From Pedobacter sp. (GTDB taxonomy: Bacteria; Bacteroidota; Bacteroidia; Sphingobacteriales; Sphingobacteriaceae): DNA of 64,000 bases. The notes beneath the pieces were generated by a model. The model searched no databases and was not told the origin of the DNA. It saw nothing but the letters and a program-made list of their open reading frames with translations. The stretch is from contig JAZQRI010000083.1 in assembly GCA_045629455.1 (NCBI GenBank), positions 6,536-70,535 of the forward strand. Direction: 5' to 3'. Positions 1 through 64,000 of the stretch are shown in pieces. Numbering within the stretch: position 1 is the stretch's first letter; the number at the start of each line of letters is the position of its first letter. The translations under genes were made by a program, and so were the position numbers.

Positions 1-861
1 GAGAAAAGTATTGCATTTACCGGCGATATCGGACGGAAAAACTATCCAGTCCTGACTGATCCGGAAGCGATCCCGCAGGTAGACTACCTCGTTTCTGAAT
101 CTACATATGGTGGTAAGTTCCACACCAACGACAGCACCCTTGAGGACAAACTCATTGCCACCATAACAGAAACATGTATCAATTCTCCAGGTCGCCTTAT
201 CATTCCCGCATTTAGTATTGGAAGAACGCAGGCCCTGGTTTTTGCATTGAATAAGATATTCAGCAGTGGAAAGCTACCGAAAGTCCAGATTTTTGTAGAC
301 AGTCCGCTTGCGACCTTTGCAACAGAGATATATCGCAAATACCACTACCTAGTAAACGATGAGGCCAAAGCTTTTTACGACAAAAAAGGTGATGAATTTG
401 AATTTGACGAACTGGCCTATGTGAACGATAAAAAGGAAAGTATAACCATTTCCAACTACCACGAGCCCTGCATCATCATATCCTCTGCAGGCATGCTTGA
501 AGGCGGTAGAATTCAAGATCACCTTTATCATAATATACAGAATTATTACTGCACCATATTATTTATTGGATATTGCGCAAAAGGTACACTGGGAAACCGG
601 CTTCTGCGTGGCGACCCTATTGTAAACTTAAGAGGGCGGGAACTGATGGTCTATGCAAGTATTAAGCAGACCGATCTGCTAAGTGGTCACGGCGATCACA
701 ATGATCTTGTCGGCATGATCAAGCATCAGGAAGTAACCAAAACAAAGAAAATCTTCCTGGTTCACGGAGAATCTAATAGCCTTGAAAGCCTGAAAACGTC
801 ACTTCTTGAAGTCGGGTATGACGCCGAAGTCGCAAAAAAGGGCCAAACTTACCGCTTGTAA
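1..861 (+). CDS. MBL-fold metallo-hydrolase, beta-CASP (RNA-metabolising) type; 5' end outside the window
   Basis: Frame 1 is open from nt 1 (EKSIAFTGDIGRKNYPVL...DYLVSESTYGG), upstream of the ATG at 247 used in the ORF track. The C-terminal LLSGHGDHNDL His motif is typical of lactamase-fold beta-CASP enzymes. Confidence 0.75.
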   Translation, partial: EKSIAFTGDIGRKNYPVLTDPEAIPQVDYLVSESTYGGKFHTNDSTLEDKLIATITETCINSPGRLIIPAFSIGRTQALVFALNKIFSSGKLPKVQIFVDSPLATFATEIYRKYHYLVNDEAKAFYDKKGDEFEFDELAYVNDKKESITISNYHEPCIIISSAGMLEGGRIQDHLYHNIQNYYCTILFIGYCAKGTLGNRLLRGDPIVNLRGRELMVYASIKQTDLLSGHGDHNDLVGMIKHQEVTKTKKIFLVHGESNSLESLKTSLLEVGYDAEVAKKGQTYRL

Positions 862-1034
862 GTGCTAACGCTGCTCCAAAATTAAGCTCACCCCCGGTTC
901 TGCCATCAGTTCGTGATGGAGGTCTGAACGTATGAACGAATAGAGCAGCATCTGGCCTTCTTCAGTAGTTTGTACTAAAAATCATACACATTTCAAGCGA
1001 TTGCAAGAAAACAGCACGTAGAGGTAAAAAATGC

Positions 1035-1060
1035 GAAATCATTCATAAGAGAATGATTTC
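1035..1060. repeat. Perfect 10-bp inverted repeat (gaaatcattc / gaatgatttc) with a 6-nt loop in the intergenic region
   Basis: Read directly. It is flanked by an A-run on the left, so on the minus strand it is followed by a T-run, but no minus-strand gene feeds into it. Confidence 0.6.
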
Positions 1061-1163
1061 AAGCATATTATAATATAAAATCATCTGATATAAGATTTGG
1101 CAGGGTTATTACATACACCCAAACAGTAAAGATTAACGATAAACAACATCTAACTGTTAAAAA

Positions 1164-2498
1164 ATGAATTCAAAAATTACAAAATCGGCATTGGTACTAT
1201 CCTTAGTAGGAATATCATCCGGGCTTTTCGCACAGGAGTCGAATCCTGATACTACGCAAAGATTCGCAAAGAAAGCCTTCAGAACATGGTCTATCGGATT
1301 AAACGGAGGTATGCTTACGCATTACACTCCTTTCAACAGCAGGTCTAACGGCGACTTCGCGACGCCACAAGAAAGCTGGGGTTACGGTGGGTACATCAAA
1401 AAACAAATTTTACCTGGATTCGGTATTCAGGCAGACTTCCTTGCTGGTAAAGTAAAGGGATTCAGACCAAACGACCTGACTGGCGTGGCTGCTCCAACAC
1501 AGGCACAACGTGACGCAAGTTTCGAAACAAGTATTGACTGGTCGGCTGCTTTAAAAGCTAACTTCACGCTAGCTAACCTGAGCCTAAACCAAAAACGCAG
1601 TGTACTTTCTCCTTACTTTACTGCTGGAGCTGGATACATGTCATCTAGTGCCAACACTGCTGCTGTCAACGGTGCAAGCACCAACTACGGAGAGCACTGG
1701 TTTATTCCAGTTGGAGCAGGTGTAAAACTTGGATTGTCTAACACCATCAACCTTGATTTAGGTTATGACGTTAACTTCATGAAAACCAACAATTTTGATG
1801 GAGTAGCAAGCACACCGAACGACCGTTTCTCTTATGCTCATGCGGGTATTGAGATCGCCTTAGGTAAAAAAGAAACTCCTCAACTTCAAAACTACAGTGC
1901 ACTAGCCGCTTTACGTGAGCAAACTGCATTGGAAAGCGATGAATTAAGAAGAGCACTTTCTACTCAGGAGCAAAATGCCTTACGCGACAAAGAAGCTTAT
2001 GAAAGAGAAATGGGCGACGATGATAGCGATGGAGTAGCAAACAAATTCGACAAATGTCCAAATACAACTTCAGGAACTGTTGTTGACGGATCTGGATGTC
2101 CATTGAAAGTGGCTGCTCCGGTAATCAGAGAGCGTATAATCGTAACAGAAGCAGATCGTAAGGTAGTTGATGAGGCCATCAGAAATCTTGAATTTGACCT
2201 TGGTAAATCAACCATCCGTCCAAAATCTTACGCTACTTTAGATAAAGTTGCTGCACTGTTGGTGGAGAAAAACTTCAGCTTAAAACTAGCAGGTCACACC
2301 GATAATACTGGTTCAATGGCGCTAAACATGAAGTTATCGAAAGACAGAGCGGAAGCGATCAAATCCTACTTAGTATCTAAAGGTGCGAATGCATCAAGAA
2401 TCGAAGCTACAGGATACGGTCCAAACCAACCTATCGCTTCTAACAAAACTGCAGAAGGTCGTCAGAAAAACAGAAGAGTTGAATTCACTCTATTTTAG
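1164..2498 (+). CDS. OmpA-family outer membrane protein
   Basis: Signal peptide MNSKITKSALVLSLVGISSGLFAQ; thrombospondin-type-3-like DDDSDGVANKFDKCPNT; C-terminal OmpA-like domain (GHTDNTGS...NRRVEF). Confidence 0.85.
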   Translation: MNSKITKSALVLSLVGISSGLFAQESNPDTTQRFAKKAFRTWSIGLNGGMLTHYTPFNSRSNGDFATPQESWGYGGYIKKQILPGFGIQADFLAGKVKGFRPNDLTGVAAPTQAQRDASFETSIDWSAALKANFTLANLSLNQKRSVLSPYFTAGAGYMSSSANTAAVNGASTNYGEHWFIPVGAGVKLGLSNTINLDLGYDVNFMKTNNFDGVASTPNDRFSYAHAGIEIALGKKETPQLQNYSALAALREQTALESDELRRALSTQEQNALRDKEAYEREMGDDDSDGVANKFDKCPNTTSGTVVDGSGCPLKVAAPVIRERIIVTEADRKVVDEAIRNLEFDLGKSTIRPKSYATLDKVAALLVEKNFSLKLAGHTDNTGSMALNMKLSKDRAEAIKSYLVSKGANASRIEATGYGPNQPIASNKTAEGRQKNRRVEFTLF

Positions 2499-2514
2499 TC
2501 AGATCACTGCCTAA

Positions 2515-2550
2515 TAAAAAAGGTCATGTAGTATTACATGGCCTTTTTTA
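2515..2550. terminator. Bidirectional rho-independent terminator between convergent genes
   Basis: aaaaa-aggtcatgta-gtat-tacatggcct-tttttt: a 9/10-bp stem flanked by A- and T-runs. It lies between the stop at 2498 (+) and the stop at 2580 (-). Confidence 0.65.
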
Positions 2551-2579
2551 TTGTTTACTTATTTACCAAATATCAAGCA

Positions 2580-2915
2580 CTAATCAAATAGCCTTTCACC
2601 TGATATGATAAGGTGATCTGCTCCAGGTATAATAGACACGTTCATTACCATCGAAGATTTTTCAAAAGTGTCAATAGCAGCACATACATTAAACTGCTCC
2701 AGTGTAAAAGTAGCTCTAGCGACAAAACCGCCTACTTCTTTCCTAATCTCCTTACGATCAAAGTGAACTGCGCGGACCTTTTCCCTGGGATAGTAGTCCT
2801 GAATCAAATAGCCTATCTTTTCACTATTTTCATTTAAAACGTCGAACAAAAGATCTTGTACAGAAGTGATGGCGGTAACTTGCATAGGCAACTTAACGTT
2901 CATAGTATGTTCCAT
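2580..2915 (-). CDS. Hypothetical 111-aa protein, last gene of the egt operon
   Basis: Its start is 3 nt after the stop of the upstream gene. No motif recognised. Confidence 0.5.
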   Translation of the reverse strand: MEHTMNVKLPMQVTAITSVQDLLFDVLNENSEKIGYLIQDYYPREKVRAVHFDRKEIRKEVGGFVARATFTLEQFNVCAAIDTFEKSSMVMNVSIIPGADHLIISGERLFD

Positions 2916-2918
2916 ATA

Positions 2919-4097
2919 TTACGATATTATTTTTCTCGCCAGGACAGCAGTCATTGCTTTCAAAAAAGGCATGGGTCTCAGACTTGTTATGATGCTTAGG
3001 TCATTTATAATATTACTTTCTGCATCCAGGAACGCAAAAACACGATCAGCCTTCGTTCTGCTGAACAGATCCTCAAATATCTGATGGCCTTTATACTTCC
3101 CCGAGTCTAGAACACCCAGCAATGTCCCATCATAAAGTCGGTGTTTAATGCTAACATTCTCAACCTTAAAAAACGGCGTCTGCGTTTCCGTCCAACTTCG
3201 CAAAATTTTCTCAACCGTTTTTTGAACATTCGAGTAGGTGTACCCTGTTGCCCCCCGGGTATCTCCTCCTGCAGAGCCGATGTTAACTATATTTCCATTG
3301 AACCTTGGAAATACATGGTCTGTCATGGGGATCACCCCATATTCAGCCTTTAGTACTTCATACGAATCCAACTTTAATACATGCTCCAGATACGCCTTGA
3401 TCTTCTCGTCGTACACTTCCTGATCCAGTAAGGTCTTCGAAAATACGGTGTATTCTACAAACAGCTCGTTTTCCTTGAAGGGTAGTGCATAAAAGAAAGA
3501 CGTCCCATGTTCCTGCCCGGTCCGAAAGTCCATCAGTGATGCTTCATCCGGATCAAACCGCGCGGACCGTGCTTTAATCATCAGCCCCTTGAAATGCTGC
3601 AGGAAATATTGTTCGCCCGTATGAAGTGCAGGCTTGGTATAGACAGAGTTAAATACATACTTTGATGTGTAGCATGCATCTGCTGTTTGCACAGTGCAGT
3701 GATCTGCCGCTGTTTTCATACCTAGTACTTTCTCGTTAGAAAAAGTAACATTAGTACAACCCGCTAAATAGCCAACGGTAAACGTCTGGAAATCCGAACT
3801 TAAGATCGAGTTATAACGATACCCATTCAGATGCAATGGAATCTTTTTGTCGGTATGGGTAATGAACGACAAACTATTCCACTGTTTGCATATGATTTGG
3901 TCAAATGGACCTGGTTCCTTCGCCCAAAATGACCAGGTCTTCTCTTGTCTTTCAACAGCAGGTACATCTAAAACCAATATTTTAAGATCACTCCAGATAC
4001 CCGTCCGCATTGCCCGGTAAAGAAGGCTCAATCCCGCGAGGCCTGCACCGGAAATGATGATATCGAAACATCCGGATTCCTTTAGACGACTTGCCAT
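2919..4097 (-). CDS. Lycopene cyclase (CrtY)-family FAD-dependent protein
   Basis: N-terminal dinucleotide-binding motif DIIISGAGLAGLSLLYR. The length of about 390 aa and the overall pattern fit lycopene beta-cyclase-family flavoproteins. It overlaps the egtD stop by 16 nt. Confidence 0.65.
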   Translation of the reverse strand: MASRLKESGCFDIIISGAGLAGLSLLYRAMRTGIWSDLKILVLDVPAVERQEKTWSFWAKEPGPFDQIICKQWNSLSFITHTDKKIPLHLNGYRYNSILSSDFQTFTVGYLAGCTNVTFSNEKVLGMKTAADHCTVQTADACYTSKYVFNSVYTKPALHTGEQYFLQHFKGLMIKARSARFDPDEASLMDFRTGQEHGTSFFYALPFKENELFVEYTVFSKTLLDQEVYDEKIKAYLEHVLKLDSYEVLKAEYGVIPMTDHVFPRFNGNIVNIGSAGGDTRGATGYTYSNVQKTVEKILRSWTETQTPFFKVENVSIKHRLYDGTLLGVLDSGKYKGHQIFEDLFSRTKADRVFAFLDAESNIINDLSIITSLRPMPFLKAMTAVLARKIIS

Positions 4098-5020
4098 ACG
4101 GTGTCCAGGAACCAGCCACGGGAATCATGAAAGTGTTTCACAGGTTTAAAGCCGGAGCTCGCCGCCAGCAGGTCAGTTTCTTCTACGCTGTACTTCTGTG
4201 AAATCTCCATATAGATATACTCATCCTGACCAAAGGAAATCGTTGTGCCGCCAATGTTAACCTGCTGTGGAACCAGGCTGATCAGGAAACTCTTACAAGC
4301 ACCCGTCGCCGGGTCATAGCTTGCATAATGCTCAAATTGTGCCACGTCGAAATCCGCCGAGAGCTCCCTGTTTATGCGCTCGAGGAGATTTAAATTAAAT
4401 GCCTTTGTATATCCATTTGCATCATCATAGGCGGCCCTAATGATTTTAGGATGTTTTTTTAGGTCGAAGCCGAGGAATACCAAATCTCCCTCCTGTAGCA
4501 CAGAACGTAGTTTACGGCAAAATGCAAGCGCTTCTTCCGGCGGCATGTTTCCGATGTTTCCCCCTAGAAACAGCACCACTTTATGATTTAACGAGAGCTT
4601 CTTCGCCTGATCAACCATCTCGAAATACTCACCATTCAGTGCTGTAACTTTCAAGCCAGGAATCGCCCCGGGCAAATGATCATTCAAATACTCGATTATA
4701 CTTGAAGAAATATCGATTGGCATATAGCTGAAGTCAACCGGTCTGCCCATAAGCTCCTTCAGCAAGTGCGTTGTCTTTGTTGCATCTCCGGCACCCAGTT
4801 CAATGAGGTCAAACTTCTCAAATCCGTTCTGCAAGGTTTCAGCAATACTTGCTGCATTGCCACTCAATATTTCGGCCTCACATTTCGTGGGATAGTATTC
4901 CTCACAGCTCATAATCTTTTGGAAGAGCTGGTCGCCCGCATCATCGTAGAAATACTTCGATCGCAGGGATTTAGGTGTCTGACTTAAATCCTGCAGAACG
5001 TCGCTTAAAAAGTTGTCCAT
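4082..5020 (-). CDS. egtD: L-histidine N-alpha-methyltransferase (ergothioneine biosynthesis EgtD)
   Basis: N-terminus LRSKYFYDDAGDQLFQKIMSCEEYYPTKCEAEIL and LIELGAGDATKT (SAM motif) match the EgtD/dimethylhistidine methyltransferase family. It lies directly after egtB. Confidence 0.85.
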   Translation of the reverse strand: MDNFLSDVLQDLSQTPKSLRSKYFYDDAGDQLFQKIMSCEEYYPTKCEAEILSGNAASIAETLQNGFEKFDLIELGAGDATKTTHLLKELMGRPVDFSYMPIDISSSIIEYLNDHLPGAIPGLKVTALNGEYFEMVDQAKKLSLNHKVVLFLGGNIGNMPPEEALAFCRKLRSVLQEGDLVFLGFDLKKHPKIIRAAYDDANGYTKAFNLNLLERINRELSADFDVAQFEHYASYDPATGACKSFLISLVPQQVNIGGTTISFGQDEYIYMEISQKYSVEETDLLAASSGFKPVKHFHDSRGWFLDTVWQVV

Positions 5021-5021
5021 A

Positions 5022-6206
5022 TTATTTTGCTAGTCTTATGCCGCTGAACATCCAGTTCAGGTCAGCATGAAAAAAATTCCGGTAACTCGGTCGGCTATGT
5101 CCTTCCGGAGTGGCTACAGACGCACCTCTAAGTACTTTCTGGTTGACCATGAATTTACCGTTGTATTCGCCGGCAGCGCCTTCTGCCCTCGTGAAACCAG
5201 GGTATGGCAGGTATGCACTTTCCGTCCATTCCCAAAGCTCACCCCAGGAGAATTTTCCGGAAGCCACTTCCCATTCGAATTCCGTTGCCAAGCGGCAGCC
5301 TTTCCACTGCGCATACGCCCATGCTTCGTAAAAACTGATGTGTGAGACCGGATCATCGCTTCTCAACGGCTGCAACCCAGACAGACTGTACCTGAAATGC
5401 TTCCCATCAATTATATACCAATACTTGGGTGCCTTAGCCTTACTCGTCTTTACCCAGTCCCAGCCTTCTGCATGCCAATAGCGGAAGTTTTCATAACCAC
5501 TATCGGCAATAAATTCCAGATATTCTGCGTTCGTCACCAGTCCGGCAGCTATTTGAGCCTTTTGCAAATAAACCTTATGCCTCCCCAGTTCATTATCAAA
5601 GTGAAAGCTACTGCCATTGTAACCAACTTCATAAACACCTTCTTCTATATCCACCCATCCCGTATCCTGCACCTTAAAGCTTTCCTCGACGTTCCGCGGG
5701 TAATATGCCGGGAAAAGAGGGTTATGACCCAGAATATACTTGATGTCATACCACAGGAGTTCCTGATGCTGCTGTTCATGGTTCAATCCCAGTTCCAAAA
5801 GTGTATTCAGCTCGTCAGATAGACCGCCATCTTCCAGAAAGTCCTGCATGGCCTTGTCAACGAAGTTTCGGTAGTTAAATACCTCATCAACCGTGGGTCT
5901 GCTCAGATTACCGCGGTCGGTCCGGATTACCCGTGCACCCAGTGTTTCGTAATAGCTGTTGAAAACATAATGGTATTCAGGATGATATGGTTTATAATCC
6001 TTTGCAAAGGGAATCAGAATAAACGTTTCAAAAAACCAGGTCGTGTGTCCAAGATGCCACTTAGGCGGACTTACATCAACCACTGGCTGTACCACATAAT
6101 CTTCTTTCTCCAGCGGAGCACATATGGCCACACTATGAGACCTAACCTGATTGTACTGCGCCAACAACGTTGCCTTAGATACCAGGACTTCTTCTAGTTG
6201 CTCCAT
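5022..6206 (-). CDS. egtB: Ergothioneine biosynthesis sulfoxide synthase EgtB (DinB-like plus FGE-sulfatase domains)
   Basis: N-terminal DinB-like region (PPKWHLGHTTWFFE...HEQQHQEL) and C-terminal FGE-like region (WEWTESAYLPYPGF...VLRGASVATP...RNFF). Confidence 0.85.
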   Translation of the reverse strand: MEQLEEVLVSKATLLAQYNQVRSHSVAICAPLEKEDYVVQPVVDVSPPKWHLGHTTWFFETFILIPFAKDYKPYHPEYHYVFNSYYETLGARVIRTDRGNLSRPTVDEVFNYRNFVDKAMQDFLEDGGLSDELNTLLELGLNHEQQHQELLWYDIKYILGHNPLFPAYYPRNVEESFKVQDTGWVDIEEGVYEVGYNGSSFHFDNELGRHKVYLQKAQIAAGLVTNAEYLEFIADSGYENFRYWHAEGWDWVKTSKAKAPKYWYIIDGKHFRYSLSGLQPLRSDDPVSHISFYEAWAYAQWKGCRLATEFEWEVASGKFSWGELWEWTESAYLPYPGFTRAEGAAGEYNGKFMVNQKVLRGASVATPEGHSRPSYRNFFHADLNWMFSGIRLAK

Positions 6207-6207
6207 G

Positions 6208-8232
6208 TTATTTGTCTTTTCTTTTATTATTTACAGGTATAGAGAATGAAAATGTTGATCCCTTGCCCTCTACACTCTCCGCCCATAGCCTGCCGCCTTC
6301 CCTTCTGATGATCTCAGAGGAAATATATAAGCCAAGTCCCAATCCCGGGAACGTATGCTGCATTTTCCCGGAAACGCGGTAAAACTGCTCAAAAACCTTC
6401 TCTAAGTTCTCTTTCGAAATCCCTATGCCGTGATCTTGAACGGACACTATAATATGATCATCCTCCAGTCTGCTGGAAACGAGAATCTCGTCTCCACATG
6501 GGGAGTATTTTATTGCGTTCGTTATTAAATTTGTCAACACCTGTTCCAGACGTTCTTTGTCTGCATATACGTTTCCGACTTTCGCATAGTTTTCCTTAAT
6601 TACATGCAGGTCGGTTGTACGCTGCAGATCCTCGACTACAAACCGGATCATCTCATTCAGGTCAAAGTCGGTATTATTGAACTGCAGCCGGCCGGAATTC
6701 ATCTTTGTAACATCGAGAAGATCAGCAATCAAGCTGGTTAAACGGCTAAGCTGCGCATCCATTTTGCCCATCATGGCCGCCTCCTTCAGGTCGCCCTTCT
6801 GCGTCAATATCTTCTCCAGTACCTGCGTATAGGCCTTTATACTGGTCACCGGTGTTTTCAATTCATGGCTGGCAATGCCGATGAATTCATCTTTCTGCCG
6901 CTGTAATCCTTTTTGCTCGGCAAGTGCAATTTCAAGCTGTTGGTTCATCTTAACCAGCTCCACCTGTGATTGGATTCGGTCTGATATATCCAGAACAGTT
7001 CCAATGATACGGAATGGCCGTGTAGCGTCACTAAAATACACTTTACCTTCAATCCGCACCCAGTGCACGGATTTGTCCGGCCAGATCACGCGAACTTCAT
7101 AAAAGAGCTTCCCTGTTTCTACTGCCCGCCGGTGTGCATTCAGGCGAAGCGGCCGGTCTTCCGGGTGAATGGCATAAACGAATGCTGACCGCGGAACTTT
7201 CTCCTGAAAGCCGAAAGTCTGATCAAAGGTATCCGAAGTGATCATCTCACCAGTGATCAAATTCATATCATATGTGCCCAGGTTAACTGCATCGGCAGCC
7301 AAACGCGCGCGCTCTTCTGCATCAATCAGGGCAAGTCCGGCGATCCGCTCTTCCGTGACATCCTGTATGATTCCATTGAAACGCACAGGCATGTTGTTCT
7401 CGTCGAAGAGGGCTTTTCCTTTCGCGAGTAGATTTCGCTCCAGTCCATTTAACTGATTCTTGATTTTGAACTCACCATTATAGCTTCCTCCGGAAGAGAA
7501 ACGTAGTGCTTCGTGTATCGCCGCGATAACCCGTGTACGGTCACTTTCCACGATTCGGTCTGTAAATACCTGCAAGTCTATATTCTGGTCATGGTCAACG
7601 CCAAACCATTGCTTCAGCCGGTCGTTGCCGGTGATCTTAAAAGTTTTAGGGTTTAACTCCCAGGAAGCAAGTTCCGCTGCATTGATGGCAAACTCCAACT
7701 CTTCTTTGCTTTCATGAAGCGCTTTCAGCGTTATTATATTCTCCGTTGTCTCCGTACAGGTAACAAAAACCCCATTACAAATGCTGTAATCATCTAAAAT
7801 GGCGCTGTAGCTAAAAGTCCAATATACATCCTCAAGGCGGCCATTTCGGTAAATCGGAAGCAGCACATCTTTCATCAAACTGGCCTCCCCCCCTTCAAAC
7901 AGATGTTTTATAATGGGATAAATCGTTGGCCAGATTTCGGGCCAGACTTCCTTCGCCGGCTGACCGATGGCATTTGGATGCTTGCCATTCACACCAAGGC
8001 TGGGACGGTAAGCTTCGTTGTAAAAACAAAGCAGATCCGGGCCCCAATATAGAAACATTGGAAACTTGGAGTTCAGGATGATACTTAAAGCAGTCTTTAA
8101 GGTTGTCGGCCATAAAGATATCGGGCCCACACTGGTATCATCCCAGTTTTTTGCCTTTATCAGGCCGGTGATTTCCCCGCCTCCATCGAGGAAGTTGTAT
8201 TGACCCTTTTGCTCACGAATTGCAGTAAACAT
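6208..8232 (-). CDS. PAS-domain sensor histidine kinase
   Basis: HisKA H-box FIGIASHELKTPVTSI and HATPase N/G boxes (LTNLITNAIKYS, DHGIGI, GLGLGLYI), preceded by PAS-like repeats. Its stop is 1 nt from the egtB start. Confidence 0.85.
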   Translation of the reverse strand: MFTAIREQKGQYNFLDGGGEITGLIKAKNWDDTSVGPISLWPTTLKTALSIILNSKFPMFLYWGPDLLCFYNEAYRPSLGVNGKHPNAIGQPAKEVWPEIWPTIYPIIKHLFEGGEASLMKDVLLPIYRNGRLEDVYWTFSYSAILDDYSICNGVFVTCTETTENIITLKALHESKEELEFAINAAELASWELNPKTFKITGNDRLKQWFGVDHDQNIDLQVFTDRIVESDRTRVIAAIHEALRFSSGGSYNGEFKIKNQLNGLERNLLAKGKALFDENNMPVRFNGIIQDVTEERIAGLALIDAEERARLAADAVNLGTYDMNLITGEMITSDTFDQTFGFQEKVPRSAFVYAIHPEDRPLRLNAHRRAVETGKLFYEVRVIWPDKSVHWVRIEGKVYFSDATRPFRIIGTVLDISDRIQSQVELVKMNQQLEIALAEQKGLQRQKDEFIGIASHELKTPVTSIKAYTQVLEKILTQKGDLKEAAMMGKMDAQLSRLTSLIADLLDVTKMNSGRLQFNNTDFDLNEMIRFVVEDLQRTTDLHVIKENYAKVGNVYADKERLEQVLTNLITNAIKYSPCGDEILVSSRLEDDHIIVSVQDHGIGISKENLEKVFEQFYRVSGKMQHTFPGLGLGLYISSEIIRREGGRLWAESVEGKGSTFSFSIPVNNKRKDK

Positions 8233-8296
8233 GTTCCTCCTTTCTTAATTCATTTTATAAAAATAAACTTATTTTTATAAAAAAAAGGAACAGGGG

Positions 8297-8857
8297 TTAA
8301 AAGTCAAGGTTTCCTTCAACAGAATCATCCATTGTTTTTCCAGTAATAATCGAGGCAGCCATCTTTCCAAACGCCACGACATCGCCATGTTTATTGTCCC
8401 AGTAGTAAACGCTCGTCGGTACCACCTTTAATAGGGTGATGTTCAGATCGTCTTTCCCGTCCTGAAACCAAACTTTAAGAAATGGTTTCCACAATTCATC
8501 TATTTTCTCCTGATTGGTACTGATTTCAGTGATACCGTAAATGTTCAGAAATCCCGAGTGGGTACTTTCCTGGAAAAGCAAATGAGTAAAGGGATCAGCA
8601 GTGATCTCTTTGTTCTTATTACTTCCCTTCATACTCATAAACCATAGATTCCCCTCATCATCTACGTCAAGAACGGCCATCGGGCGGATCGACACCGGTA
8701 GTCCTGTTTTGATATTGGTACAGAAAAAGCAGTTCTCCGCTTTTGTCGCCAGTGACTTTAGTTTCTTTATCGCCTCCTCACCCTGAAGCGTTTTAATGTG
8801 TTCTTCTGTAGGCTGTGTATTGTTGGAGCTATCTCTGGAGTTTTCTGAAGTTGCCAT
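8297..8857 (-). CDS. Pyridoxamine 5'-phosphate oxidase-like / general stress protein 26 family
   Basis: Size and the pattern FFCT...PVSIRPM...DDEGNLWFMS...VYYWD fit the PNPOx-like split-barrel family. Confidence 0.65.
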   Translation of the reverse strand: MATSENSRDSSNNTQPTEEHIKTLQGEEAIKKLKSLATKAENCFFCTNIKTGLPVSIRPMAVLDVDDEGNLWFMSMKGSNKNKEITADPFTHLLFQESTHSGFLNIYGITEISTNQEKIDELWKPFLKVWFQDGKDDLNITLLKVVPTSVYYWDNKHGDVVAFGKMAASIITGKTMDDSVEGNLDF

Positions 8858-8968
8858 ATGGTTGAATTTTAGTGTACAGAACTAGAACAGCAGAAGAATA
8901 TTTTTGTTTACCCTGGAAGAATATTTCAGGGCAGAGAAACAAACGTTCGTACCTTGGGTTATTCCTGA

Positions 8969-9268
8969 ATGGAGCCATTCAACATCAAGCTACCCGTTTC
9001 CGGGCAAACCGCAACGCTGACGATTCTGCCTGCAGAAGAAGGTTTATACAAAATTGTTTACTACGGGGCCGTGATGGGAGCAGTTCGAGCGCCCGACGAT
9101 GGAAAAGATTGGACGCTTGTTCCCGAGGAAGAACTCGTCGCCGGCGACCTGCCCTTCTACCAGGGCGGATCAGATCCGGACCGGGTGAATGTTCTTTTGG
9201 ATGAACTAACCGTGCGGAGTATCGGAGCGGAAATACAAAGCACAGTCGCGGCCGGCACAGAGGAATAA
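8969..9268 (+). CDS. Hypothetical 99-aa protein
   Basis: Chosen over two overlapping low-complexity ORFs because a recognisable but broken paralogue exists at 60922-61170. Confidence 0.5.
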   Translation: MEPFNIKLPVSGQTATLTILPAEEGLYKIVYYGAVMGAVRAPDDGKDWTLVPEEELVAGDLPFYQGGSDPDRVNVLLDELTVRSIGAEIQSTVAAGTEE

Positions 9269-9333
9269 TCCAGCTCGTGATGATCACAGAGACAGTGTAT
9301 TGAGCTTGCGGGACACAAGTAAGACCTCAGCCG

Positions 9334-9399
9334 GACCTTACCCCCACTTTACCCGCTGTTTGTCCGGGTAAGGTGCGGGTAAGGTGCGGGTAAGCTGCC
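9334..9399. repeat. Phased CCTTACC(C) repeats forming a long imperfect hairpin
   Basis: accttaccccc-actttacccgc on the + strand is followed by three 11-nt units gggtaaggtgc (the same motif inverted). cttacccccactttacccgc pairs with gcgggtaaggtgcgggtaag at 18/20 positions. Confidence 0.7.
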
Positions 9400-9458
9400 T
9401 TTGAAGTGCCCCTAAAAGCCTAACCTTTTTGTTCGGTTTTAGCGTCACAATACAACGG

Positions 9459-9495
9459 AAAAAAAAGAGGCTTATCATCTAAGATGATAAGCCTC
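9459..9495 (-). terminator. Rho-independent terminator of the btuB/DUF6580 operon
   Basis: 13-bp stem gaggcttatcatc / gatgataagcctc, followed on the minus strand by T8. It lies just downstream of the stop at 9518. Confidence 0.8.
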
Positions 9496-9517
9496 AATTT
9501 CTATGTATAACTGCCGG

Positions 9518-10117
9518 TTAGTTCATCGCCAACTGACGGTCTCGAGCTTTTAATGCCGGATATTTAGCTTTTAAATATTCGAACAATCCAAACATTACTG
9601 CAGAATAACCCAGGGTGCCGTACATGAAACGAAGTTCAAATGGAATGGCATTTCTAAGTACAATCCAAAATCCGGCTACAGTTTGTGGGTAAACCACAGA
9701 TCCGTACCAGATTCCAAAATCAGTAACGATCCAGTGGATGAGAACAACAACAACCGTCGCAGCAAATGCGTTAAGTACAGTAATATTCTTTAAAAGCACT
9801 TTCCCTGCCAATACCATCAAGGCAAATGCAGCGTATACGAAGATCCATCCTTCATATAGAAAGCTGCTGCTATAGTTCTGGTAAAAGGTAAGCGACAAAA
9901 TCACGTCACTCACGAACAACGTCAGCAGTGGAAAGCTGAACGATTTCAAGTTGTTGTTGAAATATGCACCGCCAAATAAAGCAATTGCGCCTACTGCGGA
10001 ATAATTCGCAAGAACATTTACATCTCCCATCACCGGAATTAAGGCTCTGAAGATGCCTATGACCAAGATGAAAAGTAAAACAGTGAGGGTACGGGGATTA
10101 AATTTAATATGAGCCAT
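9518..10117 (-). CDS. Polytopic membrane protein, DUF6580-like putative transporter component
   Basis: Entirely hydrophobic 199 aa with about 6 predicted helices, directly downstream of a riboswitch-controlled TonB-dependent receptor. This matches the usual genomic context of DUF6580 in Bacteroidota. Confidence 0.6.
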   Translation of the reverse strand: MAHIKFNPRTLTVLLFILVIGIFRALIPVMGDVNVLANYSAVGAIALFGGAYFNNNLKSFSFPLLTLFVSDVILSLTFYQNYSSSFLYEGWIFVYAAFALMVLAGKVLLKNITVLNAFAATVVVVLIHWIVTDFGIWYGSVVYPQTVAGFWIVLRNAIPFELRFMYGTLGYSAVMFGLFEYLKAKYPALKARDRQLAMN

Positions 10118-10155
10118 GTGTCGTTCAATTATTTGAAAACAAAACTATCGATTTT

Positions 10156-12027
10156 TTATTTGAAATTAAAACTTAGACCTGCGTTGAAATTGATTCCCAT
10201 GCTGTTGTATCCGTACAGTTCTGTATAGTCCTCATCGAGAATGTTCTTGAGATCCACAAATACCTTTAACCGGTCTTTAGCAAGCCTGTATTCTCCATAT
10301 ACATCCACAAGTTTGAAGGACGGCAGGGAAACGACACGTGGATTATCGAAGTCGAAATCACCGTCGGTGCGTTTACCCAAATACTTCATGTTGGCACTTA
10401 CAAAGAGCTTTTTGGTTGCCTGGAGGCCTGCGTTTACACCAACACTGTGCTTTGGCCGGCGGAACAGCGTATTCTGCAGCGCATTGTTTACAAAATTGAA
10501 CTCGGTTCCTTCAACATAAGCGTAGAATGCTCTGAGCGTCAGATCCTTGTATTTAAATATAGGCTCCACTTCAAACCCCTTGGCTTTCTGGCTCAATTGG
10601 TTGGCATAGCCTACGTTTCCATAGACGATGGCATCAGTCAAATCGCGCTTAAACCCGGCGACACGCAGTGCAAACTTGTCCTCAAGCAGATTCAGGCTAA
10701 ATCCCGCTTCGTAATTTTTAGACTTCTCTGGACGCAGATTCAGGTTAGCGCCATACAGTCCAAATAACATATCCAATGTAGGCGCCTTGAAGTTGGTAGA
10801 TATGGTTCCAAAGACCTTAAACGCTTTAATGAGGTTAATTGATGGGGTGATGCTGTACGTATAGTTCTCTCCATATTGCTCGTGCTTATTGTAGCGGCCA
10901 CCAACTTCCAGGTTAAACACGCTTAGATCATGTAAAAACAAAGAGGAATAGGTGCTGAACAGATTCGTTTCTGCCGTTGAACCTCCCTTGAGCTTGGTTT
11001 TTCTGTTGTCCAGTCCTACCAGCAGGTTTACGTGTGATCCGATGTTTTGATTGTAGAACAAGTCGACTACATGCATAATACCTTCGGAAAGACTTTGCCC
11101 ATACTGGTTCTCGGAGTCGTTGATGGTACTTTCATAGCTGTAATTCAGATTAACTTTCCCGGTTTCGAACTCGAACCTGGTATTCAGACCACCGTTGAAG
11201 TGCTTGAGCTTATAGTTGTTGGTCAGGTTGTCCTGAAATGGACCTGCATCAAAATCATAGTGTGCTTGAAAGTACCTCAAAAAAGGACTCACACTAAAAT
11301 TTTTGGTCGCCTGTAAAGAGAAGTTCGCATTTACTGCAGCCGTTTTGTTTCCGTCTTTATCAAATGCTTCCGTATTGCCAGCCGGATTTGCAGCTTCTGA
11401 AATGCCGTTTGTTTTACCTTGTGTGTAGCCGATGTTGTAAGAGAAATTGTCTACCTGACTGTTGATGCCGATTGTACCTTTATACGTATCGTAGCTGCCG
11501 ATGCTTGCGGATCCAAAAACACTGTTTCCTCCCTGATTTCCCTTTTTGGTTACAATATTGATGACGCCGCCCACGGCATCGGAGCCATAGATGGTCGACT
11601 GTCCGCCTTTGAGGATTTCGATGTGGTCTATCTGATCAATGCCAAACATACGTAAATCGAATGCCGATGCTACACCGGACGGGTTTGCAACCACAATCCC
11701 GTCAATCAGGACCACGGCATAGGCTGTCCCGGCTCCACGGATAAAAAGACCTTTGTTTAAGCCCTGGTTACTGGTGGCGCCGCTTACGACTACCCCTGCC
11801 TGCTCGCTGAGCAGTTCAGGTAATGTTTTTCCTGCGCTTCTGTCCAGTTGCTCCCTGGTAATCAGCGTCACCACCTTACCCGTCTGAGATTGTTTCTGGT
11901 CATTTTTTGTCGCCATGATAACGACCTCATCCAAAACTCCCCCTTGTTGTGCAAAGGATGCGTTCATGGAAAAAATTTGCGCCAGCACAATACCGGAGGC
12001 GACTAACAGTTTGTTTTTGCTGTTCAT
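10156..12027 (-). CDS. btuB: TonB-dependent receptor, vitamin B12 (BtuB-like)
   Basis: Signal peptide, TonB box/plug (DEVVIMATK...), a beta-barrel ending in aromatic ...GLSFNFK, and a cobalamin riboswitch immediately upstream. I prefer the ATG at 12027 (MNSKNKLL) over the TTG at 12054. Confidence 0.85.
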   Translation of the reverse strand: MNSKNKLLVASGIVLAQIFSMNASFAQQGGVLDEVVIMATKNDQKQSQTGKVVTLITREQLDRSAGKTLPELLSEQAGVVVSGATSNQGLNKGLFIRGAGTAYAVVLIDGIVVANPSGVASAFDLRMFGIDQIDHIEILKGGQSTIYGSDAVGGVINIVTKKGNQGGNSVFGSASIGSYDTYKGTIGINSQVDNFSYNIGYTQGKTNGISEAANPAGNTEAFDKDGNKTAAVNANFSLQATKNFSVSPFLRYFQAHYDFDAGPFQDNLTNNYKLKHFNGGLNTRFEFETGKVNLNYSYESTINDSENQYGQSLSEGIMHVVDLFYNQNIGSHVNLLVGLDNRKTKLKGGSTAETNLFSTYSSLFLHDLSVFNLEVGGRYNKHEQYGENYTYSITPSINLIKAFKVFGTISTNFKAPTLDMLFGLYGANLNLRPEKSKNYEAGFSLNLLEDKFALRVAGFKRDLTDAIVYGNVGYANQLSQKAKGFEVEPIFKYKDLTLRAFYAYVEGTEFNFVNNALQNTLFRRPKHSVGVNAGLQATKKLFVSANMKYLGKRTDGDFDFDNPRVVSLPSFKLVDVYGEYRLAKDRLKVFVDLKNILDEDYTELYGYNSMGINFNAGLSFNFK

Positions 12028-12124
12028 TTTCTGTGGGTTAAGCACAGCAAACAAGAGAATAAGAAAATGGTAATGCAGTTGAACAATTGCCCATTTCCAG
12101 CTTCAATCCCCGAAAGCTATGAAA

Positions 12125-12300
12125 TTTAGTGCAATAGGCAGGTCTTCTGACTTACTCCTGGCTTTCCTGCCTTCCCATCCATCGAAATGAACAGTGGCAT
12201 TGATTTGAAAAACCAATTTTGGAGCTTACAGCTGCGGGACAGTTACGGAATTACACCGTATTCCCTTTTAATCTAAATTGTTGGTACAATCGAGAACCTA
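12125..12300 (-). promoter_or_regulatory. Cobalamin (B12) riboswitch
   Basis: The minus strand reads ...aaaagggaatacggtgtaattccgtaactgtcccgcagctgtaagc...aatgccactgtt...gggaaggcaggaaagccaggagtaagtcagaagacctgcc. It contains the GCCACTG core element and the B12 box (agtcagaagacctgcc). Confidence 0.85.
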
Positions 12301-12443
12301 AAGCGCTGCAAATGTATAACAATATAAGAAATGAGCAAATAATATTAACTTAGATTTACAACTCGGGGTTTAACGAACGGATCGCAGGTTTCTGATACGA
12401 AACAGCAGTCCTAAATCGCACCGTAGCTAATAAATAAACACCA

Positions 12444-13703
12444 ATGAAAGTCATCTCGTTTTTCCTGCTCTCTCTTGTCAGCCTCCCATCAATGGCACAA
12501 AAGACCAACACTGTATTTTTAGAGAACCTAATGAAGTCTAACCCTGAACTTTTTTCGGGTGTTCTCAATCATCCGGAAAAGAACCAGGTACAGGTGTTAT
12601 ACACGCAAATCGACAGAGACCGGAACAATATACCCCATTTTAAAACTTATAGCTTTAATGTAGATGAGCATCGCTACTTCTACCCTGCCAGTACCGTTAA
12701 GCTGGCCGCAGTGATCTTTGCCCTGGAAAAAATCAATGAATTGAACATAAACGGATTTAACGCCCGCAGTGTGATGTTAACAGACAGCAGTTATGCCGGG
12801 CAGACGAAAGTCGACAAAGATCCAACAGCGAAAAACGGCTTGCCGTCTCTTGAACATTACATCAGGAAAATACTCCTGACAAGCGATAATGACGCATTTA
12901 ATCGCTTATATGAATTTGTAGGCAGAGCGGAGATGAACGCAAAATTAAAGAAGTACGGACTTCGCAACAGCAGAATCTTGAACAGACTGGCCATTGGAGA
13001 TGCCGGGGAACCTGCTAAACATACCAATTCGATCCGGTTCTACACCGAAGGGAAGCTCGTATATACCAAGCCTGCACAATATGATCCAAAAGAGTACCCG
13101 CTGAAACTTTCAAATACGTTGATGGGAAAAGCCTACATGGACAGTACGGAACGCCTGGTGAATAAGCCATTCTCCCTGGAGAACAAAAATGCGTTTTCCA
13201 TCGCTGATCAGCAGAACATGATGCGGAAACTTATGTTTCCCGAAGCTTTTCCAGCGAAAGACCGATTCAACTTAACAACTGATGATTACAAGCTGATCTA
13301 CACGTATATGAGCAAGTTACCTACAGAGAGTGATTACCCGAAATATGATCCTTCCGAGTTCTGGCCCGCATATGCAAAGATGCTATATTACGGTCGTGAT
13401 AAGAATGCTGAGATCGATCCAAACATCCGCATCTTTAACAAGTACGGAGATTCTTACGGCTTTATAATAGACAATTCTTATTTTCTAGATTTCAAAAATA
13501 ACGTGGAGTTCTTCCTTACTGCTGTTGTTCAATCCAATGAAGATGGGATTTACAACGACGGAAAATACGAATACGAGACGGTATGCTATCCGTTTATGAA
13601 AAATCTTGGGAACGTCATTTACAATCATGAACTCTCCAGACCGAAAGCCTTCCTACCGAAGGTCGATGCTTTTAAACTTGATTACAAACAGATGGACAAG
13701 TGA
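12444..13703 (+). CDS. Serine hydrolase, class A beta-lactamase-like fold
   Basis: Signal peptide; S-x-x-K motif (PASTVKLAAV); SDN-like motif (LLTSDNDAFN). Confidence 0.7.
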   Translation: MKVISFFLLSLVSLPSMAQKTNTVFLENLMKSNPELFSGVLNHPEKNQVQVLYTQIDRDRNNIPHFKTYSFNVDEHRYFYPASTVKLAAVIFALEKINELNINGFNARSVMLTDSSYAGQTKVDKDPTAKNGLPSLEHYIRKILLTSDNDAFNRLYEFVGRAEMNAKLKKYGLRNSRILNRLAIGDAGEPAKHTNSIRFYTEGKLVYTKPAQYDPKEYPLKLSNTLMGKAYMDSTERLVNKPFSLENKNAFSIADQQNMMRKLMFPEAFPAKDRFNLTTDDYKLIYTYMSKLPTESDYPKYDPSEFWPAYAKMLYYGRDKNAEIDPNIRIFNKYGDSYGFIIDNSYFLDFKNNVEFFLTAVVQSNEDGIYNDGKYEYETVCYPFMKNLGNVIYNHELSRPKAFLPKVDAFKLDYKQMDK

Positions 13704-13869
13704 GGCGATTAATCAGTTAAGCGTAAGGAATAATGTTCCATTAAACGCGATTTTGCATGTATATTTAACACTTTAAATTCGCTGTTCACTGAAATTATCG
13801 TGAATTAATTACGTTAATTTGCAACAAGATTTTATTAAGTTACACTGCCACAAACTTTTTTCAATACCT

Positions 13870-16320
13870 ATGTTTAAAGAAATCAGGAATAAATATTTTC
13901 GATTTGTTGCCATATTTATCTATTCTGTTATCATCTTCTTTTGCGCTTTACAACTCAACTTTCTCTGGCTTTTTGGGTACTCTCCGTCTTACGAAGACAT
14001 TAGAATGCCAACACAACGGGTTGGATCTGAACTTTATACCGCTGATGGAAAGCTGATTGCAAGATATTTCAAAGAAAACCGCACCCCTGTTGACTTCAAG
14101 GAAATCGCTCCGAGTGTAATTAATGCACTGGTTGCGACCGAAGATGTACGGTTCTACCAGCATATGGGCATCGACTTTCGCTCACTGCTTTCCAGCGGGA
14201 TTTCTACCGCAACGGGAGACAAACGCGGAGGAAGTACAATTACCCAGCAGCTGGCAAAAAACCTGTATCGTACCCGCTACAATAAGTCGCAGGGTTTTGT
14301 GAAGAACATACCGCTTGTCCGCACACTCATTTCCAAGTTGAAGGAGTGGATGACTGCAGTGAAGCTGGAATCAAACTATTCCAAGAATGAAATCTTGACG
14401 ATGTACCTGAACACTGTTCCTTTTGGAAACAACGCTTACGGGATAAAGACTGCGGCAAGAACGTACTTCGACAAAGAAACAGACAGCCTGAGCGTTCCCG
14501 AATCGGCTATGCTCGTTGGCATGCTGAAGGGTACGACACTATACAATCCGGTGCGTAACCCGGAAAATGCATTACAAAGACGTAATGTTGTTCTCGCACA
14601 AATGGCCAAGTACAATTATATCACGGCTGCAGATCTGGCGCGCTTTAAAGATGTACCCATCCAACTGCGCGCCGGCGACCTCGAGCAAGGTAGCGATGGT
14701 GACTCTTATTTAAGGGCCGCGGTTGCCAAGTATCTGGAAAAATGGTGCTCCGACAACGGCTATGACCTCTATGAAGATGGATTAAAGATTTACACCACCA
14801 TTGACTCGCGGCTGCAGAAGTATGCGGAAGAAGCCGTTGCGGAACAAATGAAGACCCTTCAGCGAAGATTCTATAGCGTTTGGGGAAAAGAGGACCCCTG
14901 GTACGACTCCGAGAAGAAAAAGGTCGATTATCCAAACCGGGCGATACGTAACCTGCCGATTTACGCAATGCTGAAGAGAAAATACGACAACAATGCGGAC
15001 TCCATAGACGCCTATTTTAATAAGAAAAAGAAAATGAAGGTGTTTTCCTGGCAGGGAGACCGGGACACGTTGTTCTCCACTCTGGATTCTGTTCGTTACT
15101 ATGGGAAGATTTTAAACACCGGCATGATGACCATGGAGCCTTCAAGCGGTAAAATCAAAGTTTGGGTGGGTGGAATCGACCACAAGTTCTTTAAGTATGA
15201 TCACGTAAACCAGGCCAAGCGCCAGGCAGGCTCTACATTCAAACCTTTTGCTTACCTCGCTGCGCTGGAAAGTGGCATGAGCCCTTGTGACACTTTCGTC
15301 GATAAACCTGTACGTATCGCTTATCAGGATAAGGGAAAAACAGAATACTGGGAACCGAGAAACGCAAGTTGGAGCAGCACCTATCAGGAGATGTCGCTTC
15401 GCCTGGCGATGGCCAGATCGATCAACACCGTTACTGCCCAGTTGACGGAAAAAGTGGGTTGGGACAATGTGGTAAAATGGGCACATGCAGTTGGTATTGA
15501 CAGCCATTTAGCGTCTGTACCATCGGTTAGTTTGGGACCAAACGACGTTTCAGTATATGAAATGGTGAAAGCATACGGAACGTTTCTAAACAATGGGGTA
15601 AAAACGGATGCCATTCTGGTGGAGAAGATTTCGGATCTTGACAACAATACCATCGAAGATTTTAAACCGAAGACGAAAAGAGTACTCTCGGAGGAGATTG
15701 CCTGGCTGATGCTGTACATGTTCCGTGGGGGTATGGAAGAACCTGGCGGTACATCACAGGCCCTTTGGGAATGGGATCTTTGGAAAAAAAACAACCAGAT
15801 TGGTGGTAAAACCGGTACATCGTCGGACTATGTAGACGCCTGGTACATGGGCATCACCAAAGACCTGGTTACCGGCGTATGGGTTGGATGTGACGAGCGT
15901 ACGGCACATTTCAAGAACGGAGAAACCGGTGAGGGAGGCAGAACGGCGCTTCCGATCTTTGCTAAATTTATGGAGAAGGTTTATCACGACCCGAATTCAG
16001 GCTATACCTATGGCCCATTTCCGAAACCAACAGTGAAGATCAGCAGGAAATTCAATTGCCCAACACCGAGGTATGTGCCGGATACGACGACTACCGATAC
16101 CGTATCCGTAGATTCCGTGGGCACAGATGCGGCACCTGAGGAAGAAGTGGCTCCCGTAAATACGGAAGTTGCGACTGCACCTGTGGTGAACATCACCTCA
16201 CAGTCAGCACAAAAGAAACCAGTGGCACCTCCTGCCCCATTAACCAGGAAAGAAGAAAGAGAATTGAGACGCAAGCAGCGCCAGGAAGAAAAAGAAAGAA
16301 AGAAGCAAGAAGGAAATTAG
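13870..16320 (+). CDS. Bifunctional penicillin-binding protein 1A (GT51 transglycosylase plus transpeptidase)
   Basis: GT51 motifs EDVRFYQHMGID and GGSTITQQLAKN; transpeptidase motifs AGSTFKP and KTGTS; Lys/Glu-rich tail. The ATG at 13870 is preferred over the TTG at 13819. Confidence 0.9.
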   Translation: MFKEIRNKYFRFVAIFIYSVIIFFCALQLNFLWLFGYSPSYEDIRMPTQRVGSELYTADGKLIARYFKENRTPVDFKEIAPSVINALVATEDVRFYQHMGIDFRSLLSSGISTATGDKRGGSTITQQLAKNLYRTRYNKSQGFVKNIPLVRTLISKLKEWMTAVKLESNYSKNEILTMYLNTVPFGNNAYGIKTAARTYFDKETDSLSVPESAMLVGMLKGTTLYNPVRNPENALQRRNVVLAQMAKYNYITAADLARFKDVPIQLRAGDLEQGSDGDSYLRAAVAKYLEKWCSDNGYDLYEDGLKIYTTIDSRLQKYAEEAVAEQMKTLQRRFYSVWGKEDPWYDSEKKKVDYPNRAIRNLPIYAMLKRKYDNNADSIDAYFNKKKKMKVFSWQGDRDTLFSTLDSVRYYGKILNTGMMTMEPSSGKIKVWVGGIDHKFFKYDHVNQAKRQAGSTFKPFAYLAALESGMSPCDTFVDKPVRIAYQDKGKTEYWEPRNASWSSTYQEMSLRLAMARSINTVTAQLTEKVGWDNVVKWAHAVGIDSHLASVPSVSLGPNDVSVYEMVKAYGTFLNNGVKTDAILVEKISDLDNNTIEDFKPKTKRVLSEEIAWLMLYMFRGGMEEPGGTSQALWEWDLWKKNNQIGGKTGTSSDYVDAWYMGITKDLVTGVWVGCDERTAHFKNGETGEGGRTALPIFAKFMEKVYHDPNSGYTYGPFPKPTVKISRKFNCPTPRYVPDTTTTDTVSVDSVGTDAAPEEEVAPVNTEVATAPVVNITSQSAQKKPVAPPAPLTRKEERELRRKQRQEEKERKKQEGN

Positions 16321-16351
16321 AAGCATACAAGCAAGCTTAGACAGACGGGCC

Positions 16352-19300
16352 ATGAAAACTACATGTATCTATTTTAAAAGATTCAGCACCGCAATATTCT
16401 TAATTTTAGTTCTGTCCACCGTTTCCAGGGCGCAGAACTTCGGCCAAAATAAGGTCAGGTATAAGAATGAAAAGTTTAAAGTACTTCAGACACCCCATTT
16501 TGAGATCTATTACTACATCAAGAACGAGCCGCTGATCCAGAAGTTCGCTCAGGATGCAGAAACCTGGTATAAAATGCACCAGGAGGTTTTCCGGGATACC
16601 TTCCAGAAAAGAAATCCAATTATTCTATACAGCAACCACCCTGACTTCCAGCAGACAACCGCACTGAGCGGCGAGATCGGTTTGGGAACTGGCGGGGTGA
16701 CCGAGGCCCTGAAGAACCGGGTAATAATGCCGGTAACGGAGCTAAGTAATCAAACCAGGCATGTACTGGGCCATGAACTTGTTCATGCTTTTCAATACCA
16801 CACCTTACTGGAAAGAGATTCTATGAACCTGGAAAGCGTTAGTCAGGTGCCCTTGTGGATGGTTGAGGGTATGGCAGAATATCTTTCTATTGGCAAGGTA
16901 GATGCTTTTACTTCCATGTGGATGCGCGACGCCTTGCTGAACCGGGATATTCCTTCGCTTAAGGATCTAACCAACTCAAACAGGTACTTCCCTTATCGAT
17001 ATGGCCAGGCTTTCTGGACGTTTGTAGGATCGACCTATGGCGACAGCACCATTGTTCCACTTCTGACAGCAACTGCAAAGTATGGATATGAAAACGGCCT
17101 GAAAGCTACGCTGGGTTACGACGACCGTTCGCTGTCCGGCCTATGGAAGCAGGCAATTGAAGCACACTATCGTCCTTTATTGAAAATGGACAGCTCGCAG
17201 GTTAACGTCAGTGGCACCAGGATCATAGACAATAAAAACGCAGGTAATATGAACGTTGCTCCTGCCGTGAGCCCGGATGGTAAACTCCTGGCATTCCTTT
17301 CAGAAAAAGATCTGTTCGGCATTGACCTGTTTCTTGCTGACGCAAAGACCGGAAAGATCCTGAAGAAGTTGAGCAGCCAGGTTTCCAATTCTCACATTGA
17401 TGATTTCAACTTTCTGGAATCTGCCGGCGCGTGGTCGCCCGACAGCAAAAGATTTGCTTTTTCGATATTCAGCAAAGGAAAAAACAATTTGCTGATCATT
17501 GACATCCGGAATGGGAAAACGTTATTACAGACCGATATGGGGCGCGTGGAACAGTTTGGAAACCTCACATGGTCGCCTGATGGCTCTAGTATTGCTTTTT
17601 CGGGCATGGTAGAAGGACAGAGCGACGTCTTTGCCTACAACTTAAACACTAAAGTGCTAACCCAGCTGACGAACGATACGTATTCAGATTATGCCCCTAA
17701 CTACTCGCCGGATGGCTCAAAATTGGTTTTTTCGTCCGACCGTGCTTCGGCAACCAGTGGAAACGTCTCCTCGATGCATCCGTTGAATTTAACTGTTATA
17801 GATCTTGCCAGTAAATCACTCACGAATTTACCGGTGTTTAATGGTGCAAATAACCTGAACGCCCAATTCTCCGGTGATAGTAAGCGGATATTTTTCCTAT
17901 CGAACCGGGACGGGTTCAGGAACTTGTATGAATACAACCTCGAAAATCAGCAATTAAGACAACTTACAGACTATTTCACCGGGATCAGCGGTATAACAGA
18001 GTTCTCTCCGGCAATTTCCGTATCCAGAAATGATGAGATCGTGTACAGCTATTACCGGTCACAACGGTATACCCTGTACAATGCACCTTTAAGCAACTTC
18101 AAGGCCGTGGCAGTCGACCCGGCAGCAGTGAACCTGGACGCAGCAATTTTACCTCCTGTAGAAAGCTCAGGTAGTAACATCGTGAACCTGAACCTGCAGA
18201 AGTTCAACAGCTTCGAGCGGGTGATCAGCGACTCTCTAAGACTGATCCCGTACCGGCCCAAGTTCAAACTGGATTACCTGGCAAACAGTGGCGTAGGTGT
18301 GAGTACCAGCCGCTTCGGGACCGGTGTACAGGGTGGTATTGTCGGCATGTTCAGCGACATACTTGGGGAAAATCAAATTGTAGCCAATCTGTCCGTAAAC
18401 GGCGAAGTGTACGATTTCGGAGGGCTTGTCGGCTACGTAAATCAGGCGAGCCGCATCAACTGGGGATTCGCCGTATCACACATCCCCTACCTTACCGGGT
18501 TTAGAGACATTGCCATGGAAGAGCTTCCAACCAACGATGAAGATGTTACAATACCTGTTTACAACGAGCGAACCAATATTATCAGGACCTTTGAAAATCA
18601 GGCGCAGGTGTTTGCCGCTTATCCATTTAATAAAGTTCATCGTTTTGAAGCCGGCTCTGCAATTTCGAGATATAGCTACCGTGTAGACCGCATGAGCAAC
18701 TACTATGAAAACATCAACGGGATTGTTGGAAATTATTTGGGCTCCGAAAGAACGCGGGTAAGCAATGCGGATGCAGCAGAGCAGCTAGGGGTAACACTGA
18801 AAAGCTTCTCGATTTTTCAGGTGAGTGCAACCTTTATAGGCGACAATTCTATCTTTGGACTCACAGCGCCACTGGATGGCTTTCGCTACCGCATTGGTGG
18901 AGAGCAGTACTTTGGCGACTATAAATTCAGCGCTGTGAATGTGGATGTGCGAAAATATGTACGGACCAAGCCCTTTACATTTGCTGCCCGGGCGTTGAGC
19001 TATATGCGGTTGGGAATGGATGGAGAAAACCTCTATCCATTGTATCTGGGATATCCTTATCTGATCAGAGGTTACGAAGCAAACTCATTCTACAATAACA
19101 GAAATGAAAATCCTGGAACGTTTGACATCAATCAACTGTCAGGAAGCAAGATCGCAGTGTTTAATTTCGAGGTGAGATTACCATTTACGGGTCCTAAGAA
19201 GCTCACTCAAATTCCGTCCAAATTTCTATTTACAGATCTAAATCTTTTTTTCGATGCGGGTGTAGCCTGGGATGAATTCTCGAAGGTCTCGTTTAAGAGT

Positions 19301-19486
19301 CAGCCTAATGGGGAACTGCTGCCTAATGGTCGCCCTTCGGAACGCGTACCTGCACTGAGTGCCGGCGTATCCCTGAGGGTCAATATGTTTGGCTATTTTG
19401 TATTGGAGCCATATTATGCTTTTCCGTTTCAACGCAAGGACGTTAAAGCTGGTGTGTTTGGATTAACCTTTGCACCAGGCTGGTAA
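16352..19486 (+). CDS. Large secreted protein: HExxH metallopeptidase-like head, TolB-type beta-propeller repeats, C-terminal beta-barrel-like region
   Basis: Signal peptide; HELVHAFQ; repeated SPDG-K-x-AF/VF-S PD40 blades (VSPDGKLLAFLS, WSPDSKRFAFS, WSPDGSSIAFS, YSPDGSKLVFSS); the C-terminus has alternating hydrophobic strands ending ...GLTFAPGW. Confidence 0.7.
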   Translation: MKTTCIYFKRFSTAIFLILVLSTVSRAQNFGQNKVRYKNEKFKVLQTPHFEIYYYIKNEPLIQKFAQDAETWYKMHQEVFRDTFQKRNPIILYSNHPDFQQTTALSGEIGLGTGGVTEALKNRVIMPVTELSNQTRHVLGHELVHAFQYHTLLERDSMNLESVSQVPLWMVEGMAEYLSIGKVDAFTSMWMRDALLNRDIPSLKDLTNSNRYFPYRYGQAFWTFVGSTYGDSTIVPLLTATAKYGYENGLKATLGYDDRSLSGLWKQAIEAHYRPLLKMDSSQVNVSGTRIIDNKNAGNMNVAPAVSPDGKLLAFLSEKDLFGIDLFLADAKTGKILKKLSSQVSNSHIDDFNFLESAGAWSPDSKRFAFSIFSKGKNNLLIIDIRNGKTLLQTDMGRVEQFGNLTWSPDGSSIAFSGMVEGQSDVFAYNLNTKVLTQLTNDTYSDYAPNYSPDGSKLVFSSDRASATSGNVSSMHPLNLTVIDLASKSLTNLPVFNGANNLNAQFSGDSKRIFFLSNRDGFRNLYEYNLENQQLRQLTDYFTGISGITEFSPAISVSRNDEIVYSYYRSQRYTLYNAPLSNFKAVAVDPAAVNLDAAILPPVESSGSNIVNLNLQKFNSFERVISDSLRLIPYRPKFKLDYLANSGVGVSTSRFGTGVQGGIVGMFSDILGENQIVANLSVNGEVYDFGGLVGYVNQASRINWGFAVSHIPYLTGFRDIAMEELPTNDEDVTIPVYNERTNIIRTFENQAQVFAAYPFNKVHRFEAGSAISRYSYRVDRMSNYYENINGIVGNYLGSERTRVSNADAAEQLGVTLKSFSIFQVSATFIGDNSIFGLTAPLDGFRYRIGGEQYFGDYKFSAVNVDVRKYVRTKPFTFAARALSYMRLGMDGENLYPLYLGYPYLIRGYEANSFYNNRNENPGTFDINQLSGSKIAVFNFEVRLPFTGPKKLTQIPSKFLFTDLNLFFDAGVAWDEFSKVSFKSQPNGELLPNGRPSERVPALSAGVSLRVNMFGYFVLEPYYAFPFQRKDVKAGVFGLTFAPGW

Positions 19487-19498
19487 TTACATCCGCAG

Positions 19499-19849
19499 TT
19501 AGGACATGATCCCCAACGGGAGTGTAACCTGATTGTTGATGATCTTACTTGCGATGATGTGTTCAAAATCAAGGCCGATGGTCAGATCGATCCAGTCGGG
19601 GTTACACGACCGCACCAGCCGCTCCTTTTGCATTCTGGTGAACCGGCTGATCAGCTTGAAGCGGCTTAAGGCCTGCTCCTCCGTTTTGAACTCCTCAAAA
19701 TAAACCAGACGGGTAAGCTGCGTTCCAGTGTCAAAAAACAAACTTGGCATCGTCTTGTAAAAGTCAAGGGTCTTAATCAGATCAGAACTCATTCCAACAT
19801 GCAAACTGGTTCTGTTACGGTCGGTCACAATGTATACGAACTTTTTCAT
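19499..19849 (-). CDS. GIY-YIG nuclease-superfamily small protein (divergent)
   Basis: KKFVYIVTDRNRTSLHVGMSSDL fits the GIY-x10-YIG spacing in degenerate form, and the size is typical. It is divergent from the LexA-like gene. Confidence 0.5.
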   Translation of the reverse strand: MKKFVYIVTDRNRTSLHVGMSSDLIKTLDFYKTMPSLFFDTGTQLTRLVYFEEFKTEEQALSRFKLISRFTRMQKERLVRSCNPDWIDLTIGLDFEHIIASKIINNQVTLPLGIMS

Positions 19850-19937
19850 CGGTAATGGTTTTACGTTTTTATAGCTAAGGTAATTAGTATTAATATTTGC
19901 AATTCAGATAAATATTACTAACTTTATTGGTACAATG

Positions 19938-19956
19938 TTACTAACATTTTTAGTAA
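19938..19956. promoter_or_regulatory. Candidate operator palindrome TTACTAA-N5-TTAGTAA upstream of the LexA-like gene
   Basis: ttactaa cattt ttagtaa, read directly. Additional half-sites are ttactaac (19915-19922) and ttagtat (19884-19890). It lies 29 nt before the ATG at 19985. Confidence 0.4.
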
Positions 19957-19984
19957 AAACAAATTATTTATAAACTTTTATTTT

Positions 19985-20764
19985 ATGTCGAATATTTCAT
20001 CTAATCTTAAATACCTGAGGAAGAAAAAAGGCCTCACCCAACAGCAATTTGCTGATGCTATGGAAATTAAGCGTTCGCTTGTTGGTGCGTATGAGGAGGA
20101 TCGTGCAGAGCCAAAATATGAATTACTAAAGAAAATAGCAGCCTTTTATGATTTTACGATAGATGAATTTATTAACGAAGAAATAAACGACAAATGGAAA
20201 CCGAAGACGAAGGGTACCGGCTCCAACCTTCGGGTACTAAGTATCTCGGTCGATAAAGACGACAATGAGAACATTGAGCTGGTTCCTGTAAAGGCAAGCG
20301 CGGGATATTTAAATGGATTTTCAGATCCGGAATACATTAAAGACCTTCCCCGGTTCCAACTGCCGCTTCCATCCCTTAAACAAGGAACATTCCGCGGCTT
20401 TGAAATCATGGGAGACTCTATGTTACCCATCCAGCCCGGCAGTGTGGTCATCGGAGAATACCTGGAGAACTGGGCAGACGTAAAAGCCGGAGAGACTTAC
20501 ATTATTATCAGCAAGAACGAAGGCGTCGTCTACAAAAGAGCCGGAAACAAGTTCAAGGAGAATAAAGAACTAAAGCTGGTATCAGACAATAAGATGTACG
20601 CGCCCTATTCCATTGCTCCGGATGACATTCTGGAAATTTGGAAAGCTAAGGCATACATCACCTCAAGCATGCCGGAAGCCGCACCGGAGCCAACAATAGA
20701 GACGTTAACCAACATGATGTCGCAGATGCAAAAATCACTGTCAAACATGAATAAGGGCAATTAA
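19985..20764 (+). CDS. XRE-family HTH plus S24 peptidase repressor (non-canonical LexA/CI-like)
   Basis: N-terminal HTH (LKYLRKKKGLTQQQFADAMEIKRSLVGAYE); Ala-Gly cleavage-type site (VKASAGYL); S24 catalytic motif GDSMLP and a downstream VVYKR lysine. Confidence 0.8.
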   Translation: MSNISSNLKYLRKKKGLTQQQFADAMEIKRSLVGAYEEDRAEPKYELLKKIAAFYDFTIDEFINEEINDKWKPKTKGTGSNLRVLSISVDKDDNENIELVPVKASAGYLNGFSDPEYIKDLPRFQLPLPSLKQGTFRGFEIMGDSMLPIQPGSVVIGEYLENWADVKAGETYIIISKNEGVVYKRAGNKFKENKELKLVSDNKMYAPYSIAPDDILEIWKAKAYITSSMPEAAPEPTIETLTNMMSQMQKSLSNMNKGN

Positions 20765-20833
20765 CACTATTTAACATTTGCCGGTTAAACTATCTTCTGC
20801 TTTTATTATCTATTCATTAAAACAACATACAAA

Positions 20834-21244
20834 ATGAAAAAGATAATCTTAACAGTAGCAATTGCACTAACCGCGTTTACTGCAAGCTATGCGCAAAAAG
20901 GAGATAAAATACGAATGACTCCTGAACAAAGAGCAGAGAAAGTGGCAACACACTTAAAAGAGAAGTTGTCGCTATCCGACGATCAGAAGTCAAAGGTGTA
21001 CCAATTGGAAGTTGACCGCATGAAAAAAGCAGCGGAATGGCGCAAAGACAACCATGAAGCCATGAGATCTAAAATGGACTCACGCAAAGCGTTTATGAAA
21101 GAAAGCGATGAAAAGCTAGAAAAGATCTTAACTGCAGATCAGAAAAAAGCATATGAGGCCATGCGCGAAGAGCGTAAGACCCGTATGAAAGATCATAAAG
21201 GAAGACATAACCGCAGTGCTAAAGTAGATGCTGCGCAGTCTTAA
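20834..21244 (+). CDS. Secreted Lys/Glu-rich helical protein (Spy/CpxP-like by composition)
   Basis: Signal peptide MKKIILTVAIALTAFTASYAQ, then charged helical repeats. No specific family asserted. Confidence 0.55.
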   Translation: MKKIILTVAIALTAFTASYAQKGDKIRMTPEQRAEKVATHLKEKLSLSDDQKSKVYQLEVDRMKKAAEWRKDNHEAMRSKMDSRKAFMKESDEKLEKILTADQKKAYEAMREERKTRMKDHKGRHNRSAKVDAAQS

Positions 21245-21270
21245 CTGAACTGTATCAGACCTAAAGAAAA

Positions 21271-21299
21271 AGGGTATTCAATTGGATACCCTTTTTTTT
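21271..21299 (+). terminator. Rho-independent terminator
   Basis: agggtat-tcaattgg-ataccct followed by T8, 27 nt after the stop at 21244. Confidence 0.7.
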
Positions 21300-21387
21300 G
21301 TGGACTTAACTTCAGGTTTCTACAGGGGATTTTGGGTGCAACAATCTGCGGGATGTAGAGCAATTAGCGAAGGGCCATTTTATCCAT

Positions 21388-21427
21388 AAAAAAAGAGAGA
21401 CCGCTTAAAGCAGTCTCTCTTTTTTTA
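21388..21427. terminator. Bidirectional terminator downstream of rplT
   Basis: aaaaaaa-gagagac...gtctctc-ttttttt: 8-bp GC-containing stem with A- and T-runs on both sides. Confidence 0.75.
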
Positions 21428-21446
21428 TTAAATATTGAAGTTGTAT

Positions 21447-21791
21447 TTATTTAACGGTATCAATCACCGCCTTAAAAGCTTCTGGGTGATTCATTGCTAA
21501 ATCTGCTAATACTTTACGGTTTAAACCGATGTTTTTAGCAGCTAACTTACCGATCAATTGAGAGTAAGAAATGCCGTGTTGACGAGCTCCAGCGTTGATA
21601 CGTTGAATCCATAGTCCACGAAACTCTCTTTTCTTAACTTTACGGTCACGGTATGCATATTGCAAACCTTTTTCTACAGTGTTTTTAGCAACTGTAAATA
21701 CTTTACTTCTTGATCCCCAATAGCCTTTGGCCATATTTAGGACTTTTTTCCTTCTTCTTCTTGCAGCTACTGCGTTTACCGAACGTGGCAT
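21447..21791 (-). CDS. rplT: 50S ribosomal protein L20
   Basis: [39 protein letters not shown]... is an unmistakable L20 sequence. Confidence 0.97.
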
Positions 21792-21865
21792 AGTGATGTT
21801 GTTTTTTGATAAACGGTGTTGCGTATTTCAGCAAACTTACTACCGGGTACCTGGTTAAAAATTAA

Positions 21866-22066
21866 TTATTTACCGATGGCAAGCATACGTTTAACGTTGC
21901 CCATATCAGCGGCTGACACCATACTGGTGTGACCCAAATTGCGTTTACGCTTAGTTGACATCTTGGTCAAGATGTGACTTTTGAATGCATTCTTACGTGC
22001 AATTTTACCTGTTCCAGTAAGCGAAAAACGCTTTTTAGCACTGGAATTGGTTTTCATTTTTGGCAT
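21866..22066 (-). CDS. rpmI: 50S ribosomal protein L35
   Basis: [14 protein letters not shown]...[17 protein letters not shown] matches L35. It sits between infC and rplT. Confidence 0.95.
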
Positions 22067-22091
22067 AACCTTGTTTATTTATGTAATTTAT

Positions 22092-22661
22092 CTATTTTTT
22101 CGCAACTTTTGGAGCAAGCGTCAGGAACATCCGTTTACCTTCCAATTTAGGTAATAATTCAACCTTACCTATATCTTCTAAAGCCTGAGCAAACTTCAGC
22201 AACAGGATTTCACCCTGCTCTTTATACACGATTGCTCTTCCTTTAAAGTGAACGTATGCACGAACCTTCTCGCCATTCTCAAGGAAACTGATCGCATGCT
22301 TCAGTTTAAACTGAAAATCGTGATCATTTGTATTCGGTCCGAAACGGATCTCCTTAATAACGGTTTGCTTCGCATTGGACTTAATCTCTTTCTGCTTCTT
22401 CTTCTGTTCGTAAACGAACTTACTGTAATCGATTATTCTACAAACCGGAGGTACAGCATTCGGAGAAATTTCAACAAGATCCAGTTCCAACTCATCGGCT
22501 AAGGCCAAAGCTTTTGCCAAAGGATAAATCCCTGGTTCAACATTATCTCCAGCTAATCTGACCTCCTGTGCCCGTATAAACTGATTAATATTATGTTCTG
22601 CTTCTTTTTTCTTAAAAGGAGGACGTGGCCCCCTATTAAATCCTGGTCTTCCTAATGCCAA
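22092..22661 (-). CDS. infC: Translation initiation factor IF-3 (non-ATG start)
   Basis: [58 protein letters not shown] matches IF-3. An in-frame TAA at 22671-22673 leaves only ATA (22665-22667) or TTG (22659-22661) as possible starts. Confidence 0.9.
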
Positions 22662-22674
22662 ATGTATATTTTAT

Positions 22675-24600
22675 TTAAATTGTAATTTCTTTTATCAATA
22701 ATTCACCAAATTCTTGCAGGGTCATTACACCTAAGTCCCCCTCACCATGTTTCCTGACGGCCAACTTGCCTTCCGCCATCTCCTTTTCGCCTATAATAAG
22801 CATGTATGGAGTTTTCTTAACCTCTGCATCCCTGATCTTCCTTCCAATCTTTTCATCACGGAAGTCAATCAATCCGCGAATATCGGAATTATTTAGCTCA
22901 TCTAAAACTTTTTTCGCATAATCTTCATATTTTTCTGAGATCGGAAGAATGATAAATTGTTCCGGCGAAAGCCATAACGGGAAATTACCTGCACAGTGTT
23001 CAATCAATACGGCAACGAAACGCTCCAGAGAACCAAATGGGGCACGATGAATCATCACAGGACGGTGTTTTTGATTGTCACTTCCGGTGTATTCCAGTTC
23101 AAAGCGCTCCGGCAAATTGTAATCCACCTGAATGGTTCCCAGCTGCCACTTTCTCCCTAAAGCGTCTTTGACCATAAAATCCAATTTCGGACCGTAGAAT
23201 GCCGCTTCGCCATATTCGACCACGGTAGGCAATCCTTTCTCTGCCGCCGCTTCAATGATTGCATCCTCGGATAGCTTCCAATTCTCATCGCTGCCGATGT
23301 ATTTGGCTTTATTTTCGGGATCACGCAAGGAAATCTGAGCGGTGTAATCTGCAAAGCCTAACGCCTTAAAGACATACAAAACCAGATCAATGACCTTTTT
23401 AAATTCCTCTTTCACCTGATCAGGGCGGCAGAATAAGTGTGCATCATCCTGAGTAAATCCTCTTACCCGGGTAAGTCCATGCAACTCACCACTTTGCTCG
23501 TACCGGTAAACCGTTCCAAATTCCGCAAAGCGCAAAGGTAAATCCTTGTATGACCGCGGCTTCACCTTGTAAATTTCACAATGGTGTGGGCAGTTCATCG
23601 GCTTCAACAAGAACTCCTCTCCTTCCTGAGGTGTCTTTATGGATTGGAAACTATCCTTACCATATTTTTCCCAGTGGCCGGAGGTGATGTATAAATTCTT
23701 ATGTCCTATGTGGGGGGTAATGACCTGCTCATAGCCAGCTTTACTTTGTGCTTTCGTTAAGAATTGAACCAAACGTTCGCGTAGCGCAGTTCCTTTAGGT
23801 AACCACAAAGGTAATCCTGCTCCTACTTTTTCAGAAAACGCAAATAGCTCAAGTTCTTTACCAAGCTTTCTGTGGTCACGCTTTTTAGCCTCTTCAATCA
23901 TCAGAAGGTACTCCGTAAGCTCACTTTGCTTTGGATAGGTAACGCCGTAAATACGAGTAAGCTGTTTCTTGGTCTCATCACCTCGCCAGTATGCGCCGGC
24001 AACATTCATCAGCTTAACCGCCTTGATAAAGCCGGTATGCGGGATATGTGGCCCACGGCAAAGATCCGTAAATGCACCTTGTTTGTAAAAAGTGATCTTA
24101 CCGTCTTCCAGACCTTGTAACAGGTCAAGCTTATATTCGTCACCTTTCTCGTTGAAATACGCTACCGCATCCGCCTTAGATACCGCAGTCCGCTCGAAAA
24201 CTTCCTTTTGTTTAGCAAGCTCAAGCATCTTTGTTTCGATGGCCTTGAAGTCGTCTGAAGAAAAATCACGTCCACCAAAATCTACATCGTAGTAAAATCC
24301 GGTCTCAATTGCCGGGCCTATACCAAACTTGGTACCTGGATATAGTGCTTCAAGTGCTTCTGCCATTAAGTGGGCAGAAGAGTGCCAAAATGTAGCCTTT
24401 CCAGCCGTATCATTCCAGGTAAGCAACTTCACAGTCGCGTCAGCTTCAATGGGTCTGGAGGAATCCCAGACTTCACCATTTACTTCTGCTGCCAATACAT
24501 TTCGAGCTAAGCCTTCAGATATCGATAAGGCAATTTGATGGGCAGTTATGCCCTCTTCATACGGACGTACAGATCCATCCGGGAGTGTAATGTTAATCAT
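22675..24600 (-). CDS. thrS: Threonine--tRNA ligase
   Basis: TGS N-terminus ([12 protein letters not shown]), class II motifs (FRAEQS-like [26 protein letters not shown]) and an anticodon-binding C-terminus. First gene of the thrS-infC-rpmI-rplT cluster. Confidence 0.97.
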
Positions 24601-24847
24601 CTACAACTATGATTTTTTAGTTAAAAGTTTAAATTTCTAAAATCACCTACGCCGTGATCTTTATTCGTACATCTTGTTATCTAATGTTCAGCAAGCGCCC
24701 GTTACCCTATGCAATGTGCTTTTTCAACTGCAAGCGTATGAGCCTCTCGTCGGAACAAAGTTAACGGAATAATTAAGCTTTTGGCTATTCTGAACGCAAA
24801 AAGCCTTCGAAATGGCTTCTAGAGGCTTACCTTGCTGCTGTTATGAA

Positions 24848-25585
24848 CTAGTATTCCGTACTCTCCAGCCATCCGTTCGCCAGTACATCCGCGAGGTGCA
24901 TTGTCTTCAAAGGAATGTTGTTCTTGTCGATGTATCCCTGGAGGTGCAGCAGACAGGAAAGGTCCGTAGAAATGATGTAATCGACTTCCTGAGCCAAAGC
25001 ATTGTTAATCTTTTGTTCTGCCATAGCGGATGCGATGGCGTCAAATTTTACAGAAAAAGTACCACCGAAGCCGCAGCACATATCGGTTTCCCTCATTTCG
25101 ACCATCTCCAGGCCATGTACCTTGGAAAGAAGTTGTCTCGGTTCTGCTTTAATGTTGCACTCCCGTAGTCCACTGCAGGAATCATGGTAGACCGCCCTAC
25201 CCTCAAGCTCAGCGCCAAAGTAGTCCCGTTTCAACACGTTTACCAGGAAGTCCGAAAGCTCAAAAATATTTGCCTGTATGTTGCGGCAGCGGTTGTGCAC
25301 GGTTGTATTCGTAAATAAATCATTGAACCCGTTTCTGACCATGCCGACGCAGGAAGCGGACGGCGCTACAATGTAGTTGGTATCGGAGAAGTCGTTCAAA
25401 AACTTTGTACCTGTTTCCTTCGCTTCTGCCCAGTAACCGGCATTATAGGCGGGCTGTCCACAGCAGGTTTGATTGGAATTGTAGCTCACTTCGCACCCGG
25501 CTTTTTCCAGTACTTTGATGGTATTGAAAGCGGTCTCCGGATACAACTGGTCTACGAAGCAAGGCACAAATAATTCTATTTTCAT
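24848..25585 (-). CDS. (Fe-S)-binding CCG-domain protein, LutA/GlcF-like
   Basis: MKIELFVPCFVDQLYPE...CCGQPAYNAGY...CCGFGGTF: two CCG cysteine motifs typical of LutA. Confidence 0.75.
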   Translation of the reverse strand: MKIELFVPCFVDQLYPETAFNTIKVLEKAGCEVSYNSNQTCCGQPAYNAGYWAEAKETGTKFLNDFSDTNYIVAPSASCVGMVRNGFNDLFTNTTVHNRCRNIQANIFELSDFLVNVLKRDYFGAELEGRAVYHDSCSGLRECNIKAEPRQLLSKVHGLEMVEMRETDMCCGFGGTFSVKFDAIASAMAEQKINNALAQEVDYIISTDLSCLLHLQGYIDKNNIPLKTMHLADVLANGWLESTEY

Positions 25586-26919
25586 TGGTGTATATTTTGT
25601 TTTAATGGCTTTGTAGCGATAGGCCGGAATTCAGGTTCTGCCTTTCTAAGCGCGAACAAAAATACCAATCCTACCGCAAAAAAAGACGTCAACGCGATGG
25701 TTGAATTCCGCATGCTGCCTGTAAACTCCTCAACATAAGCAAATGTTACCAGTCCGGCAACAATAGCCAACTTTTCCGTAACGTCATAAAAGCTGAAAAA
25801 GGATGCCGTGTCAGCCGTAGACTCCGGAATATACTTGGAATAAGTTGACCGCGATAAAGATTGAATTCCACCCATGACCAGGCCGACTACCGCAGCAAGA
25901 ACATAGAACATGGATGTGCTTGCCACGAAATAAGCGCCGATACAAATCAGTACCCAAATGGAAACCACAACGATCAGCACCTGTACATTCCCGTAACGGT
26001 TCGATAATTTAGACATCAGGTTTGCGCCTGCAATAGCTACCAGCTGTATGATAAGTATCGTGATGATTAAGCTTGAGGTTGGCAAGTGTAAAATCTTCTC
26101 TCCAAAGCCTGCAGCGACCAGCATCACGGTCTGTACGCCCATGGAGTAGAAAAAGAAAGCCACCAGAAACTTCTTGAGCAGCCTCATTTCTTTAAGCTGT
26201 GTCCATACCTTCCTCAGTTCAGCGAAGCCATTCGGTATCTTCTTCTGCTCCTCTGGATTGAAGTTGGGACTTCCCTTCGGTAAAACATAAAAGGGAATCT
26301 GCGCAAAGACAATCCACCATAAGCCAACCAGAAGAAATGATAATCGTGGAGGGAAACTGAGATCGGAGATCCCAAACCAGCCGGGCTTCAAAACAAACAG
26401 GAGGCAAACCAACTGCAGGACTACGCTACCTACATAGCCGTACGAAAAGCCTTTCGCACTGACGGCATCCTGCTGGTCCGGGCTGGCGATTTCCGGTAAA
26501 TAAGAATTGTAAAATACAAATCCACCTGCATAACCGATGGCAGCCAGCGCAAAGCAGATAACGCCGAGTTCCAATGTTTCCAGTTTGAAGTAAAACAACC
26601 CACAACAGGCAATTGCGCCCATCCAGGTGAAAAGTTGCATATAGATCTTCTTATTGCCTTTATGATCGGCAATGGAACTTAAGATGGGAGAAATCAGTAC
26701 AATTACCAGGTAGGCCGCAGCAAGAGCATAGTTGGATAGTGCAGTATTGATAAAGCTCTTACCAAAGAACGAGACCTTGTCGCCGTTTTCGGGCGTCGTG
26801 GTGATAATGGTATAGTAAGCAGGAAATATAGTGGAAGTGATGACCAGATTGTAGGCAGAGTTGGCCCAGTCGAACATCGCCCAACCCCGGATAACCTTCT
26901 TATTATTTTTAATTTCCAT
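25582..26919 (-). CDS. MFS transporter (UMF1/Atg22-like)
   Basis: About 12 hydrophobic helices; N-terminus RGWAMFDWANSAYNLVITSTIFPAYY is typical of the UMF1 family. It overlaps the next gene by 4 nt. Confidence 0.8.
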   Translation of the reverse strand: MEIKNNKKVIRGWAMFDWANSAYNLVITSTIFPAYYTIITTTPENGDKVSFFGKSFINTALSNYALAAAYLVIVLISPILSSIADHKGNKKIYMQLFTWMGAIACCGLFYFKLETLELGVICFALAAIGYAGGFVFYNSYLPEIASPDQQDAVSAKGFSYGYVGSVVLQLVCLLFVLKPGWFGISDLSFPPRLSFLLVGLWWIVFAQIPFYVLPKGSPNFNPEEQKKIPNGFAELRKVWTQLKEMRLLKKFLVAFFFYSMGVQTVMLVAAGFGEKILHLPTSSLIITILIIQLVAIAGANLMSKLSNRYGNVQVLIVVVSIWVLICIGAYFVASTSMFYVLAAVVGLVMGGIQSLSRSTYSKYIPESTADTASFFSFYDVTEKLAIVAGLVTFAYVEEFTGSMRNSTIALTSFFAVGLVFLFALRKAEPEFRPIATKPLKQNIHQ

Positions 26920-26964
26920 GTCCTGAATATGGAAACTAATGTATAAAATTAATCAACAAAGCCT

Positions 26965-27675
26965 TTAATTTACTTTTTGAAGGGTCGAGGTACCAGATTT
27001 TTTATCGGATACATTTTTCGGATTTCCCTTGTAATAGATCGCGCTCGCGCCAGATGTATTTACTTTAAGGCTGTTTAACACATTGATATTCGATTTTCCG
27101 GTTCCTTCTATATCCAGGTCGTAATTCCCAACCACGAAGTTGAACGCATCCAGCTGCATTGTTCCTTTGCTGTCGAGGTTATGTGCACCTGCTTGTCCGC
27201 TTAGCACCAGCTTCGCTGCGCCATCTATTTCCGTATCTACCTTGCCTGCATTCATATCCAGGTTCAGGTCCGTAGCACCTGAAAGATCCAATTTGATATC
27301 GGCAACGTTTAGTTTACCCTCGGAATATACTTTACTTGCACCGCCAGCTTTTATTTCTTTGAGAGCACCGATACCTGCATGAACGACAATACTGTCTGTA
27401 CCGCAGTATTTCATCGGATCGAGATTAATCTTAAAGGTATTTCCACTCACAGACGGTTTAATCTTGTCGACAATATTGGAGTCCGCTGAAACGGTAACCG
27501 CAAATGAGCTATCCTGTCTGAGCACCAATTTTATTGGTCCGCTAACTTCAATTTCATCAAATGGACTCAGGGTCACGTTTTGAATGATATGGTTTCCTGA
27601 ATCTTCAATACATTTGGAAGAACAGGCAGATAGAAAAATAGAAACTGCGGCAATCAGGTAAATCCGGTTATTCAT
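26965..27675 (-). CDS. Lipoprotein with DUF2807 / head GIN (beta-helical) domain
   Basis: Lipobox LSAC; repetitive G-x-G/S-G strands (VSGPIKLVL, LSGATDLNL, LSGQAGAHNL, TSGASAIYYKGNP). Confidence 0.7.
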   Translation of the reverse strand: MNNRIYLIAAVSIFLSACSSKCIEDSGNHIIQNVTLSPFDEIEVSGPIKLVLRQDSSFAVTVSADSNIVDKIKPSVSGNTFKINLDPMKYCGTDSIVVHAGIGALKEIKAGGASKVYSEGKLNVADIKLDLSGATDLNLDMNAGKVDTEIDGAAKLVLSGQAGAHNLDSKGTMQLDAFNFVVGNYDLDIEGTGKSNINVLNSLKVNTSGASAIYYKGNPKNVSDKKSGTSTLQKVN

Positions 27676-27761
27676 ATGGTTGTTGTTTTAAATGTTTCGC
27701 TATTGCGCTAAATTAAGTTCTTCTGATCAGATCTTCATACGGTGACACCATAATAACCATC

Positions 27762-29669
27762 TTAAAGATGGTAATGTTTCCCATCTGTTTTGATCTTGCC
27801 TAAATCCAGTAATCTCCGGATCTGGTTTATTCGATCTGTTTCTGTTCCCGTTTTGATCGTTTTTACCAAGTCGTCGAGCTCATATGAGTCAATCTGGAGC
27901 AAAGTCGCAATTTCAAACGCAATCTTATCTTCGAGTTCATCCAGATCAAGCCGCCGCTTTTCGGCCAGACAGATATCACACACGCCGCACTTGTCCGCAA
28001 AAGGCTCATCAAAATAACGCAGCAACTGTATGCTCCTGCAGCTGGGTGTAGATGCATAGGCAAGCACAGCAGCAATCTGATCTTCCTGAATTTTCTTTCT
28101 CAGCTCAATATACCGGACGTCAATATCCATATGTAGCTGATCTACCCGGGCTCTGGTGAACTGGAGCTGCGGCTGGTCCGTCTGTGGAAGGTAAGATATC
28201 AGTTCCTGTTCCTGCAATTTTTGAAGTAAGCCAATTACCGTTTTATAGGAAACCTTCAACCTGCCCGCAATATCGTCTTCGCTGATCTTGACGTACTGGT
28301 CAAAGGCGCCGCCGTACGAACGTAGTATGGTTTTAATCAGCGGATCGTACCCGGAATTTTCAATCTGGAAACGATATACGTCTTCATTGCCCTGTATGAA
28401 CATTAACCGGGATTGCAGAAAAATGTTTTCGGAAAGCGTTAGGTAGCCGTCATGTTCCAGGAATTTCATTGCGGCGATGGTTTTCAATACGCCAAGGTTA
28501 AATCGCTTACAAAACTCAGCCAAATCAAATGGAAAGCTCAGTCCTTCTCCGGCCCCATAGGCAAGCTGGTAGTAGCTTCCCAGGTAGTGGTACGCTTTCT
28601 TGATGTCTGTCACATCAGGAAAGTTATCGGTGTATTTGGCGCGTAGTGCAATTTGATCTGATTTGTTTGCCAGTAGCACAGCAAAGGCACGATGTTCATC
28701 GCGCCCGGCCCTTCCGGCCTCCTGGTAATAGGCCTCCAGGCTTTCCGGCAGATCCAGGTGCACGACAAAACGTACATCAGGTTTGTCTATCCCCATCCCG
28801 AAAGCATTGGTCGCTACCATTACCCGGATCTTATTCTGCTTCCAGGCTTCCTGCTTACGTGAGCGTTCATTCCTTTCCAGGCCAGCATGATAAAAATCTG
28901 CGGCAACCTGGTTGCGTTGGAGAAACAGTGCAACTTCTGTGGTTTCCCTCCTGTTCCGCACATACACCAGGCCACTTCCCTTCACGTTTTTTACGACGTC
29001 GATGAGCTTCCCATATTTATCCTCCAGATCAAAAACAACGTAACTCAGATTCTTCCGGGCAAAGCTCTTGACGAATGTTTGTGGATCCTTTAGCTCCAGT
29101 TTTTCAATGATGTCCGCCCGTACGTATTTAGTAGCCGTTGCAGTTAAGGCAATCATCGGCACGTCGGGATGGATTTCTCTCAGGTTCTTGAGCAGCAGAT
29201 ATGGAGGTCTGAAATCGTATCCCCACTGGGAGATACAATGCGCCTCGTCTATAGCGAAAAGGTTGACCTTCATATAAGTAAGACGTTCCTTCACAATCGG
29301 CGACAACAACCGTTCAGGTGAGAGATACAGGAACTTTATTTTTCCGTAGATGCAGTTGTCTAGCAAAATGTCGATCTCGCGCTTTCCCATTCCCGCATAT
29401 ATGGCTACGGCCTGAATACCCTTTGCCTTGAGGTTCTCCACCTGATCTTTCATCAATGCAATCAGCGGGGATACGACAATACAGATGCCTTCCTGAAGCA
29501 GTGCCGGAAGCTGGAAGCATACAGATTTGCCTCCTCCTGTTGGAAGTAGGGCCAGCGTATCTTTGCCAGACAAAACAGAATCAATAATATCTTCCTGCAA
29601 CGGACGGAAGGTGTCAAACCCCCAAAAATGCTTGAGTAACTCTGTTTTATTCATAAAGGTCCTGTCCAA
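27762..29669 (-). CDS. recQ: RecQ-family ATP-dependent DNA helicase
   Basis: FGFDTFRPLQEDII; Walker A LPTGGGKS; DEAH box (FAIDEAHCISQWGYDFRP); TATAT; the Zn-binding cysteine cluster CGVCDIC. Confidence 0.9.
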   Translation of the reverse strand: MDRTFMNKTELLKHFWGFDTFRPLQEDIIDSVLSGKDTLALLPTGGGKSVCFQLPALLQEGICIVVSPLIALMKDQVENLKAKGIQAVAIYAGMGKREIDILLDNCIYGKIKFLYLSPERLLSPIVKERLTYMKVNLFAIDEAHCISQWGYDFRPPYLLLKNLREIHPDVPMIALTATATKYVRADIIEKLELKDPQTFVKSFARKNLSYVVFDLEDKYGKLIDVVKNVKGSGLVYVRNRRETTEVALFLQRNQVAADFYHAGLERNERSRKQEAWKQNKIRVMVATNAFGMGIDKPDVRFVVHLDLPESLEAYYQEAGRAGRDEHRAFAVLLANKSDQIALRAKYTDNFPDVTDIKKAYHYLGSYYQLAYGAGEGLSFPFDLAEFCKRFNLGVLKTIAAMKFLEHDGYLTLSENIFLQSRLMFIQGNEDVYRFQIENSGYDPLIKTILRSYGGAFDQYVKISEDDIAGRLKVSYKTVIGLLQKLQEQELISYLPQTDQPQLQFTRARVDQLHMDIDVRYIELRKKIQEDQIAAVLAYASTPSCRSIQLLRYFDEPFADKCGVCDICLAEKRRLDLDELEDKIAFEIATLLQIDSYELDDLVKTIKTGTETDRINQIRRLLDLGKIKTDGKHYHL

Positions 29670-29725
29670 AACTATAAAAACGTTCCGATATTCCTAAATT
29701 GCGGGTTCATAAAATCCACAATCAG

Positions 29726-32700
29726 ATGCGTAATCCATTACTTATCATTTTATTCCTGTTCATTGTGATCCCCGCAGTTGCCCAGGAAAAGAAAGAGGTC
29801 AGCAAATGGGATGTTGAAAAATACAAAGGACCCACAAAAACAGTTACGATCAATACGAATGAAGGCACCTGGATGAACCTCGACGTGAGCCCCGATGGCA
29901 AGGAAATCGTCTTTGACATGCTTGGAGACATCTACTCCATGCCAATCACCGGCGGTACGGCAAAAATTTTAAGTGGCGGAATCGCCTTTGATGTCCAACC
30001 CAGATTCAGTCCCAATGGCAAATATATTTCGTATACCAGTGATAAATCCGGAGGAGACAACATCTGGATTATGAACCGCGATGGTTCAAACAAAAGACAA
30101 ATTACCAGGGAAAGCTTCCGGCTCTTAAACAACGCGACCTGGATGCCAAATAGCGAATACATCATCGCAAGGAAACACTTCACCGCTACCCGCTCGCTGG
30201 GTGCAGGCGAAATGTGGATGTACCACATCAACGGGGGCGATGGCGTACAGCTCACCAAGAGAAAGAATGACCAGCAAGATGCCGGAGAGCCCAACGTATC
30301 GGCGGACGGCAAAGAATTGTACTTTAGTGAAGATGTGTCTCCGGGGCCTACGTTTCAATACAGTAAGGATCCGAACGGAATCATCTACGCGATAAGAAAA
30401 TTAGATCTCAAAACAGGAAAGTTAACAGACTTAATCTCCGAACAAGGCGGAGCCGCAAGGCCGCAGCTCTCTCCCGATGGAAAGTTGATGGCTTTTGTAA
30501 AAAGAGTGCGCCTGAAATCTGCACTTTACATCCAGAACATGGAGACTGGTGAGCAGTGGCCTGCATATGAAGACCTCTCCCACGACCAGCAGGAAACCTG
30601 GGCTATATTTGGCGTATACCCTAACTTTGCGTGGACACCAGACGGGCAAAGCATCATCGTCTATGCTAAAGGCAAAATCAGGAAGATAGACCTAAACGGC
30701 CTGTCTGTCTCGGAAATCCCTTTTCAGGTGAGCAACACACAAACTGTCCAGACTTCGCTGCACTTCCCGCAGCAGGTCTTCAGCCCGGAGTTTACCGTGA
30801 AAATGATCCGGCAACTCTCCACATCTCCAGACGGGAAAACAGTTGTGTTTAATGCCGCCGGATTTCTTTATAAAAAATTATTGCCAAATGGCGTTCCGGA
30901 AAGGATTACCGAAGGCCTTGACTTCGAGTTCGACCCTTCATTTAGCCCTGATGGGAAATACGTTGTATTTACGACCTGGAGCGATGAATTTAAAGGATCC
31001 ATCAAGAGGGCTGACCTTAGATCGGGCCGGGTGGTGACGCTTACGGACGAAAAAGGATACTATTACAGCCCTTCCTACTCTCCAAACGGTGGCCTTATCG
31101 TTTTCCGCAAAGGTAGCGGCAACCCTGTCCTTGGCTATACCTATGGAATCGGCACCGGGATCTTCACCATGCCTGCTGCCGGAGGCCCAAAAACACTGGT
31201 TGTTGACAACGGAGTAGAACCGCAGTTCAACACAGACGGCACACGGATCTTCTTTCAGGGAAACGAAGGTGGTAAGAAGGCTTTCAAAAGTGTAGCGCTC
31301 AGTGGAGCCGGGGTCATGACGCACTATACGTCCACCTATGCCAATCAGTTTGCACCCAGTCCGGATGGCAAATGGATGGCGTTCACAGAATTGTTCAACA
31401 TCTACATTACCCCACTGGTTACGACCGGCACGCCCTTGGAGCTGTCCGCGTCCAACACCGCTATTCCGCTAAGCAGACTCACGAAGGATGCCGGCACGAA
31501 CGTGCACTGGAGCAGCGACAGCAAACGGATCAGCTGGACACTCGGGCAGCAGTATTACACGCAGCACCTCAAAAACGCTTTCCCTTTTATTGAAGGTGGC
31601 ACCGGAGCTGGGAATATTCCTGCAGACAGCCTTTCTATCGGCTTACGCCTGAAAAGCGACCTGCCTGACGGTACGGTGGCATTGAAGGGTGCAAGGCTCA
31701 TTACGATGAAAGGTGACCAAGTCATTGAGGATGGTACCATTATCATAGAAAATAATAAAATTACGGCGATCGGCAAGGGAGCCGAAATCGCCATTCCAGC
31801 GGATGCCAGGATACTCGACGTATCCGGAAAAACAATCATGCCGGGGATAGTAGATGTACATGCCCATCTGCATACCAGTCCGGACGGGATCACGCCTCAA
31901 ACGGATTGGGGATATTTAGCAAATTTGGCTTTCGGAGTTACTACTGCTCATGATCCATCGAGCAGCACCGAAATGGTGTTCAGCCAATCTGAGATGCTCA
32001 AAGCCGGGCGGCTGATAGGCCCAAGATTGTACTCTACCGGGTCAATCTTATATGGTGCAGATGCCGACATGAAGGTTGTGATCAACAGCCTCGACGATGC
32101 CTTATCCCATCTACGGCGGTTGAAAGCCGTAGGTGCCTTTTCCGTGAAGTCTTACAACCAGCCCCGTAGAGACCAGAGGCAGCAGATCATTGAAGCGGCA
32201 AGGCAGCTTAAGATGCAGGTTGTCCCTGAAGGCGGCTCTACGTTTTTCACAAACATGAACATGATCACAGACGGTCACACAGGTATCGAACACAGCCTTC
32301 CGGTGGCTCCGCTGTACAAGGACGTCATCGATCTATGGAAAAACACACAGGTCGGGTATACACCAACACTGATTGTTGCCTATGGCGGGCAGTGGGGCGA
32401 GAACTACTGGTACGACAGGACCAACGTCTGGGAGAATGAACGGCTGCTTGCCTTTACACCAAGGGCGATCGTAGATCAGCGATCCAGAAGGAGAACTACA
32501 TCCGAGTATGGCGACTACAATCATATTGACATCGCTAAAACCGTAAAGCAGATGGCTGACAACGGCACGAAAATCAATCTCGGTGCACATGGGCAGTTAC
32601 AGGGATTGGGTGCACACTGGGAATTGTGGATGCTTGCCCAAGGTGGAATGAGCCCAATGCAGGCCATCAGAAGTGCAACGATTAATGGTGCAGCCTACCT

Positions 32701-32974
32701 GGGCATGGATAAAGAAATTGGTTCTCTGGACGTCAACAAATTAGCTGACCTGGTGATCATGGATGCAAATCCACTGGAGGACATCCGCAACTCAGAGAAG
32801 ATTCGCTATGTGATGGTAAATGGCCGTCTGTATGACAGCATGACGATGAATGAACTGCTCTCGAGAGAGAAAATCAGAGGTAAGATGTGGTTCGAGATCA
32901 GCAAAAGCAACAATTATGGCAACCCGAACGCGACATCTGAAACCTGGACCTACACTGTTCCGGAATGTGATTGA
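29726..32974 (+). CDS. TolB-type beta-propeller plus amidohydrolase-family protein
   Basis: Signal peptide; PD40 blades (VSPDGKEIVFD, FSPNGKYISYTSD, LSPDGKLMAFV, FSPDGKYVVFT, PSPDGKWMAF); C-terminal metal-dependent hydrolase motifs (PGIVDVHAHL...). The ATG at 29726 is preferred over the TTG at 29699. Confidence 0.8.
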   Translation: MRNPLLIILFLFIVIPAVAQEKKEVSKWDVEKYKGPTKTVTINTNEGTWMNLDVSPDGKEIVFDMLGDIYSMPITGGTAKILSGGIAFDVQPRFSPNGKYISYTSDKSGGDNIWIMNRDGSNKRQITRESFRLLNNATWMPNSEYIIARKHFTATRSLGAGEMWMYHINGGDGVQLTKRKNDQQDAGEPNVSADGKELYFSEDVSPGPTFQYSKDPNGIIYAIRKLDLKTGKLTDLISEQGGAARPQLSPDGKLMAFVKRVRLKSALYIQNMETGEQWPAYEDLSHDQQETWAIFGVYPNFAWTPDGQSIIVYAKGKIRKIDLNGLSVSEIPFQVSNTQTVQTSLHFPQQVFSPEFTVKMIRQLSTSPDGKTVVFNAAGFLYKKLLPNGVPERITEGLDFEFDPSFSPDGKYVVFTTWSDEFKGSIKRADLRSGRVVTLTDEKGYYYSPSYSPNGGLIVFRKGSGNPVLGYTYGIGTGIFTMPAAGGPKTLVVDNGVEPQFNTDGTRIFFQGNEGGKKAFKSVALSGAGVMTHYTSTYANQFAPSPDGKWMAFTELFNIYITPLVTTGTPLELSASNTAIPLSRLTKDAGTNVHWSSDSKRISWTLGQQYYTQHLKNAFPFIEGGTGAGNIPADSLSIGLRLKSDLPDGTVALKGARLITMKGDQVIEDGTIIIENNKITAIGKGAEIAIPADARILDVSGKTIMPGIVDVHAHLHTSPDGITPQTDWGYLANLAFGVTTAHDPSSSTEMVFSQSEMLKAGRLIGPRLYSTGSILYGADADMKVVINSLDDALSHLRRLKAVGAFSVKSYNQPRRDQRQQIIEAARQLKMQVVPEGGSTFFTNMNMITDGHTGIEHSLPVAPLYKDVIDLWKNTQVGYTPTLIVAYGGQWGENYWYDRTNVWENERLLAFTPRAIVDQRSRRRTTSEYGDYNHIDIAKTVKQMADNGTKINLGAHGQLQGLGAHWELWMLAQGGMSPMQAIRSATINGAAYLGMDKEIGSLDVNKLADLVIMDANPLEDIRNSEKIRYVMVNGRLYDSMTMNELLSREKIRGKMWFEISKSNNYGNPNATSETWTYTVPECD

Positions 32975-33008
32975 TGAAACTCAGGCGGGTAGGATATAAT
33001 ATTAATTG

Positions 33009-33040
33009 AAAAAGGAGCTGTCTTGGACAGCTCCTTTTTC
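33009..33040 (+). terminator. Rho-independent terminator
   Basis: aaaggagctgtc-ttg-gacagctccttt followed by a T-run, 35 nt after the stop at 32974. Confidence 0.75.
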
Positions 33041-33189
33041 ATGCATCCGAATTTCCTCATGCATCCGGATAATCGCTAACTTGTGTATTAACTCGACTAT
33101 CGGCCTTCTAATTGCTACAAAACAAACAATCCCCTATTTTGTCACATACAAATCGTTGAACAACATTTTAAAAGTTATACAAAGCAATC

Positions 33190-33612
33190 ATGAAAATACA
33201 TCAACAGGAACTACGTTTATCTCCACGCAAAAGAGGCTTTCACCTGATCACCAGAGAAGTAATACAAGGTGCACCGGCCATATCAGACATTGATACCGGT
33301 ATGTGTCAGGTGTTCATTCAGCATACTTCCGCTTCACTAACCATAAATGAAAATGCGGACCCGACCGTACGCATGGATTTCGAGACGTTCTTTAACAAAG
33401 CTGTTCCGGCGAATGATCCGGACTATAAACATAACGATGAAGGTCCTGACGACATGCCCGCTCACCTGAAAGCCGCCCTTCTGGATACCTCCGTTATGAT
33501 CCCGATTCGAAACGGACGCCTTGCACTTGGTACCTGGCAGGGAATCTACCTGTGTGAACACCGCGACTACGCTGGATCCAGAAGAATGCTGATCACCGTC
33601 TGGGGCATTTAA
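33190..33612 (+). CDS. YjbQ/UPF0047 family (secondary thiamine-phosphate synthase)
   Basis: GMCQVFIQHTSASLTINENADPTV...DDMPAHLKAALLDTSVMIPIRNGRLALGTWQGIYLCEHR is the canonical UPF0047 pattern. Confidence 0.85.
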   Translation: MKIHQQELRLSPRKRGFHLITREVIQGAPAISDIDTGMCQVFIQHTSASLTINENADPTVRMDFETFFNKAVPANDPDYKHNDEGPDDMPAHLKAALLDTSVMIPIRNGRLALGTWQGIYLCEHRDYAGSRRMLITVWGI

Positions 33613-33617
33613 TAAAA

Positions 33618-35024
33618 TCAGGCTCCAAAAGAAAAATTTAAAGCTAATTTAGACCCATCCGGAGCGATGGCCATTATCTGAACCCGGCCGCCCCGTGCCC
33701 GCAATAGCGCAGCCCCTACATCCGAAGGTGTAGCAACTTCTGCCCCGTTGATGTAGGTGATGATGGTTCCTGGAGGGATTCCGATCTGATCGAAAAAGCC
33801 ACCACGATAAATTTCTGTGACAACCACACCGGACCTGAGGTTTAAACGACTTTTAAGGGCTGGGGGAAGTTGCGTAAATTTCGCTCCCAGCTTCTCGTAA
33901 AGTACCTCTAACGCTAGGGCATCTGCAAGCAGGCTTGATTTCGGTGCATCTTTCAAGGTCACTGATACAGTTCTGGTCTTGCCATCTCTTAAAAAGCTCA
34001 ACTCAATTTTGTCACCCGGCCGATGGCGTGCTATGCGTTCCGAGAATTCCGACGAGGAGTAAAGTTGATTCCCATCAATACGCTGTATGATATCACCCTC
34101 TTTTAAACCTGCCGCTGCTGCTGCACTGCCTTTCTGTATATCCGTAATGAACACCCCGTTTACAGATCCTGGTTTTATTCCTTGCTGCTTGAAGAATTCA
34201 TCTTCTGTGGCCGGTGCAGGAAAATTCACGCCTAGAACCCCTCTTTTAACGGTACCGAACTTTTTAAAATCTTCAAGAATCTTTTTCGCAAGATTTACAG
34301 GAATAGCAAAGGCATAGCCTGTGTAGCTTCCGGTCAATGATGCAATTGCAGTATTAATTCCAATCAGTTGCCCGTCAGAGTTAACGAGTGCACCGCCGCT
34401 GTTACCCGGGTTAATTGCCGCATCTGTTTGTATGAATGATTCTATTGTACTTTCCGGTTGCTGAACAGGACCTTGTCCTGCGTTGTTGATGATGCCCAGG
34501 TTCCGGCTTTTGGCACTGATGATGCCTGCGGTTGCGGTAGTGTTAAGCGAGTAGGGATAGCCGACAGCCAATACCCATTCACCAACTTCCACAGCATCTG
34601 AATTGCCATATTTCACAAAGGTTAACCCAGAAGACTTGATCTTTAACAAAGCCAGATCTGTGTTTGGGTCCCGACCAACAACTTTGGCGCGGAACTCACG
34701 TCTGTCCGTTAGAATAACCTGTATCTCAGAAGCATTCTCTACCACGTGATTGTTCGTGGCAATATAGCCGTCTTCAGAAATGATTACACCTGACCCAGTG
34801 CCCCGCTCCGTCTTGATGTGAACCACGCCTGGAGTCACCATCTTAGCTGCGGATATGAAGTTAACGTAATTTGTTCCGAGAGCGTTCTTTGCAGAACCCT
34901 GCCCCGGAGTCACTACAGGAGGTGCATCCTCCTGCAACGGGCTTCTACGTAATACCAAGTAGAAACATGCCGCGATAGCGATCCAAGTCAGAAAGAATAC
35001 CAGAATAAGTGTAGATTTTCTCAT
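33618..35024 (-). CDS. HtrA/DegP-family serine protease with two PDZ domains
   Basis: Trypsin-like triad context (TNNHVV, DLALLKI, GNSGGALVN) followed by two PDZ-like segments. Confidence 0.9.
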   Translation of the reverse strand: MRKSTLILVFFLTWIAIAACFYLVLRRSPLQEDAPPVVTPGQGSAKNALGTNYVNFISAAKMVTPGVVHIKTERGTGSGVIISEDGYIATNNHVVENASEIQVILTDRREFRAKVVGRDPNTDLALLKIKSSGLTFVKYGNSDAVEVGEWVLAVGYPYSLNTTATAGIISAKSRNLGIINNAGQGPVQQPESTIESFIQTDAAINPGNSGGALVNSDGQLIGINTAIASLTGSYTGYAFAIPVNLAKKILEDFKKFGTVKRGVLGVNFPAPATEDEFFKQQGIKPGSVNGVFITDIQKGSAAAAAGLKEGDIIQRIDGNQLYSSSEFSERIARHRPGDKIELSFLRDGKTRTVSVTLKDAPKSSLLADALALEVLYEKLGAKFTQLPPALKSRLNLRSGVVVTEIYRGGFFDQIGIPPGTIITYINGAEVATPSDVGAALLRARGGRVQIMAIAPDGSKLALNFSFGA

Positions 35025-35141
35025 AAACAGCGATCAGCCTGTTCTCCTGGCTATACATTAAGTCGATGAACGGCTTTTTATATAACACCCCGGAATGGCA
35101 AACAGTTTATGATATCTGAACTCAGATTACTGGCACCGCTG

Positions 35142-37517
35142 TCATTCATTTCGCAGGCATTTTACGGGATCTATCCTTGCCGCGCTGATCGCCTGCATGC
35201 CCACAGTCGCCCAGGAAATGACCAGGGCAATCAGGGCCGAGCCTACAAAATACCATACCTGCAGATCAATCCGGTAGGCGAAACTTTCTAACCAATAGCT
35301 TGTCATAATGTAACTGACCGGCAGTGCAATCCCTATCGAAGCGAGCACCGGCTTCAAAAATTCTTCCGACAGCATATAGATGATGTTCCACTGACTTGCA
35401 CCAAGTACTTTACGGATGCCAATTTCCTTCAATTTCCGCTCCGCTGTGAAGGAAGCAAGCCCAAAAAGTCCAAGGCAGGATATGATCACGGCAAGCATCG
35501 CGAAGTATCTGGATAACAAGGCCACCCGGTTCTCCGAAACATACTGCCGCTGGAAATCCTGATCCAGAAAGGTATAGTCAAAACTGTATCCCGGATTAAA
35601 TTTCCCATAATAATCTCTTAACATGCCCAGGGTCTCACGCTCCTTTCCAGCCGCTATCCGTATCAGAACCCGGTTGTTGTTTGTGGAGTTAAACCTGAAG
35701 AAAAGTGGCTTCACCTGCTCGTGCAAAGATTCGGAATGAAAGTCTTTGATCACCCCTACAATCTGATAGTCCTTTCCCCAAAGGCCAAAATTCTTCCCGA
35801 TGGGATTTTTCAAACCCATCAAACGGATCCCGGTTTCATTGATAAGGACCCTCGAACTATCTGAACCAAACTTAGAGGAGAAGCTCCTTCCTGCAGCCAT
35901 CTTCATGCCGAGCGTTTCAATCAGATCCTCACTAACAGATGCATGCTGAAATCTAATGACCTGTTTCGGATTCCTGTTCTCCCAATTGAAGTCACCTTCC
36001 GTGTAACCATACTCACCCAGAAAGCTGCGGTCCATACCTGCGGCATTCTTCAACCCGGGTATTTCTTTAATGGCCTGCAAAAAGGACTCCACATTATTCT
36101 TCAGCTTTCCTTCCATTTCCAGGTAAATCACATTCTCCTTGTTGTAGCCTAAATTCTTCTTCTGTACATAATCTATTTGCTTGTAAATGACAAAAACAGA
36201 AACAATTAAGATGATAGACAGGGTAAACTGAAAAACAACCAGACCTTGTCGGGTCCACAGGGTCCGTGCCGATCCCATTAGTTTACCTTTAAGTGCCTGC
36301 GCCGGGTCGAATCCAGACAGGTATAAGGCTGGATAGCTACCGGAAAGCAGCCCTGTAAATACGGAAATAGCTCCCAGTATACCAATCAGCTGCGCATCAA
36401 AATGAAGCGATAAACTTTTTTCGGTGATCAGGTTGAACTGCGGGAGCAGAAGCTCCACAAAAGTAAGAGAGATAAAAAGCGACAGTACCGTAAGCATCAT
36501 GGATTCTCCCAGATACTGCAATATAAGTGCGCGGCGATCTGCGCCCATAACCTTCTTTATCCCCACTTCTTTCATCCTCCTCGTAGCTTTCGCAGTAGAG
36601 AGGTTCATGAAGTTCACACATGCAATAACCAGAATAAAAACCGCCAGCAGCCCAAATAGTTGTACATATTGAATCCGGCCCCCGGCCTGAACGCCGTTTT
36701 CATAGCTACCATACAGATAGCCGGTTTCATATCGTCTGATGAACAGCTGACGATTGGAGATACCTTTAGATTGCATGTATTCTTTAATCCTGGCATTGAG
36801 TTTTCCGGGATCGGAACCTGGCTTAATTAGAATAAATGTATTTGGCCCATAGTTGGTCCACTTGAGAAAATTACCAGTGATTTCATTCAACATGTCCAGC
36901 GCCACCAGAAAATCAAACGGGTCCGAAGAATTCGCTGGCGTATTTTCAAACACACCTGTCACAACACCACTCGTCTCTCTGTCGATTTCTGCATTTTGCC
37001 AAATCACAACCTTTCCGACCACATCCGTGCTGTTAAACAACTTCTTTGCAAGTTGCGCCGAGATAACGATGGATTGCTTCCCGCTAAGGACCGTATTGAT
37101 GTTGCCGCTAAGCAACCGGTATGATAACATCTTGAAAAAATTTTCTCCTGCAAATTTCCCACGCGCTTTGATACCCGCACTATTGTCTACAGAAATCTTC
37201 GACTGTGCCAGCCAGCTGGTTGGTGATGTGGTAAGGGCGTCTTCCACCTCGGGCATCTCGGCTTTAAGACCTTCTCCCAATATGCCGGCATTGGCATCGG
37301 TCGTGCGGATTCCCTGGTCTGTAATTTCATTGGACATCACCTGATACAGTTGCTTTCCTTTATGGTGAAACTTGTCCATACCCACTTCGTCACTTACCCA
37401 AAGATAGATGAGTAAAGCACAGGTAAGCCCTGCAGAAAGGCCAATCAGATTGATAAAAAATGAAGTCTTGTGACGTTTGAACGTCCGGTAAATCAGTAAC
37501 AGGTGATGCTTAAACAT
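35142..37517 (-). CDS. ABC transporter permease, FtsX/MacB-like (duplicated)
   Basis: N-terminus MFKHHLLLIYRTFKRHKTSFFINLIGLSAGL and two FtsX modules (IGIRKVLGAS, VGIKKVMGAD). The start at 37517 is preferred over the extended ORF to 37604. Confidence 0.85.
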   Translation of the reverse strand: MFKHHLLLIYRTFKRHKTSFFINLIGLSAGLTCALLIYLWVSDEVGMDKFHHKGKQLYQVMSNEITDQGIRTTDANAGILGEGLKAEMPEVEDALTTSPTSWLAQSKISVDNSAGIKARGKFAGENFFKMLSYRLLSGNINTVLSGKQSIVISAQLAKKLFNSTDVVGKVVIWQNAEIDRETSGVVTGVFENTPANSSDPFDFLVALDMLNEITGNFLKWTNYGPNTFILIKPGSDPGKLNARIKEYMQSKGISNRQLFIRRYETGYLYGSYENGVQAGGRIQYVQLFGLLAVFILVIACVNFMNLSTAKATRRMKEVGIKKVMGADRRALILQYLGESMMLTVLSLFISLTFVELLLPQFNLITEKSLSLHFDAQLIGILGAISVFTGLLSGSYPALYLSGFDPAQALKGKLMGSARTLWTRQGLVVFQFTLSIILIVSVFVIYKQIDYVQKKNLGYNKENVIYLEMEGKLKNNVESFLQAIKEIPGLKNAAGMDRSFLGEYGYTEGDFNWENRNPKQVIRFQHASVSEDLIETLGMKMAAGRSFSSKFGSDSSRVLINETGIRLMGLKNPIGKNFGLWGKDYQIVGVIKDFHSESLHEQVKPLFFRFNSTNNNRVLIRIAAGKERETLGMLRDYYGKFNPGYSFDYTFLDQDFQRQYVSENRVALLSRYFAMLAVIISCLGLFGLASFTAERKLKEIGIRKVLGASQWNIIYMLSEEFLKPVLASIGIALPVSYIMTSYWLESFAYRIDLQVWYFVGSALIALVISWATVGMQAISAARIDPVKCLRNE

Positions 37518-37651
37518 GTCCTTGTTCGTTTGAACAGCAATGACCAAAGGCTGTGCCATGGCCAATATACACGTCTTGGGCCACAACCAGTGCTTACCGA
37601 TCATTAAAGTGCACGAAAACGAACGCTTTCTGTCCGGATATGAACTGTTGC

Positions 37652-38683
37652 TTATCCCCCTTTATAACGGTACAGTGGGAAGAAATCGATCTCCTCATCC
37701 TGCGTAACGCCAGCTTCTTCCAGCAGCAGCTGGTAGGCATTTTGATCCGCAATATACCGCCAGCTGGTAAATTCATAGAACAAATTAGAGAAAGCGGCTT
37801 TCCAGGCGAACAAGGAGTCTTCCTTATAGCCAACGCCCCCGCCGAGGTTAAAATACTGCATACCCATCTCTCTGCCCAGCACGCAAATTTCGTCTGTCAG
37901 CAACTTCGCTGGCGAATGTGAAAGATACGCTGTGCGGGTACCGAGCAGGTGCGCCTGAATGATCCGATGTGTATACACCACGATCGCACCACAAACCGCC
38001 TTTGCATCATGATAGACCATCAGCAACTTGCTGTTGTATTCCTTTGAGGCGAGCATATCCGTGAAATACGACTCAGAAAACAGGTAGAAATCGGACGCAC
38101 CAATACGCTTCATATTTTCCGTGTAGATAGATGCAAACTCACGTATTTCCTCCAGGCTTTCCCCCTGCTTTACATAAAACCCTTTCCTCCTCAGCTGCCC
38201 TATTTTCTCCAGTAAACGCTTTTGATATCTGGACCGCTGGGTATCCAGTGACACCTTCAGATCAATAACTACGATTTTCCCGTTCTGGTAGATACCACCG
38301 AATTTATCCATAAGTGAAATCTGGTTGAAGAAGGAATGTAGCCTGGAGAAAACCGATATATTCTTTTCCCCTCTCAGGAACTCCACAAAGGCAGTTTTAA
38401 AATTTTCCTTCAGATCGTCATCCAAATCTTCAAACTCCTTATTGGACACGGGGCCGGTGTAGCCATATACACTGGTTAAATCATTGTAAGATGTATCGGG
38501 GATCTTCCTGCGTATCAGTGGAAAACCGATGAAATCCGCTCCTTCTGAGTAAACGACAAGAATTGGATCTCCGCCACTATCCAAGGAATGATAGTACCAG
38601 GTATGGTAAAAATCAAAGTTGGCCGATTTCTCAATATAACCTCTCCACTCCGCTTCCTGTTGTATTGTGATGATCTTAATCAT
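37652..38683 (-). CDS. FemAB-like / GNAT-fold acyl(aminoacyl)transferase
   Basis: Size, position in a glycosyltransferase cassette and general FemAB-family pattern (..YHTWYY.., ..AHLLGT..). Weak, motif-level only. Confidence 0.5.
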   Translation of the reverse strand: MIKIITIQQEAEWRGYIEKSANFDFYHTWYYHSLDSGGDPILVVYSEGADFIGFPLIRRKIPDTSYNDLTSVYGYTGPVSNKEFEDLDDDLKENFKTAFVEFLRGEKNISVFSRLHSFFNQISLMDKFGGIYQNGKIVVIDLKVSLDTQRSRYQKRLLEKIGQLRRKGFYVKQGESLEEIREFASIYTENMKRIGASDFYLFSESYFTDMLASKEYNSKLLMVYHDAKAVCGAIVVYTHRIIQAHLLGTRTAYLSHSPAKLLTDEICVLGREMGMQYFNLGGGVGYKEDSLFAWKAAFSNLFYEFTSWRYIADQNAYQLLLEEAGVTQDEEIDFFPLYRYKGG

Positions 38684-38691
38684 ATCCGTTG

Positions 38692-39603
38692 TTAACCAGT
38701 GATTTTTTTAGCATAAATAGCAGCCAGTGCTTTAAAGGTTGTCACCGGCCGATAATGAAGGCACTTCTTCAGTGCCTGAAGAGAAACTTTCATTTCTCCC
38801 TTTTTGACGCTCCGCCGTAATACCCTCATGTATTCATTAAAATTTCTTTGTTTTAGAATGCTCCTGTCGAAATCCAATGGCAGAATTCCAGAAAGCACCT
38901 CATTCCACTTTTCCATAGCGCGTGCCCACTCCAGATTTCTGGAAGATAGAACGACACCCTGTACGCCCCTTAGATACACCGAGGATACCCGTGGTAAGTA
39001 TCTGATCTTTCCTTTTTTTGCCAGGTAGCACCACAAGATCACATCGCCTGTATATTCCAGTCTGTAGAATTCTTCATCTAAAGCATCCGACCTGAACAAA
39101 ACCGACGCTGTAGCAAATCTACGCTTCCCGAGAAGTTGACTGAGTCCTATATCGCCCGTACCGGTGTTGCTAAAATTATATTTCGTATTTTTTTCTGTGT
39201 TAACGACCAATGCATTTTCTGCAACCATGGAATAGTCGGCGTGTGACTCCAGAAAATCCACCTGCCGCTGCAATTTGGTTGGGTCTGTCCAGTAATCATC
39301 ACCTTCACACAATGCAATATACTTGCCCTTCGCCCTGGGAAAATTATGAACAGCACTTCCCCGCTTTCCCTTAAGCCATTGATTTTCGGTCTGGTATACC
39401 GGCTTAATGATGTCTGGATATTCATCCGCATATTCGGCAATGATTTCTGCTGTCCGGTCCGTGGACGCATCATCATGTATCAATACCTCGAAACCAAAGC
39501 TTGTTTTCTGCATGATAAATCCATCCAGAGCCTTCCGGATGTAATTCTCGTGGTTAAATGCCAGACAGCTGATACTGACCATAGGTGTTTCTTTGTTCAT
39601 CAT
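38692..39603 (-). CDS. Family 2 glycosyltransferase
   Basis: VSISCLAFNHENYIRKALDGFIMQKTSFGFEVLIHDDASTDRT and EGDDYW (DxD-type) motifs. Confidence 0.85.
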   Translation of the reverse strand: MMNKETPMVSISCLAFNHENYIRKALDGFIMQKTSFGFEVLIHDDASTDRTAEIIAEYADEYPDIIKPVYQTENQWLKGKRGSAVHNFPRAKGKYIALCEGDDYWTDPTKLQRQVDFLESHADYSMVAENALVVNTEKNTKYNFSNTGTGDIGLSQLLGKRRFATASVLFRSDALDEEFYRLEYTGDVILWCYLAKKGKIRYLPRVSSVYLRGVQGVVLSSRNLEWARAMEKWNEVLSGILPLDFDRSILKQRNFNEYMRVLRRSVKKGEMKVSLQALKKCLHYRPVTTFKALAAIYAKKITG

Positions 39604-40586
39604 GCAGAAAGGTCTTGCTTTACTTCTTCAAGCATCTGTCGCTTCATATCCTGCAGCATATCCATATACGGGTATTGCACAGTAAAACCAAGTTCTTCTT
39701 CTGTTTTGGAGATGTCATACAGGTAAGACGCCTGCGACGGTTTCTCGGGACGATAAATGACCTTTGATTTCTGTCCATCACTGGAGAAGACTTCCACAAT
39801 GCCCCGGATCTGCTGTTCCAGTGTGGTTCCAACACCCGTTCCGACATTAAAGATGCCGCGTGCCCGGGGGCTTTTAATGGCGCATTCTACAATACGGAGG
39901 AAGTCCTTTATATAAACAATATCCTTCGGCTTCGCCGGATCGCCCCAAATCTCGATCTGCTCGCCTGCCTGGGCCTTTTTGATGATGTACATAAATGCCA
40001 TGTCCTGAATCACTCCATCCACGTAGAGTGTGGCGGCAGGCATGTAGCTGTATATCGTTGGCAAGCGCAGAACGATGTTTTGAATTCCATATTGCTGATT
40101 GTAGTGCTCCAGCATATCTACAGCAGTACACTTGCTGATGATGTACATCGCATGGTCGCCGCGTAAATTCAATGCCCGGGATGCATCGGCGGGGATACGC
40201 ATGCCTGTATTCCAATGGCCATATACATCCGCATGCGACTGCGCGAAGATTATCTTTTTGACTTGATTCTCCCGGCAGAACTCCAGGACGTTCAGCGTAC
40301 CGGTAATGTTCACATCAATGTACTTGTATGGATTATAGCCTTCCATCCTTGAAGGCATCATTCCTGCAAGCAGGATAACGCAATCAATATCTGTTGCCGG
40401 CAGTTCCTCAAGTTGTTCCTTCTTCAGAATGTCGACGTTGACATAACGGACGTTCTTCATACCAAAGTGGCCGGCATTGCGGCGTCTAACGCCTGTGCCG
40501 GTTACCCGGTAGTTTCGCTCGCTTAGATACCGGGTCAGATGCATTCCTGTACCGCCTGTTGCACCAAAAATGATGACGTTTTTCAT
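39600..40586 (-). CDS. NAD-dependent epimerase/dehydratase (extended SDR)
   Basis: IIFGATGGTGMHL Rossmann motif and YIISK (YxxxK). 4-nt overlap with the downstream GT2 gene. Confidence 0.85.
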   Translation of the reverse strand: MKNVIIFGATGGTGMHLTRYLSERNYRVTGTGVRRRNAGHFGMKNVRYVNVDILKKEQLEELPATDIDCVILLAGMMPSRMEGYNPYKYIDVNITGTLNVLEFCRENQVKKIIFAQSHADVYGHWNTGMRIPADASRALNLRGDHAMYIISKCTAVDMLEHYNQQYGIQNIVLRLPTIYSYMPAATLYVDGVIQDMAFMYIIKKAQAGEQIEIWGDPAKPKDIVYIKDFLRIVECAIKSPRARGIFNVGTGVGTTLEQQIRGIVEVFSSDGQKSKVIYRPEKPSQASYLYDISKTEEELGFTVQYPYMDMLQDMKRQMLEEVKQDLSA

Positions 40587-40836
40587 GAGATCGTTGATTT
40601 TAAAGGTAAGTGTGGAGGCCGATGGATAACTTAGGTATCGGTTTGTTTATCAGCCCTTTCAAAATTAAGACAAACCCCACGCTTAAGAAACAATTTCACG
40701 ATTTCAGGTAGTTTGATTTGGACTGCGTCAAGTACGTCGGTTTTCAAGTTCCGCCGCCAATAAATACCTGAACACTAACGGGTTGCACTTGACAGTTACT
40801 TGAATTGGAAAGAGAATGCTCCAGCAATCAAACAGA

Positions 40837-40868
40837 AAAGGAGGGTATCTGCCCAGACACCCTCCTTT
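40837..40868 (-). terminator. Rho-independent terminator after the phosphatase gene
   Basis: aaaggagggt / accctccttt: a 10-bp stem with a T-rich run on the minus strand. Confidence 0.6.
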
Positions 40869-40912
40869 CAAAAACAAGTCTTAGATGATAAGACCTGCCA
40901 GTATAAAATTAA

Positions 40913-42565
40913 CTATTTATAGACCTCCGTAATCGGCTTCCCAATCGTTCCATTTGGTTCCTGAATCTTCAGCAACGATGTAATGGTCGGTGCGATATCT
41001 GTCATGTTGTAAGCCGCGTTCGACTGGCCATGCTTAATGCCCCAGCCCATAAATACAGCTGGAATATGCGTATCATAATGGCCGACAGTTCCGTGCGTAG
41101 CACCTGTAGCGCCACCTCCGGACCATCCTTGTTTCTGCATCACCTGGATCACCCCGCTCCGCTCCCTGTTGTAACTGTTCATCATTTTATTGCGATACAG
41201 TTCCGGAATATCCGATGTAGCGAGGTCCTTGATGTCAACAGCATAAGCAATCCCTTCCTGTTTACCTACAAAATCAACAACTTTAGTACGGATCTCTGCC
41301 TCATTCAACTTGTTTTTGCTGATCGCCGGGTGATTTAAGGTGATTTGTGTATTGCTATATGCGGTAACGAGATTTTTCACCTTGTAATCCTGCTCCAGTT
41401 GGCTGTTTAAAGTGCTCATCCATGCTCTTGAAGCAACAAGTCCGGCAGCTATCTTATTGTCGATCAGGAAATTTGCGTTATTCATCGCTCCGTGATCCGC
41501 AGTTAAGAAAACAGAATAGTTGCCTTTGCCGACCTTTGAATCCAGGTAGGTAAAGAAGCTTGCCAGGTCACGATCAAGCCTAAGATACGTATCTTCCGCT
41601 TCGATTGAATTCGGCCCGAAACGATGTCCGACGTAATCTGTTGAGGACACACTGATCGCCAGTAAATCCGTGATGCCATCTGCACCCAGATCTTCATTTG
41701 CTATCGCCGCTTTAGCCATCTCCAGCGTTAACGTGCTTCCGTATGGTGTACTTGTCAGTAAGCCCAACCCCTCTGCAGCCATTAGCTGCGACGTTTTTAG
41801 CGGGAAAGTTGGCTTATCTGTTCCGGTAAATTTTCCTTCGTACGGACTGTCGTCTTTTGTACTCTGTACGTAAGTCTCTATCGGATATAAGGTATTCCAG
41901 TCCTGTTTCAAAAACTTCTCCGGCAACTTTTGAGCGTTAAACTTATTCACCCAGTCTGGCAGTTGTTGCATGTAATAGGTGCTGGTTACCCAGTTACCAG
42001 AACTTCCGTCATACCAGTAGGCCGCATTTGCGGCACGGCCACCCGGCAAAATGCTTCCCCGATCTTTAGACGCAACGGCGATAACCTTAGCCCTGAAGTT
42101 GGTCGCAATACGTAACTCATCGCCCATGGTAGAGGCCAGCAGATTTCTCGGAGACATCTTCCCGACGGTTGCATTGTCGCTTCCTACAGTTTGAACGGTG
42201 GAGTCGCCCGCACAGTACAAGGTCTTTCCGGTAGCCTGTACGATAAAGTCGTTACCTGCAATGCCGTGAATGGCCGGAACAGAGCCGGTATATACAGAAG
42301 CATGGCCGATACCCGTTACACTTGCACTATAGTTGATGTGCGCATTGTCGCAGGAGAAACCTTCATTAAGCATGCGTTTGAATCCCCCATTTTCATAGCG
42401 ATCATAGTAGCGGTAGAGATAATCCCAGCGCATTTGATCAACCATGATGCCGACAACCAGCTTCGGCCGCGGTAAGGCAGAAGTTGCAGCAGGCTTTTTA
42501 ACTTGTGCAGAAGCGCCGATAGACGCGAAGGCGAGTAGTGGAAGGAGTAAGAATTTCGATTTCAT
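40913..42565 (-). CDS. Alkaline phosphatase-superfamily enzyme (PafA / nucleotide pyrophosphatase-like)
   Basis: Signal peptide; VVGIMVDQMRWDYL; metal-ligand contexts (TADHGA, GTHG) typical of PafA-type Bacteroidota phosphatases. Confidence 0.8.
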   Translation of the reverse strand: MKSKFLLLPLLAFASIGASAQVKKPAATSALPRPKLVVGIMVDQMRWDYLYRYYDRYENGGFKRMLNEGFSCDNAHINYSASVTGIGHASVYTGSVPAIHGIAGNDFIVQATGKTLYCAGDSTVQTVGSDNATVGKMSPRNLLASTMGDELRIATNFRAKVIAVASKDRGSILPGGRAANAAYWYDGSSGNWVTSTYYMQQLPDWVNKFNAQKLPEKFLKQDWNTLYPIETYVQSTKDDSPYEGKFTGTDKPTFPLKTSQLMAAEGLGLLTSTPYGSTLTLEMAKAAIANEDLGADGITDLLAISVSSTDYVGHRFGPNSIEAEDTYLRLDRDLASFFTYLDSKVGKGNYSVFLTADHGAMNNANFLIDNKIAAGLVASRAWMSTLNSQLEQDYKVKNLVTAYSNTQITLNHPAISKNKLNEAEIRTKVVDFVGKQEGIAYAVDIKDLATSDIPELYRNKMMNSYNRERSGVIQVMQKQGWSGGGATGATHGTVGHYDTHIPAVFMGWGIKHGQSNAAYNMTDIAPTITSLLKIQEPNGTIGKPITEVYK

Positions 42566-42838
42566 GTATGGTTATTAGACGTTGTATAATTTACTTCGTT
42601 GAATTGAAGCATTTCTCATTGCCTAAAATACATATTCATTCTTTTTTCCATGCATCCGGCACTTCAATAGTCTTTTTACAAAGGCATTGCAACATCTCTT
42701 TTACACTTGGTGCCGACTCTGGAGCAGCCAGCTGGAAGAGCTGCCTGCCTGGAACTTCAGAGGGCGATCCACATTTGCGAAAAATGAACTCTCCATGACG
42801 CAAAGTCGCTATACCTTTACGCCCTTCAAAGAAACCCG

Positions 42839-43489
42839 ATGCAACCATATAGATTAGTCATATTGTCTCTTTTTCTCGTATTCAGCGCCAACATGATCCA
42901 TGCCCAGACCAACTGGAAGTTGGCCACAGATAAAGACGGCATCAAAGTATACACCAGCGCTGTACCGAACTCAAAAATCAAAGCTGTAAAGGTTACCTGT
43001 GATCTGCCGGCAAAAGCCAGTACGCTTGTTGCGCTCCTTCTGGATGTCGAATCTGCCCCCGAATGGATCTACCACACGAAATCCTGTAAACTCCTCCGGC
43101 AGGTCTCTCCATCTGAACTGTATTATTACTCGGAAGTTGAAGTTCCATGGCCAGTAGAAAACCGAGACTTTGTGGCACACCTGTCGGCAAGCCAGCATCC
43201 CGAAAGCAAAGTGATTACCATCGATGGACCAGCAGTTGGCGGCTATGTTGCACCAAAGAAGGGTGTGGTCAGAATCTCTGACTCTAAAGGCAGGTGGCAG
43301 ATCACCCCTTTGCCCAACAATCACATTCAGGTTGAGTATACACTCCATGTAAATCCAGGCGGCAGCCTACCAACCTGGCTGGTAAATATGTTTGCCACAC
43401 AGGGGCCCATGGAGATCTTCAGCAAGATGAAGACAGAACTGCAAAAGCCGAAATACAGGAATGCCCAGTTTGCCTTTATCACAAACTAG
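42839..43489 (+). CDS. Secreted START-domain (lipid-binding) protein
   Basis: Signal peptide, then WKLATDKDGIKVYT...APEW...WPVENRDFV, characteristic of bacterial START domains. Confidence 0.7.
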   Translation: MQPYRLVILSLFLVFSANMIHAQTNWKLATDKDGIKVYTSAVPNSKIKAVKVTCDLPAKASTLVALLLDVESAPEWIYHTKSCKLLRQVSPSELYYYSEVEVPWPVENRDFVAHLSASQHPESKVITIDGPAVGGYVAPKKGVVRISDSKGRWQITPLPNNHIQVEYTLHVNPGGSLPTWLVNMFATQGPMEIFSKMKTELQKPKYRNAQFAFITN

Positions 43490-43537
43490 TTAATTCTATC
43501 CAGCATTCCTCATTTTGCCTCAACTATCCGGGAAGCC

Positions 43538-45226
43538 CTATACTTCCACAACAAGCTTGTTCATCATAAAAGAAACAAACCTATTTGGTATGCGATAGCG
43601 GCCCTTTTTGTTGAAATCTTTAACGACAAGCATTAATTCCTGCTGGGTATACCGCTTTACAAAGACATTAAATAATTGCTCGAGGATCGGCTGTAACTGC
43701 TCTGGCTGCAGATCGCTATCACTCATGTCGTCTGACCGGTAAAGCATGTGACTCAGAAATCGATCCTTGTTCGTGGCCGCCAGCTTTTCAGCAAACTGCA
43801 CGATCACCTCATAGCTTGTACCAGCGTCCAGGTAATCGAGCATCTTCACATACTCATGTTCATGATCCAGCAGTTGAAAAGAAAACAACATAGCTCCCGG
43901 ATGATAGCTGGCCTCCCTTCTCGCACGGGTAAATAGTTTATTGCGCCATTTGCTTTTTTCTTCCCCCTCCTCCAGGTATTCGTCGACGAATAAATAGGTA
44001 TTAAAATCAAACGAATACGACAACGCCTCTTTCAACACACCGGCAAGTTTTTGATTGTCCTTTTCAATGGTATATATCTCCGCCAGGAGTCGAAGATAGT
44101 CACCGTTAAAATCTTCCCGGGAGTTGCCTGCGATCTGCTCAAGGCAGTATTTCTCGGCAAGGGCTAACTTATCATACTCAATGAGCCATTCAATAAGTTC
44201 TACATTGTAGTCGTTTTGATACCGGAGGGGCTCGAAAAGGAGATAGTAATCCTCGAACAGCCCACTGCTCGCCACCAGGTCAAAAACAGTTTTGATATAC
44301 TGCGTTCCGTCATAAAACTGCCTGGCATTGACTTTCATGAACTGGGCGACAAGGTTGACGGTAAGCGATCTTTTCCTTTCTATACTACTCAGCCGGTGCA
44401 GTTTCTCCAGAAACCTCAGGTAAAATGACCTGAGGTAATACGGTGCCCCATGGATCCGGACGGTAAAATAATTCACAGCCTTATCCCAGGTATCCTCATC
44501 CTGAAGCTGATGGATGGCCGGCAGAACTTTCATCAACACATTCTCCTCGTATTTAGAGATCCTGCCGTTGAGATCACCATACTTAGACTGAACCGTTTCG
44601 CACCCTTCCATAATTGCATGTAGCCGAAGGAAAGATTCTTCATCCGCTGTCTGCGTACAGAAATCAGCAATGACGGACTCGTGTAACACGGCCCAGAGCT
44701 CAACAATTTTCTTTGCATGAGCACTGTCTACAGTTCTCTTGTTTTTAATCACCGACTTAACGGCATCCATGGTGAGCTGTTTTATTTCCAGCGGTTGATA
44801 TTGCCGCTCCGACTGCGAGAACTGATGTAGAAATGTCAGACCCAGGTCCTTGTTTTCTTTCAGCAAGCCGAGAAGCCAGGCCTTTAATTTTTCCGGATCA
44901 GCCTGCTGGACCAGCGTCTCCAGAGGATCTACCTTTTTAGCGCCTTTAAGTTTTGCTACAGGCTTTTTATCTTTAAGGACAAACAAAAGTAAGGCGGTTT
45001 GATGAGGACAAAAAGACGTGGTGCTCAGGCAGTCGCAGCCATGTCCAGTAATCTCCCCTTTGGGGTTTACCAGCAGATAAGTATCAAAGGTTTGATCGTT
45101 CTCATCAACATACGCCTGGTAATGCCCTTTTTCGATCTCGTCGCATTCTCTTACGGTACCTTTTTTTGCTTTCAGTAATAGATCCGGGGAGAGTACAGTT
45201 TTATAGTTCTTTAAAGTAAGTTCCAT
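43538..45226 (-). CDS. SWIM zinc-finger protein with a long helical C-terminal region
   Basis: CxCx(n)CxH signature GHGCDCLSTTSFCPHQTALL near the N-terminus. Confidence 0.65.
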   Translation of the reverse strand: MELTLKNYKTVLSPDLLLKAKKGTVRECDEIEKGHYQAYVDENDQTFDTYLLVNPKGEITGHGCDCLSTTSFCPHQTALLLFVLKDKKPVAKLKGAKKVDPLETLVQQADPEKLKAWLLGLLKENKDLGLTFLHQFSQSERQYQPLEIKQLTMDAVKSVIKNKRTVDSAHAKKIVELWAVLHESVIADFCTQTADEESFLRLHAIMEGCETVQSKYGDLNGRISKYEENVLMKVLPAIHQLQDEDTWDKAVNYFTVRIHGAPYYLRSFYLRFLEKLHRLSSIERKRSLTVNLVAQFMKVNARQFYDGTQYIKTVFDLVASSGLFEDYYLLFEPLRYQNDYNVELIEWLIEYDKLALAEKYCLEQIAGNSREDFNGDYLRLLAEIYTIEKDNQKLAGVLKEALSYSFDFNTYLFVDEYLEEGEEKSKWRNKLFTRARREASYHPGAMLFSFQLLDHEHEYVKMLDYLDAGTSYEVIVQFAEKLAATNKDRFLSHMLYRSDDMSDSDLQPEQLQPILEQLFNVFVKRYTQQELMLVVKDFNKKGRYRIPNRFVSFMMNKLVVEV

Positions 45227-45325
45227 AGCTTGCTTTATTCCTCTGGCTCATCCTTGGAGCAGCACGTCTGCCTCAATACGCTACGGTCCTGATTATTTAG
45301 AGGGAATAACGATAAAGCTACGAAG

Positions 45326-46324
45326 TTAAACAGATATTTTCACAACCATCTTACCTTCATTTTTCCCTTCGAAGAGATCGATGAAGGCCTGAGGAATCCG
45401 ATCGAAACCTTCGACTATCGTTTCGGAATATTGTAATTTGCCTTCCTTAAACCACGCCGTAAGCTGTTTCATTGCCTCCGGAAACTTGTCTGCATAATTA
45501 CTCACGATGAAACCCTGCATCAGCATGCTGTTTTTTAACAGATACGGCTGTAACCTCGGCCCGACTGATTCTTTTGAATCATTGTAAGATGATATGGTTC
45601 CACAAATGGCGATGCGACCATATTTATTCATGTTGAATATTACGGCGTCTGATACGTCTCCGCCGACATTGTCGAAATACATATCTACGCCATCCGGTGC
45701 TGCTGCTTTAATTTCCTCCTCCATATTTGACGCGGTCTTGTAGTTGATGCCTTCATCATATCCGAACTTTGTTTTTAATGAGGAGATCTTCGCATCTGAA
45801 CCCGCGATACCAAGCACTTTAGCGCCCATGATCTTAGCAATTTGTCCAACAGCACTACCGACAGCTCCTGCAGCCCCGGAAACGACCAGCGTCTCCCCCG
45901 CCTTAGGTTTAAGTATTTCCTGAATACCTAAGTATGCCGTCAGTCCGGTCATACCCAGGATGCCGAGGTAGGCCGTCAGGCTGATCGATTCATCCAGTTT
46001 AGTTAATCCTTTCCCGCTGGAAGTCTGAAACATTTTCCAGTCGAGACCAGCGGTTACATGATCTCCAATAGAAAAGTCCGGGTTTTTGGATTCAGTCACC
46101 TCCGCAATGATGGCCGACTGCATGGGTTTGTTCAGCTCGAAAGGTGGTACATAAGACTTTGCATCGTTCATTCGTCCTCGTAAATACGGGTCAACGGAAA
46201 CGTAAATCGTCTTCAATAGAACTTCACCATCCTTAACTGTCGGCATCTCGATTTCTTCAAACCTGAAATCATTTAAAGTCGGCACGCCAGTTGGTCTGTT
46301 TGCGAGTAATATTACTTTGTTCAT
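45326..46324 (-). CDS. NADP-dependent oxidoreductase (MDR family, YncB/CurA-like)
   Basis: VSVDPYLRGRM and the nucleotide-binding motif VVSGAAGAVGSAVGQIAK. Confidence 0.85.
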   Translation of the reverse strand: MNKVILLANRPTGVPTLNDFRFEEIEMPTVKDGEVLLKTIYVSVDPYLRGRMNDAKSYVPPFELNKPMQSAIIAEVTESKNPDFSIGDHVTAGLDWKMFQTSSGKGLTKLDESISLTAYLGILGMTGLTAYLGIQEILKPKAGETLVVSGAAGAVGSAVGQIAKIMGAKVLGIAGSDAKISSLKTKFGYDEGINYKTASNMEEEIKAAAPDGVDMYFDNVGGDVSDAVIFNMNKYGRIAICGTISSYNDSKESVGPRLQPYLLKNSMLMQGFIVSNYADKFPEAMKQLTAWFKEGKLQYSETIVEGFDRIPQAFIDLFEGKNEGKMVVKISV

Positions 46325-47430
46325 AATCCAGGGTATTTGTTATCAAGCGCATTTAACTTAATAAACAAATATTCTTTGGTTCTGATTTAGAAAGTTGTTA
46401 CGAGCCGATGATTGATGAAGTTCCGTGGTGAGACGAGATACAAGTTCGAGACCTTAAATGATGTTCTGGCGAGTGCAAGTAAATTTCTGTATTCATTGTT
46501 GAAAGGGCCTCAGACGGCTTTTCAGCGTATGCCGAGGATGATACTTTTCCGGCAAATGCTGATTTTTCTGGTACAAGATTTCCATGGTCACATCTCATAC
46601 AAGTCTTTGATCGTCGTGATGCAATCTTTAAACCGGCAAACCGCCGGCCTTTCCGACAAGCTTCAAACGTGGTGAAAACTAAAGAAGGAATCCATTCAGT
46701 TCAGGGCTCCATTCCAGAACAAATACGCTAATATATCGTGCTATTATAAGTGATTACCGGCTAAATCGGCTGCTATATCCGCTCATTTCTTGACGCATCA
46801 TCCAACTTAAGCTCGGACATCCAGTACCACCTTTAACTGAAGAACCAACAAACTGACGAGAAGGAAAACAGAACCCTTCAGCCTGTTATTTCCTCCTGTT
46901 TGCATCAGAGCCATCAATTGGAGAATGTGATTTTTTCTGGTAACAATTACTTTTACGCTCTTCGGGCTGCCTACATTAAAAAATTAGTCATTAGACTAAT
47001 TCGGTCAATTTGTGATCCTAAAGAAACAGCACGAAGCTAAAAATTACAGATTGTAATCTTACATTATAGCAGTGTACCCGTTCAGATGTAATACACAATC
47101 ATCAAACTTATTCAAAGAAAATGGTAAAATTTAGCCGTGAAAAGTGGCAAGCTTACAGAGTAGAAGATTATGAGTCTTCTAGCCTAACCGTCTAAAAAGG
47201 CACAAAAATCATCGTTCCTGAGGAAACTGGCGATTTGTTCTCAGGAGTGCTTAGCAACGCAATAGATAAGCACTTAGTGGTTTCTACGGCACATTAAATT
47301 ACAGCATTTGATTTACCAACAATAAAAGACATAATATATAGAAAAGTCACCCCAAATAATAGCGGGAAGGAATTGACGATTTGTAATTAAATTGGGCCTA
47401 GAATGTAGATAACTGAAAAATTTAACGCTC

Positions 47431-50400
47431 ATGAAATACGCACTATTCGGATATACCTATCAGCATTATGTCGCCTGCCTTTTGCTCGCCATGATGGATG
47501 TAGAACGTAAAATCCAAAAAATAAGTCTTGAAACAGACGTTAACCACAATTTTGACGACATTAACATATCCTGCGAACACAAAAATTATTGCCTCCAGTT
47601 AAAGGACATCGAAGGCTTAACAACTGATGAAATTACCATAGCAGATGGAAACATAAAAATCAGCGGCAAGAACCATAAGCTATCTTCAGAAGAAAACCTT
47701 TTGTTTTTTAAACAAATTAAACTACGGCCAGACTGCAGGATATTGGGATTACCTGCTCAGCTCAAGGATGGCGTTTATCTAATTTCATTAAACCGAGCGC
47801 AGGTAGAACAGCGTATCTCAAAGCTGTATTATCTAGACAAACATAGAAGACAACTGATCAATAGGTTTCTAAGTGAGCGACTCGACGAACGGAAATTAGA
47901 GATTGACCTGAGAAATATTCCCGCCATTGCGACATTCGATACAAGGTTGACCGACAAGAGTATCCGTGTCGCTAGAAAAATTCTCAATTTTGAACAGATC
48001 CTCCACATCGAAGGAAAACCAGGTGTTGGTAAAAGCCACCTTGTCACTCAGCTCGAGAACCAATTTCACCCAGTGGTACTCTACAGGTTCTGGATTTCCA
48101 ATCAGGACAAAAAATACGAAGAGCGGCTTCGATATACCGAATTTCAGGCGGATGTGATAAAAAAGCTATTTTTTGACCAAAAAGAACGATCAGTTAATGA
48201 TATCTTTTCGGCACTTGAAAAGGACAAGCCAACTTTAATCATCGATGGCCTGGATCATGTCGAAAACTACAGACCACAGGATCTGCGGTCCTATCTAGAT
48301 TTTATAACCCGTGCCTCAGAAAAAACGCGCGTTATCGTACTCAGCCGTCCGCTCCGCACCTCTACGGTTTGGAAAAAACAGGTGCTACGAAACTGGAGCG
48401 GTCCCCAAACTAGAAAAATATTAAAATCATTATACCATCTATCAAGCTATTTGGTTTCAGAACAGATTCACAAACTAACCGAGGGATATCCCATCCTGGT
48501 CAAATACATAGCTGAGCAGTATAAGAAAGAGGGGGTGGTGCCAAGCTTTTCCCAGCTTGACACTGTAAACTCTTACTATGACCAACTTTTCAGCAATGAA
48601 ACTGGCAAACGCGCACTGGCTTTATTCCTATGCACCAGAGGCTTCATTATGCATGAGGAAATTGATCTTTTCCTAGGTGAATACAGCGGAAGCCTGATCA
48701 AGGAATTCCTCGAAGACCGACCTTATTTATTCGAACGAAAACTAAATAGAATATCCCTTTATCATGATAGCCTAGTAACTTACCTTAGAAATAGCGCTCC
48801 GGAATACCAAGTCCTTCAAGGTAAGGTGAATTCAATTGTCAGCCAGTCTATGCTCAAAGGCGAGACCAGATTCCAGTCTAGGATTGGCCATTTCGATCTT
48901 GACAAGAGCTCTGTCTTAAGAATCGTTCGGTATTATTCAAGCATAGCCAACTTCAAAAAATTAATGACGGGCTTATTGGATTTTGAAGCTGTTCGGGAAT
49001 TCTATCCCCAATTGCTTGATTTGCTCGAAAATATCGGCGCATCGCATCTGACCATCAGCCAGTACTATGATCTGGCCCTTATCCTAAATCTTGTCGCTAG
49101 AGACCATTTTTCAACTTTTAATGGCTTCTATTATACCTTCACGAAGGCCATGATAAAATATGGTTATGCCCCAGAATATATAACTTCCAACGGCTATCTA
49201 TTTGCTATGATGATGTACATCAAAACGCAGGATGCCTCGTTGCTATTTAATGTCAAGGCAGACGGCCTTTATGACGTTTCCCGGTTTTATCAGGAACTTG
49301 AGACCGAAATTAAAGAAGAACGTGACTACTTTGAATATCAATCCAAACCCTTCAAAAGGTCTTTGATGGTCAAATCCTTGGCCGATACCCACAATTTAGA
49401 TTATGGAGAAAATCTTGAACATATTCTGGTAAATAACTGCCTCTTTCCGCAACCGGGGCAAAAGTTTGCCAGCCTGAGAGAATCGGTGTCCATTTACCTG
49501 AGCGGGCAGGAAGAACGGGCAGCGATGATACTTTCCATGGAACTCGAAAACAAAAACTGGGATCACTGGCGTTTTGGCTGGCGTCTGGAGAAAGTGAAAT
49601 CTACCCTTTTGGCTCTAGGTGACCAACCGCAGGACAACGATTACCTTAACCTCTCCCTTCGCGATTACCTGAAGCAAAATAGTGAAAAGGGCGCCTTCAA
49701 GCTCTGGCCTGAAATATTGGCCTACATTAGACTATCATTACATAGAAACAGAAAAATGGATCTAGAGTCCATATCGGAATTCTGGACAAAATATCATCAG
49801 CGCCATGACTATTCCCTACGCAGTATTTCTTATATTCTTCGCTCACTTGAGGACCTGGGAGAAATTGACTGGAAAGATTCCCTTGAGCTGATCATGGATA
49901 TCCAAACTAAATCAGAAAAGGGATACAGGGGTCTTACCGCGGAATACTTTGGCCTGCATGATCCAGCCTTCATGGTAAAGGCGATAAAGGAATTTGGTAC
50001 CGGTCAGTTAAAGGTATCCTGGTTCCAGCTCGAGCATGAATACCTGGAGGCGCTTCCAAAATATGTTTACGATATTGAAATGGGCGAACAAATACACTAT
50101 CACCGAACCAATATGCAAATGGATATATCGGTGATAGAAAACTTGTTATCGTCTTCTAAACTGAAATTCCTCAAAAGGGACCTATCCGACTATCGCTATA
50201 CCATCATGATCAAGGACGGAGATCCCAGGGAGGCCATGCTCAAACAACATAAAATTCGATACAAAATTTACGCACAGGAAAAATACAAACTAGAGAGAAG
50301 CCCAGAAGAACGCTTCGACGAAGGATGGTTCGAACCCAGCAATAGGCATCTAGTGCTTGAGAGAGGATTAACCCCATCTGAGGCAGCCCTATTGCTTGAG

Positions 50401-50664
50401 AGCGAAAGTACAGCCATAAAATATCCAGAACTATTTGAAGTTTTTCCTAAGCAACAGGTTAAAGAGCAGATCAAGGAAATCCTTAAAGCCGCTCTAACCG
50501 GCAAATCCAAACATGGGACTTATCGGCAAAGCCCCAGGCTTTTGCCCGGACACCTGATAAAGGTTATTGAAATTGCTGGCCTTACGTCCCAAATACCAAA
50601 ACTTTTGGAAAGCTATAGAACTTTTATGTCGTTGTCCATGTACCAACTTCCTCTAAAAAAATAA
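47431..50664 (+). CDS. NACHT-like STAND NTPase with N-terminal Cap4/DUF4297-like PD-(D/E)xK nuclease domain (Avs/bNACHT-like)
   Basis: N-terminus FGYTYQHYVACLLL...ISLETD...FDDINI...YCLQLKD (GxxYQ plus E/D...QxK pattern). Walker A GKPGVGKSH; Walker B LIIDGLDHVE; VIVLSRP (TSRP-like); about 650-aa helical C-terminus. Confidence 0.7.
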   Translation: MKYALFGYTYQHYVACLLLAMMDVERKIQKISLETDVNHNFDDINISCEHKNYCLQLKDIEGLTTDEITIADGNIKISGKNHKLSSEENLLFFKQIKLRPDCRILGLPAQLKDGVYLISLNRAQVEQRISKLYYLDKHRRQLINRFLSERLDERKLEIDLRNIPAIATFDTRLTDKSIRVARKILNFEQILHIEGKPGVGKSHLVTQLENQFHPVVLYRFWISNQDKKYEERLRYTEFQADVIKKLFFDQKERSVNDIFSALEKDKPTLIIDGLDHVENYRPQDLRSYLDFITRASEKTRVIVLSRPLRTSTVWKKQVLRNWSGPQTRKILKSLYHLSSYLVSEQIHKLTEGYPILVKYIAEQYKKEGVVPSFSQLDTVNSYYDQLFSNETGKRALALFLCTRGFIMHEEIDLFLGEYSGSLIKEFLEDRPYLFERKLNRISLYHDSLVTYLRNSAPEYQVLQGKVNSIVSQSMLKGETRFQSRIGHFDLDKSSVLRIVRYYSSIANFKKLMTGLLDFEAVREFYPQLLDLLENIGASHLTISQYYDLALILNLVARDHFSTFNGFYYTFTKAMIKYGYAPEYITSNGYLFAMMMYIKTQDASLLFNVKADGLYDVSRFYQELETEIKEERDYFEYQSKPFKRSLMVKSLADTHNLDYGENLEHILVNNCLFPQPGQKFASLRESVSIYLSGQEERAAMILSMELENKNWDHWRFGWRLEKVKSTLLALGDQPQDNDYLNLSLRDYLKQNSEKGAFKLWPEILAYIRLSLHRNRKMDLESISEFWTKYHQRHDYSLRSISYILRSLEDLGEIDWKDSLELIMDIQTKSEKGYRGLTAEYFGLHDPAFMVKAIKEFGTGQLKVSWFQLEHEYLEALPKYVYDIEMGEQIHYHRTNMQMDISVIENLLSSSKLKFLKRDLSDYRYTIMIKDGDPREAMLKQHKIRYKIYAQEKYKLERSPEERFDEGWFEPSNRHLVLERGLTPSEAALLLESESTAIKYPELFEVFPKQQVKEQIKEILKAALTGKSKHGTYRQSPRLLPGHLIKVIEIAGLTSQIPKLLESYRTFMSLSMYQLPLKK

Positions 50665-50769
50665 ATACCACAGCTATTTAAGCTGCATTGAACAACTGCA
50701 TTATTGATCATCCCTTTGCAGATAAACTGGTAAATTGCACATCTAATAACCAAATACACTACGCTCACT

Positions 50770-53700
50770 ATGAACTGGAACGCATTCAATACCCATAACG
50801 ATAGTTACGAAAATGCATTCGAAGCATTTTCCATACAACTTTTCGAACACTATCTCAGACGCAGCTATCCAGCAGGCTTGAGGGAGTTTTATGCAATTTC
50901 GGGCTCTGGGGGAGATGGCGGCGTGGAGGCATACGGCGTAGTGCCCACCGGGACGATAGGCCTGCAGGCGAAATGGTTCACCACAGCTCTTAGTGCCAAT
51001 CAGATCAAAAACATCAAGGAGTCGATATTAACTGCCAAAAAAATCCGTCCGGAACTAACTGAATATATCATCACTCTTCCCAAAAGGGTGAATTCAAAAA
51101 AAGGTGTTAAGGGGAAAAAGGTGGGAAGCAGCGAACAAGACAGGTTGCAGGAAATGGAAAATGTGGTTCTACAACAGCACCCCACTCTTAAGATTACCTG
51201 GTGGTTTGAGAACCTACTGTTAGAACAGTTGGAATATCCAGATAGTAGATCCATAGAATCCTACTGGTTCGGACGAAATTTTCTTACCCTTGATTTCCTA
51301 AGAAGCAAATTCAGAGACCAAAGGGAACACCAATGGCTCAAAACCAGGTATGCCCCGGATCTAAATGCTGAAGGAGAGATCGCTGCGCACTATGACGAAC
51401 TTTGCCTAGGTCAACATTTCAAATCAGAACTCTCGGATAAGCTACAATCTTTAGGCAATAAACTTGCTTCGGCCTCCAGTCTTATTGATGCCTACATCAA
51501 AGGACAGGATCGTACACCATCGGATGAAGAAACTAACCTGAGCAATCAGCTTAAATGTATAATAATCTGCATTATAGAGTATCAGAACAACATCGAGCTA
51601 CTAGCCACTGCCCTTCAAAAGGGATCGGTGCCCGAACTCCTGGTCCTTCCCGAATACGATCTATGGAAACCAAAAATGGCCGTAGAACGCATAAGGCCCA
51701 CCAATATCCAGATTCCTGTTGCAAAATCATTGGCAAGGGCTTTGGAAAAAATCCATAAGATACATTTGCCACAATACCTCTGCGCATTGAGAGATGAGAT
51801 GAGCAGAAAAATTAAAATATTTTTTGGGTCAGCGGGAACAGGTAAAACCCAAGGACTGGCGCACTGCACCTCCAAACATCTAGACGGAAATCTACCAGCG
51901 ATAATCATTCCGGCCAAAGGAACTCCCTGCGGAAATTGGACGCAAATTCTATCTAGCCAGCTCGAGCTGCCCGAAAGATCTGCTCAAGAGATCTTCACCG
52001 CTTTGGAATCGCTCGCGGTATCTGAACTTAGAAAGGAAGCTGAGCTTAATCGATCGAAAAGAAGCCATTCTGCAACAGTATTAATATCCGTTGATGGGCT
52101 CGAAGAAGATATAAGACATTGGGAAAAATGGTATGATAGGATTAACGATACCCTAGGTATCACCAACACCTTTCCACGAATCAGGTTTATGTTCTCTGCC
52201 AGGGAATATTTCCGCGACAACGACAAAATACCAGAAAGAGTACCATTCGAACAAGTTCAACTGCCGAGCGAGGGAGATATCTCTATAAATGATGCGGCGG
52301 AGATATATTTTTCTCCAATGCATTTCAACATAAGCAACGTAAACTCCGATGTGATGAAGCGTATTGAAAGCCTGTATGCTTTAAAGCTATTCTGCGAGCG
52401 CTACCGCGGAGCAGATCTTCTCTTTACCGAAGATGTACACACCGACCTCCGCTCACTTTTATCGGATAAAATCGCCGCGCTGGAAATTGAGTTTAAAAAT
52501 GGAAGCGGCCGCCGATTCTCCTCCACCTCTGCCCCAGTCGCCGATACTCTCCTCGCAATATCTCAACAATTTTTTACCGAAATAAGCCTTGAACACTCGA
52601 AACTTTTAAGCTTGCTAAACGAGCAAATCCGTTCGCTTTCCTATACGGAATTAGAAGTAATGTTAGAATTTTTATCCGAACGTGGGATATTGACCGCAGG
52701 TATGCACGAGACCATAGGGATAATCAAAAAGAGGGAGATATTTTACTACGTATCCTACCAATCCATCATCGAGCATGTCATTTCCGAAGATATCTTTATC
52801 AAGCTCGTAAATGGCGACATTCAGTCCATTCCCCCAATTGCCCTGAGCGGTATCGCAGCCCCCTTAAGGCTTGGCCATGTTGATATCGAGGCGGCATTTC
52901 CAAACGAGACAATGACCGAGGCGATTTTAAAGCGGGTATTTTTGAGGACGGGTAAACTGGTCGGTCAGGACGGATATTTGGCGACGGGTATGGGCCAGGA
53001 AGAAATTATAGCCATGCAAATGGCGGTGCTAGCTGTGGCGGACAATCTGCATGGCCCGAAATATGAAAATATGGTAAAAAATTGGCTGGCAATGGGGCAC
53101 TGGCACCAACAGCAAGTTTTTATCAGGGTCATTAGGCCGGCCAGCAAAATCGGAGCTTATTTTAATCCGCTATGGCTGCACCAGCATCTTCTGTCTATTC
53201 CAACAGTCTACGAAAGGGACATATTTTTATGGGCGGATAGATCCGTTAGAGCACATGACAACTATGATGGATTTGAAGCGGCAATATATCCTTTCGATGG
53301 TTATGACACCTCTCTCTACCCATTTGACCATTTCGACCAGGAACCATTAATATATGCCTGGTGCCTATCCTCGCCCAGCCGAAACATTCGAAAAGAACTG
53401 CGCTCCTCACTGCTCAACTGGGCAAACCTCAACCTGACCGATTGGATAAATTTACTGGACCTAATGAAGGACCAACAAGATAGCCAGATATTGGAGGACC
53501 TTGCTTCGGTATCTTTGGGTTTATCCTACACCTTAAAAGAAACCAGTGATGTACTGCTGCTATCTAATTGGGTCCTGGCCAATATTTTCGCAAATCCTGA
53601 TACTTATCTGAGCAGTAGGATACGCGAGGGATTCAGAGGAATTATAGACAGAGCGACCGAGCTAGGTGCACTTTCAAAGGAGGATGGAGCTCTAGCTAGG

Positions 53701-55056
53701 CCCAAAAAGCGGAAGGCACAATTACTGCCATTGGCAAAAGATGCTTTGGAAAAAAACAGCGAACAGTTCTTTCCAGTTGTTTCTGATCTTGCATGGTACG
53801 TCCTGGAAGACAGCTACGAGAACTTCTTAGATGAGAGCTATCATGCGGAGGAGGAAGATCAACTAAGCGATCAAATAAAATTCCTAATGCAATATTCTGC
53901 TGTCTACAAACTGGATAGTTTAACTCCTGCGCTATGGGCTCAAGCGGCCGTAATTGCCCAGATCAGAAATAAATTCGGCTATCTCGAAAAAAGCGGAAAT
54001 GTTGTTTTTCTGCCTTCTCATGGGGAAAAAGGCCTGATTATGTACTTTGCGGAGAAATATATCTGGCAGGCGGTCTACTCTGTACAGGGCTACTTATCGG
54101 AACAGCTGCCACTTATCGAACAGGAACGCTATATTAAGTCCTACCGTGAAATCGTAAATGTTTCAAATCCTGCTGAGGGGCTGATGCACAATGGAGATCT
54201 GTTATCTTCCCTCGACGATATTCCAGGGCCTGGATGGCTTATTCCTGAAAACCTAGTAAATTCGGTAACCATTGAACCAAAATTAATCAAAAAGGGTATA
54301 GATAAGGAGATTGATGAGCCAGATGGGCTTAACCTACATTTATGGTTAGAATACAGTGATAAATCAGCGAAGATATGGAGACAGCTGTTTAGCCAAACTA
54401 CTTTGGAGGACAAAAACCAGGTGGTCTATGGCAGGGTCACGGCAAATGCGGCTCTAATGCCGCCAGATGCGTTCCAACGATTTCTCAACATTTTACGTAC
54501 TTCTCCCGAGGACCTACACTTTTTAAGCAGCCTAGACACCCTGCTTGCCACACCGTCGGGCAGCTTTTATCAGAACCCAATCGACATAGTGGATGGAAAG
54601 GATATTGGCGAAGATAAACCAGATACATTACTAGAGATCGATGGGGAGGAATCCAACCTATACCACTCCATCGTTAAGGTCGTGCAATCAGAGAACAATA
54701 ATGAAAAGACCTACCATCTTCCCTCCAGAATCGTACGAGAACTTCTGGGAATAAAGCAACTAAAAGGGAAAAGACTAAAGGATTATATGGGCGAGACGAT
54801 TGGCTTTGTCACTGAAATGGGCAGACCGGGCGAAGAGAATTCTCAGCGATTGACCTTCGTCACGGCAGACATCCTTGACGTGGGATTAGCGGACACCGGC
54901 TATCAACTATTATGGTTCGTGGAGGTCTTTAAAAGAACTACACTCACTACAGAAAAGGATGGCCTATTTCTACGCAGGACACGGAAGTATTTAGTCTGGA
55001 TGGAAGATAATTTATACAAACAGCATAAGTTCTGGGACGGAGAGTCATCCAATTAA
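50770..55056 (+). CDS. Giant (1428 aa) P-loop STAND-like NTPase with N-terminal Mrr-type restriction-endonuclease-like domain
   Basis: FEAFSIQLFE...SGSGGDGGVEAYG...IGLQAKWF (Mrr_cat-like D...E.K pattern). Walker A FFGSAGTGKTQ; Walker B VLISVDGLEED; about 950-aa C-terminal region with no motif I recognise. Confidence 0.65.
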   Translation: MNWNAFNTHNDSYENAFEAFSIQLFEHYLRRSYPAGLREFYAISGSGGDGGVEAYGVVPTGTIGLQAKWFTTALSANQIKNIKESILTAKKIRPELTEYIITLPKRVNSKKGVKGKKVGSSEQDRLQEMENVVLQQHPTLKITWWFENLLLEQLEYPDSRSIESYWFGRNFLTLDFLRSKFRDQREHQWLKTRYAPDLNAEGEIAAHYDELCLGQHFKSELSDKLQSLGNKLASASSLIDAYIKGQDRTPSDEETNLSNQLKCIIICIIEYQNNIELLATALQKGSVPELLVLPEYDLWKPKMAVERIRPTNIQIPVAKSLARALEKIHKIHLPQYLCALRDEMSRKIKIFFGSAGTGKTQGLAHCTSKHLDGNLPAIIIPAKGTPCGNWTQILSSQLELPERSAQEIFTALESLAVSELRKEAELNRSKRSHSATVLISVDGLEEDIRHWEKWYDRINDTLGITNTFPRIRFMFSAREYFRDNDKIPERVPFEQVQLPSEGDISINDAAEIYFSPMHFNISNVNSDVMKRIESLYALKLFCERYRGADLLFTEDVHTDLRSLLSDKIAALEIEFKNGSGRRFSSTSAPVADTLLAISQQFFTEISLEHSKLLSLLNEQIRSLSYTELEVMLEFLSERGILTAGMHETIGIIKKREIFYYVSYQSIIEHVISEDIFIKLVNGDIQSIPPIALSGIAAPLRLGHVDIEAAFPNETMTEAILKRVFLRTGKLVGQDGYLATGMGQEEIIAMQMAVLAVADNLHGPKYENMVKNWLAMGHWHQQQVFIRVIRPASKIGAYFNPLWLHQHLLSIPTVYERDIFLWADRSVRAHDNYDGFEAAIYPFDGYDTSLYPFDHFDQEPLIYAWCLSSPSRNIRKELRSSLLNWANLNLTDWINLLDLMKDQQDSQILEDLASVSLGLSYTLKETSDVLLLSNWVLANIFANPDTYLSSRIREGFRGIIDRATELGALSKEDGALARPKKRKAQLLPLAKDALEKNSEQFFPVVSDLAWYVLEDSYENFLDESYHAEEEDQLSDQIKFLMQYSAVYKLDSLTPALWAQAAVIAQIRNKFGYLEKSGNVVFLPSHGEKGLIMYFAEKYIWQAVYSVQGYLSEQLPLIEQERYIKSYREIVNVSNPAEGLMHNGDLLSSLDDIPGPGWLIPENLVNSVTIEPKLIKKGIDKEIDEPDGLNLHLWLEYSDKSAKIWRQLFSQTTLEDKNQVVYGRVTANAALMPPDAFQRFLNILRTSPEDLHFLSSLDTLLATPSGSFYQNPIDIVDGKDIGEDKPDTLLEIDGEESNLYHSIVKVVQSENNNEKTYHLPSRIVRELLGIKQLKGKRLKDYMGETIGFVTEMGRPGEENSQRLTFVTADILDVGLADTGYQLLWFVEVFKRTTLTTEKDGLFLRRTRKYLVWMEDNLYKQHKFWDGESSN

Positions 55057-55141
55057 TTCGGGCGTTTCTACGTATACGGTTTTCTATTGAAATTAGCTGT
55101 ATATTTTGCATTTATGTTATGGATTATATTTTATACTGGTG

Positions 55142-56602
55142 TTATTCCTGTTTTAAAAAATAATCCTGCATGATGTCATTGAATTTTTTGGATTTAGCCA
55201 ACCCAGAAGTGTGCATAATCTTCTTAGGATCAAAGAAGTCAACTTTATATTTTTTTGTAGCTTCCATTGTTTCGATTAACGTTCTCGAATCGTCACTAAA
55301 TCCGCCCGTCGACCAATATTGAAAATGGATTTCTTTATCATTGAGCGAAGGTTGGTCCAATATCCATTTTCTGATCACAGCAATTTTTTCATTTCTCCAG
55401 ATTTCTATATCAGCCTTTATAATCGGGTAATTATAACCTTTACATTCTGCAACTACCACTTTATTTCCATAGACTGCATAAACATCCATCTCTCTTTGAA
55501 GATGTTCATGGCTGATCAACTTGCCAATATCCAGTGTTCCACATCCCATCTTGGAATGATAATAGCCAACCGCCATTTCAAAAAGGTCCCCACGCAAATT
55601 GTTTGTCTTTCCGCTAACAAGCGATTTAAGCTTTTTTATCAGGTCAAGAAACTGCTCTGGATTTTTTTTCAAGATGGCTCCCGCGTTAACTACTGAATTG
55701 ACCAGTGCTTTCATTAATGCCAAATACTCATCTCCGAACAATTGGTTCACAAATCCGACGATTATCCCATTGCTCTTTAGATAACTGAGCGCCTCAGGAT
55801 CCACGGAATCTACTATCAAGAAAGGCAGAAATTGTGGCGTGTTTTTTTGGGCCTTCAGTATATCCACTTTCTTAATAAAAAACTCTACCTGATCAGGAGT
55901 AATGTTATTATTAACCAAAATATCCGCCACCACATACCCGGGGGCAATTTTTTCATCTTTCCAGCGCGTAAGTGTACTCACATAAGACGGCGCTACGAAT
56001 GCAAAGCAAAAATTTCCGAAAGGAGAGTAAAAACTTGACGCATCATAACTAGTTAAGGCCATTTTCCGTGCCCAATCATTAAACTGGATCAACAATGTAT
56101 CCTTTACCAATTGAATACCCATACTAAGCCTCTGATTTGAAATAACCTGGCTTCTGCTTTCATTCAATGAAATATTTTCATCTATGTAACGATTTAAAAG
56201 CTCAAGAGATTTCAACTTCTCGATTGCCGAGTCAAACGTTAGGTGCCCTTTTACATTGCTGATAGGATTTACAGAATAAGCAGCTAGCTGCTCCGAGGGG
56301 AGAGACCCTCGATGAAACTCAAGCGCATTTAGGATATAATTGTATTGTTTGGCGTCAGATTTAATCGCCGCTCTTAAACCTTCCGAGAATTCAACCGAAT
56401 TGTAATCATCTTTTATGTAAAAAAGCGTCTGGCGGTTTGCGAAATAACCTGTCAACCGAAAGATGTTCTCATCCTTGGTTCTGGAAATTTGCTGACGTAG
56501 GGCGTCGTCACTTTGCATCCACCCGGCCAGTCGGAGTTCTTTGATGATCTGACCGGTTAAAATGGGGCCCTTAGATCTAATGATTTTTTTTATCGATGTC
56601 AC
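55142..56602 (-). CDS. Hypothetical protein: N-terminal wHTH-like segment plus C-terminal PD-(D/E)xK nuclease-fold
   Basis: C-terminus LRGDLFEMAVGYYH...REMDVYAV...VVVAECKGY (FE...D...E.K restriction-endonuclease-like pattern). GTG start at 56602. Convergent with the 1428-aa gene. Confidence 0.5.
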   Translation of the reverse strand: MTSIKKIIRSKGPILTGQIIKELRLAGWMQSDDALRQQISRTKDENIFRLTGYFANRQTLFYIKDDYNSVEFSEGLRAAIKSDAKQYNYILNALEFHRGSLPSEQLAAYSVNPISNVKGHLTFDSAIEKLKSLELLNRYIDENISLNESRSQVISNQRLSMGIQLVKDTLLIQFNDWARKMALTSYDASSFYSPFGNFCFAFVAPSYVSTLTRWKDEKIAPGYVVADILVNNNITPDQVEFFIKKVDILKAQKNTPQFLPFLIVDSVDPEALSYLKSNGIIVGFVNQLFGDEYLALMKALVNSVVNAGAILKKNPEQFLDLIKKLKSLVSGKTNNLRGDLFEMAVGYYHSKMGCGTLDIGKLISHEHLQREMDVYAVYGNKVVVAECKGYNYPIIKADIEIWRNEKIAVIRKWILDQPSLNDKEIHFQYWSTGGFSDDSRTLIETMEATKKYKVDFFDPKKIMHTSGLAKSKKFNDIMQDYFLKQE

Positions 56603-56898
56603 ACCACACTATTTATATTAAATTACTAATTAGTACTGTCGTGGTTTTTTTGAAAAACTGCGTTCGCTATTACCGCAAGACTGTTTTTAGTGATATTTAC
56701 GTGCGTTGACAGCATATTATCTAACCCGCACATTCTGCAAATTACAAAAAACAGGTCTTAAATCGATGATTCTTTCTCGAGCGTTAAATAAAATTAGTAT
56801 CGTCAGAAGGAGCCGCATTGACTATACTAATTAAACCTAGTTACTATAACCCAGTTAGAGTTAACAAAACAATTGATTATCTTGGCTAAAACTTTAAA

Positions 56899-57468
56899 AT
56901 GGACTTATCTTGTATCAATGATATTCTTCACGTGCAGATTCCATCCTTGCTACGCCAGGAAATGATCTCTGACTGGTACCGATCAGAAGCAGGAAAGATT
57001 GCAAGGGTCCTGACCGTGACAGACAAAAAATATTCATTAGCACTCAATACACCGTATAGCGACAAGCTGAAATACTTTGATCTGAATATATCAAATTGCG
57101 TCCATCAGTATTTTAACGAATTCAGCGATAGATTCTGGACCTCGCAGAATACCGATCACAAAAAGTTTTTAGTAGACAAGTATCTAAACCGAGAAGTGGT
57201 CCAGAAAATCCAGGATACCGCTCATGTTATCATTAGCAAAAATCTTCAATGGGAAAACCACAATAAGCCAGAACAACTGAAAAATAGAGAAGTAATTTTT
57301 ATTCTTCAATCCTTAAAGTTCAATCTGATATGGCTATACCTGGAGATAAAAAAATTAGTTGAGCATGCCGTTAATGATGGATATCAGACTCTCGAAACAT
57401 TGCTTGCAGAGCATTTTCACGAATACGACTGCTCATCGCCACATATAAAGGAAAACCAAGAATTTTAA
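56899..57468 (+). CDS. Hypothetical 189-aa protein, first gene of the pAgo operon
   Basis: ATG start; ends 14 nt before the next gene. No TM segment or motif recognised. Confidence 0.5.
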   Translation: MDLSCINDILHVQIPSLLRQEMISDWYRSEAGKIARVLTVTDKKYSLALNTPYSDKLKYFDLNISNCVHQYFNEFSDRFWTSQNTDHKKFLVDKYLNREVVQKIQDTAHVIISKNLQWENHNKPEQLKNREVIFILQSLKFNLIWLYLEIKKLVEHAVNDGYQTLETLLAEHFHEYDCSSPHIKENQEF

Positions 57469-57482
57469 CCTAATTTTAATGC

Positions 57483-58703
57483 ATGGTTAAAATATTTCGG
57501 CTCTTAGTAATTATCCTAGCAATAATTACTGTATTTATAACGATCATCTTCTTAGTTATTGTATGGAAGAACTTCACCTTCATAGGTTCAGGCGCTGTAT
57601 CTTGGGAGCACACCTCGCAAGTCTCAGACTTTTTCGGAGGGGTCATCGGCACATTTTTATCCGCCATGGGTTTTATCCTAATATATTTGAGTTTCAACTC
57701 GCAGACAGAGAGCCAAAATGACCAGAAAAATCAGTTTCTTCAATCCCAGATCGAAACTCGCTTCATCGAACTGATCAAGATCCATAAGGAAACCGTTGCC
57801 AATCTCACCTATGACAGAGAGATAACCTTACAGGGGCAAAAAGTGATTGATTTTATTGTGGGGCAGTTTGAATCATCTTTTGTTGAAGTAGCGGCATTTT
57901 TCACCAGCCTTGAGTCTGAACAATGCTACAAACCAACAGTATTACAAACGATCAACGGAATTTTATCCCTGCGAACAATTAGCCCTATTCTTTTAGCCCA
58001 AATAGATATTGCTTATTCCATTGTATTTTTTGGAATGGCCAAAGATGATATTGAATCCCTGAGGCACTTACTTAAAAGGCATTACAATGATGATCTGATC
58101 GATGAAATACTTGAGTTTATCAAGCTAAAATCACTCGGCAAAGAAAACCTGTCTAAATGGAAGATCATTTTAGAAAGCGGCCTCACTAGGGAAAATATCA
58201 ACTCGACCATAGCGGAATATCGCCAAAACGGCACCATTGCAAGAAGGCAATTCGATGCAGCGTATCAGGACGCCTTTGAAACGCTACTGAAAAAGGAGTC
58301 ATCGGATAAATACTATGGGGGACATCAATATAAGTTAGGCCATTATTTCAGGCACCTATTTCTGACCGTGAAATACATCAACGACCAATCAATCATTGGT
58401 TATAAGGATAAATATAACTACATAAAAATACTAAGGGCCCAAATTTCTACAATTGAACAGTATCTGATATTCTATAATTCACTTTCATTTATGGGTAGGG
58501 CCTGGGAACTGGAGCATGTCAACACGACCAGTGATGAAGCTATCAAAAATAAATGGCTTTTTACAAAATACAATTTCATTAAAAATACACCTAATCTGTC
58601 TCAACTTGGCGTAATAAAACTGGACGAATTCTATCCAGACCTGCAGTTCGAGTTCACCGGACAACCTGAAAAAAGAGCCGAACTAGGCCAGTTATTCAAA
58701 TAA
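57483..58703 (+). CDS. Two-TM membrane protein resembling the putative phage abortive infection (AbiC-like) family; candidate pAgo effector
   Basis: Hydrophobic helices at aa 5-28 and about 48-71 (SDFFGGVIGTFLSAMGFILIYLSF), a Q-rich linker, FIELIKIHKE, and later GHYFRHLFLTVKYI. It lies 27 nt upstream of the pAgo gene. Confidence 0.6.
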   Translation: MVKIFRLLVIILAIITVFITIIFLVIVWKNFTFIGSGAVSWEHTSQVSDFFGGVIGTFLSAMGFILIYLSFNSQTESQNDQKNQFLQSQIETRFIELIKIHKETVANLTYDREITLQGQKVIDFIVGQFESSFVEVAAFFTSLESEQCYKPTVLQTINGILSLRTISPILLAQIDIAYSIVFFGMAKDDIESLRHLLKRHYNDDLIDEILEFIKLKSLGKENLSKWKIILESGLTRENINSTIAEYRQNGTIARRQFDAAYQDAFETLLKKESSDKYYGGHQYKLGHYFRHLFLTVKYINDQSIIGYKDKYNYIKILRAQISTIEQYLIFYNSLSFMGRAWELEHVNTTSDEAIKNKWLFTKYNFIKNTPNLSQLGVIKLDEFYPDLQFEFTGQPEKRAELGQLFK

Positions 58704-58730
58704 AATTTCAAATTAACACCTCAAATACCA

Positions 58731-60755
58731 ATGGATTTTTCAACCAATATCATTCCCTTTCGATTACCTATACAACTACAGCCATTCTACTTCTCCTTGG
58801 ACGAAAGTAGTCAAGCTCACAGATTACATCGAAATGTAATCTCGGATAAGATAGCAACTGTGCTACAGTTAGATCCGGAAATAGAATTTGTCTACACCAC
58901 CTTTGACATCGAATGCGTTGGCTACACTTTGATTGAGCTAGACCTCGCTCAAGAAAAACCTTCATTTGCCAAGAGATATTATAATTACTTAATCCAAAAA
59001 TATTTCCAGGATCTGGGCATTCTGGTGAAAAAAAACTTTGTACGGGACGTTCAAATTTGGATACTTCAACAAGCACCCTCTGAATATACCACTTTTGACC
59101 GTTTTACAATTCGTACTCAATTTAATAAGATCACTACCAGCGGCGAATTGCTGATTGCATTTGATGGAGTCTCGAAGGTATTGAAGAAAACAGTAAATGA
59201 GGCCACGGAAATCCAACCAGAAAATCTGCGGTATGTGCTTCAAGAGAATAAACTACTCCGGTATCATGATCCGGAGGATTATCAGCTTGTGGATTACAAT
59301 CTATCTTATCCGGTTATGGGTCTGAATATCTATAGAGATTTAAATCTTCCCCTGCCCGTTTTGGATAAAACCAACAAATACAAAAAGTTTATCCCCAAGA
59401 TTTCCAGTTTCGTTAAAAAATATCTAGATCAGGACGGCTTTCGGTCATTAGTAAACCTTTCACAAAAAACTTTTTATAAGCTTCCAGATACATTAATCGG
59501 AACCGTTAAGCAAGAAAGCAACAACTTGCTCTTTGGAAACAATCATGTAGATTCCGACGCGCGACAGGGAATCAAAAAAGGCCCATATAAAAAAACACCC
59601 TACACAAACGTCCATTTCTTTTTTATATATCACAAGGATTCAACTCTTTCAGCAAAGACGCTCCATACCTATTACAAAGAGGGTATCGAATTTTTTAAAG
59701 GCCTCGAAAGTATCGCTAAAGTTAGATACCATACAGAAAAAAATTTCAGTATCGTTTTTGATAATTTAGCCGATCCAATTGCTGAAATCCAAGAGGCTCT
59801 TGATTCGAAGGACTGGAAGCCTGACGTGGAATATTTCGCCATTTACATTAGCCCATTTGACAAACATGAACCCGATAGGCAAAAGCGCCAGCTTTATTTT
59901 AGCCTGAAAAAACTGTTGCTTGAAAAAAAGATCCATTCTCAGGTCATTGTCGAGAATAAAATGCTGGAAAAGGGTGCAGAGTATAAATACAGCATGATCA
60001 ATATTGCCGTAGCTGCACTGGCTAAACTGGGAGGTGTCCCCTGGAGAATTCAATCTTCACTCAAGAACGAACTGGTCGTTGGAGTTGGCGCTTTCAAAAG
60101 TCCGGATACCGGCCTGCATTATGTCGGAAGCGCATTCTCCTTCCAGAATAATGGGGAATTCAACGAATTCGATTGCTTTCTGAAAACGGACACGGATATT
60201 TTAGCGGGAGCAATCCAGGAGGCAATTATCAAGTTCACATCTGTAAACAAGAATCCACAGCGCCTCATAATCCATTTTTACAAGGACATGAGCTATAAAG
60301 AAATCAAACCAATATTGACAAAACTTTATAATCTAGGCCTAGCTATTCCGGTTTTTATCATAACCATCAATAAGACCGAATCTAGTGACATTATCGCTTG
60401 GGACAATGACTGGAATGGGCTGATGCCTACCAGTGGAACCTATATTAGGGTTGGAAAAAATGAATATTTATTATTCAACAATACTCGATATGGTCAAGGT
60501 CATAAAGCGTCGGACGGTTTTCCTTTTCCAGTTAAAATGAAGGTCAGCTGCACGGACGCTGAGCAATTAAGTCCACTTATCGTAAGGGAATTGATTGACC
60601 AAGTCTATCAATTCAGCAAGATGTATTGGAAATCAGTCAAGCAGCAACACCTACCTGTGACGATAAAATATCCAGAAATGGTAGCTGAGATCTTCCCGCA
60701 TCTAGGGGTACTTACCTTGCCAGAGTTTGGGAAGGACAAACTTTGGTTTCTCTAG
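58731..60755 (+). CDS. Prokaryotic Argonaute (MID-PIWI), catalytically inactive, shortened N-lobe (long-B-like)
   Basis: MID pocket pattern Y389/K393/Q404/K432 (LYFSLKK..IHSQ..INIAVAALAKLGGVPW). PIWI strands VVGVGAF, RLIIHFYKD and PVTIKYPEMVAE lack acidic residues at the DEDX positions. Confidence 0.8.
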   Translation: MDFSTNIIPFRLPIQLQPFYFSLDESSQAHRLHRNVISDKIATVLQLDPEIEFVYTTFDIECVGYTLIELDLAQEKPSFAKRYYNYLIQKYFQDLGILVKKNFVRDVQIWILQQAPSEYTTFDRFTIRTQFNKITTSGELLIAFDGVSKVLKKTVNEATEIQPENLRYVLQENKLLRYHDPEDYQLVDYNLSYPVMGLNIYRDLNLPLPVLDKTNKYKKFIPKISSFVKKYLDQDGFRSLVNLSQKTFYKLPDTLIGTVKQESNNLLFGNNHVDSDARQGIKKGPYKKTPYTNVHFFFIYHKDSTLSAKTLHTYYKEGIEFFKGLESIAKVRYHTEKNFSIVFDNLADPIAEIQEALDSKDWKPDVEYFAIYISPFDKHEPDRQKRQLYFSLKKLLLEKKIHSQVIVENKMLEKGAEYKYSMINIAVAALAKLGGVPWRIQSSLKNELVVGVGAFKSPDTGLHYVGSAFSFQNNGEFNEFDCFLKTDTDILAGAIQEAIIKFTSVNKNPQRLIIHFYKDMSYKEIKPILTKLYNLGLAIPVFIITINKTESSDIIAWDNDWNGLMPTSGTYIRVGKNEYLLFNNTRYGQGHKASDGFPFPVKMKVSCTDAEQLSPLIVRELIDQVYQFSKMYWKSVKQQHLPVTIKYPEMVAEIFPHLGVLTLPEFGKDKLWFL

Positions 60756-60800
60756 GGAGAGATAATTCTTTCCGTTACTTTTAAAGCAATTTTTCGAATA

Positions 60801-60917
60801 TTAACAGATTGGAGTAGCCATTGTATCCAAAAAATCATAATTTTTCACAGCTTTTTCAAGTTGCTTAAGCTGGATGAATTCCGCTCTGCTAACTTTTTGT
60901 CCATTGTAATAACACAT
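60801..60917 (-). pseudogene. 38-codon remnant resembling the N-terminus of an SOS-response-associated peptidase (SRAP/YedK-like)
   Basis: MCYYNGQKVSRAEFIQLKQLEKAVKNYDFLDTMATPIC*: Met-Cys start as in SRAP (catalytic Cys2) with a Bacteroidota-style MCYY opening. It ends about 45 nt from the pAgo stop, whereas full-length SRAPs are about 200 aa or more. Confidence 0.4.
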
Positions 60918-60921
60918 AATC

Positions 60922-61170
60922 TTATCTCCTTTTAGCACGGATATGCTCAGCAATCAATTTCCCAATTTGTTCGGCTTCGATCTGTCTTCCCTATGGTATG
61001 GAAGTCCAGAATTTCTGGTCACGCAGGCCAATGCCTATCGCAATTAACAGCGGCTTTTTTCAGCCTTTGAAATCAACATGAAACACCCTGTTGGACCCGA
61101 CCTCATGTTCTGCGACAGTAATCTGTTGTCCTTCCAGTTCTAGCTCAAATGGTGGTTCAAGTTCCCTCAT
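60922..61170 (-). pseudogene. Stop-interrupted paralogue of the 99-aa ORF at 8969-9268
   Basis: MRELEPPFELELEGQQITVAEHEV...FHVDFKG*KKPLLIAIGIGLRDQKFWTSIP*GRQIEAEQIGKLIAEHI. This compares with MEPFNIKLPVSGQTATLTILPAEE...KDWTLVPEEE...RSIGAEIQS. Two in-frame stops. Confidence 0.5.
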
Positions 61171-61923
61171 TATTAAAATTAAAGAAAAATCTAAGAATCA
61201 AAAAGGGTCAAACACCTAAAGATTAGGCACAAAGAAAAACGGGGAATAATCATGATGACGATTCCCCGTTCTAAATTAACGCTCTCATACATAAAGACGC
61301 TGGTAGAGCAGATTTATTGCAAACGCAACTTAATTTTTTTCTCGATTTCTTTCCGCTGAGTCGAGCCGTCCTTTTTAGCATCCTTGACGGCGGCAGATTT
61401 CACGGTCAATTTATCTGCTTCGTATTGATCTCATGTGGTTGGTTGGAAACCGAATTCCTTCAACTTTGCTTCCTCTTGGTATAATCTTAATTTCTAGGTG
61501 AATGATGCCATCAAAACAACATTAAATCAGGATGGTTTAAAAAATCTGCCGCCTAAAAGCACGTGGGAAAGATGGCCTTTTTAAATGAGAACGCTTTATA
61601 ACCTCTATCTTGACCTACCGCTGGAGATGTTTTGCAGATTATTATCTTCTGCGGCTTTAATGTTAGGGTGCTCAACATCCTAGACTGATGGCCTTACATA
61701 CTGGTCTTGTTTTAACCCAGCTTCCCTTAGAATATTTCGGGAATGTTGGTACTTAGAATAATGTTACCATCCTTAAGGTCCGGTAATATCTTGTTGACAA
61801 TCGCGTCTCTAATTATAGTTATAGCATTTGAATGGGCGAGCACTGTCAAAAGGAACCGAAAAGGACAGTGTAATAAATGAATCCCCAGCTATGGTGATTT
61901 CAAAATGATATTAATGATTTTCC

Positions 61924-61962
61924 ATAAATAGTCAAGTTTAATAGAAAAACTTGACTATTTAT
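61924..61962. repeat. Perfect 16-bp inverted repeat (ataaatagtcaagttt / aaacttgactatttat), 7-nt loop
   Basis: Read directly. It is immediately followed by a second hairpin, agagtagaagat-tctaa-gtcttccactct (61963-61991). Confidence 0.85.
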
Positions 61963-62411
61963 AGAGTAGAAGATTCTAAGTCTTCCACTCTATCTTACCA
62001 TTTATTGGATACAATAGCCGTTCTCGAATTCCAGAAGCAACCCAATATTTAATTTATAACCAAAGAATTCTGCTCCGTTACATATTTGTTACTGTTCTTA
62101 ATAAAAAAACAGACGAGCTCATGAACTGACATTGTTCCTGTTAGAATTATTGATTTGCCTATTCCTATACCAATCTGTAAAAGTTCGAACTCCGCTTTGA
62201 TATCCTTTACCTTTTGGAATTATGCCTCGTATGCCCGTTTAACTCTGGCGATACCGACTTCCCTCCCGTAATCAGGGAATGTAACCATCTAATACCATCC
62301 TACCTTTGAGACCGAGTGATACCCATCGGGTGCATCTAAATCTACAAGCATGGAGAGGATGGGACAACCTTGTAGCATTTTTTTTTCTCCACTACCTCCT
62401 CCTTAGCTTCT

Positions 62412-62444
62412 CCTTACCTTTCCTATACCTTTGCCTTACCTTTT
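62412..62444 (+). repeat. Three 11-nt phased TACCTTT / CCTTACC units upstream of the 62554 gene
   Basis: ccttacctttc-ctatacctttg-ccttacctttt. The middle unit TACCTTTG fits the Bacteroidota -7 promoter consensus TAnnTTTG. Same core motif as at 9334-9399. Confidence 0.6.
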
Positions 62445-62553
62445 GGTAGCCGAAAGCTAGGGCGGAGCCTTGCAAAAAGTGCCGCATCTACAAACTTGAT
62501 TTATCGCTGTATTTTGTTTAAGTTTAATCTAGTAAACACTAACGCATCTCGAA

Positions 62554-63198
62554 ATGGCAACAATTAAAAAAGGAATATTGGGTCCGGTTACGGGCTCGAT
62601 AGGAAAAGTGATCGGCTATGAACGACTAGGTACGCCCTGCATCAGAATTAAAGCGGAACCGAAAGAACAAAACTTTACGTCCAAACAAAGGGCGCACCAG
62701 TTGCGCGTCAGGCTGGCCAACAGTTTCATCAACCCTTCAAAGGCCTTCATCAACATTGGTTTTTCTTTAAGCACCACTGGCGGCCAGACCGCGCACAACG
62801 TAGCTATGGCGCATGCCATAAGAAATGGCACCAAAGGTGAGTTCCCGGAACTAGAACTGGATTTTGAAAACCTGCTGGTTTCGGATGGGGAACTTCCAGG
62901 AGCGGTGAATCCGCAGGTAGAACTGTCAATCAATTCGAATCTGAAATTCTCCTGGGATTACGACAATAGCCTGGAGTTTGCCCTAAGAAAGGATCAGGTC
63001 ATGCTCCTCGCCTATTCGCCGGAAACAAACAGATCCTTCTACACCATTGGTGGCGCAAAAAGATCTGCGGGTCAGGATATCTTAGAATTGTACACCGAGC
63101 TTCAGCCCGAAGTATTTGAGACCTATATCGCTTTCATTTCAGAAGACCGGAAATTGATATCCAGAAGTACCTACACAGGAAAGGTTATCATAAGCTAA
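62554..63198 (+). CDS. Hypothetical protein, DUF6266-like
   Basis: The N-terminus MATIKKGILGPVTGSIGKVIGYERLG resembles my recollection of Bacteroidota DUF6266 proteins. No functional motif. Confidence 0.45.
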   Translation: MATIKKGILGPVTGSIGKVIGYERLGTPCIRIKAEPKEQNFTSKQRAHQLRVRLANSFINPSKAFINIGFSLSTTGGQTAHNVAMAHAIRNGTKGEFPELELDFENLLVSDGELPGAVNPQVELSINSNLKFSWDYDNSLEFALRKDQVMLLAYSPETNRSFYTIGGAKRSAGQDILELYTELQPEVFETYIAFISEDRKLISRSTYTGKVIIS

Positions 63199-63216
63199 CT
63201 TTTTATACTAAGCTAC

Positions 63217-64000
63217 TTAAGAACCTTCATTCCCGATCTTATCACTTACCCGGAAATAATCGAAATCTACGTACCCTCCGGGGTTCTTAGTGGCATAGTT
63301 AAACAGACCAAAGCGGTAACCCATAAAGTGAGGGAGCGTGTAAGACATCTGCAATGCAGAGCCTATACGTTTCCAATTCTTACCGTCCAGGCTGTAATAG
63401 AAGTAGCCTTTATCTGTACGGTTCTTGAAATCGCAATCTGCCTTCAGATAAATGGTTGTTTGTGTAACCGGAATGCTGGCCACCTCTTCCGGAGTACCGG
63501 TAGACGCATTTACCATGACGATGGAACGGCTGCCCCCTTCTGCTTTTACCCCTACCCATCCGTAATTCTTTTGCAGGAGAAGAAGTCCGGCATGGTCGCC
63601 ATCTTTCATTTTCGAAATGTCCAGGGAGGTAACAGCAGAACTTTCCGGACCAAAGGTCCGTTGGGTGATTGTATTGCGGGCCATCAGGATGGAGGTATCC
63701 ACGCGGCTTGTGCTCAGCCGGAGAAAACCGGGGCGCTGTGTGACAGACCAGGAGCGGTTGTCCGGGTTATGGTTCCACTGCCAGACCAGCGGCAAAGCCG
63801 GCTCGTTCTTTTTCCGCTCAAATTCATCTGAGGCCACAATCCCGGGAATGATGCCTTTACTTGCCGGGAGATCTAAAGATTCCGGCACCTGACCACCTGT
63901 TCCGAGCACCGGCCATCCGTCTTCCCATTTTACCGGGACGAGGTACGGAATGCGGCCCACTGCACCAAAATCACGGAAGAGGTACGCATACCAGTCACCC
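63217..64000 (-). CDS. Glycoside hydrolase family 43 protein, C-terminal beta-sandwich part; 5' end outside the window
   Basis: The reading frame stays open to nt 64000 (..GDWYAYLFRDFGAVGRIPYLVPVKWEDGWPVLG..). WQWNHNPDNRSWSVTQRPGFLRL is typical of the GH43 beta-xylosidase-type C-terminal concanavalin-like domain. Confidence 0.75.
   Translation of the reverse strand, partial: GDWYAYLFRDFGAVGRIPYLVPVKWEDGWPVLGTGGQVPESLDLPASKGIIPGIVASDEFERKKNEPALPLVWQWNHNPDNRSWSVTQRPGFLRLSTSRVDTSILMARNTITQRTFGPESSAVTSLDISKMKDGDHAGLLLLQKNYGWVGVKAEGGSRSIVMVNASTGTPEEVASIPVTQTTIYLKADCDFKNRTDKGYFYYSLDGKNWKRIGSALQMSYTLPHFMGYRFGLFNYATKNPGGYVDFDYFRVSDKIGNEGS

Follow-up and report, generated by a model that had tools for sequence, protein, structure and literature searches.

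Does an apparently inactive prokaryotic Argonaute (pAgo) encoded by Pedobacter sp. act together with the products of the two genes directly upstream of it? Inactive pAgos with separate killing effectors are known from the BPAN, BPAS and BPAM systems (PMC10620215), and also from EcBPAN and SiAgo-Aga1-Aga2. The function of the AgaPP-associated long-B pAgos, to which this one belongs, is explicitly unresolved in the literature (PMC11724360). For the AbiC/AbiP-type membrane proteins, the widespread family of the candidate effector encoded here, neither trigger nor mechanism has been established (PMC13064643). The locus lies in a 64,000-nucleotide stretch of DNA, the whole of which was analysed and is called the window below. 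Its three genes, A, B and C (Table 1), are a candidate for a new defence module that joins an Argonaute to a membrane effector, and a compact one that lends itself to testing. Among self-contained forms of an AgaPP-type pAgo with candidate partners the trio is the smallest, and it is thus easy to clone and test; an AbiC/AbiP protein locked to a nucleic-acid sensor could reveal an activation route.

Table 1. Features of the trio and its immediate surroundings, in window coordinates
Feature	Position	Strand	Description
Intergenic region, 296 bp	56603-56898	.	Presumed trio promoter region; inferred from gene layout only
Gene A	56899-57468	+	ORF, 189 aa; putative DUF6617 N-terminal domain only, predicted all-helical bundle; candidate adaptor/regulator
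Gene B	57483-58703	+	ORF, 406 aa; putAbiC (AbiC/AbiP-family) membrane protein; candidate effector
Gene C	58731-60755	+	ORF, 674 aa; predicted catalytically inactive long-B pAgo; candidate guide-dependent sensor
DUF6266 gene, 214 aa	62554-63198	+	Pfam DUF6266 E 2e-31; context, outside trio

Protein families of the trio

The sequence-only reading took the last gene for a nuclease-dead, PAZ-poor Argonaute, and both profile and structure searches bear it out. Protein C scores above the gathering threshold for Pfam Piwi (E 3e-15) and is covered from end to end by a PADLOC pAgo model (E 2e-245). Its best sequence matches in the PDB are AfAgo (E 1e-12), EcAgo (E 1e-8) and RsAgo (E 2e-8), with the long-A CtAgo scoring lower than all three (E 5e-6). 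Foldseek aligned its AF2 model (pLDDT 78) over the full length with RsAgo and with PIWI-clade and other long Agos (E ~1e-23, TM ~0.6, ~760-800 columns). The region at residues ~150-215 is short, which fits a reduced PAZ. C is thus predicted to be a full-length long-B pAgo with a reduced PAZ, the long-B placing being made by the best PDB sequence hits. A HMMER alignment to EcAgo, combined with the published EcAgo positions, sets G453, K485, Y517 (or D519) and E649 of C against G492, E532, Q568 and D700. When C is aligned to the active CpAgo, the first catalytic Asp faces a gap beside G453/A454, and the CpAgo RDG Asp aligns with D519, a position held by Thr in most family members. The protein therefore lacks the DEDX catalytic tetrad and is predicted to be nuclease-dead. 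The 5'-phosphate pocket of its MID domain appears intact: Y389, K393, Q404 and K432, the equivalents of the AfAgo pocket residues, are invariant in the family, and the C-terminal LWFL is invariant across the pAgo family.

The middle gene had been read as AbiC-like with two N-terminal transmembrane (TM) helices, and this proved correct. Pfam putAbiC (PF16872) matches residues 281-342 of B (E 1e-14, 55 bits against a gathering cut-off of 22), and PADLOC recognises it as AbiC (E 1e-7) and AbiP (E 2e-6). Hydropathy predicts TM helices at about residues 5-27 and 50-72 (Kyte-Doolittle windows above 1.6, starting at residues 1-21 and 49-54), followed by some 330 soluble residues that probably form a cytoplasmic domain. 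Most of its 314 homologues are 390-440 aa long, and the sources of several call them 'putative phage abortive infection protein'. B thus shares with the lactococcal AbiC and AbiP a putAbiC domain above the gathering score, with AbiC the described pair of N-terminal TM helices, and with many Bacteroidota members of the family its length. The TM segment of AbiP is needed for the Abi phenotype (PMC13064643). AbiC and AbiP are, however, single-gene systems, and typical family members stand alone, whereas B is locked between the DUF6617-N gene and the pAgo. Its nearest relatives, at 46-48% identity, are also stand-alone putAbiC genes; they lie in defence islands without a nearby pAgo and form its sister group in the tree. 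B is collinear with stand-alone members of the family and has no trio-specific extra domain. Since its sister group is stand-alone and the lactococcal proteins act as single genes, B need not depend on the pAgo.

Gene A is no longer the orphan that it had seemed. It has no direct match in Pfam (E up to 0.1), NCBIfam or PADLOC, and its placing runs through an intermediate family of 338-341 aa, c5. In hhalign, residues 2-186 of the A family match residues 4-193 of c5 (probability 99%, E 2e-18), and 23 of the 26 c5 members match Pfam DUF6617 (PF20322; best E 9e-39). A profile search with A found 87 representative relatives, mostly 330-345 aa long, which match at their N-terminus, and A spans only about half of the DUF6617 family model. 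By this route A appears to be the N-terminal domain of DUF6617 alone. Its AF2 model is an all-helical bundle (pLDDT 88.6) with no structural neighbour at E <0.9 in the PDB library searched. No literature on DUF6617 was found.

Conservation of the A-B-C cassette

The three ORFs, with gaps of 14 nt between A and B and 27 nt between B and C, lie exactly where the sequence-only reading placed them. They also lie, as it stated, in the most AT-rich part of the window: the 55-62 kb block is its longest low-GC run, at 0.37-0.40, where most of the remaining sequence has 0.42-0.50. The trio adjoins an Avs2-like gene and a STAND NTPase and thus lies in a defence island. The presumed promoter region also borders a divergently oriented 486-aa gene. 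Sites found there by a sigma-70-type scan, which does not cover Bacteroidota promoters, were no commoner than in shuffled sequence.

The three genes are also found together elsewhere, within a subclade. At least six genomic contexts (the window, L081/L082, L083, L084, L085/L086 and L100) carry the intact trio, its genes 5-40 nt apart, and the flanking genes differ in each; by tblastx, positions 56876-60785 are all that the window shares with the other trio loci. Homologues in the same order in other contigs, together with low dN/dS, argue that A, B and C are real genes rather than chance ORFs. The boundaries are sharp. L083 and L100 are 96% identical over 4425 bp, and their similarity ends exactly at the pAgo stop codon, with unrelated flanks. 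The trio clade keeps both genes upstream of the pAgo down to 56% pAgo identity, and over that range nothing has been inserted into the trio or lost from it. The trees of the pAgo and of B are congruent, with the trio monophyletic in each, and dN scales in parallel for the three genes. These results show that a small Bacteroidota clade inherits the 3.9-kb A-B-C cassette whole, as one indivisible unit. Cooperation of the three proteins is inferred rather than demonstrated. Coupling between B and the pAgo is only plausible, since the closest putAbiC relatives stand alone.

Could the trio instead be the decaying remnant of an integrative element, with no current function? A corresponds to only half of a DUF6617 protein, no ORF >55 aa follows the pAgo for 1.8 kb, and the parent element described below has an integrase, AgaPP, AgaPH and a tRNA that are missing from the window. 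However, all three ORFs are intact at every trio locus, many residues are invariant across 30-57% identity in A and 56-75% in C, and dN/dS is 0.12 for A, 0.07 for B and 0.06 for C in the sole locus pair with unsaturated dS. Purifying selection thus acts on all three genes, which brings the decay reading close to refutation; we regard it as extremely improbable.

Origin from AgaPP-type integrative elements

The pAgo, which had looked like an unplaced oddity, falls in a described group. The pAgos of the AgaPP-associated (og_54, VirE-N) long-B subclade are carried on Bacteroidota integrative elements (PMC11724360, PMC10620215) and form a large family, of which 679 protein clusters were found. The genes for relatives with 41-51% identity to C follow a BT4734-like PrimPol (AgaPP), a PriCT_2-DUF3987 helicase (AgaPH) and an integrase, amid variable defence cargo. 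A neighbour-joining tree nests the trio clade among these relatives, and C thus belongs to the og_54 subclade.

The parent elements also carry a homologue of A. DUF6617 always lies between the integrase and two HTH_17 excisionase-like genes (13/13 informative loci, and also L094 and L097), beside the integrase and at a distance of 5-12 kb from the pAgo. A constant part of the element backbone, it alone stayed with the pAgo once the rest was lost. A further likeness is the DUF6266 gene downstream of the pAgo. This family occurs downstream of the pAgo in 14/80 related loci and at or near the right end of related pAgo-bearing integrative elements, in L097 just before the integrase of a second, tandem element; it is absent at the other trio loci.

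The differences from the published AgaPP elements (PMC11724360) are those of a reduction. The published cluster holds an integrase, AgaPP and AgaPH, with a tRNA at the far end, and the window lacks all four: tblastn and HMM searches found none of the integrase, AgaPP and AgaPH families of the parent element, and ARAGORN found no tRNA in the window, nor does any adjoin the trio. AgaPP, AgaPH, the Xis-like HTH_17 genes and the parent-type integrase are absent at all trio loci. DUF6617 is full length in the elements, whereas the trio keeps its N-terminal domain alone, and the elements turn over their cargo, whereas the trio has a putAbiC gene fixed beside the pAgo. The cassette is a reduced offshoot of integrase-DUF6617-Xis-AgaPP-AgaPH-(cargo)-pAgo elements. 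It has lost the integrase and the genes for excision and replication and keeps, of the backbone, only the N-terminal half of DUF6617 and the pAgo; the putAbiC gene is one former cargo gene, now fixed between A and the pAgo.

This ancestry raises the possibility that the cassette is a mobilisable mini-element, in which A, a retained mobility or regulatory factor, lets resident integrases move or control the cassette in trans, B and the pAgo serve only as cargo, and conservation reflects the unit of transfer rather than biochemical cooperation. The place of DUF6617 between integrase and HTH_17 genes in the parent elements and the sharp cassette boundaries with unrelated flanks are in keeping with it, as is L085, where a tyrosine integrase precedes A by 0.8 kb and a serine recombinase lies close by. 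However, that integrase is of another subfamily than the parent integrase, no integrase lies near most trio loci (the window included), the cassette ends showed neither terminal repeats nor att-like sites nor tRNA genes, and A has no recognisable DNA-binding or recombinase fold. We consider a mini-element improbable.

Outside the trio clade the neighbours of this pAgo are not fixed. Among 76 relatives, the gene family upstream is the same in 11/132 pAgo pairs of 70-80% identity (8%) and in 29/793 pairs of 50-60% identity, and none of 80 wider-family loci has a putAbiC gene within 6 kb of the pAgo. The wider family thus shows very fast turnover of pAgo neighbours and has no fixed effector. In eight or nine loci the pAgo directly follows the element backbone, with only metal-resistance regulators downstream, so this type of pAgo can evidently work without an adjacent toxic effector.

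Cooperation, independence and known Argonaute systems

The reading that we prefer, at tentative strength and with not quite an even chance of being right, is that the pAgo senses a target and signals to B, directly or via A, and that abortive infection follows. Small guides with a 5'-phosphate would be loaded into the pAgo; like those of RsAgo and EcAgo, they are probably RNA. The guide-loaded protein would bind complementary invader DNA without cutting it. The cytoplasmic domain of B would receive the signal of target binding straight from the pAgo or by way of A, which in such a relay would resemble the adaptor Aga1 of the SiAgo system. B would then compromise the membrane or another essential process, the invaded cell would cease to grow or die, and the plasmid or phage would be lost from the population.

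The three genes could also be co-resident and functionally independent. B would then be a self-contained Abi protein, A a regulator or a protein with a separate role inherited from the element, and the pAgo an effector-free protein acting by RsAgo-like guide-directed binding against plasmids or rival mobile elements, possibly recruiting host nucleases; the trio would persist as a compact defence mini-island, selected and transferred as a block. The stand-alone sister group of B, the single-gene action of AbiC and AbiP, and the 80 wider-family loci with neither putAbiC nor a fixed neighbour all speak for independence. So does L089, the site of a second, independent capture of a putAbiC gene next to a pAgo; its close relative L095 has none, which marks the slot upstream of the pAgo as a cargo hotspot. 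Fu et al. moreover hold abortive infection to be 'less likely' for the og_54 subclade (PMC11724360). Against this, the low retention of cargo elsewhere (8% at 70-80% pAgo identity) and the replacement of sequence just outside the trio even at 96% identity contrast with a trio in which nothing was inserted or lost down to 56% pAgo identity. Fast outer turnover around an unbroken trio is difficult to account for unless selection holds the genes together. We judge independence possible, with perhaps a third of our belief behind it. Even so, the trio would clearly exemplify how a mobile element can give rise to a defence mini-island.

Against the cooperative reading, the position of the homologue of A near the integrase fits element biology at least as well as it fits a pAgo partnership. 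An unlikely proposal is that the DUF6617 N-domain is the hitherto missing dedicated partner, an adaptor, of the 'orphan' AgaPP-associated long-B pAgos, passing target recognition on to an effector. The parent elements would use for this the C-terminal half of DUF6617 or their own machinery, and in the trio the AbiC/AbiP-type B would replace that half. If true, the trio would be a minimal sensor-adaptor-membrane-effector system, evolved independently of SiAgo-Aga1-Aga2 and BPAM, and an activating input would be defined for an AbiC/AbiP-family protein for the first time. The claim that the locus encodes an undescribed pAgo-membrane-effector system thus stands in part: the trio is conserved in its subclade, while the system itself is a reasonable hypothesis only, given the stand-alone relatives of B and the lack of putAbiC in the 80 loci.

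As the sequence-only reading held, the trio is neither SiAgo-Aga1-Aga2 nor BPAM. In the Sulfolobus islandicus system, target-bound Ago-Aga1 licenses binding to the TM effector Aga2, and the three-component logic of an Argonaute, a soluble partner and a membrane effector is alike. However, the archaeal SiAgo is short, consisting of MID and PIWI alone and completed by the APAZ-like Aga1, whereas C is full length; Aga1 supplies an APAZ-like half, whereas the model of A is a helical bundle without a significant PDB neighbour; and the place of Aga2 is taken by an AbiC/AbiP-family candidate. The nearest functional analogy is BPAM of Elizabethkingia anophelis (PMC10620215), whose host is likewise a member of the Bacteroidota and which also couples an inactive long-B pAgo to a membrane protein; killing by BPAM requires the pAgo together with the full-length TM protein. 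Its membrane protein EabAgaM shows no similarity by BLASTP to B (best E 0.72 over 16 residues) or A (E 0.32). The bAgaM gene lies downstream of the pAgo and its TM region is C-terminal, whereas the gene for B lies upstream and its TM helices are N-terminal. BPAM has two genes and no DUF6617-like third, and its pAgo is of the og_100 subclade, that of the trio of og_54. If the three proteins cooperate, they would constitute a fourth, unrelated effector class for long-B pAgo systems and the second three-component Ago system.

A unit conserved while its surroundings turn over

The sequence-only reading had picked out three closely spaced ORFs in the window, here called A (a DUF6617 N-domain protein), B (a putAbiC membrane protein) and C (a prokaryotic Argonaute, pAgo), and the positions and the gaps of 14 and 27 nt that it gave for them proved exact. 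They lie within the window's longest low-GC run (GC 0.37-0.40 across 55-62 kb). The same trio is present in all nearest relatives of the window pAgo: L084 (75% pAgo identity to the window), L081/L082 (71%), L083 (70%), L085/L086 (56%) and L100. Across these loci the intergenic gaps inside the trio are 5-40 nt, the flanking genes differ each time, and the sequence that the window has in common with the other trio loci is confined to 56876-60785. Once pAgo identity falls to about 50%, the trio is no longer present and ordinary cargo takes its place. In the wider family an upstream gene family is common to only 11/132 pAgo pairs at 70-80% identity and 29/793 at 50-60%.

The trio pAgos are monophyletic, as are the trio B proteins, and their branching orders match, while dN of A, B and C increases in parallel. 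dN/dS could be estimated for a single locus pair, dS being saturated in all others, and was 0.12 for A, 0.07 for B and 0.06 for C. The trio is inherited as one block and is under purifying selection, even as the sequence around it is replaced. Set beside these values, a dead relic is a very improbable reading of the three genes.

In L083 (5603-10026) and L100 (3307-7728) a 4.4-kb cassette, composed of a 550-bp non-coding leader and the trio, occupies two unrelated contexts, its left edge coming after terminator-like hairpins of the adjacent genes. These two loci are 96% identical across 4425 bp, and the likeness stops exactly at the pAgo stop codon, with unrelated flanks. Such a block could be read as a mobilisable mini-element, which we consider unlikely; neither terminal repeats nor tRNA fragments could be made out at the cassette, and its leader is not conserved in the remaining trio loci.

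Identity of the three proteins

The analysis identifies all three trio proteins. C has matches to Pfam Piwi and, along its entire length, to a PADLOC pAgo model (E 2e-245), and its best solved sequence relatives, AfAgo, EcAgo and RsAgo, all belong to the long-B lineage. An AlphaFold model of C (pLDDT 78) superposes full-length on RsAgo and other long Argonautes, which places C with the long pAgos, not the short ones; its PAZ region is small. Catalytic positions were mapped by HMMER alignment to EcAgo and its published tetrad (G492, E532, Q568, D700), where C has G453, K485, Y517 and E649; aligned with active CpAgo, the first catalytic Asp faces a gap beside G453/A454, and the RDG Asp faces D519, a position held by Thr in most family members. 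With at least two tetrad residues absent, C should not cleave. Y389, K393, Q404 and K432 of C align with Y123, K127, Q137 and K163 of AfAgo, the 5'-phosphate pocket residues of that protein, and the pocket of C is intact; the four residues and a C-terminal LWFL are invariant in C's family. Alignments of the PIWI domain to an approximate human Ago2 fragment (BLASTP, hhalign) were too weak for use.

B exceeds the gathering score of Pfam putAbiC by a wide margin and is one of a large family of Bacteroidota proteins of 390-440 aa, called 'putative phage abortive infection protein' by several sources, with whose members it is collinear, carrying no extra domain. Its hydrophobic helices span approximately residues 5-27 and 50-72, and K3 and R6 at the N-terminus would, by the positive-inside rule, leave the 330-aa C-terminal domain cytoplasmic. 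Relatives of 46-48% identity stand alone in defence islands, with no pAgo, and the sister group of the trio B proteins in a neighbour-joining tree consists of stand-alone putAbiC genes. The lactococcal prototypes of the family, AbiC and AbiP, each act as a single gene, and AbiP requires both its TM segment and a nucleic-acid-binding domain (PMC13064643). The text and supplements of Ryazansky 2018 make no mention of putAbiC.

No putAbiC gene lies within 6 kb of the pAgo in the wider family (0/80 loci). In a further relative, L089, a putAbiC gene precedes the pAgo and A is missing. This gene groups with stand-alone putAbiC genes and not with trio B, and L095, a close relative of L089, lacks it, so that its capture was independent. 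In L089 (3523-6898) the gene has a DUF87/FtsK-like ATPase gene on one side and the pAgo on the other; in L095 (4213-7880) the ATPase gene abuts the pAgo directly.

A has no direct match in Pfam, NCBIfam or PADLOC, and its link to DUF6617 is detected by profile methods only. It shares homology with c5 over the N-terminal 190 residues of the latter (hhalign probability 99%, E 2e-18), a family of 338-341-aa element proteins of which 23/26 match DUF6617 (PF20322). An exhaustive profile search with A found 87 representative relatives, nearly all of 330-345 aa and matched in their N-terminal part, and also turned up other short forms of DUF6617, of 184-220 aa; the closest full-length relative sits in the gene order integrase-c5-HTH_17-HTH_17-AgaPP-AgaPH-GmrSD. 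A is modelled with confidence (pLDDT 88.6) as a helical bundle, for which the PDB offers no significant structural match, and so no function can be derived from the fold. The idea that DUF6617 might be an RteC-like regulator was dropped: none of 26 members searched against Pfam with E up to 1 matched RteC, and a PDB profile search came back empty. No mention of DUF6617 was found in the literature searched.

Parent integrative elements and the window locus

A protein search returned 679 relatives of C, Bacteroidota wherever the organism was named; the viral contigs searched held a single relative, so that the family is not phage-borne. ORFs were called and neighbour genes clustered at 80 genomic loci of these relatives, where an element recurs. 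It starts with a tyrosine integrase, c5, two HTH_17 excisionase-like genes, a BT4734-like primase, a PriCT_2-DUF3987 protein and an XRE regulator; variable defence cargo (type I and III R-M, RhuM, ImmA/PIN, DUF5655, others) separates the regulator from the pAgo, and further variable cargo (DUF262, Fur/AraC regulators with CusA-type efflux pumps), DUF6943 and DUF6266 follow. The element corresponds to the cluster of Fu et al. 2025 (PMC11724360), who named the primase AgaPP and the helicase AgaPH, found the integrase, AgaPP, AgaPH and long-B pAgo conserved and the remaining genes variable, and considered abortive infection 'less likely' for the AgaPP-associated pAgo, leaving its function open; Song et al. 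2023 (PMC10620215) name this pAgo group the og_54 subclade. DUF6617, which is not among the conserved components given by Fu et al., is a constant backbone gene of these AgaPP/AgaPH/pAgo elements. A and C descend from an element of the AgaPP type.

A gene of this family, of about 340 aa, has the integrase on one side and the two HTH_17 genes on the other in L009, L012, L015, L016, L028, L034, L036 and L044, and in the same slot in L045, L049, L060, L071, L075, L094 and L097. Among the wider-family loci (L001-L080) cargo turns over very rapidly on either side of the pAgo, just 14/62 pairs at 90-99.5% pAgo identity having an upstream gene family in common, and the pAgo forms a fixed boundary between two cargo hotspots. 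Upstream the cargo is mostly defence (type I and III R-M, RhuM, ImmA/PIN, DUF5655/NucS-like, McrBC, MmeI); downstream it frequently consists of Fur- or AraC-type regulators together with CusA-type efflux pumps.

The window contains no integrase, AgaPP, AgaPH or tRNA, and the trio locus looks like a reduced relic of an integrative element. Two large NTPase genes lie immediately 5' of the trio's block; together with the trio they make up a defence island of roughly 16 kb, with housekeeping genes at ~46.3 kb on one side and at 63.2 kb on the other. A 486-aa gene, in the low-GC block of the trio and transcribed in the opposite direction to the three genes, encodes an 'AECK' motif resembling a PD-(D/E)XK nuclease core; its product has no Pfam or NCBIfam match, and it adjoins the trio in no other locus. 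In the gap 3' of the pAgo, minus-strand short ORF fragments look like decayed gene pieces, and related elements have variable cargo and DUF6943 at this position. Rfam and tRNA scans of the region and the gap were empty, and a promoter/terminator scan with sigma-70-type models, which do not cover Bacteroidota promoters, gave matches no commoner than in shuffled sequence. DUF6266 lies 3' of the pAgo in 14/80 related loci as well as in the window, usually preceded by DUF6943, and in L097 (13292-13933) it directly precedes the integrase of a second, tandem element; from this placement it appears to mark the right end of the elements.

Features of the trio locus and its surroundings in the window
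Feature	Position	Strand	Remarks
Housekeeping genes	end ~46.3 kb		
STAND/AAA-type NTPase, 1077 aa	47431-50664	+	NPHP3_N, AAA_22, weak nSTAND3
Avs2-like protein, 1428 aa	50770-55056	+	PADLOC Avs2 E 3e-51; NCBIfam Avs2 match far below cut-off
486-aa protein	55142-56602	-	weak PADLOC CARF_PDDEXK matches, residues 316-392
A, 189 aa	56899-57468	+	DUF6617 N-domain
B, 406 aa	57483-58703	+	putAbiC
C, 674 aa	58731-60755	+	pAgo
ORF-poor gap 3' of pAgo	60756-62553		1.8 kb, longest ORF <=55 aa
DUF6266 gene	62554-63198	+	downstream of pAgo gap
GH43-type gene	after DUF6266		

Cooperation or independence

Do the three genes work together? We tentatively favour a cooperative defence running from sensor to membrane effector, a plausible reading that falls short of probable. 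It is suggested by the exceptional stability of the trio against fast cargo turnover, and by the shrinking of the element, which kept only the pAgo and the N-terminal half of DUF6617 as backbone genes. By analogy, too, inactive pAgos generally act via separate killing effectors, as C might. Against cooperation speak the nearest B relatives, which work alone, the parent pAgo family, which does without an adjacent effector, and the homologue of A, which adjoins the integrase and not the pAgo; that A, B and C are three independent co-resident genes is a real possibility, if a somewhat less likely one.

The kinds of component in the trio (a long-B pAgo, an AbiC/AbiP-family protein, a DUF) are already known, and the parent element is published; in the literature searched we found neither the fixed A-B-C combination nor the link to DUF6617, nor the contrast to cargo turnover. 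Membership of BPAM, the pairing of a long-B pAgo with the TM effector bAgaM, was rejected on direct comparison, B having no similarity to the Elizabethkingia anophelis effector EabAgaM. The gene order of BPAM is moreover opposite to that of the trio, and the TM region of its effector is C-terminal, whereas the helices of B are N-terminal. Should the genes cooperate as we favour, the trio would be a variation on the theme of an inactive pAgo plus a killing effector; its effector family would be unrelated to the effectors found with BPAM or SiAgo, and its third component would come from a new source.

Follow-up and report, generated by a model that had tools for sequence, protein, structure and literature searches.

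A three-gene cassette in a Pedobacter defence island

We analysed a 64,000-nucleotide stretch of DNA from Pedobacter sp. (the window), in which an open reading frame with an ATG start at 57483-58703 on the forward strand encodes a 406-residue protein, here termed putAbiC. This gene sits between two others on the same strand. A gene for a 189-residue protein (ORF189) ends 14 nt before the putAbiC start, and a gene for a prokaryotic Argonaute (pAgo) begins 27 nt after the putAbiC stop. The original prediction had paired putAbiC with the pAgo as a unit, and the 27-nt spacing agrees with that pairing, but the unit comprises three genes rather than two; ORF189 belongs to it as well. The cassette lies in a defence island that also contains Avs2-like and STAND genes. 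The features that we annotated in and around the cassette are:

56603..56898 (+), non-coding region of 296 nt, likely the promoter region; no other long intergenic gap precedes the trio
56899..57468 (+), ORF189, 189 aa, first gene of the cassette and candidate adaptor, lacking a transmembrane (TM) segment and resembling the N-terminal half of DUF6617-like proteins
57483..58703 (+), putAbiC, membrane protein of the AbiC/AbiP group and candidate effector (PF16872, PADLOC and phrog_8999 matches, AlphaFold2 model)
57495..57566 (+), TM helix 1 of putAbiC, residues 5-28 (hydropathy peak 3.49)
57624..57698 (+), TM helix 2 of putAbiC, residues 48-72, with a glycine-rich motif, running on into a stalk helix to residue 106 (hydropathy peak 1.94)
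58308..58517 (+), conserved core of the putAbiC soluble domain, residues 276-345 (KYYGGHQxxLGHYFRHL ... LRAQLSxxEQ ... NSxSxxGxxWE)
58731..60755 (+), catalytically inactive long-B-like pAgo, 674 aa, candidate sensor (Piwi and PADLOC PDLC02385 matches, hhalign comparison with TtAgo)
60756..60773 (+), weak terminator-like hairpin from a consensus scan, directly after the pAgo stop

Consensus scanning upstream of the cassette gave sigma-70-like matches no more often than in shuffled sequence. Terminator-like sites in the region numbered 3, against 5.7 expected from shuffles; the hairpin after the pAgo gene is compatible with the end of an operon and is not evidence for one. Searches returned no Rfam match in positions 55000-64000 and no tRNA in positions 40000-64000. 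Four RNA runs filed under the same species label yielded no mapped reads, which says nothing for or against expression.

Family membership of putAbiC

The original prediction had associated putAbiC with the AbiC-like family of abortive-infection proteins, and profile searches bear this out. Residues 281-342 match Pfam family PF16872 (putAbiC) with 55 bits against a curated cut-off of 22 (E = 1.2e-14). The PADLOC profiles for AbiC (1.1e-7; residues 219-335 aligned with profile positions 117-234 of 306) and AbiP (1.6e-6; residues 285-337) match in part, and phrog_8999, a PHROG family of unknown function, matches at 1.5e-19. The protein also has the arrangement typical of PF16872, with N-terminal TM helices followed by a soluble helical domain. 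A large protein database yielded 314 homologues. Most of them are from Bacteroidota, and PF16872 is present in nearly all of the 120 listed. On the evidence of these profiles, we regard membership of the window gene in the PF16872 AbiC/AbiP family as secure. The AbiC and AbiP matches in PADLOC are weak and partial, which places the protein on what appears to be a distant Bacteroidota branch of the family.

The pAgo-linked putAbiC proteins carry no extra domain relative to the stand-alone ones. A search for fused forms found no homologue of 712-2030 aa, which counts as weak evidence, and a plasmid search for homologues returned four distant matches only.

The descriptions of AbiC and AbiP from lactococci go back to the 1990s and early 2000s, yet neither has an assigned mechanism or fold (PMC13064643). 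A 2026 review groups them as 'AbiC/P', with two TM helices in AbiC and one in AbiP (PMC13064643). [quoted passage not shown]

Membrane architecture and conservation of putAbiC

Kyte-Doolittle hydropathy in 19-residue windows identified two TM segments, at residues 5-28 and 48-72. Both lie within the first 72 residues, and beyond residue 186 nothing reaches the threshold. Using 79 homologues as input, AlphaFold2 produced a model with a mean pLDDT of 90.6 and a pTM of 0.80, in which a helix at residues 2-30 and a short loop are followed by a long helix at residues 41-106 (TM2 plus stalk) and then by an all-helical domain. The two N-terminal TM helices that the original prediction had read from the sequence are thus found by both approaches. 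The segments it had quoted also lie where it had placed them: FRLLVIILAIITVFITIIFLVIVW spans F5-W28, DFFGGVIGTFLSAMGFILIYLSF spans D49-F71, a Gln-rich stretch occupies residues 72-90, FIELIKIHKE follows at residues 94-103, and GHYFRHLFLTVKYI corresponds to residues 286-299.

The two helices differ sharply in conservation across the 79 homologues. TM1 is variable, with a mean top-residue frequency of 0.34 and an entropy of 2.74, and is probably a plain anchor. The corresponding values for TM2 are 0.68 and 1.25, against 0.73 and 1.13 for the Pfam core. Its motif TGQxGDFxGGxxGT is near-invariant across the family, with G53 invariant and G48, D49, G52, G56 and T57 conserved at 90% or more. That TM2 is as conserved as the catalytic-looking core, and TM1 is not, argues that TM2 does more than anchor the protein. 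This pattern suggests specific helix packing in the membrane, for example in oligomerisation or in a channel, and supports, without proving, a membrane-active output.

The N-terminal flank of putAbiC contains K3 and R6, and the loop between the two helices has a neutral net charge. By the positive-inside rule, this distribution predicts an N-in/C-in topology, with the all-helical domain of about 300 aa in the cytoplasm. The conserved core of this domain is rich in His, Arg, Lys, Tyr, Gln and Asn. A Foldseek search of the PDB with the full-length model gave no match at E <= 0.001, a result that is no proof of a new fold, and sequence comparison with solved structures gave nothing below E = 0.03. 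The soluble domain is confidently folded in the model and matched no solved structure, and no fold match points to a binding mode.

ORF189, a candidate adaptor

Searches of Pfam, PADLOC, PHROG and NCBIfam gave no family match for ORF189 itself. The 19 relatives of the protein match it over their first ~185 residues, and most of them are 323-347 aa long (about 335); several match PF20322 (DUF6617). A search for PF20322 in the window's own genome gave no match; the controls also gave none, which makes the search uninformative. ORF189 homologues with 49% identity lie directly upstream of putAbiC in two further loci (L001 and L118, described below). Another relative (P0241, 57% identity) is encoded on a contig of the same size, 4283 nt, as the putAbiC homologue P0003. 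Beyond the loci that contain the trio, an ORF189 HMM found nothing in the other ~155 loci examined, a set that leaves out the TtAgo locus (L158). A role for ORF189 as an adaptor between pAgo and putAbiC is possible.

A catalytically inactive Argonaute with a conserved guide pocket

The pAgo encoded downstream of putAbiC matches Pfam Piwi over residues 384-654 (56.5 bits) and PADLOC PDLC02385 over its full length (815 bits). With a profile built from 31 relatives, the nearest solved proteins over the L2-MID-PIWI region are AfPiwi (1e-29), EcAgo of BPAN (8e-24) and RsAgo (3e-21). The first ~265 residues matched no solved chain by sequence.

We aligned the protein by hhalign with TtAgo, whose reference sequence was taken from plasmid pTT27 (E = 4.7e-4, probability 33%, motifs in register). 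Catalytic residues D478 and D546 of TtAgo correspond to G453 and Y517 in the window pAgo, and the remaining two catalytic positions fall in unaligned or low-confidence parts of the alignment. The original prediction had described the neighbour as a dead pAgo, and these substitutions, Asp to Gly and Asp to Tyr, corroborate that description. In the MID domain, the residues of a YK-type 5'-end pocket (Y389, K393, Q404 and K432) are invariant in the 31 relatives. Judged by its sequence, then, the window pAgo has lost at least two catalytic residues, is non-cutting and keeps the Y-K-Q-K guide pocket.

Long-B pAgos have been characterised by a PIWI domain without the DEDX tetrad, a YK-type MID motif and a shortened PAZ* domain (Ryazansky et al. 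2018; PMC6299218). The window pAgo has a PIWI domain lacking catalytic residues and a YK-type MID motif. One of its relatives (L113) is followed by a SIR2_2 gene, as in BPAS.

The trio recurs within a narrow sub-clade of Bacteroidota

We surveyed the neighbourhoods of the best species-representative genome loci of the putAbiC family, using tblastn and HMM searches of six-frame ORFs. An Argonaute was found within 6 kb at 1 of these 80 loci, and at 1 of 8 metagenome loci with flanks of up to 6 kb on each side. In agreement with the original prediction, the family is overwhelmingly stand-alone, with no Argonaute in that range at 79 of the 80 genome loci. For two putAbiC relatives with 47-49% identity, the gene immediately before them is a restriction gene (type III res and type I hsdR). 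Relatives of the pAgo at 31-38% identity adjoin a variety of genes, including those for a YhcG nuclease, Res-like and DEAD/MZB helicases, Fic, HsdS and a downstream SIR2_2 protein. The one pAgo relative on a viral contig (L159) has no putAbiC gene in the flanks examined.

Pedobacter sp. B4-66 (L001) has all three genes in unchanged order, with 49/63/70% identity to the window, and a soil-type metagenome contig (L118) has the same trio. Homology between the window and each of these two loci is confined to the three cassette genes. The L001 and L118 copies are 97% identical in DNA only from a point 74 nt before the ORF189 homologue onward, so the left-hand context differs even between near-identical copies.

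Further pairs came from a 15-billion-protein collection. There, the putAbiC and pAgo clusters of this lineage have six members each, with six identical contig sizes and consecutive NCBI accessions. Three more putAbiC/pAgo pairs, each with a single member, are found on contigs of the same size (6307, 9102 and 8301 nt), with identities to the window of 68/76, 51/57 and 46/51%, respectively. From the identical contig sizes, we infer that putAbiC and pAgo are adjacent in these three lineages too.

Pairwise identities of putAbiC and pAgo co-vary across five pairs (r = 0.99). In a quick maximum-likelihood tree, the putAbiC proteins P0001-P0006 form a clade (SH-aLRT 99), and P0012, a protein whose pAgo linkage is likewise inferred, groups weakly with the non-linked P0013. 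This last grouping suggests that the link to pAgo may have arisen, or disappeared, on more than one occasion. The recurrence that the original prediction expected thus holds for L001, L118 and the further inferred lineages, but it is limited to one sub-clade, and putAbiC relatives at 47-49% identity already adjoin restriction genes. The ORF189-putAbiC-pAgo trio recurs, but only in one narrow Bacteroidota sub-clade, and the likeliest reading of it is a horizontally mobile pAgo cassette.

Discussion

A candidate Argonaute-triggered abortive-infection cassette

We propose that ORF189, putAbiC and the inactive long-B-like pAgo form a pAgo-triggered abortive-infection cassette with an AbiC/P-type membrane output, a reading that we hold to be slightly likelier right than wrong. 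It draws on the family membership and TM architecture of putAbiC, on the loss of catalytic residues in the pAgo, and on the conservation and co-divergence of the cassette amid unrelated flanks. putAbiC is probably the killing arm of the neighbouring pAgo. In the mechanism we envisage, the non-cutting pAgo, with its pocket for a guide 5'-phosphate, would load small guides and recognise invading plasmid or phage nucleic acid. Once bound to its target, it would activate putAbiC, either directly or by way of the small ORF189 protein, and this activation could travel up the long stalk helix to the glycine-rich TM2. The cell would then be arrested or killed before the invader spreads, whether the toxic act were permeabilisation of the membrane or the binding of nucleic acid. 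Systems with a comparable pairing of pAgo and membrane effector, SiAgo-Aga1-Aga2 and EaBPAM, lend support to this logic by analogy.

Several observations pull against the proposed cassette. AbiC and AbiP have no known membrane-damaging activity, and AbiP binds nucleic acids and is non-toxic alone (PMC13064643). The family is normally autonomous, its close members lie beside restriction genes, and relatives of the pAgo have different neighbours. A rival reading is that of two independent systems, in which an autonomous single-gene Abi, as in Lactococcus, lies beside a stand-alone or otherwise partnered pAgo and the trio is co-inherited through tight physical linkage. The 79 of 80 loci at which putAbiC stands alone fit such an arrangement, as do the close relatives that have type I and type III restriction-modification genes as neighbours, which indicate a gene that habitually lodges by other defence genes. 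The island of Avs2-like and STAND genes is a setting of just this kind, the protein has no pAgo-specific extra domain, and co-divergence is expected of any tightly linked genes. Yet the trio holds its order and spacing even where protein identity has fallen to about 46-51%, and in the comparison of the window with L001 and L118 its flanks are unrelated; neighbours in defence islands normally reshuffle far faster than this. An inactive pAgo in a cassette with no other effector gene would, moreover, be left with no output, and ORF189 is found in trio loci only. We consider two independent systems possible but doubtful.

A different division of labour would make putAbiC an accessory to the pAgo, namely a membrane-anchored nucleic-acid platform that tethers it to the inner membrane, the point of entry of phage or conjugative DNA, or that captures RNA or ssDNA for guide loading; defence would then come from pAgo binding or from an unlinked factor. 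AbiP, in which the TM region and the binding domain are both needed (PMC13064643), offers a precedent, the conserved core of putAbiC has the polar and basic composition noted above, and RsAgo-type long-B pAgos can act by binding alone (PMC10620215). A mere tether, however, has no need of a TM2 so strongly conserved across the whole family. In the long-B and pseudo-short systems published so far, cell death depends on the linked TM protein, or that protein is itself the toxic effector, and abortive infection is the defining phenotype of the AbiC/P family. An accessory role is, in our judgement, improbable. It is highly improbable that the window system is a plain member of BPAM, the class that pairs a long-B pAgo with the og_100 TM effector bAgaM, even though the general logic is common to both (an inactive long-B-type pAgo and a TM protein, in Bacteroidota). 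The pAgo gene lies upstream of the effector gene in BPAM operons, and og_100 is an effector orthogroup with no known domain (PMC10620215); in the window, the putative effector is encoded upstream of the pAgo and matches PF16872. The TM region of EabAgaM is its C-terminal 106 aa (PMC10620215), whereas the TM helices of putAbiC are N-terminal. On gene order and on the position of the TM region, we rejected BPAM membership. Inspection by eye of the printed EabAgaM sequence showed no putAbiC motifs.

An extension of the favoured pAgo-triggered cassette would take AbiC/P proteins to be general signal-gated membrane effectors. The cytoplasmic domain, taken to have a novel fold, would receive a nucleic-acid or protein signal, and the glycine-rich TM2 would form a lethal channel, retriggered here by a programmable Argonaute through the DUF6617-like ORF189. 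We think this broader proposal unlikely. If true, it would describe a third independently evolved system of pAgo and membrane effector and give a first handle on how AbiC and AbiP kill.

Inactive Argonautes are known to signal to nucleases, to Sir2 or TIR NADases and to membrane proteins of two kinds. If the favoured reading holds, this repertoire would gain a new effector family through an Argonaute wired to an AbiC/P-type protein. A full-text literature search, whose coverage leaves out most subscription-journal papers, found no published description of a pairing between putAbiC/PF16872 proteins and Argonautes. In such a system, guide and target would constitute a programmable trigger for proteins that in nature respond to phage structural proteins, and the mode of action of AbiC/P would thereby become directly testable. 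The same output module would be usable in two ways, as an Abi gene acting on its own or as an effector in a subordinate role, a point relevant to the assembly of defence systems from parts.

Comparison with known systems

The lactococcal AbiC and AbiP are single-gene systems triggered by phage proteins, whereas the window putAbiC is part of a cassette with an Argonaute and a small protein. Among solved pAgos, EcAgo of BPAN and RsAgo resemble the window pAgo in having an inactive PIWI domain and a YK-type MID pocket; the partner of EcAgo is a PD-(D/E)XK nuclease encoded downstream, and that of the window pAgo is a membrane protein encoded upstream.

In EaBPAM, the system from Elizabethkingia anophelis, an inactive long-B-type pAgo and a transmembrane protein are genetically coupled, as in the window. 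Viability there falls ~1000-fold, an effect that depends on both the long-B pAgo and full-length TM bAgaM, and no complex between the pAgo and EabAgaM was detected (Song et al. 2023; PMC10620215). Because EabAgaM did not co-purify with its pAgo, a demonstrated contact is lacking even in known systems. The window differs from BPAM in its additional upstream gene, ORF189, and in an effector of family PF16872 instead of og_100.

The SiAgo-Aga1-Aga2 system of Sulfolobus islandicus is built like the window trio, from an inactive pAgo, a small partner and a membrane effector, a likeness that is architectural only. There, a complex of inactive pAgo and Aga1 contacts the membrane-associated toxin Aga2 and brings about abortive infection, and Aga2 acts by way of a basic pocket in which anionic phospholipids are bound (Zeng et al., bioRxiv 10.1101/2021.12.09.471704). 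SiAgo is a short or pseudo-short pAgo from an archaeon, while the window pAgo is long-B-like and comes from Bacteroidota.

The cassette lies within a defence island

The cassette of ORF189, putAbiC (the candidate membrane effector) and the inactive pAgo is part of a defence island, in which we identified three further genes at window 47431-56602.

Further genes of the defence island (window 47431-56602)
STAND/AAA-type NTPase, 1077 aa
Avs2-like protein, 1428 aa (PADLOC, 3e-51)
Divergent protein, 486 aa, with a weak CARF_PDDEXK-type match

The G+C content of the cassette is 0.37-0.40, compared to 0.43-0.50 farther away. In the 1.8 kb directly 3' of pAgo (window 60756-62553), a scan of both strands revealed no ORF of at least 60 aa, and Rfam and tRNA searches of the same interval found nothing. 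This interval probably represents decayed genes at the right edge of the defence island.

Cassette DNA (window 56899-60755) was also found in five sequencing runs (X1-X5) from three studies, with a word share of 0.26-0.61. Two of these runs carry a species label whose other data are poly-A RNA-seq, and this label suggests that the bacterium is either host-associated or a contaminant in samples of the labelled organism.

Homologues of putAbiC and ORF189

Within the window's own genus, the putAbiC copies at three loci (L129, L131 and L136, from genomes G577, G691 and G711) contain in-frame stops, which point to repeated decay of this gene in close relatives.

In-frame stops in putAbiC copies
L129: one TGA
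L131: one TGA
L136: one TGA and two TAA

Two other putAbiC homologues (L156:5266-9275 and L157:7983-12215; 47-49% identity) are encoded directly 3' of type III res and type I hsdR genes, and may be Abi genes inside restriction-modification operons. For ORF189, we found that ten separate stretches of a giant protein (P0244, 2851 aa) match residues 49-90; therefore, this short motif also exists as a repeat unit.

Relatives of the pAgo are found with other neighbouring genes

pAgo relatives with 37% identity are found at L106:6859-10061 (genome G311) and L107:6862-10064 (G387), each with a YhcG/DUF1016 PD-(D/E)XK nuclease gene immediately 5' and a stop/start overlap between the two genes. At L113:6751-11475 (G381), a SIR2_2 gene overlaps and follows the pAgo relative, and a Schlafen AlbA_2/HATPase_c_4/HTH gene lies upstream. 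Among published long-B pAgo systems, the L113 pAgo-SIR2_2 arrangement resembles BPAS, which has a Sir2 partner. The L106 and L107 pairs, in which the nuclease comes first and pAgo second, differ from the published gene order of the nuclease-partnered BPAN.

What the first reader, a model, noticed from the sequence alone, without database searches (positions are those of the whole stretch)
58731..60755. pAgo keeps a 5'-end binding pocket pattern but lacks the DEDX tetrad and most of the N/PAZ lobe
Numbering is from the ATG at 58731. LYFSLKK, IHSQ and LAKLGGVPW give Y389, K393, Q404 and K432, with 4/11/28 spacing. This is what I remember for the YKQK 5'-phosphate pocket of RsAgo-type long-B pAgos. 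Where active Agos have the first catalytic Asp (GxDV strand) this protein reads VVGVGAF (G453, nt 60087-60089). The HRDG-equivalent reads IIHFYKD and the C-terminal YAH/D-equivalent reads KYPEM. Only about 290 aa precede the MID domain, too few for full N, L1, PAZ and L2. This predicts a guide-binding sensor that does not slice and needs the neighbouring genes as effectors.
Basis: partly seen in the sequence, partly recalled or inferred. Interest (0 to 1): 0.65.

Follow-up and report, generated by a model that had tools for sequence, protein, structure and literature searches.

The report
Inactive Argonaute with membrane-protein partner genes
This gene encodes a non-cutting bacterial Argonaute of an already catalogued Bacteroidota family, and the only unusual point is that in this sub-lineage it always travels with an AbiC-type membrane protein and a small unknown protein that may act as its killing arm.

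Summary
It is a long-B prokaryotic Argonaute. Y389/K393/Q404/K432 and the C-terminal LWFL are invariant in 60 homologues and map onto the EcAgo and AfPiwi 5'-phosphate pocket. The catalytic positions read G453 / uncertain (E/D481?) / Y517 / E649, so slicing is very unlikely.

Two claims need correction. The fourth tetrad position keeps an acid (E649), and D519 is neither aligned to the tetrad nor conserved. The N lobe is not missing. The first 300 residues fold as a compact Argonaute N lobe with a small PAZ, about the same length as in EcAgo (308 residues before MID).

Ryazansky 2018 already lists this family as long-B, and PADLOC has a model for it. It occurs in at least 531 Bacteroidota species genomes. 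Family-wide it has no conserved partner gene, and its neighbours turn over very fast.

The window's sub-clade differs. A 189-aa protein, a two-TM AbiC/P-family protein and the pAgo form a cassette seen directly in five different genomic contexts. I found no paper reporting this pairing. Coupling to the membrane protein is plausible but unproven (about 0.45). Interest is moderate.

The parts
58731..60755 (+). Long-B prokaryotic Argonaute, 674 aa, catalytically inactive
   Evidence: ORF and translation. Pfam Piwi E=3.4e-15. PADLOC pAgo PDLC02385 matches full length at 2e-245. AF2 model has pLDDT 88.3. The best Foldseek hit is RsAgo, E=4e-29, TM 0.69-0.70.
58731..59579 (+). Compact N lobe (N, L1, small PAZ, L2), residues 1-283. 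The small PAZ maps to roughly residues 151-231 (nt 59181-59423).
   Evidence: The AF2 model of residues 1-300 (pLDDT 90.8) hits only Argonaute N lobes (MpAgo E=5.7e-7). Domain limits were transferred from Ryazansky Table S1 through a 703-aa homologue.
59580..60041 (+). MID domain, residues about 284-437, with the 5'-phosphate pocket: Y389 (59895-59897), K393 (59907-59909), Q404 (59940-59942), K432 (60024-60026)
   Evidence: Positions. The four residues are invariant in 60/60 homologues. They align to AfPiwi and to EcAgo Y426/K430/Q441/K469.
60042..60752 (+). Inactive PIWI domain, residues 438-674. Tetrad positions are G453 (60087-60089), uncertain second position (E/D481 or none), Y517 (60279-60281) and E649 (60675-60677). 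The C-terminal L674 (60750-60752) ends an invariant LWFL.
   Evidence: hhalign against TtAgo, phmmer alignment to EcAgo, EcAgo tetrad and C-terminal carboxylate from PMC13535254, column frequencies.
57483..58703 (+). AbiC/P-family membrane protein, 406 aa, with two N-terminal TM helices (about residues 5-30 and 49-72). It is the candidate effector and ends 27 nt before the pAgo start.
   Evidence: Pfam putAbiC scores 55 bits against a cut-off of 22. PADLOC AbiC and AbiP models also hit. Hydropathy. It is co-inherited with the pAgo in L001, L098, L088 and L093.
56899..57468 (+). 189-aa protein of unknown function, first gene of the cassette, ending 14 nt before the putAbiC gene
   Evidence: No family hit. 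Only 7 homologues turned up in the 5.8-billion-protein search. Four share a contig length with a putAbiC or pAgo homologue, one is the window's own protein, and two lie on short contigs I could not link. The alignment shows conserved, intact ORFs. It is weakly similar to the N-terminal part of the DUF6617 element gene.

Best explanation
The gene encodes a catalytically dead long-B Argonaute of a large Bacteroidota-specific family.

Shown from sequence and structure: it has a complete but compact Argonaute fold. The MID pocket is intact (Y389, K393, Q404, K432), and the C-terminal Leu carboxylate would hold the Mg2+ that binds a guide's 5'-phosphate. The two Asp positions of the RNase H site are Gly and Tyr.

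Inferred by analogy with its nearest solved relatives, RsAgo and EcAgo: it loads 5'-phosphorylated small RNA guides and recognises complementary invader DNA without cutting it.

Inferred from comparative genomics only: in this sub-clade the sensor is part of a three-gene cassette of a 189-aa protein, an AbiC/P-type two-TM membrane protein, and the pAgo. Target-bound pAgo would activate the membrane protein, possibly through the small protein. The cell would then lose membrane integrity and the infection would abort, in the manner of the SiAgo-Aga1-Aga2 and BPAM systems.

Roughly: inactive guide-binding long-B pAgo 0.9; RNA guide and DNA target 0.55; functional coupling to the AbiC/P protein 0.45.
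For: Identity and fold.

Pocket and tetrad mapping.

Long-B placement: homologues from Aequorivita viscosa (703 aa) and Algoriphagus XAY3209 (699 aa), which are my loci L060 and L080 at 43% identity, are listed as 'longB, small PAZ, YK' in Ryazansky Table S1. The best sequence hits in the PDB are AfAgo, EcAgo and RsAgo.

Cassette: the same 184-189 aa, putAbiC, pAgo order with 7-40 nt gaps occurs in the window, L001, L098 and L088, at 71%, 70% and 57% pAgo identity. The flanks are unrelated in each case: an Avs2 island, SusCD plus a deaminase, FecR/sigma plus LRR, and integrases. Three more lineages are inferred from shared contig lengths.

The NJ trees of the pAgo and putAbiC proteins mirror each other within this clade.

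The background rate of sharing the same upstream gene in this family is only 12% at 70-80% pAgo identity and 2.4% at 50-60%. Keeping the pair is therefore unusual.

Precedent for membrane effectors of inactive pAgos: PMC10620215 and PMC11788926.
Against: Most family members have no candidate effector. Their neighbours are complete restriction-modification systems upstream and Fur/RND metal-resistance cargo downstream. Even pAgos 97-100% identical to each other have different neighbours.

putAbiC homologues at 46-48% identity stand alone next to restriction-modification genes with no pAgo. Lactococcal AbiC and AbiP work as single genes.

In L093 a putAbiC gene closest to a stand-alone one looks like a separate insertion between a DUF87 ATPase gene and the pAgo. 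The sister loci lack it. This fits an insertion hot spot as well as it fits functional affinity.

The cassette pAgos show no clade-specific indels. They carry only 7 conservative fixed substitutions relative to the rest of the family.

Tight gene spacing is not informative here, because unrelated cargo genes even overlap the pAgo stop codon.

No interaction, guide or phenotype data exist.
Confidence: 0.5

Rival explanations
1. The pAgo works alone, as it must in most of its family, by RsAgo-like RNA-guided binding of invader DNA that blocks or destabilises it. The AbiC/P gene and the 189-aa gene are an independent abortive-infection module that landed in the insertion hot spot just upstream of the pAgo and has been co-inherited since.
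For: There is no conserved partner across 80 genome loci, and neighbours turn over fast even between near-identical pAgos. Stand-alone putAbiC homologues exist. AbiC and AbiP act as single genes. L093 shows what looks like a separate putAbiC insertion. The cassette pAgos carry no clade-specific changes.
Against: The triad keeps together through five different flanking contexts and down to 57% pAgo identity. The family background for a shared upstream gene at that distance is 2-12%. Four of the seven 189-aa homologues share a contig length with a putAbiC or pAgo homologue, and none was seen outside the cassette.
Confidence: 0.35
2. The pAgo is mainly a gene of a Bacteroidota integrative element. 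It serves the element, for example by excluding competing plasmids or elements or by helping the element's replication, rather than host antiviral defence. The window holds a decayed remnant of such an element.
For: At least 16 of 80 loci have the BT4734-like_N (VirE_N) / DUF3987 primase module within 6 kb upstream. Integrase and DUF6617 genes lie nearby in 10-12 loci, and DUF6266 lies downstream in 13 loci and in the window. Near-identical pAgos occur in different species genomes. The 189-aa protein resembles the N-terminal part of DUF6617. The cassette region is 37.5-39.5% GC against 45% for the rest of the window.
Against: The window has no integrase or primase near the gene. The pAgo sits in the variable cargo zone among defence genes. 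No data point to a replication role, and an inactive Ago cannot resolve DNA.
Confidence: 0.1
3. The protein is still a nuclease that uses a non-canonical active site built from E/D481, E649 and other residues.
For: E649 is conserved in 59/60 homologues and E/D481 in 58/60.
Against: The positions of both metal-binding Asp residues are Gly (60/60) and Tyr/Phe (60/60). EcAgo has the same pattern (G492, E532, Q568, D700) and does not cleave its target by itself.
Confidence: 0.03

Closest known systems
EcAgo of the E. coli BPAN system, and RsAgo (long-B pAgos with solved structures)
   Same: Same overall fold; RsAgo is the best Foldseek hit. The YKQK pocket has identical 4/11/28 spacing, and the C-terminal Leu would carry the Mg2+-binding carboxylate. 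The tetrad pattern is Gly / (Glu) / non-acid / acid. The PAZ is small, and about 300 residues precede MID.
   Different: Sequence identity is only about 15-16% over the structural alignment. The RsAgo equivalog model NF052569 scores 58 bits against a cut-off of 700. There is no bAgaN-type PD-(D/E)xK nuclease gene downstream; instead there are 1.8 kb without an ORF of 60 aa or more. The family is restricted to Bacteroidota.
BPAM system (Elizabethkingia anophelis EaAgo + EabAgaM; Song et al. 2023, PMC10620215)
   Same: An inactive long-B pAgo from a Bacteroidota host sits next to a membrane protein, and cell death is the proposed output.
   Different: EabAgaM shows no detectable similarity to the window's membrane protein (E=0.72). 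EabAgaM has a C-terminal TM region and lies downstream of the Ago. Here the TM helices are N-terminal, the gene is upstream, and there is a third gene. The EaAgo N-terminal part is not detectably similar to this pAgo.
SiAgo-Aga1-Aga2 system of Sulfolobus islandicus (PMC11788926)
   Same: Three genes, an inactive Ago, and a separate membrane effector encoded upstream. The effector is activated only by the guide/target-bound Ago complex.
   Different: SiAgo is MID-PIWI only and needs Aga1 as its N-L1-L2 surrogate. Here the N lobe is part of the Ago chain, so the 189-aa protein cannot play Aga1's role. Aga2 has a C-terminal TM region and is not an AbiC/P-family protein.
[quoted passage not shown] 2023
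   Same: Many members of this family sit downstream of a BT4734-like_N (VirE_N) gene and a DUF3987 primase gene. Ryazansky's note that long-B operons often carry RND efflux genes matches the cargo seen here.
   Different: I could not check accession lists to prove that og_54's subclade is this family. The window's own locus has lost the VirE_N/primase module.
Lactococcal AbiC / AbiP (AbiC/P group)
   Same: The upstream gene passes the Pfam putAbiC threshold, hits the PADLOC AbiC and AbiP models, and has two N-terminal TM helices like AbiC.
   Different: AbiC and AbiP act as single genes and have no known link to Argonautes. No paper in the searchable library links AbiC to Argonautes, and none mentions putAbiC or PF16872.

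Membership tests
Argonaute/PIWI superfamily | PIWI (RNase H-like) domain preceded by a MID domain | tested here: met
   Pfam Piwi E=3.4e-15, residues 384-654. Foldseek E=4e-29 to RsAgo, and PIWI-clade, MpAgo, TtAgo and hAgo2 structures all hit.
Long pAgo (as opposed to short pAgo) | N-terminal lobe (N, L1, PAZ or reduced PAZ, L2) in the same polypeptide | tested here: met
   The whole model gives TM 0.69-0.71 normalised to the query against full long Agos. Residues 1-300 alone hit only Ago N lobes, with MpAgo at E=5.7e-7. EcAgo has a comparable 308-residue N lobe.
Long-B pAgo clade | Catalytic DEDX tetrad disrupted | tested here: met
   G453 aligns to TtAgo D478 and EcAgo G492. Y517 aligns to TtAgo D546 and EcAgo Q568. 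Both are non-acidic in 60/60 homologues.
Long-B pAgo clade | YK-type MID pocket for a guide 5'-phosphate | tested here: met
   Y389, K393, Q404 and K432 are invariant and map onto EcAgo Y426/K430/Q441/K469. The C-terminal LWFL is invariant.
Long-B pAgo clade | Reduced PAZ lacking the second subdomain | tested here: inconclusive
   Ryazansky Table S1 labels homologues as PAZ 'small'. The best N-lobe hit is MpAgo, which Ryazansky describes as having an incomplete PAZ. I did not do a residue-level superposition of the PAZ region.
Long-B pAgo clade | Phylogenetic placement in the long-B branch of the MID-PIWI tree | tested here: met
   This is indirect. Family members from Aequorivita viscosa and Algoriphagus XAY3209 (L060 and L080, 43% identical to the window protein) are classed longB by Ryazansky. 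The top sequence hits in the PDB are AfAgo, EcAgo and RsAgo. I built no joint tree with long-A and short pAgos.
RsAgo equivalog (NCBIfam NF052569) | Score above the curated cut-off of 700 bits | tested here: not met
   58 bits.
BPAM system | bAgaM (og_100) homologue with a C-terminal TM region encoded directly downstream of the pAgo | tested here: not met
   There is no similarity to EabAgaM (E=0.72). The membrane gene is upstream and its TM helices are N-terminal. Downstream there is no ORF of 60 aa or more for 1.8 kb.
BPAM system | Cell death that requires both the pAgo and the TM effector | not testable with these tools
   This needs expression experiments.
SiAgo-Aga1-Aga2 system | Short MID-PIWI Ago plus a separate N-L1-L2 protein (Aga1) | tested here: not met
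   The N lobe is fused to MID-PIWI in one 674-aa chain.
AbiC/P family (upstream gene 57483-58703) | putAbiC domain above the Pfam gathering score, plus one or two N-terminal TM helices | tested here: met
   PF16872 scores 55 bits against a cut-off of 22. PADLOC AbiC scores 1e-7 and AbiP 2e-6. Hydrophobic segments lie at about residues 1-39 and 49-72. Topology of AbiC and AbiP is from PMC13064643.

The most novel reading that the evidence does not exclude
The 189-aa / AbiC-P / pAgo cassette is a new three-component Argonaute abortive-infection system. In it a complete long-B pAgo, after guide-directed recognition of invader nucleic acid, switches on an AbiC/P-family membrane protein. AbiC and AbiP have been known since the early 1990s but have no assigned mechanism. 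If the coupling is real, it would give the first defined trigger for an AbiC/P-type protein. It would also add a third, unrelated class of membrane effector to pAgo systems, and show a normally effector-less pAgo family recruiting an effector.
Probability: 0.35. Interest if true: 0.65.

Novelty: new variant of a known kind. Interest (0 to 1): 0.4.

Why it matters
The family is already in Ryazansky's 2018 catalogue and in PADLOC, so the protein on its own is not news.

Two other things are worth attention.

First, this very widespread Bacteroidota family (at least 531 species genomes) has, as far as I could find, never been studied experimentally. It usually has no co-encoded effector. That challenges the current view that inactive pAgos always rely on an adjacent effector.

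Second, one sub-clade, including this window, carries a conserved cassette with an AbiC/P-type membrane protein and a cassette-specific small protein. I found no report of this pairing. If the three act together, it is a new kind of pAgo membrane-effector system and a handle on the unknown AbiC/P mechanism.

Tried and rejected
1. I looked for a BPAM-type or BPAN-type effector downstream. The 1.8 kb after the pAgo (60756-62553) has no ORF of 60 aa or more. It has no remnant of any neighbour gene from 86 related loci (tblastn), no Pfam hit in the translated fragments I tried, and no Rfam family.

2. I tested whether the upstream membrane protein is a bAgaM homologue. It is not.

3. I tested whether the N-terminal 300 residues hide a non-Ago effector domain. 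Only Ago N lobes match.

4. I looked for sub-clade-specific insertions or substitutions in the pAgo that could mark a new interface. There are none of note.

5. I suspected a second pAgo copy, because another ORF of exactly 674 aa (6208-8232, minus strand) lies next to a 186-aa ORF. It is a PAS histidine kinase next to a PNPOx-like protein, so this is a coincidence.

6. Sigma-70 promoter and terminator scans gave counts at or below the shuffle expectation and are not informative for Bacteroidota.

7. There are no tRNA genes in the window that could mark an integration site.

8. One Foldseek job and its model were lost on the server and had to be re-run.
Full report
**The observation.** The ORF at 58731-60755 on the plus strand runs from ATG to stop and encodes 674 residues. 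They give Y389, K393, Q404, K432 and G453, with the G453 codon at 60087-60089. This is not a chance pattern. Pfam Piwi matches residues 384-654 at E=3.4e-15. A PADLOC pAgo model of exactly 674 positions matches end to end at E=2e-245. An AlphaFold2 model built on 60 homologues has mean pLDDT 88.3 and pTM 0.83. Its best match among solved structures is RsAgo (E=4e-29, TM 0.69-0.70 normalised to the query), followed by PIWI-clade, MpAgo, KmAgo, TtAgo and human Ago structures.

**The MID pocket.** In an alignment of 60 homologues that go down to 41% identity, Y389, K393, Q404 and K432 are invariant. So are the last four residues, LWFL. The phmmer alignment to AfPiwi pairs them with the residues I remember as its 5'-phosphate pocket (Y123, K127, Q137, K163; my own recollection of Ma 2005 and Parker 2005, with the alignment). 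The recent EcAgo structure paper names Y426, K430, Q441 and K469 as the residues that bind the guide 5'-phosphate. It also names the carboxylate of the C-terminal Leu731 as a ligand of the bridging Mg2+. The window protein has the same 4/11/28 spacing at a constant offset of 37. K432 is aligned directly to EcAgo K469, and the chain also ends in Leu. The pocket claim is confirmed.

**The catalytic site.**
- *First position.* A profile comparison with TtAgo (sequence taken from plasmid pTT27) puts TtAgo D478 on G453. The EcAgo alignment, with EcAgo's published G492/E532/Q568/D700, puts G453 on G492.
- *Third position.* TtAgo D546 falls on Y517, and so does EcAgo Q568.
- *Fourth position.* By extension of the last aligned block, TtAgo D660 falls on E649. 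EcAgo D700 also falls on E649.
- *Family conservation.* G453 is Gly in 60/60 homologues, residue 517 is Tyr or Phe in 60/60, and E649 is Glu in 59/60.
- *Second position.* The glutamate-finger position could not be fixed. The two alignments disagree (A494 versus K485). A nearby E/D481 is conserved in 58/60 homologues.

The protein therefore has the same pattern as EcAgo: the two metal-binding Asp residues are replaced and the fourth acid is kept. EcAgo does not cleave its target by itself. 'Does not slice' stands. 'KYPEM lacks the YAH/D equivalent' and 'IIHFYKD is the HRDG equivalent' need the corrections above.

**The N lobe.** About 290 residues do precede MID. The conclusion that this is too short for N, L1, PAZ and L2 is wrong. 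EcAgo, a bona fide long-B pAgo, fits N (1-92), L1, a roughly 60-residue PAZ and L2 into 308 residues. A TM score of 0.69-0.71 normalised to the 674-residue query cannot come from MID-PIWI alone, which is 57% of the chain. A separate model of residues 1-300 (pLDDT 90.8) matches only Argonaute N lobes. The best is MpAgo (E=5.7e-7), which Ryazansky describes as having an incomplete PAZ.

**Classification.** Ryazansky et al. 2018 Table S1 lists members of this same family as 'longB', PAZ 'small', MID 'YK-putative'. Examples are Aequorivita viscosa WP_073217643 (703 aa) and Algoriphagus sp. XAY3209 WP_100626894 (699 aa). These correspond to my loci L060 and L080, whose proteins are 43% identical to the window protein. 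Transferring their domain limits through a 703-aa homologue gives PAZ at about residues 151-231, MID at about 284-437 and PIWI at about 438-653 in the window protein. The best sequence hits among solved structures are AfAgo, EcAgo and RsAgo, all long-B. The protein is not an RsAgo equivalog: it scores 58 bits against a cut-off of 700. The protein is thus a member of an already catalogued family, though I found no experimental study of it.

**Distribution and genomic context of the family.** A scan of one genome per species found at least 531 genomes with a relative. Nearly all of the 80 fetched are Bacteroidota. I called ORFs in these loci and clustered the neighbours (annotated).

- *Upstream genes.* The gene immediately upstream is very variable. 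It can be type I HsdR, type III Res, YgjP, RhuM, a DUF5655 protein, McrBC, a DUF87 ATPase, or a 96-aa HTH protein that follows a BT4734-like_N (VirE_N) and DUF3987 primase module.
- *Downstream genes.* These include Fur-like and AraC-like regulators whose start codons overlap the pAgo stop, followed by DUF6660, RND efflux and TonB-receptor genes. They also include GmrSD, NERD helicases and very large proteins.
- *Element genes.* Integrase, DUF6617, HTH_17, VirE_N and primase genes lie upstream in at least 10-16 of 80 loci. DUF6266 lies downstream in 13. Many copies therefore ride on an integrative element. This probably corresponds to the og_54 (VirE_N) long-B subclade that Song et al. 2023 left uncharacterised. 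The RND genes match the unexplained efflux association noted by Ryazansky.
- *Turnover.* Pairs of pAgos that are 90-100% identical share the same upstream gene in only 16 of 61 comparisons. The figure is 12% at 70-80% identity and 2.4% at 50-60%.

Many members, for example those with primase, HTH, pAgo, Fur and RND genes in that order, have no plausible effector gene at all. For the family as a whole, the statement that the pAgo 'needs the neighbouring genes as effectors' is not supported.

**The window's sub-clade is different.** Upstream of the pAgo lie a 189-aa ORF (56899-57468) and a 406-aa ORF (57483-58703), with gaps of 14 and 27 nt.

- *The membrane protein.* The 406-aa protein passes the Pfam putAbiC threshold (55 bits against 22) and hits the PADLOC AbiC and AbiP models. 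It has two N-terminal hydrophobic helices, the topology described for lactococcal AbiC.
- *Where the triad recurs.* The same three genes in the same order occur next to pAgos that are 71%, 70% and 57% identical (L001, L098, L088). The flanks are unrelated each time: an Avs2-type island in the window, SusCD plus a deaminase, FecR/sigma plus an LRR protein, and integrases. Three further lineages are inferred from matching contig lengths among the hits for all three proteins.
- *The 189-aa protein.* It has only seven homologues in the 5.8-billion-protein search. Four share a contig length with a putAbiC or pAgo homologue, one is the window's own protein, and two lie on short contigs I could not link. 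It is conserved as an intact ORF and has no family assignment. It shows weak similarity to the N-terminal part of the DUF6617 element gene.
- *Co-divergence.* Rough NJ trees of the pAgos and the putAbiC proteins mirror each other inside this clade.

Against the very fast neighbour turnover in the rest of the family, this retention is the signature of a module.

**Evidence against functional coupling.**
- putAbiC homologues at 46-48% identity stand alone next to restriction-modification genes, with no pAgo.
- AbiC and AbiP act as single genes in Lactococcus.
- In L093 a putAbiC gene whose closest relative is a stand-alone copy sits between a DUF87 ATPase gene and a pAgo. The sister loci L095 and L097 lack it, so it looks like an independent insertion at a hot spot.
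- The cassette pAgos show no clade-specific indels and only seven conservative fixed substitutions.
- The membrane protein is unrelated to the BPAM effector EabAgaM (E=0.72). Its gene order and TM topology also differ from both BPAM and SiAga2.
- No paper in the searchable library links AbiC with Argonautes, and none mentions putAbiC or PF16872.

**Most likely mechanism.** With high confidence, this is a guide-loading, non-slicing long-B Argonaute. By analogy with RsAgo and EcAgo it probably uses 5'-phosphorylated small RNA guides to recognise invader DNA (inference). I put the chance that the target-bound pAgo in this sub-clade activates the AbiC/P membrane protein, perhaps through the 189-aa protein, at about 0.45. 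The result would be an abortive-infection response. The main rival, at about 0.35, is that the pAgo works alone, as it must in most of its family, and the two upstream genes are an independent Abi module.

**Limits of this analysis.** Gene calling in the neighbourhood census was a simple longest-ORF procedure. The trees are NJ on BLOSUM distances. Three of the cassette lineages rest on matching contig lengths, not on inspected DNA. I could not run multimer predictions or a joint phylogeny with the published pAgo set.

**Verdict.** The protein itself is an ordinary member of a catalogued long-B family. The AbiC/P cassette and the effector-less, element-borne lifestyle of the family are the points worth following up.

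Noticed in passing
window 60756-62553: The 1.8 kb directly downstream of the pAgo has no ORF of 60 aa or more on either strand. It has no Rfam family, no Pfam hit in the translated fragments I tried, and no remnant of any neighbour gene seen in related loci. Its GC content is 38.5%. It may be decayed cargo, but it is unexplained.
   Followed up: partly
window 47431-56602: A defence island lies just upstream of the cassette. It holds a 1077-aa STAND/AAA NTPase (47431-50664), a 1428-aa Avs2-like protein (50770-55056; PADLOC Avs2 E=3e-51, but far below the NCBIfam equivalog cut-off), and a 486-aa minus-strand ORF (55142-56602) with only a weak C-terminal CARF_PDDEXK-type hit.
   Followed up: partly
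window 62554-63198: A DUF6266 protein of 214 aa (Pfam E=1.8e-31). The same family lies downstream of the pAgo in 13 of 80 related genome loci. The window's locus may therefore share the right-hand end of the integrative element, although the integrase and primase are absent.
   Followed up: partly
related loci, e.g. L024/L025, L020/L025, L041/L043: pAgos that are 97-100% identical at the protein level occur in genomes assigned to different species, and apparently to different orders. Their upstream or downstream genes differ. This points to very recent horizontal transfer and a highly active cargo hot spot on either side of the pAgo.
   Followed up: partly
related loci, e.g. L025 8034-8492, L049 9094-13470: In 12 loci a Fur-family regulator gene starts within a few bases of the pAgo stop codon (gaps from -4 to +2). 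DUF6660, RND efflux and outer-membrane factor genes, or TonB receptor genes, follow it. This metal-resistance cargo probably explains the puzzling RND-transporter association of long-B pAgos reported in 2018.
   Followed up: partly
window 56899-57468 versus L003 897-1922: The cassette's 189-aa protein shows weak tblastn similarity (E from 1e-12 to 1e-5) to the N-terminal half of DUF6617 proteins. These are encoded right after the integrase in the related integrative elements.
   Followed up: partly
window 56899-62553: The cassette and the ORF-free stretch have 37.5-39.5% GC, against about 45% for the first 46 kb of the window. This is consistent with horizontal acquisition.
   Followed up: no
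window 12120-12316 (minus strand): A cobalamin riboswitch (Rfam RF00174, 112 bits) lies upstream of a TonB-dependent receptor gene (10156-12054, minus strand).
   Followed up: no
window 4082-6206 (minus strand): Adjacent genes for a histidine-specific methyltransferase (Methyltransf_33) and a DinB_2 plus FGE-sulfatase protein. This is the EgtD/EgtB pair typical of ergothioneine synthesis.
   Followed up: no
L093 3523-4761, compared with L095 and L097: A putAbiC gene is inserted between a DUF87 (HerA-like) ATPase gene and the pAgo in one lineage. It is absent from the sister lineages. Its closest relative is a stand-alone putAbiC next to a type I restriction-modification system in Solitalea lacus.
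   Followed up: yes
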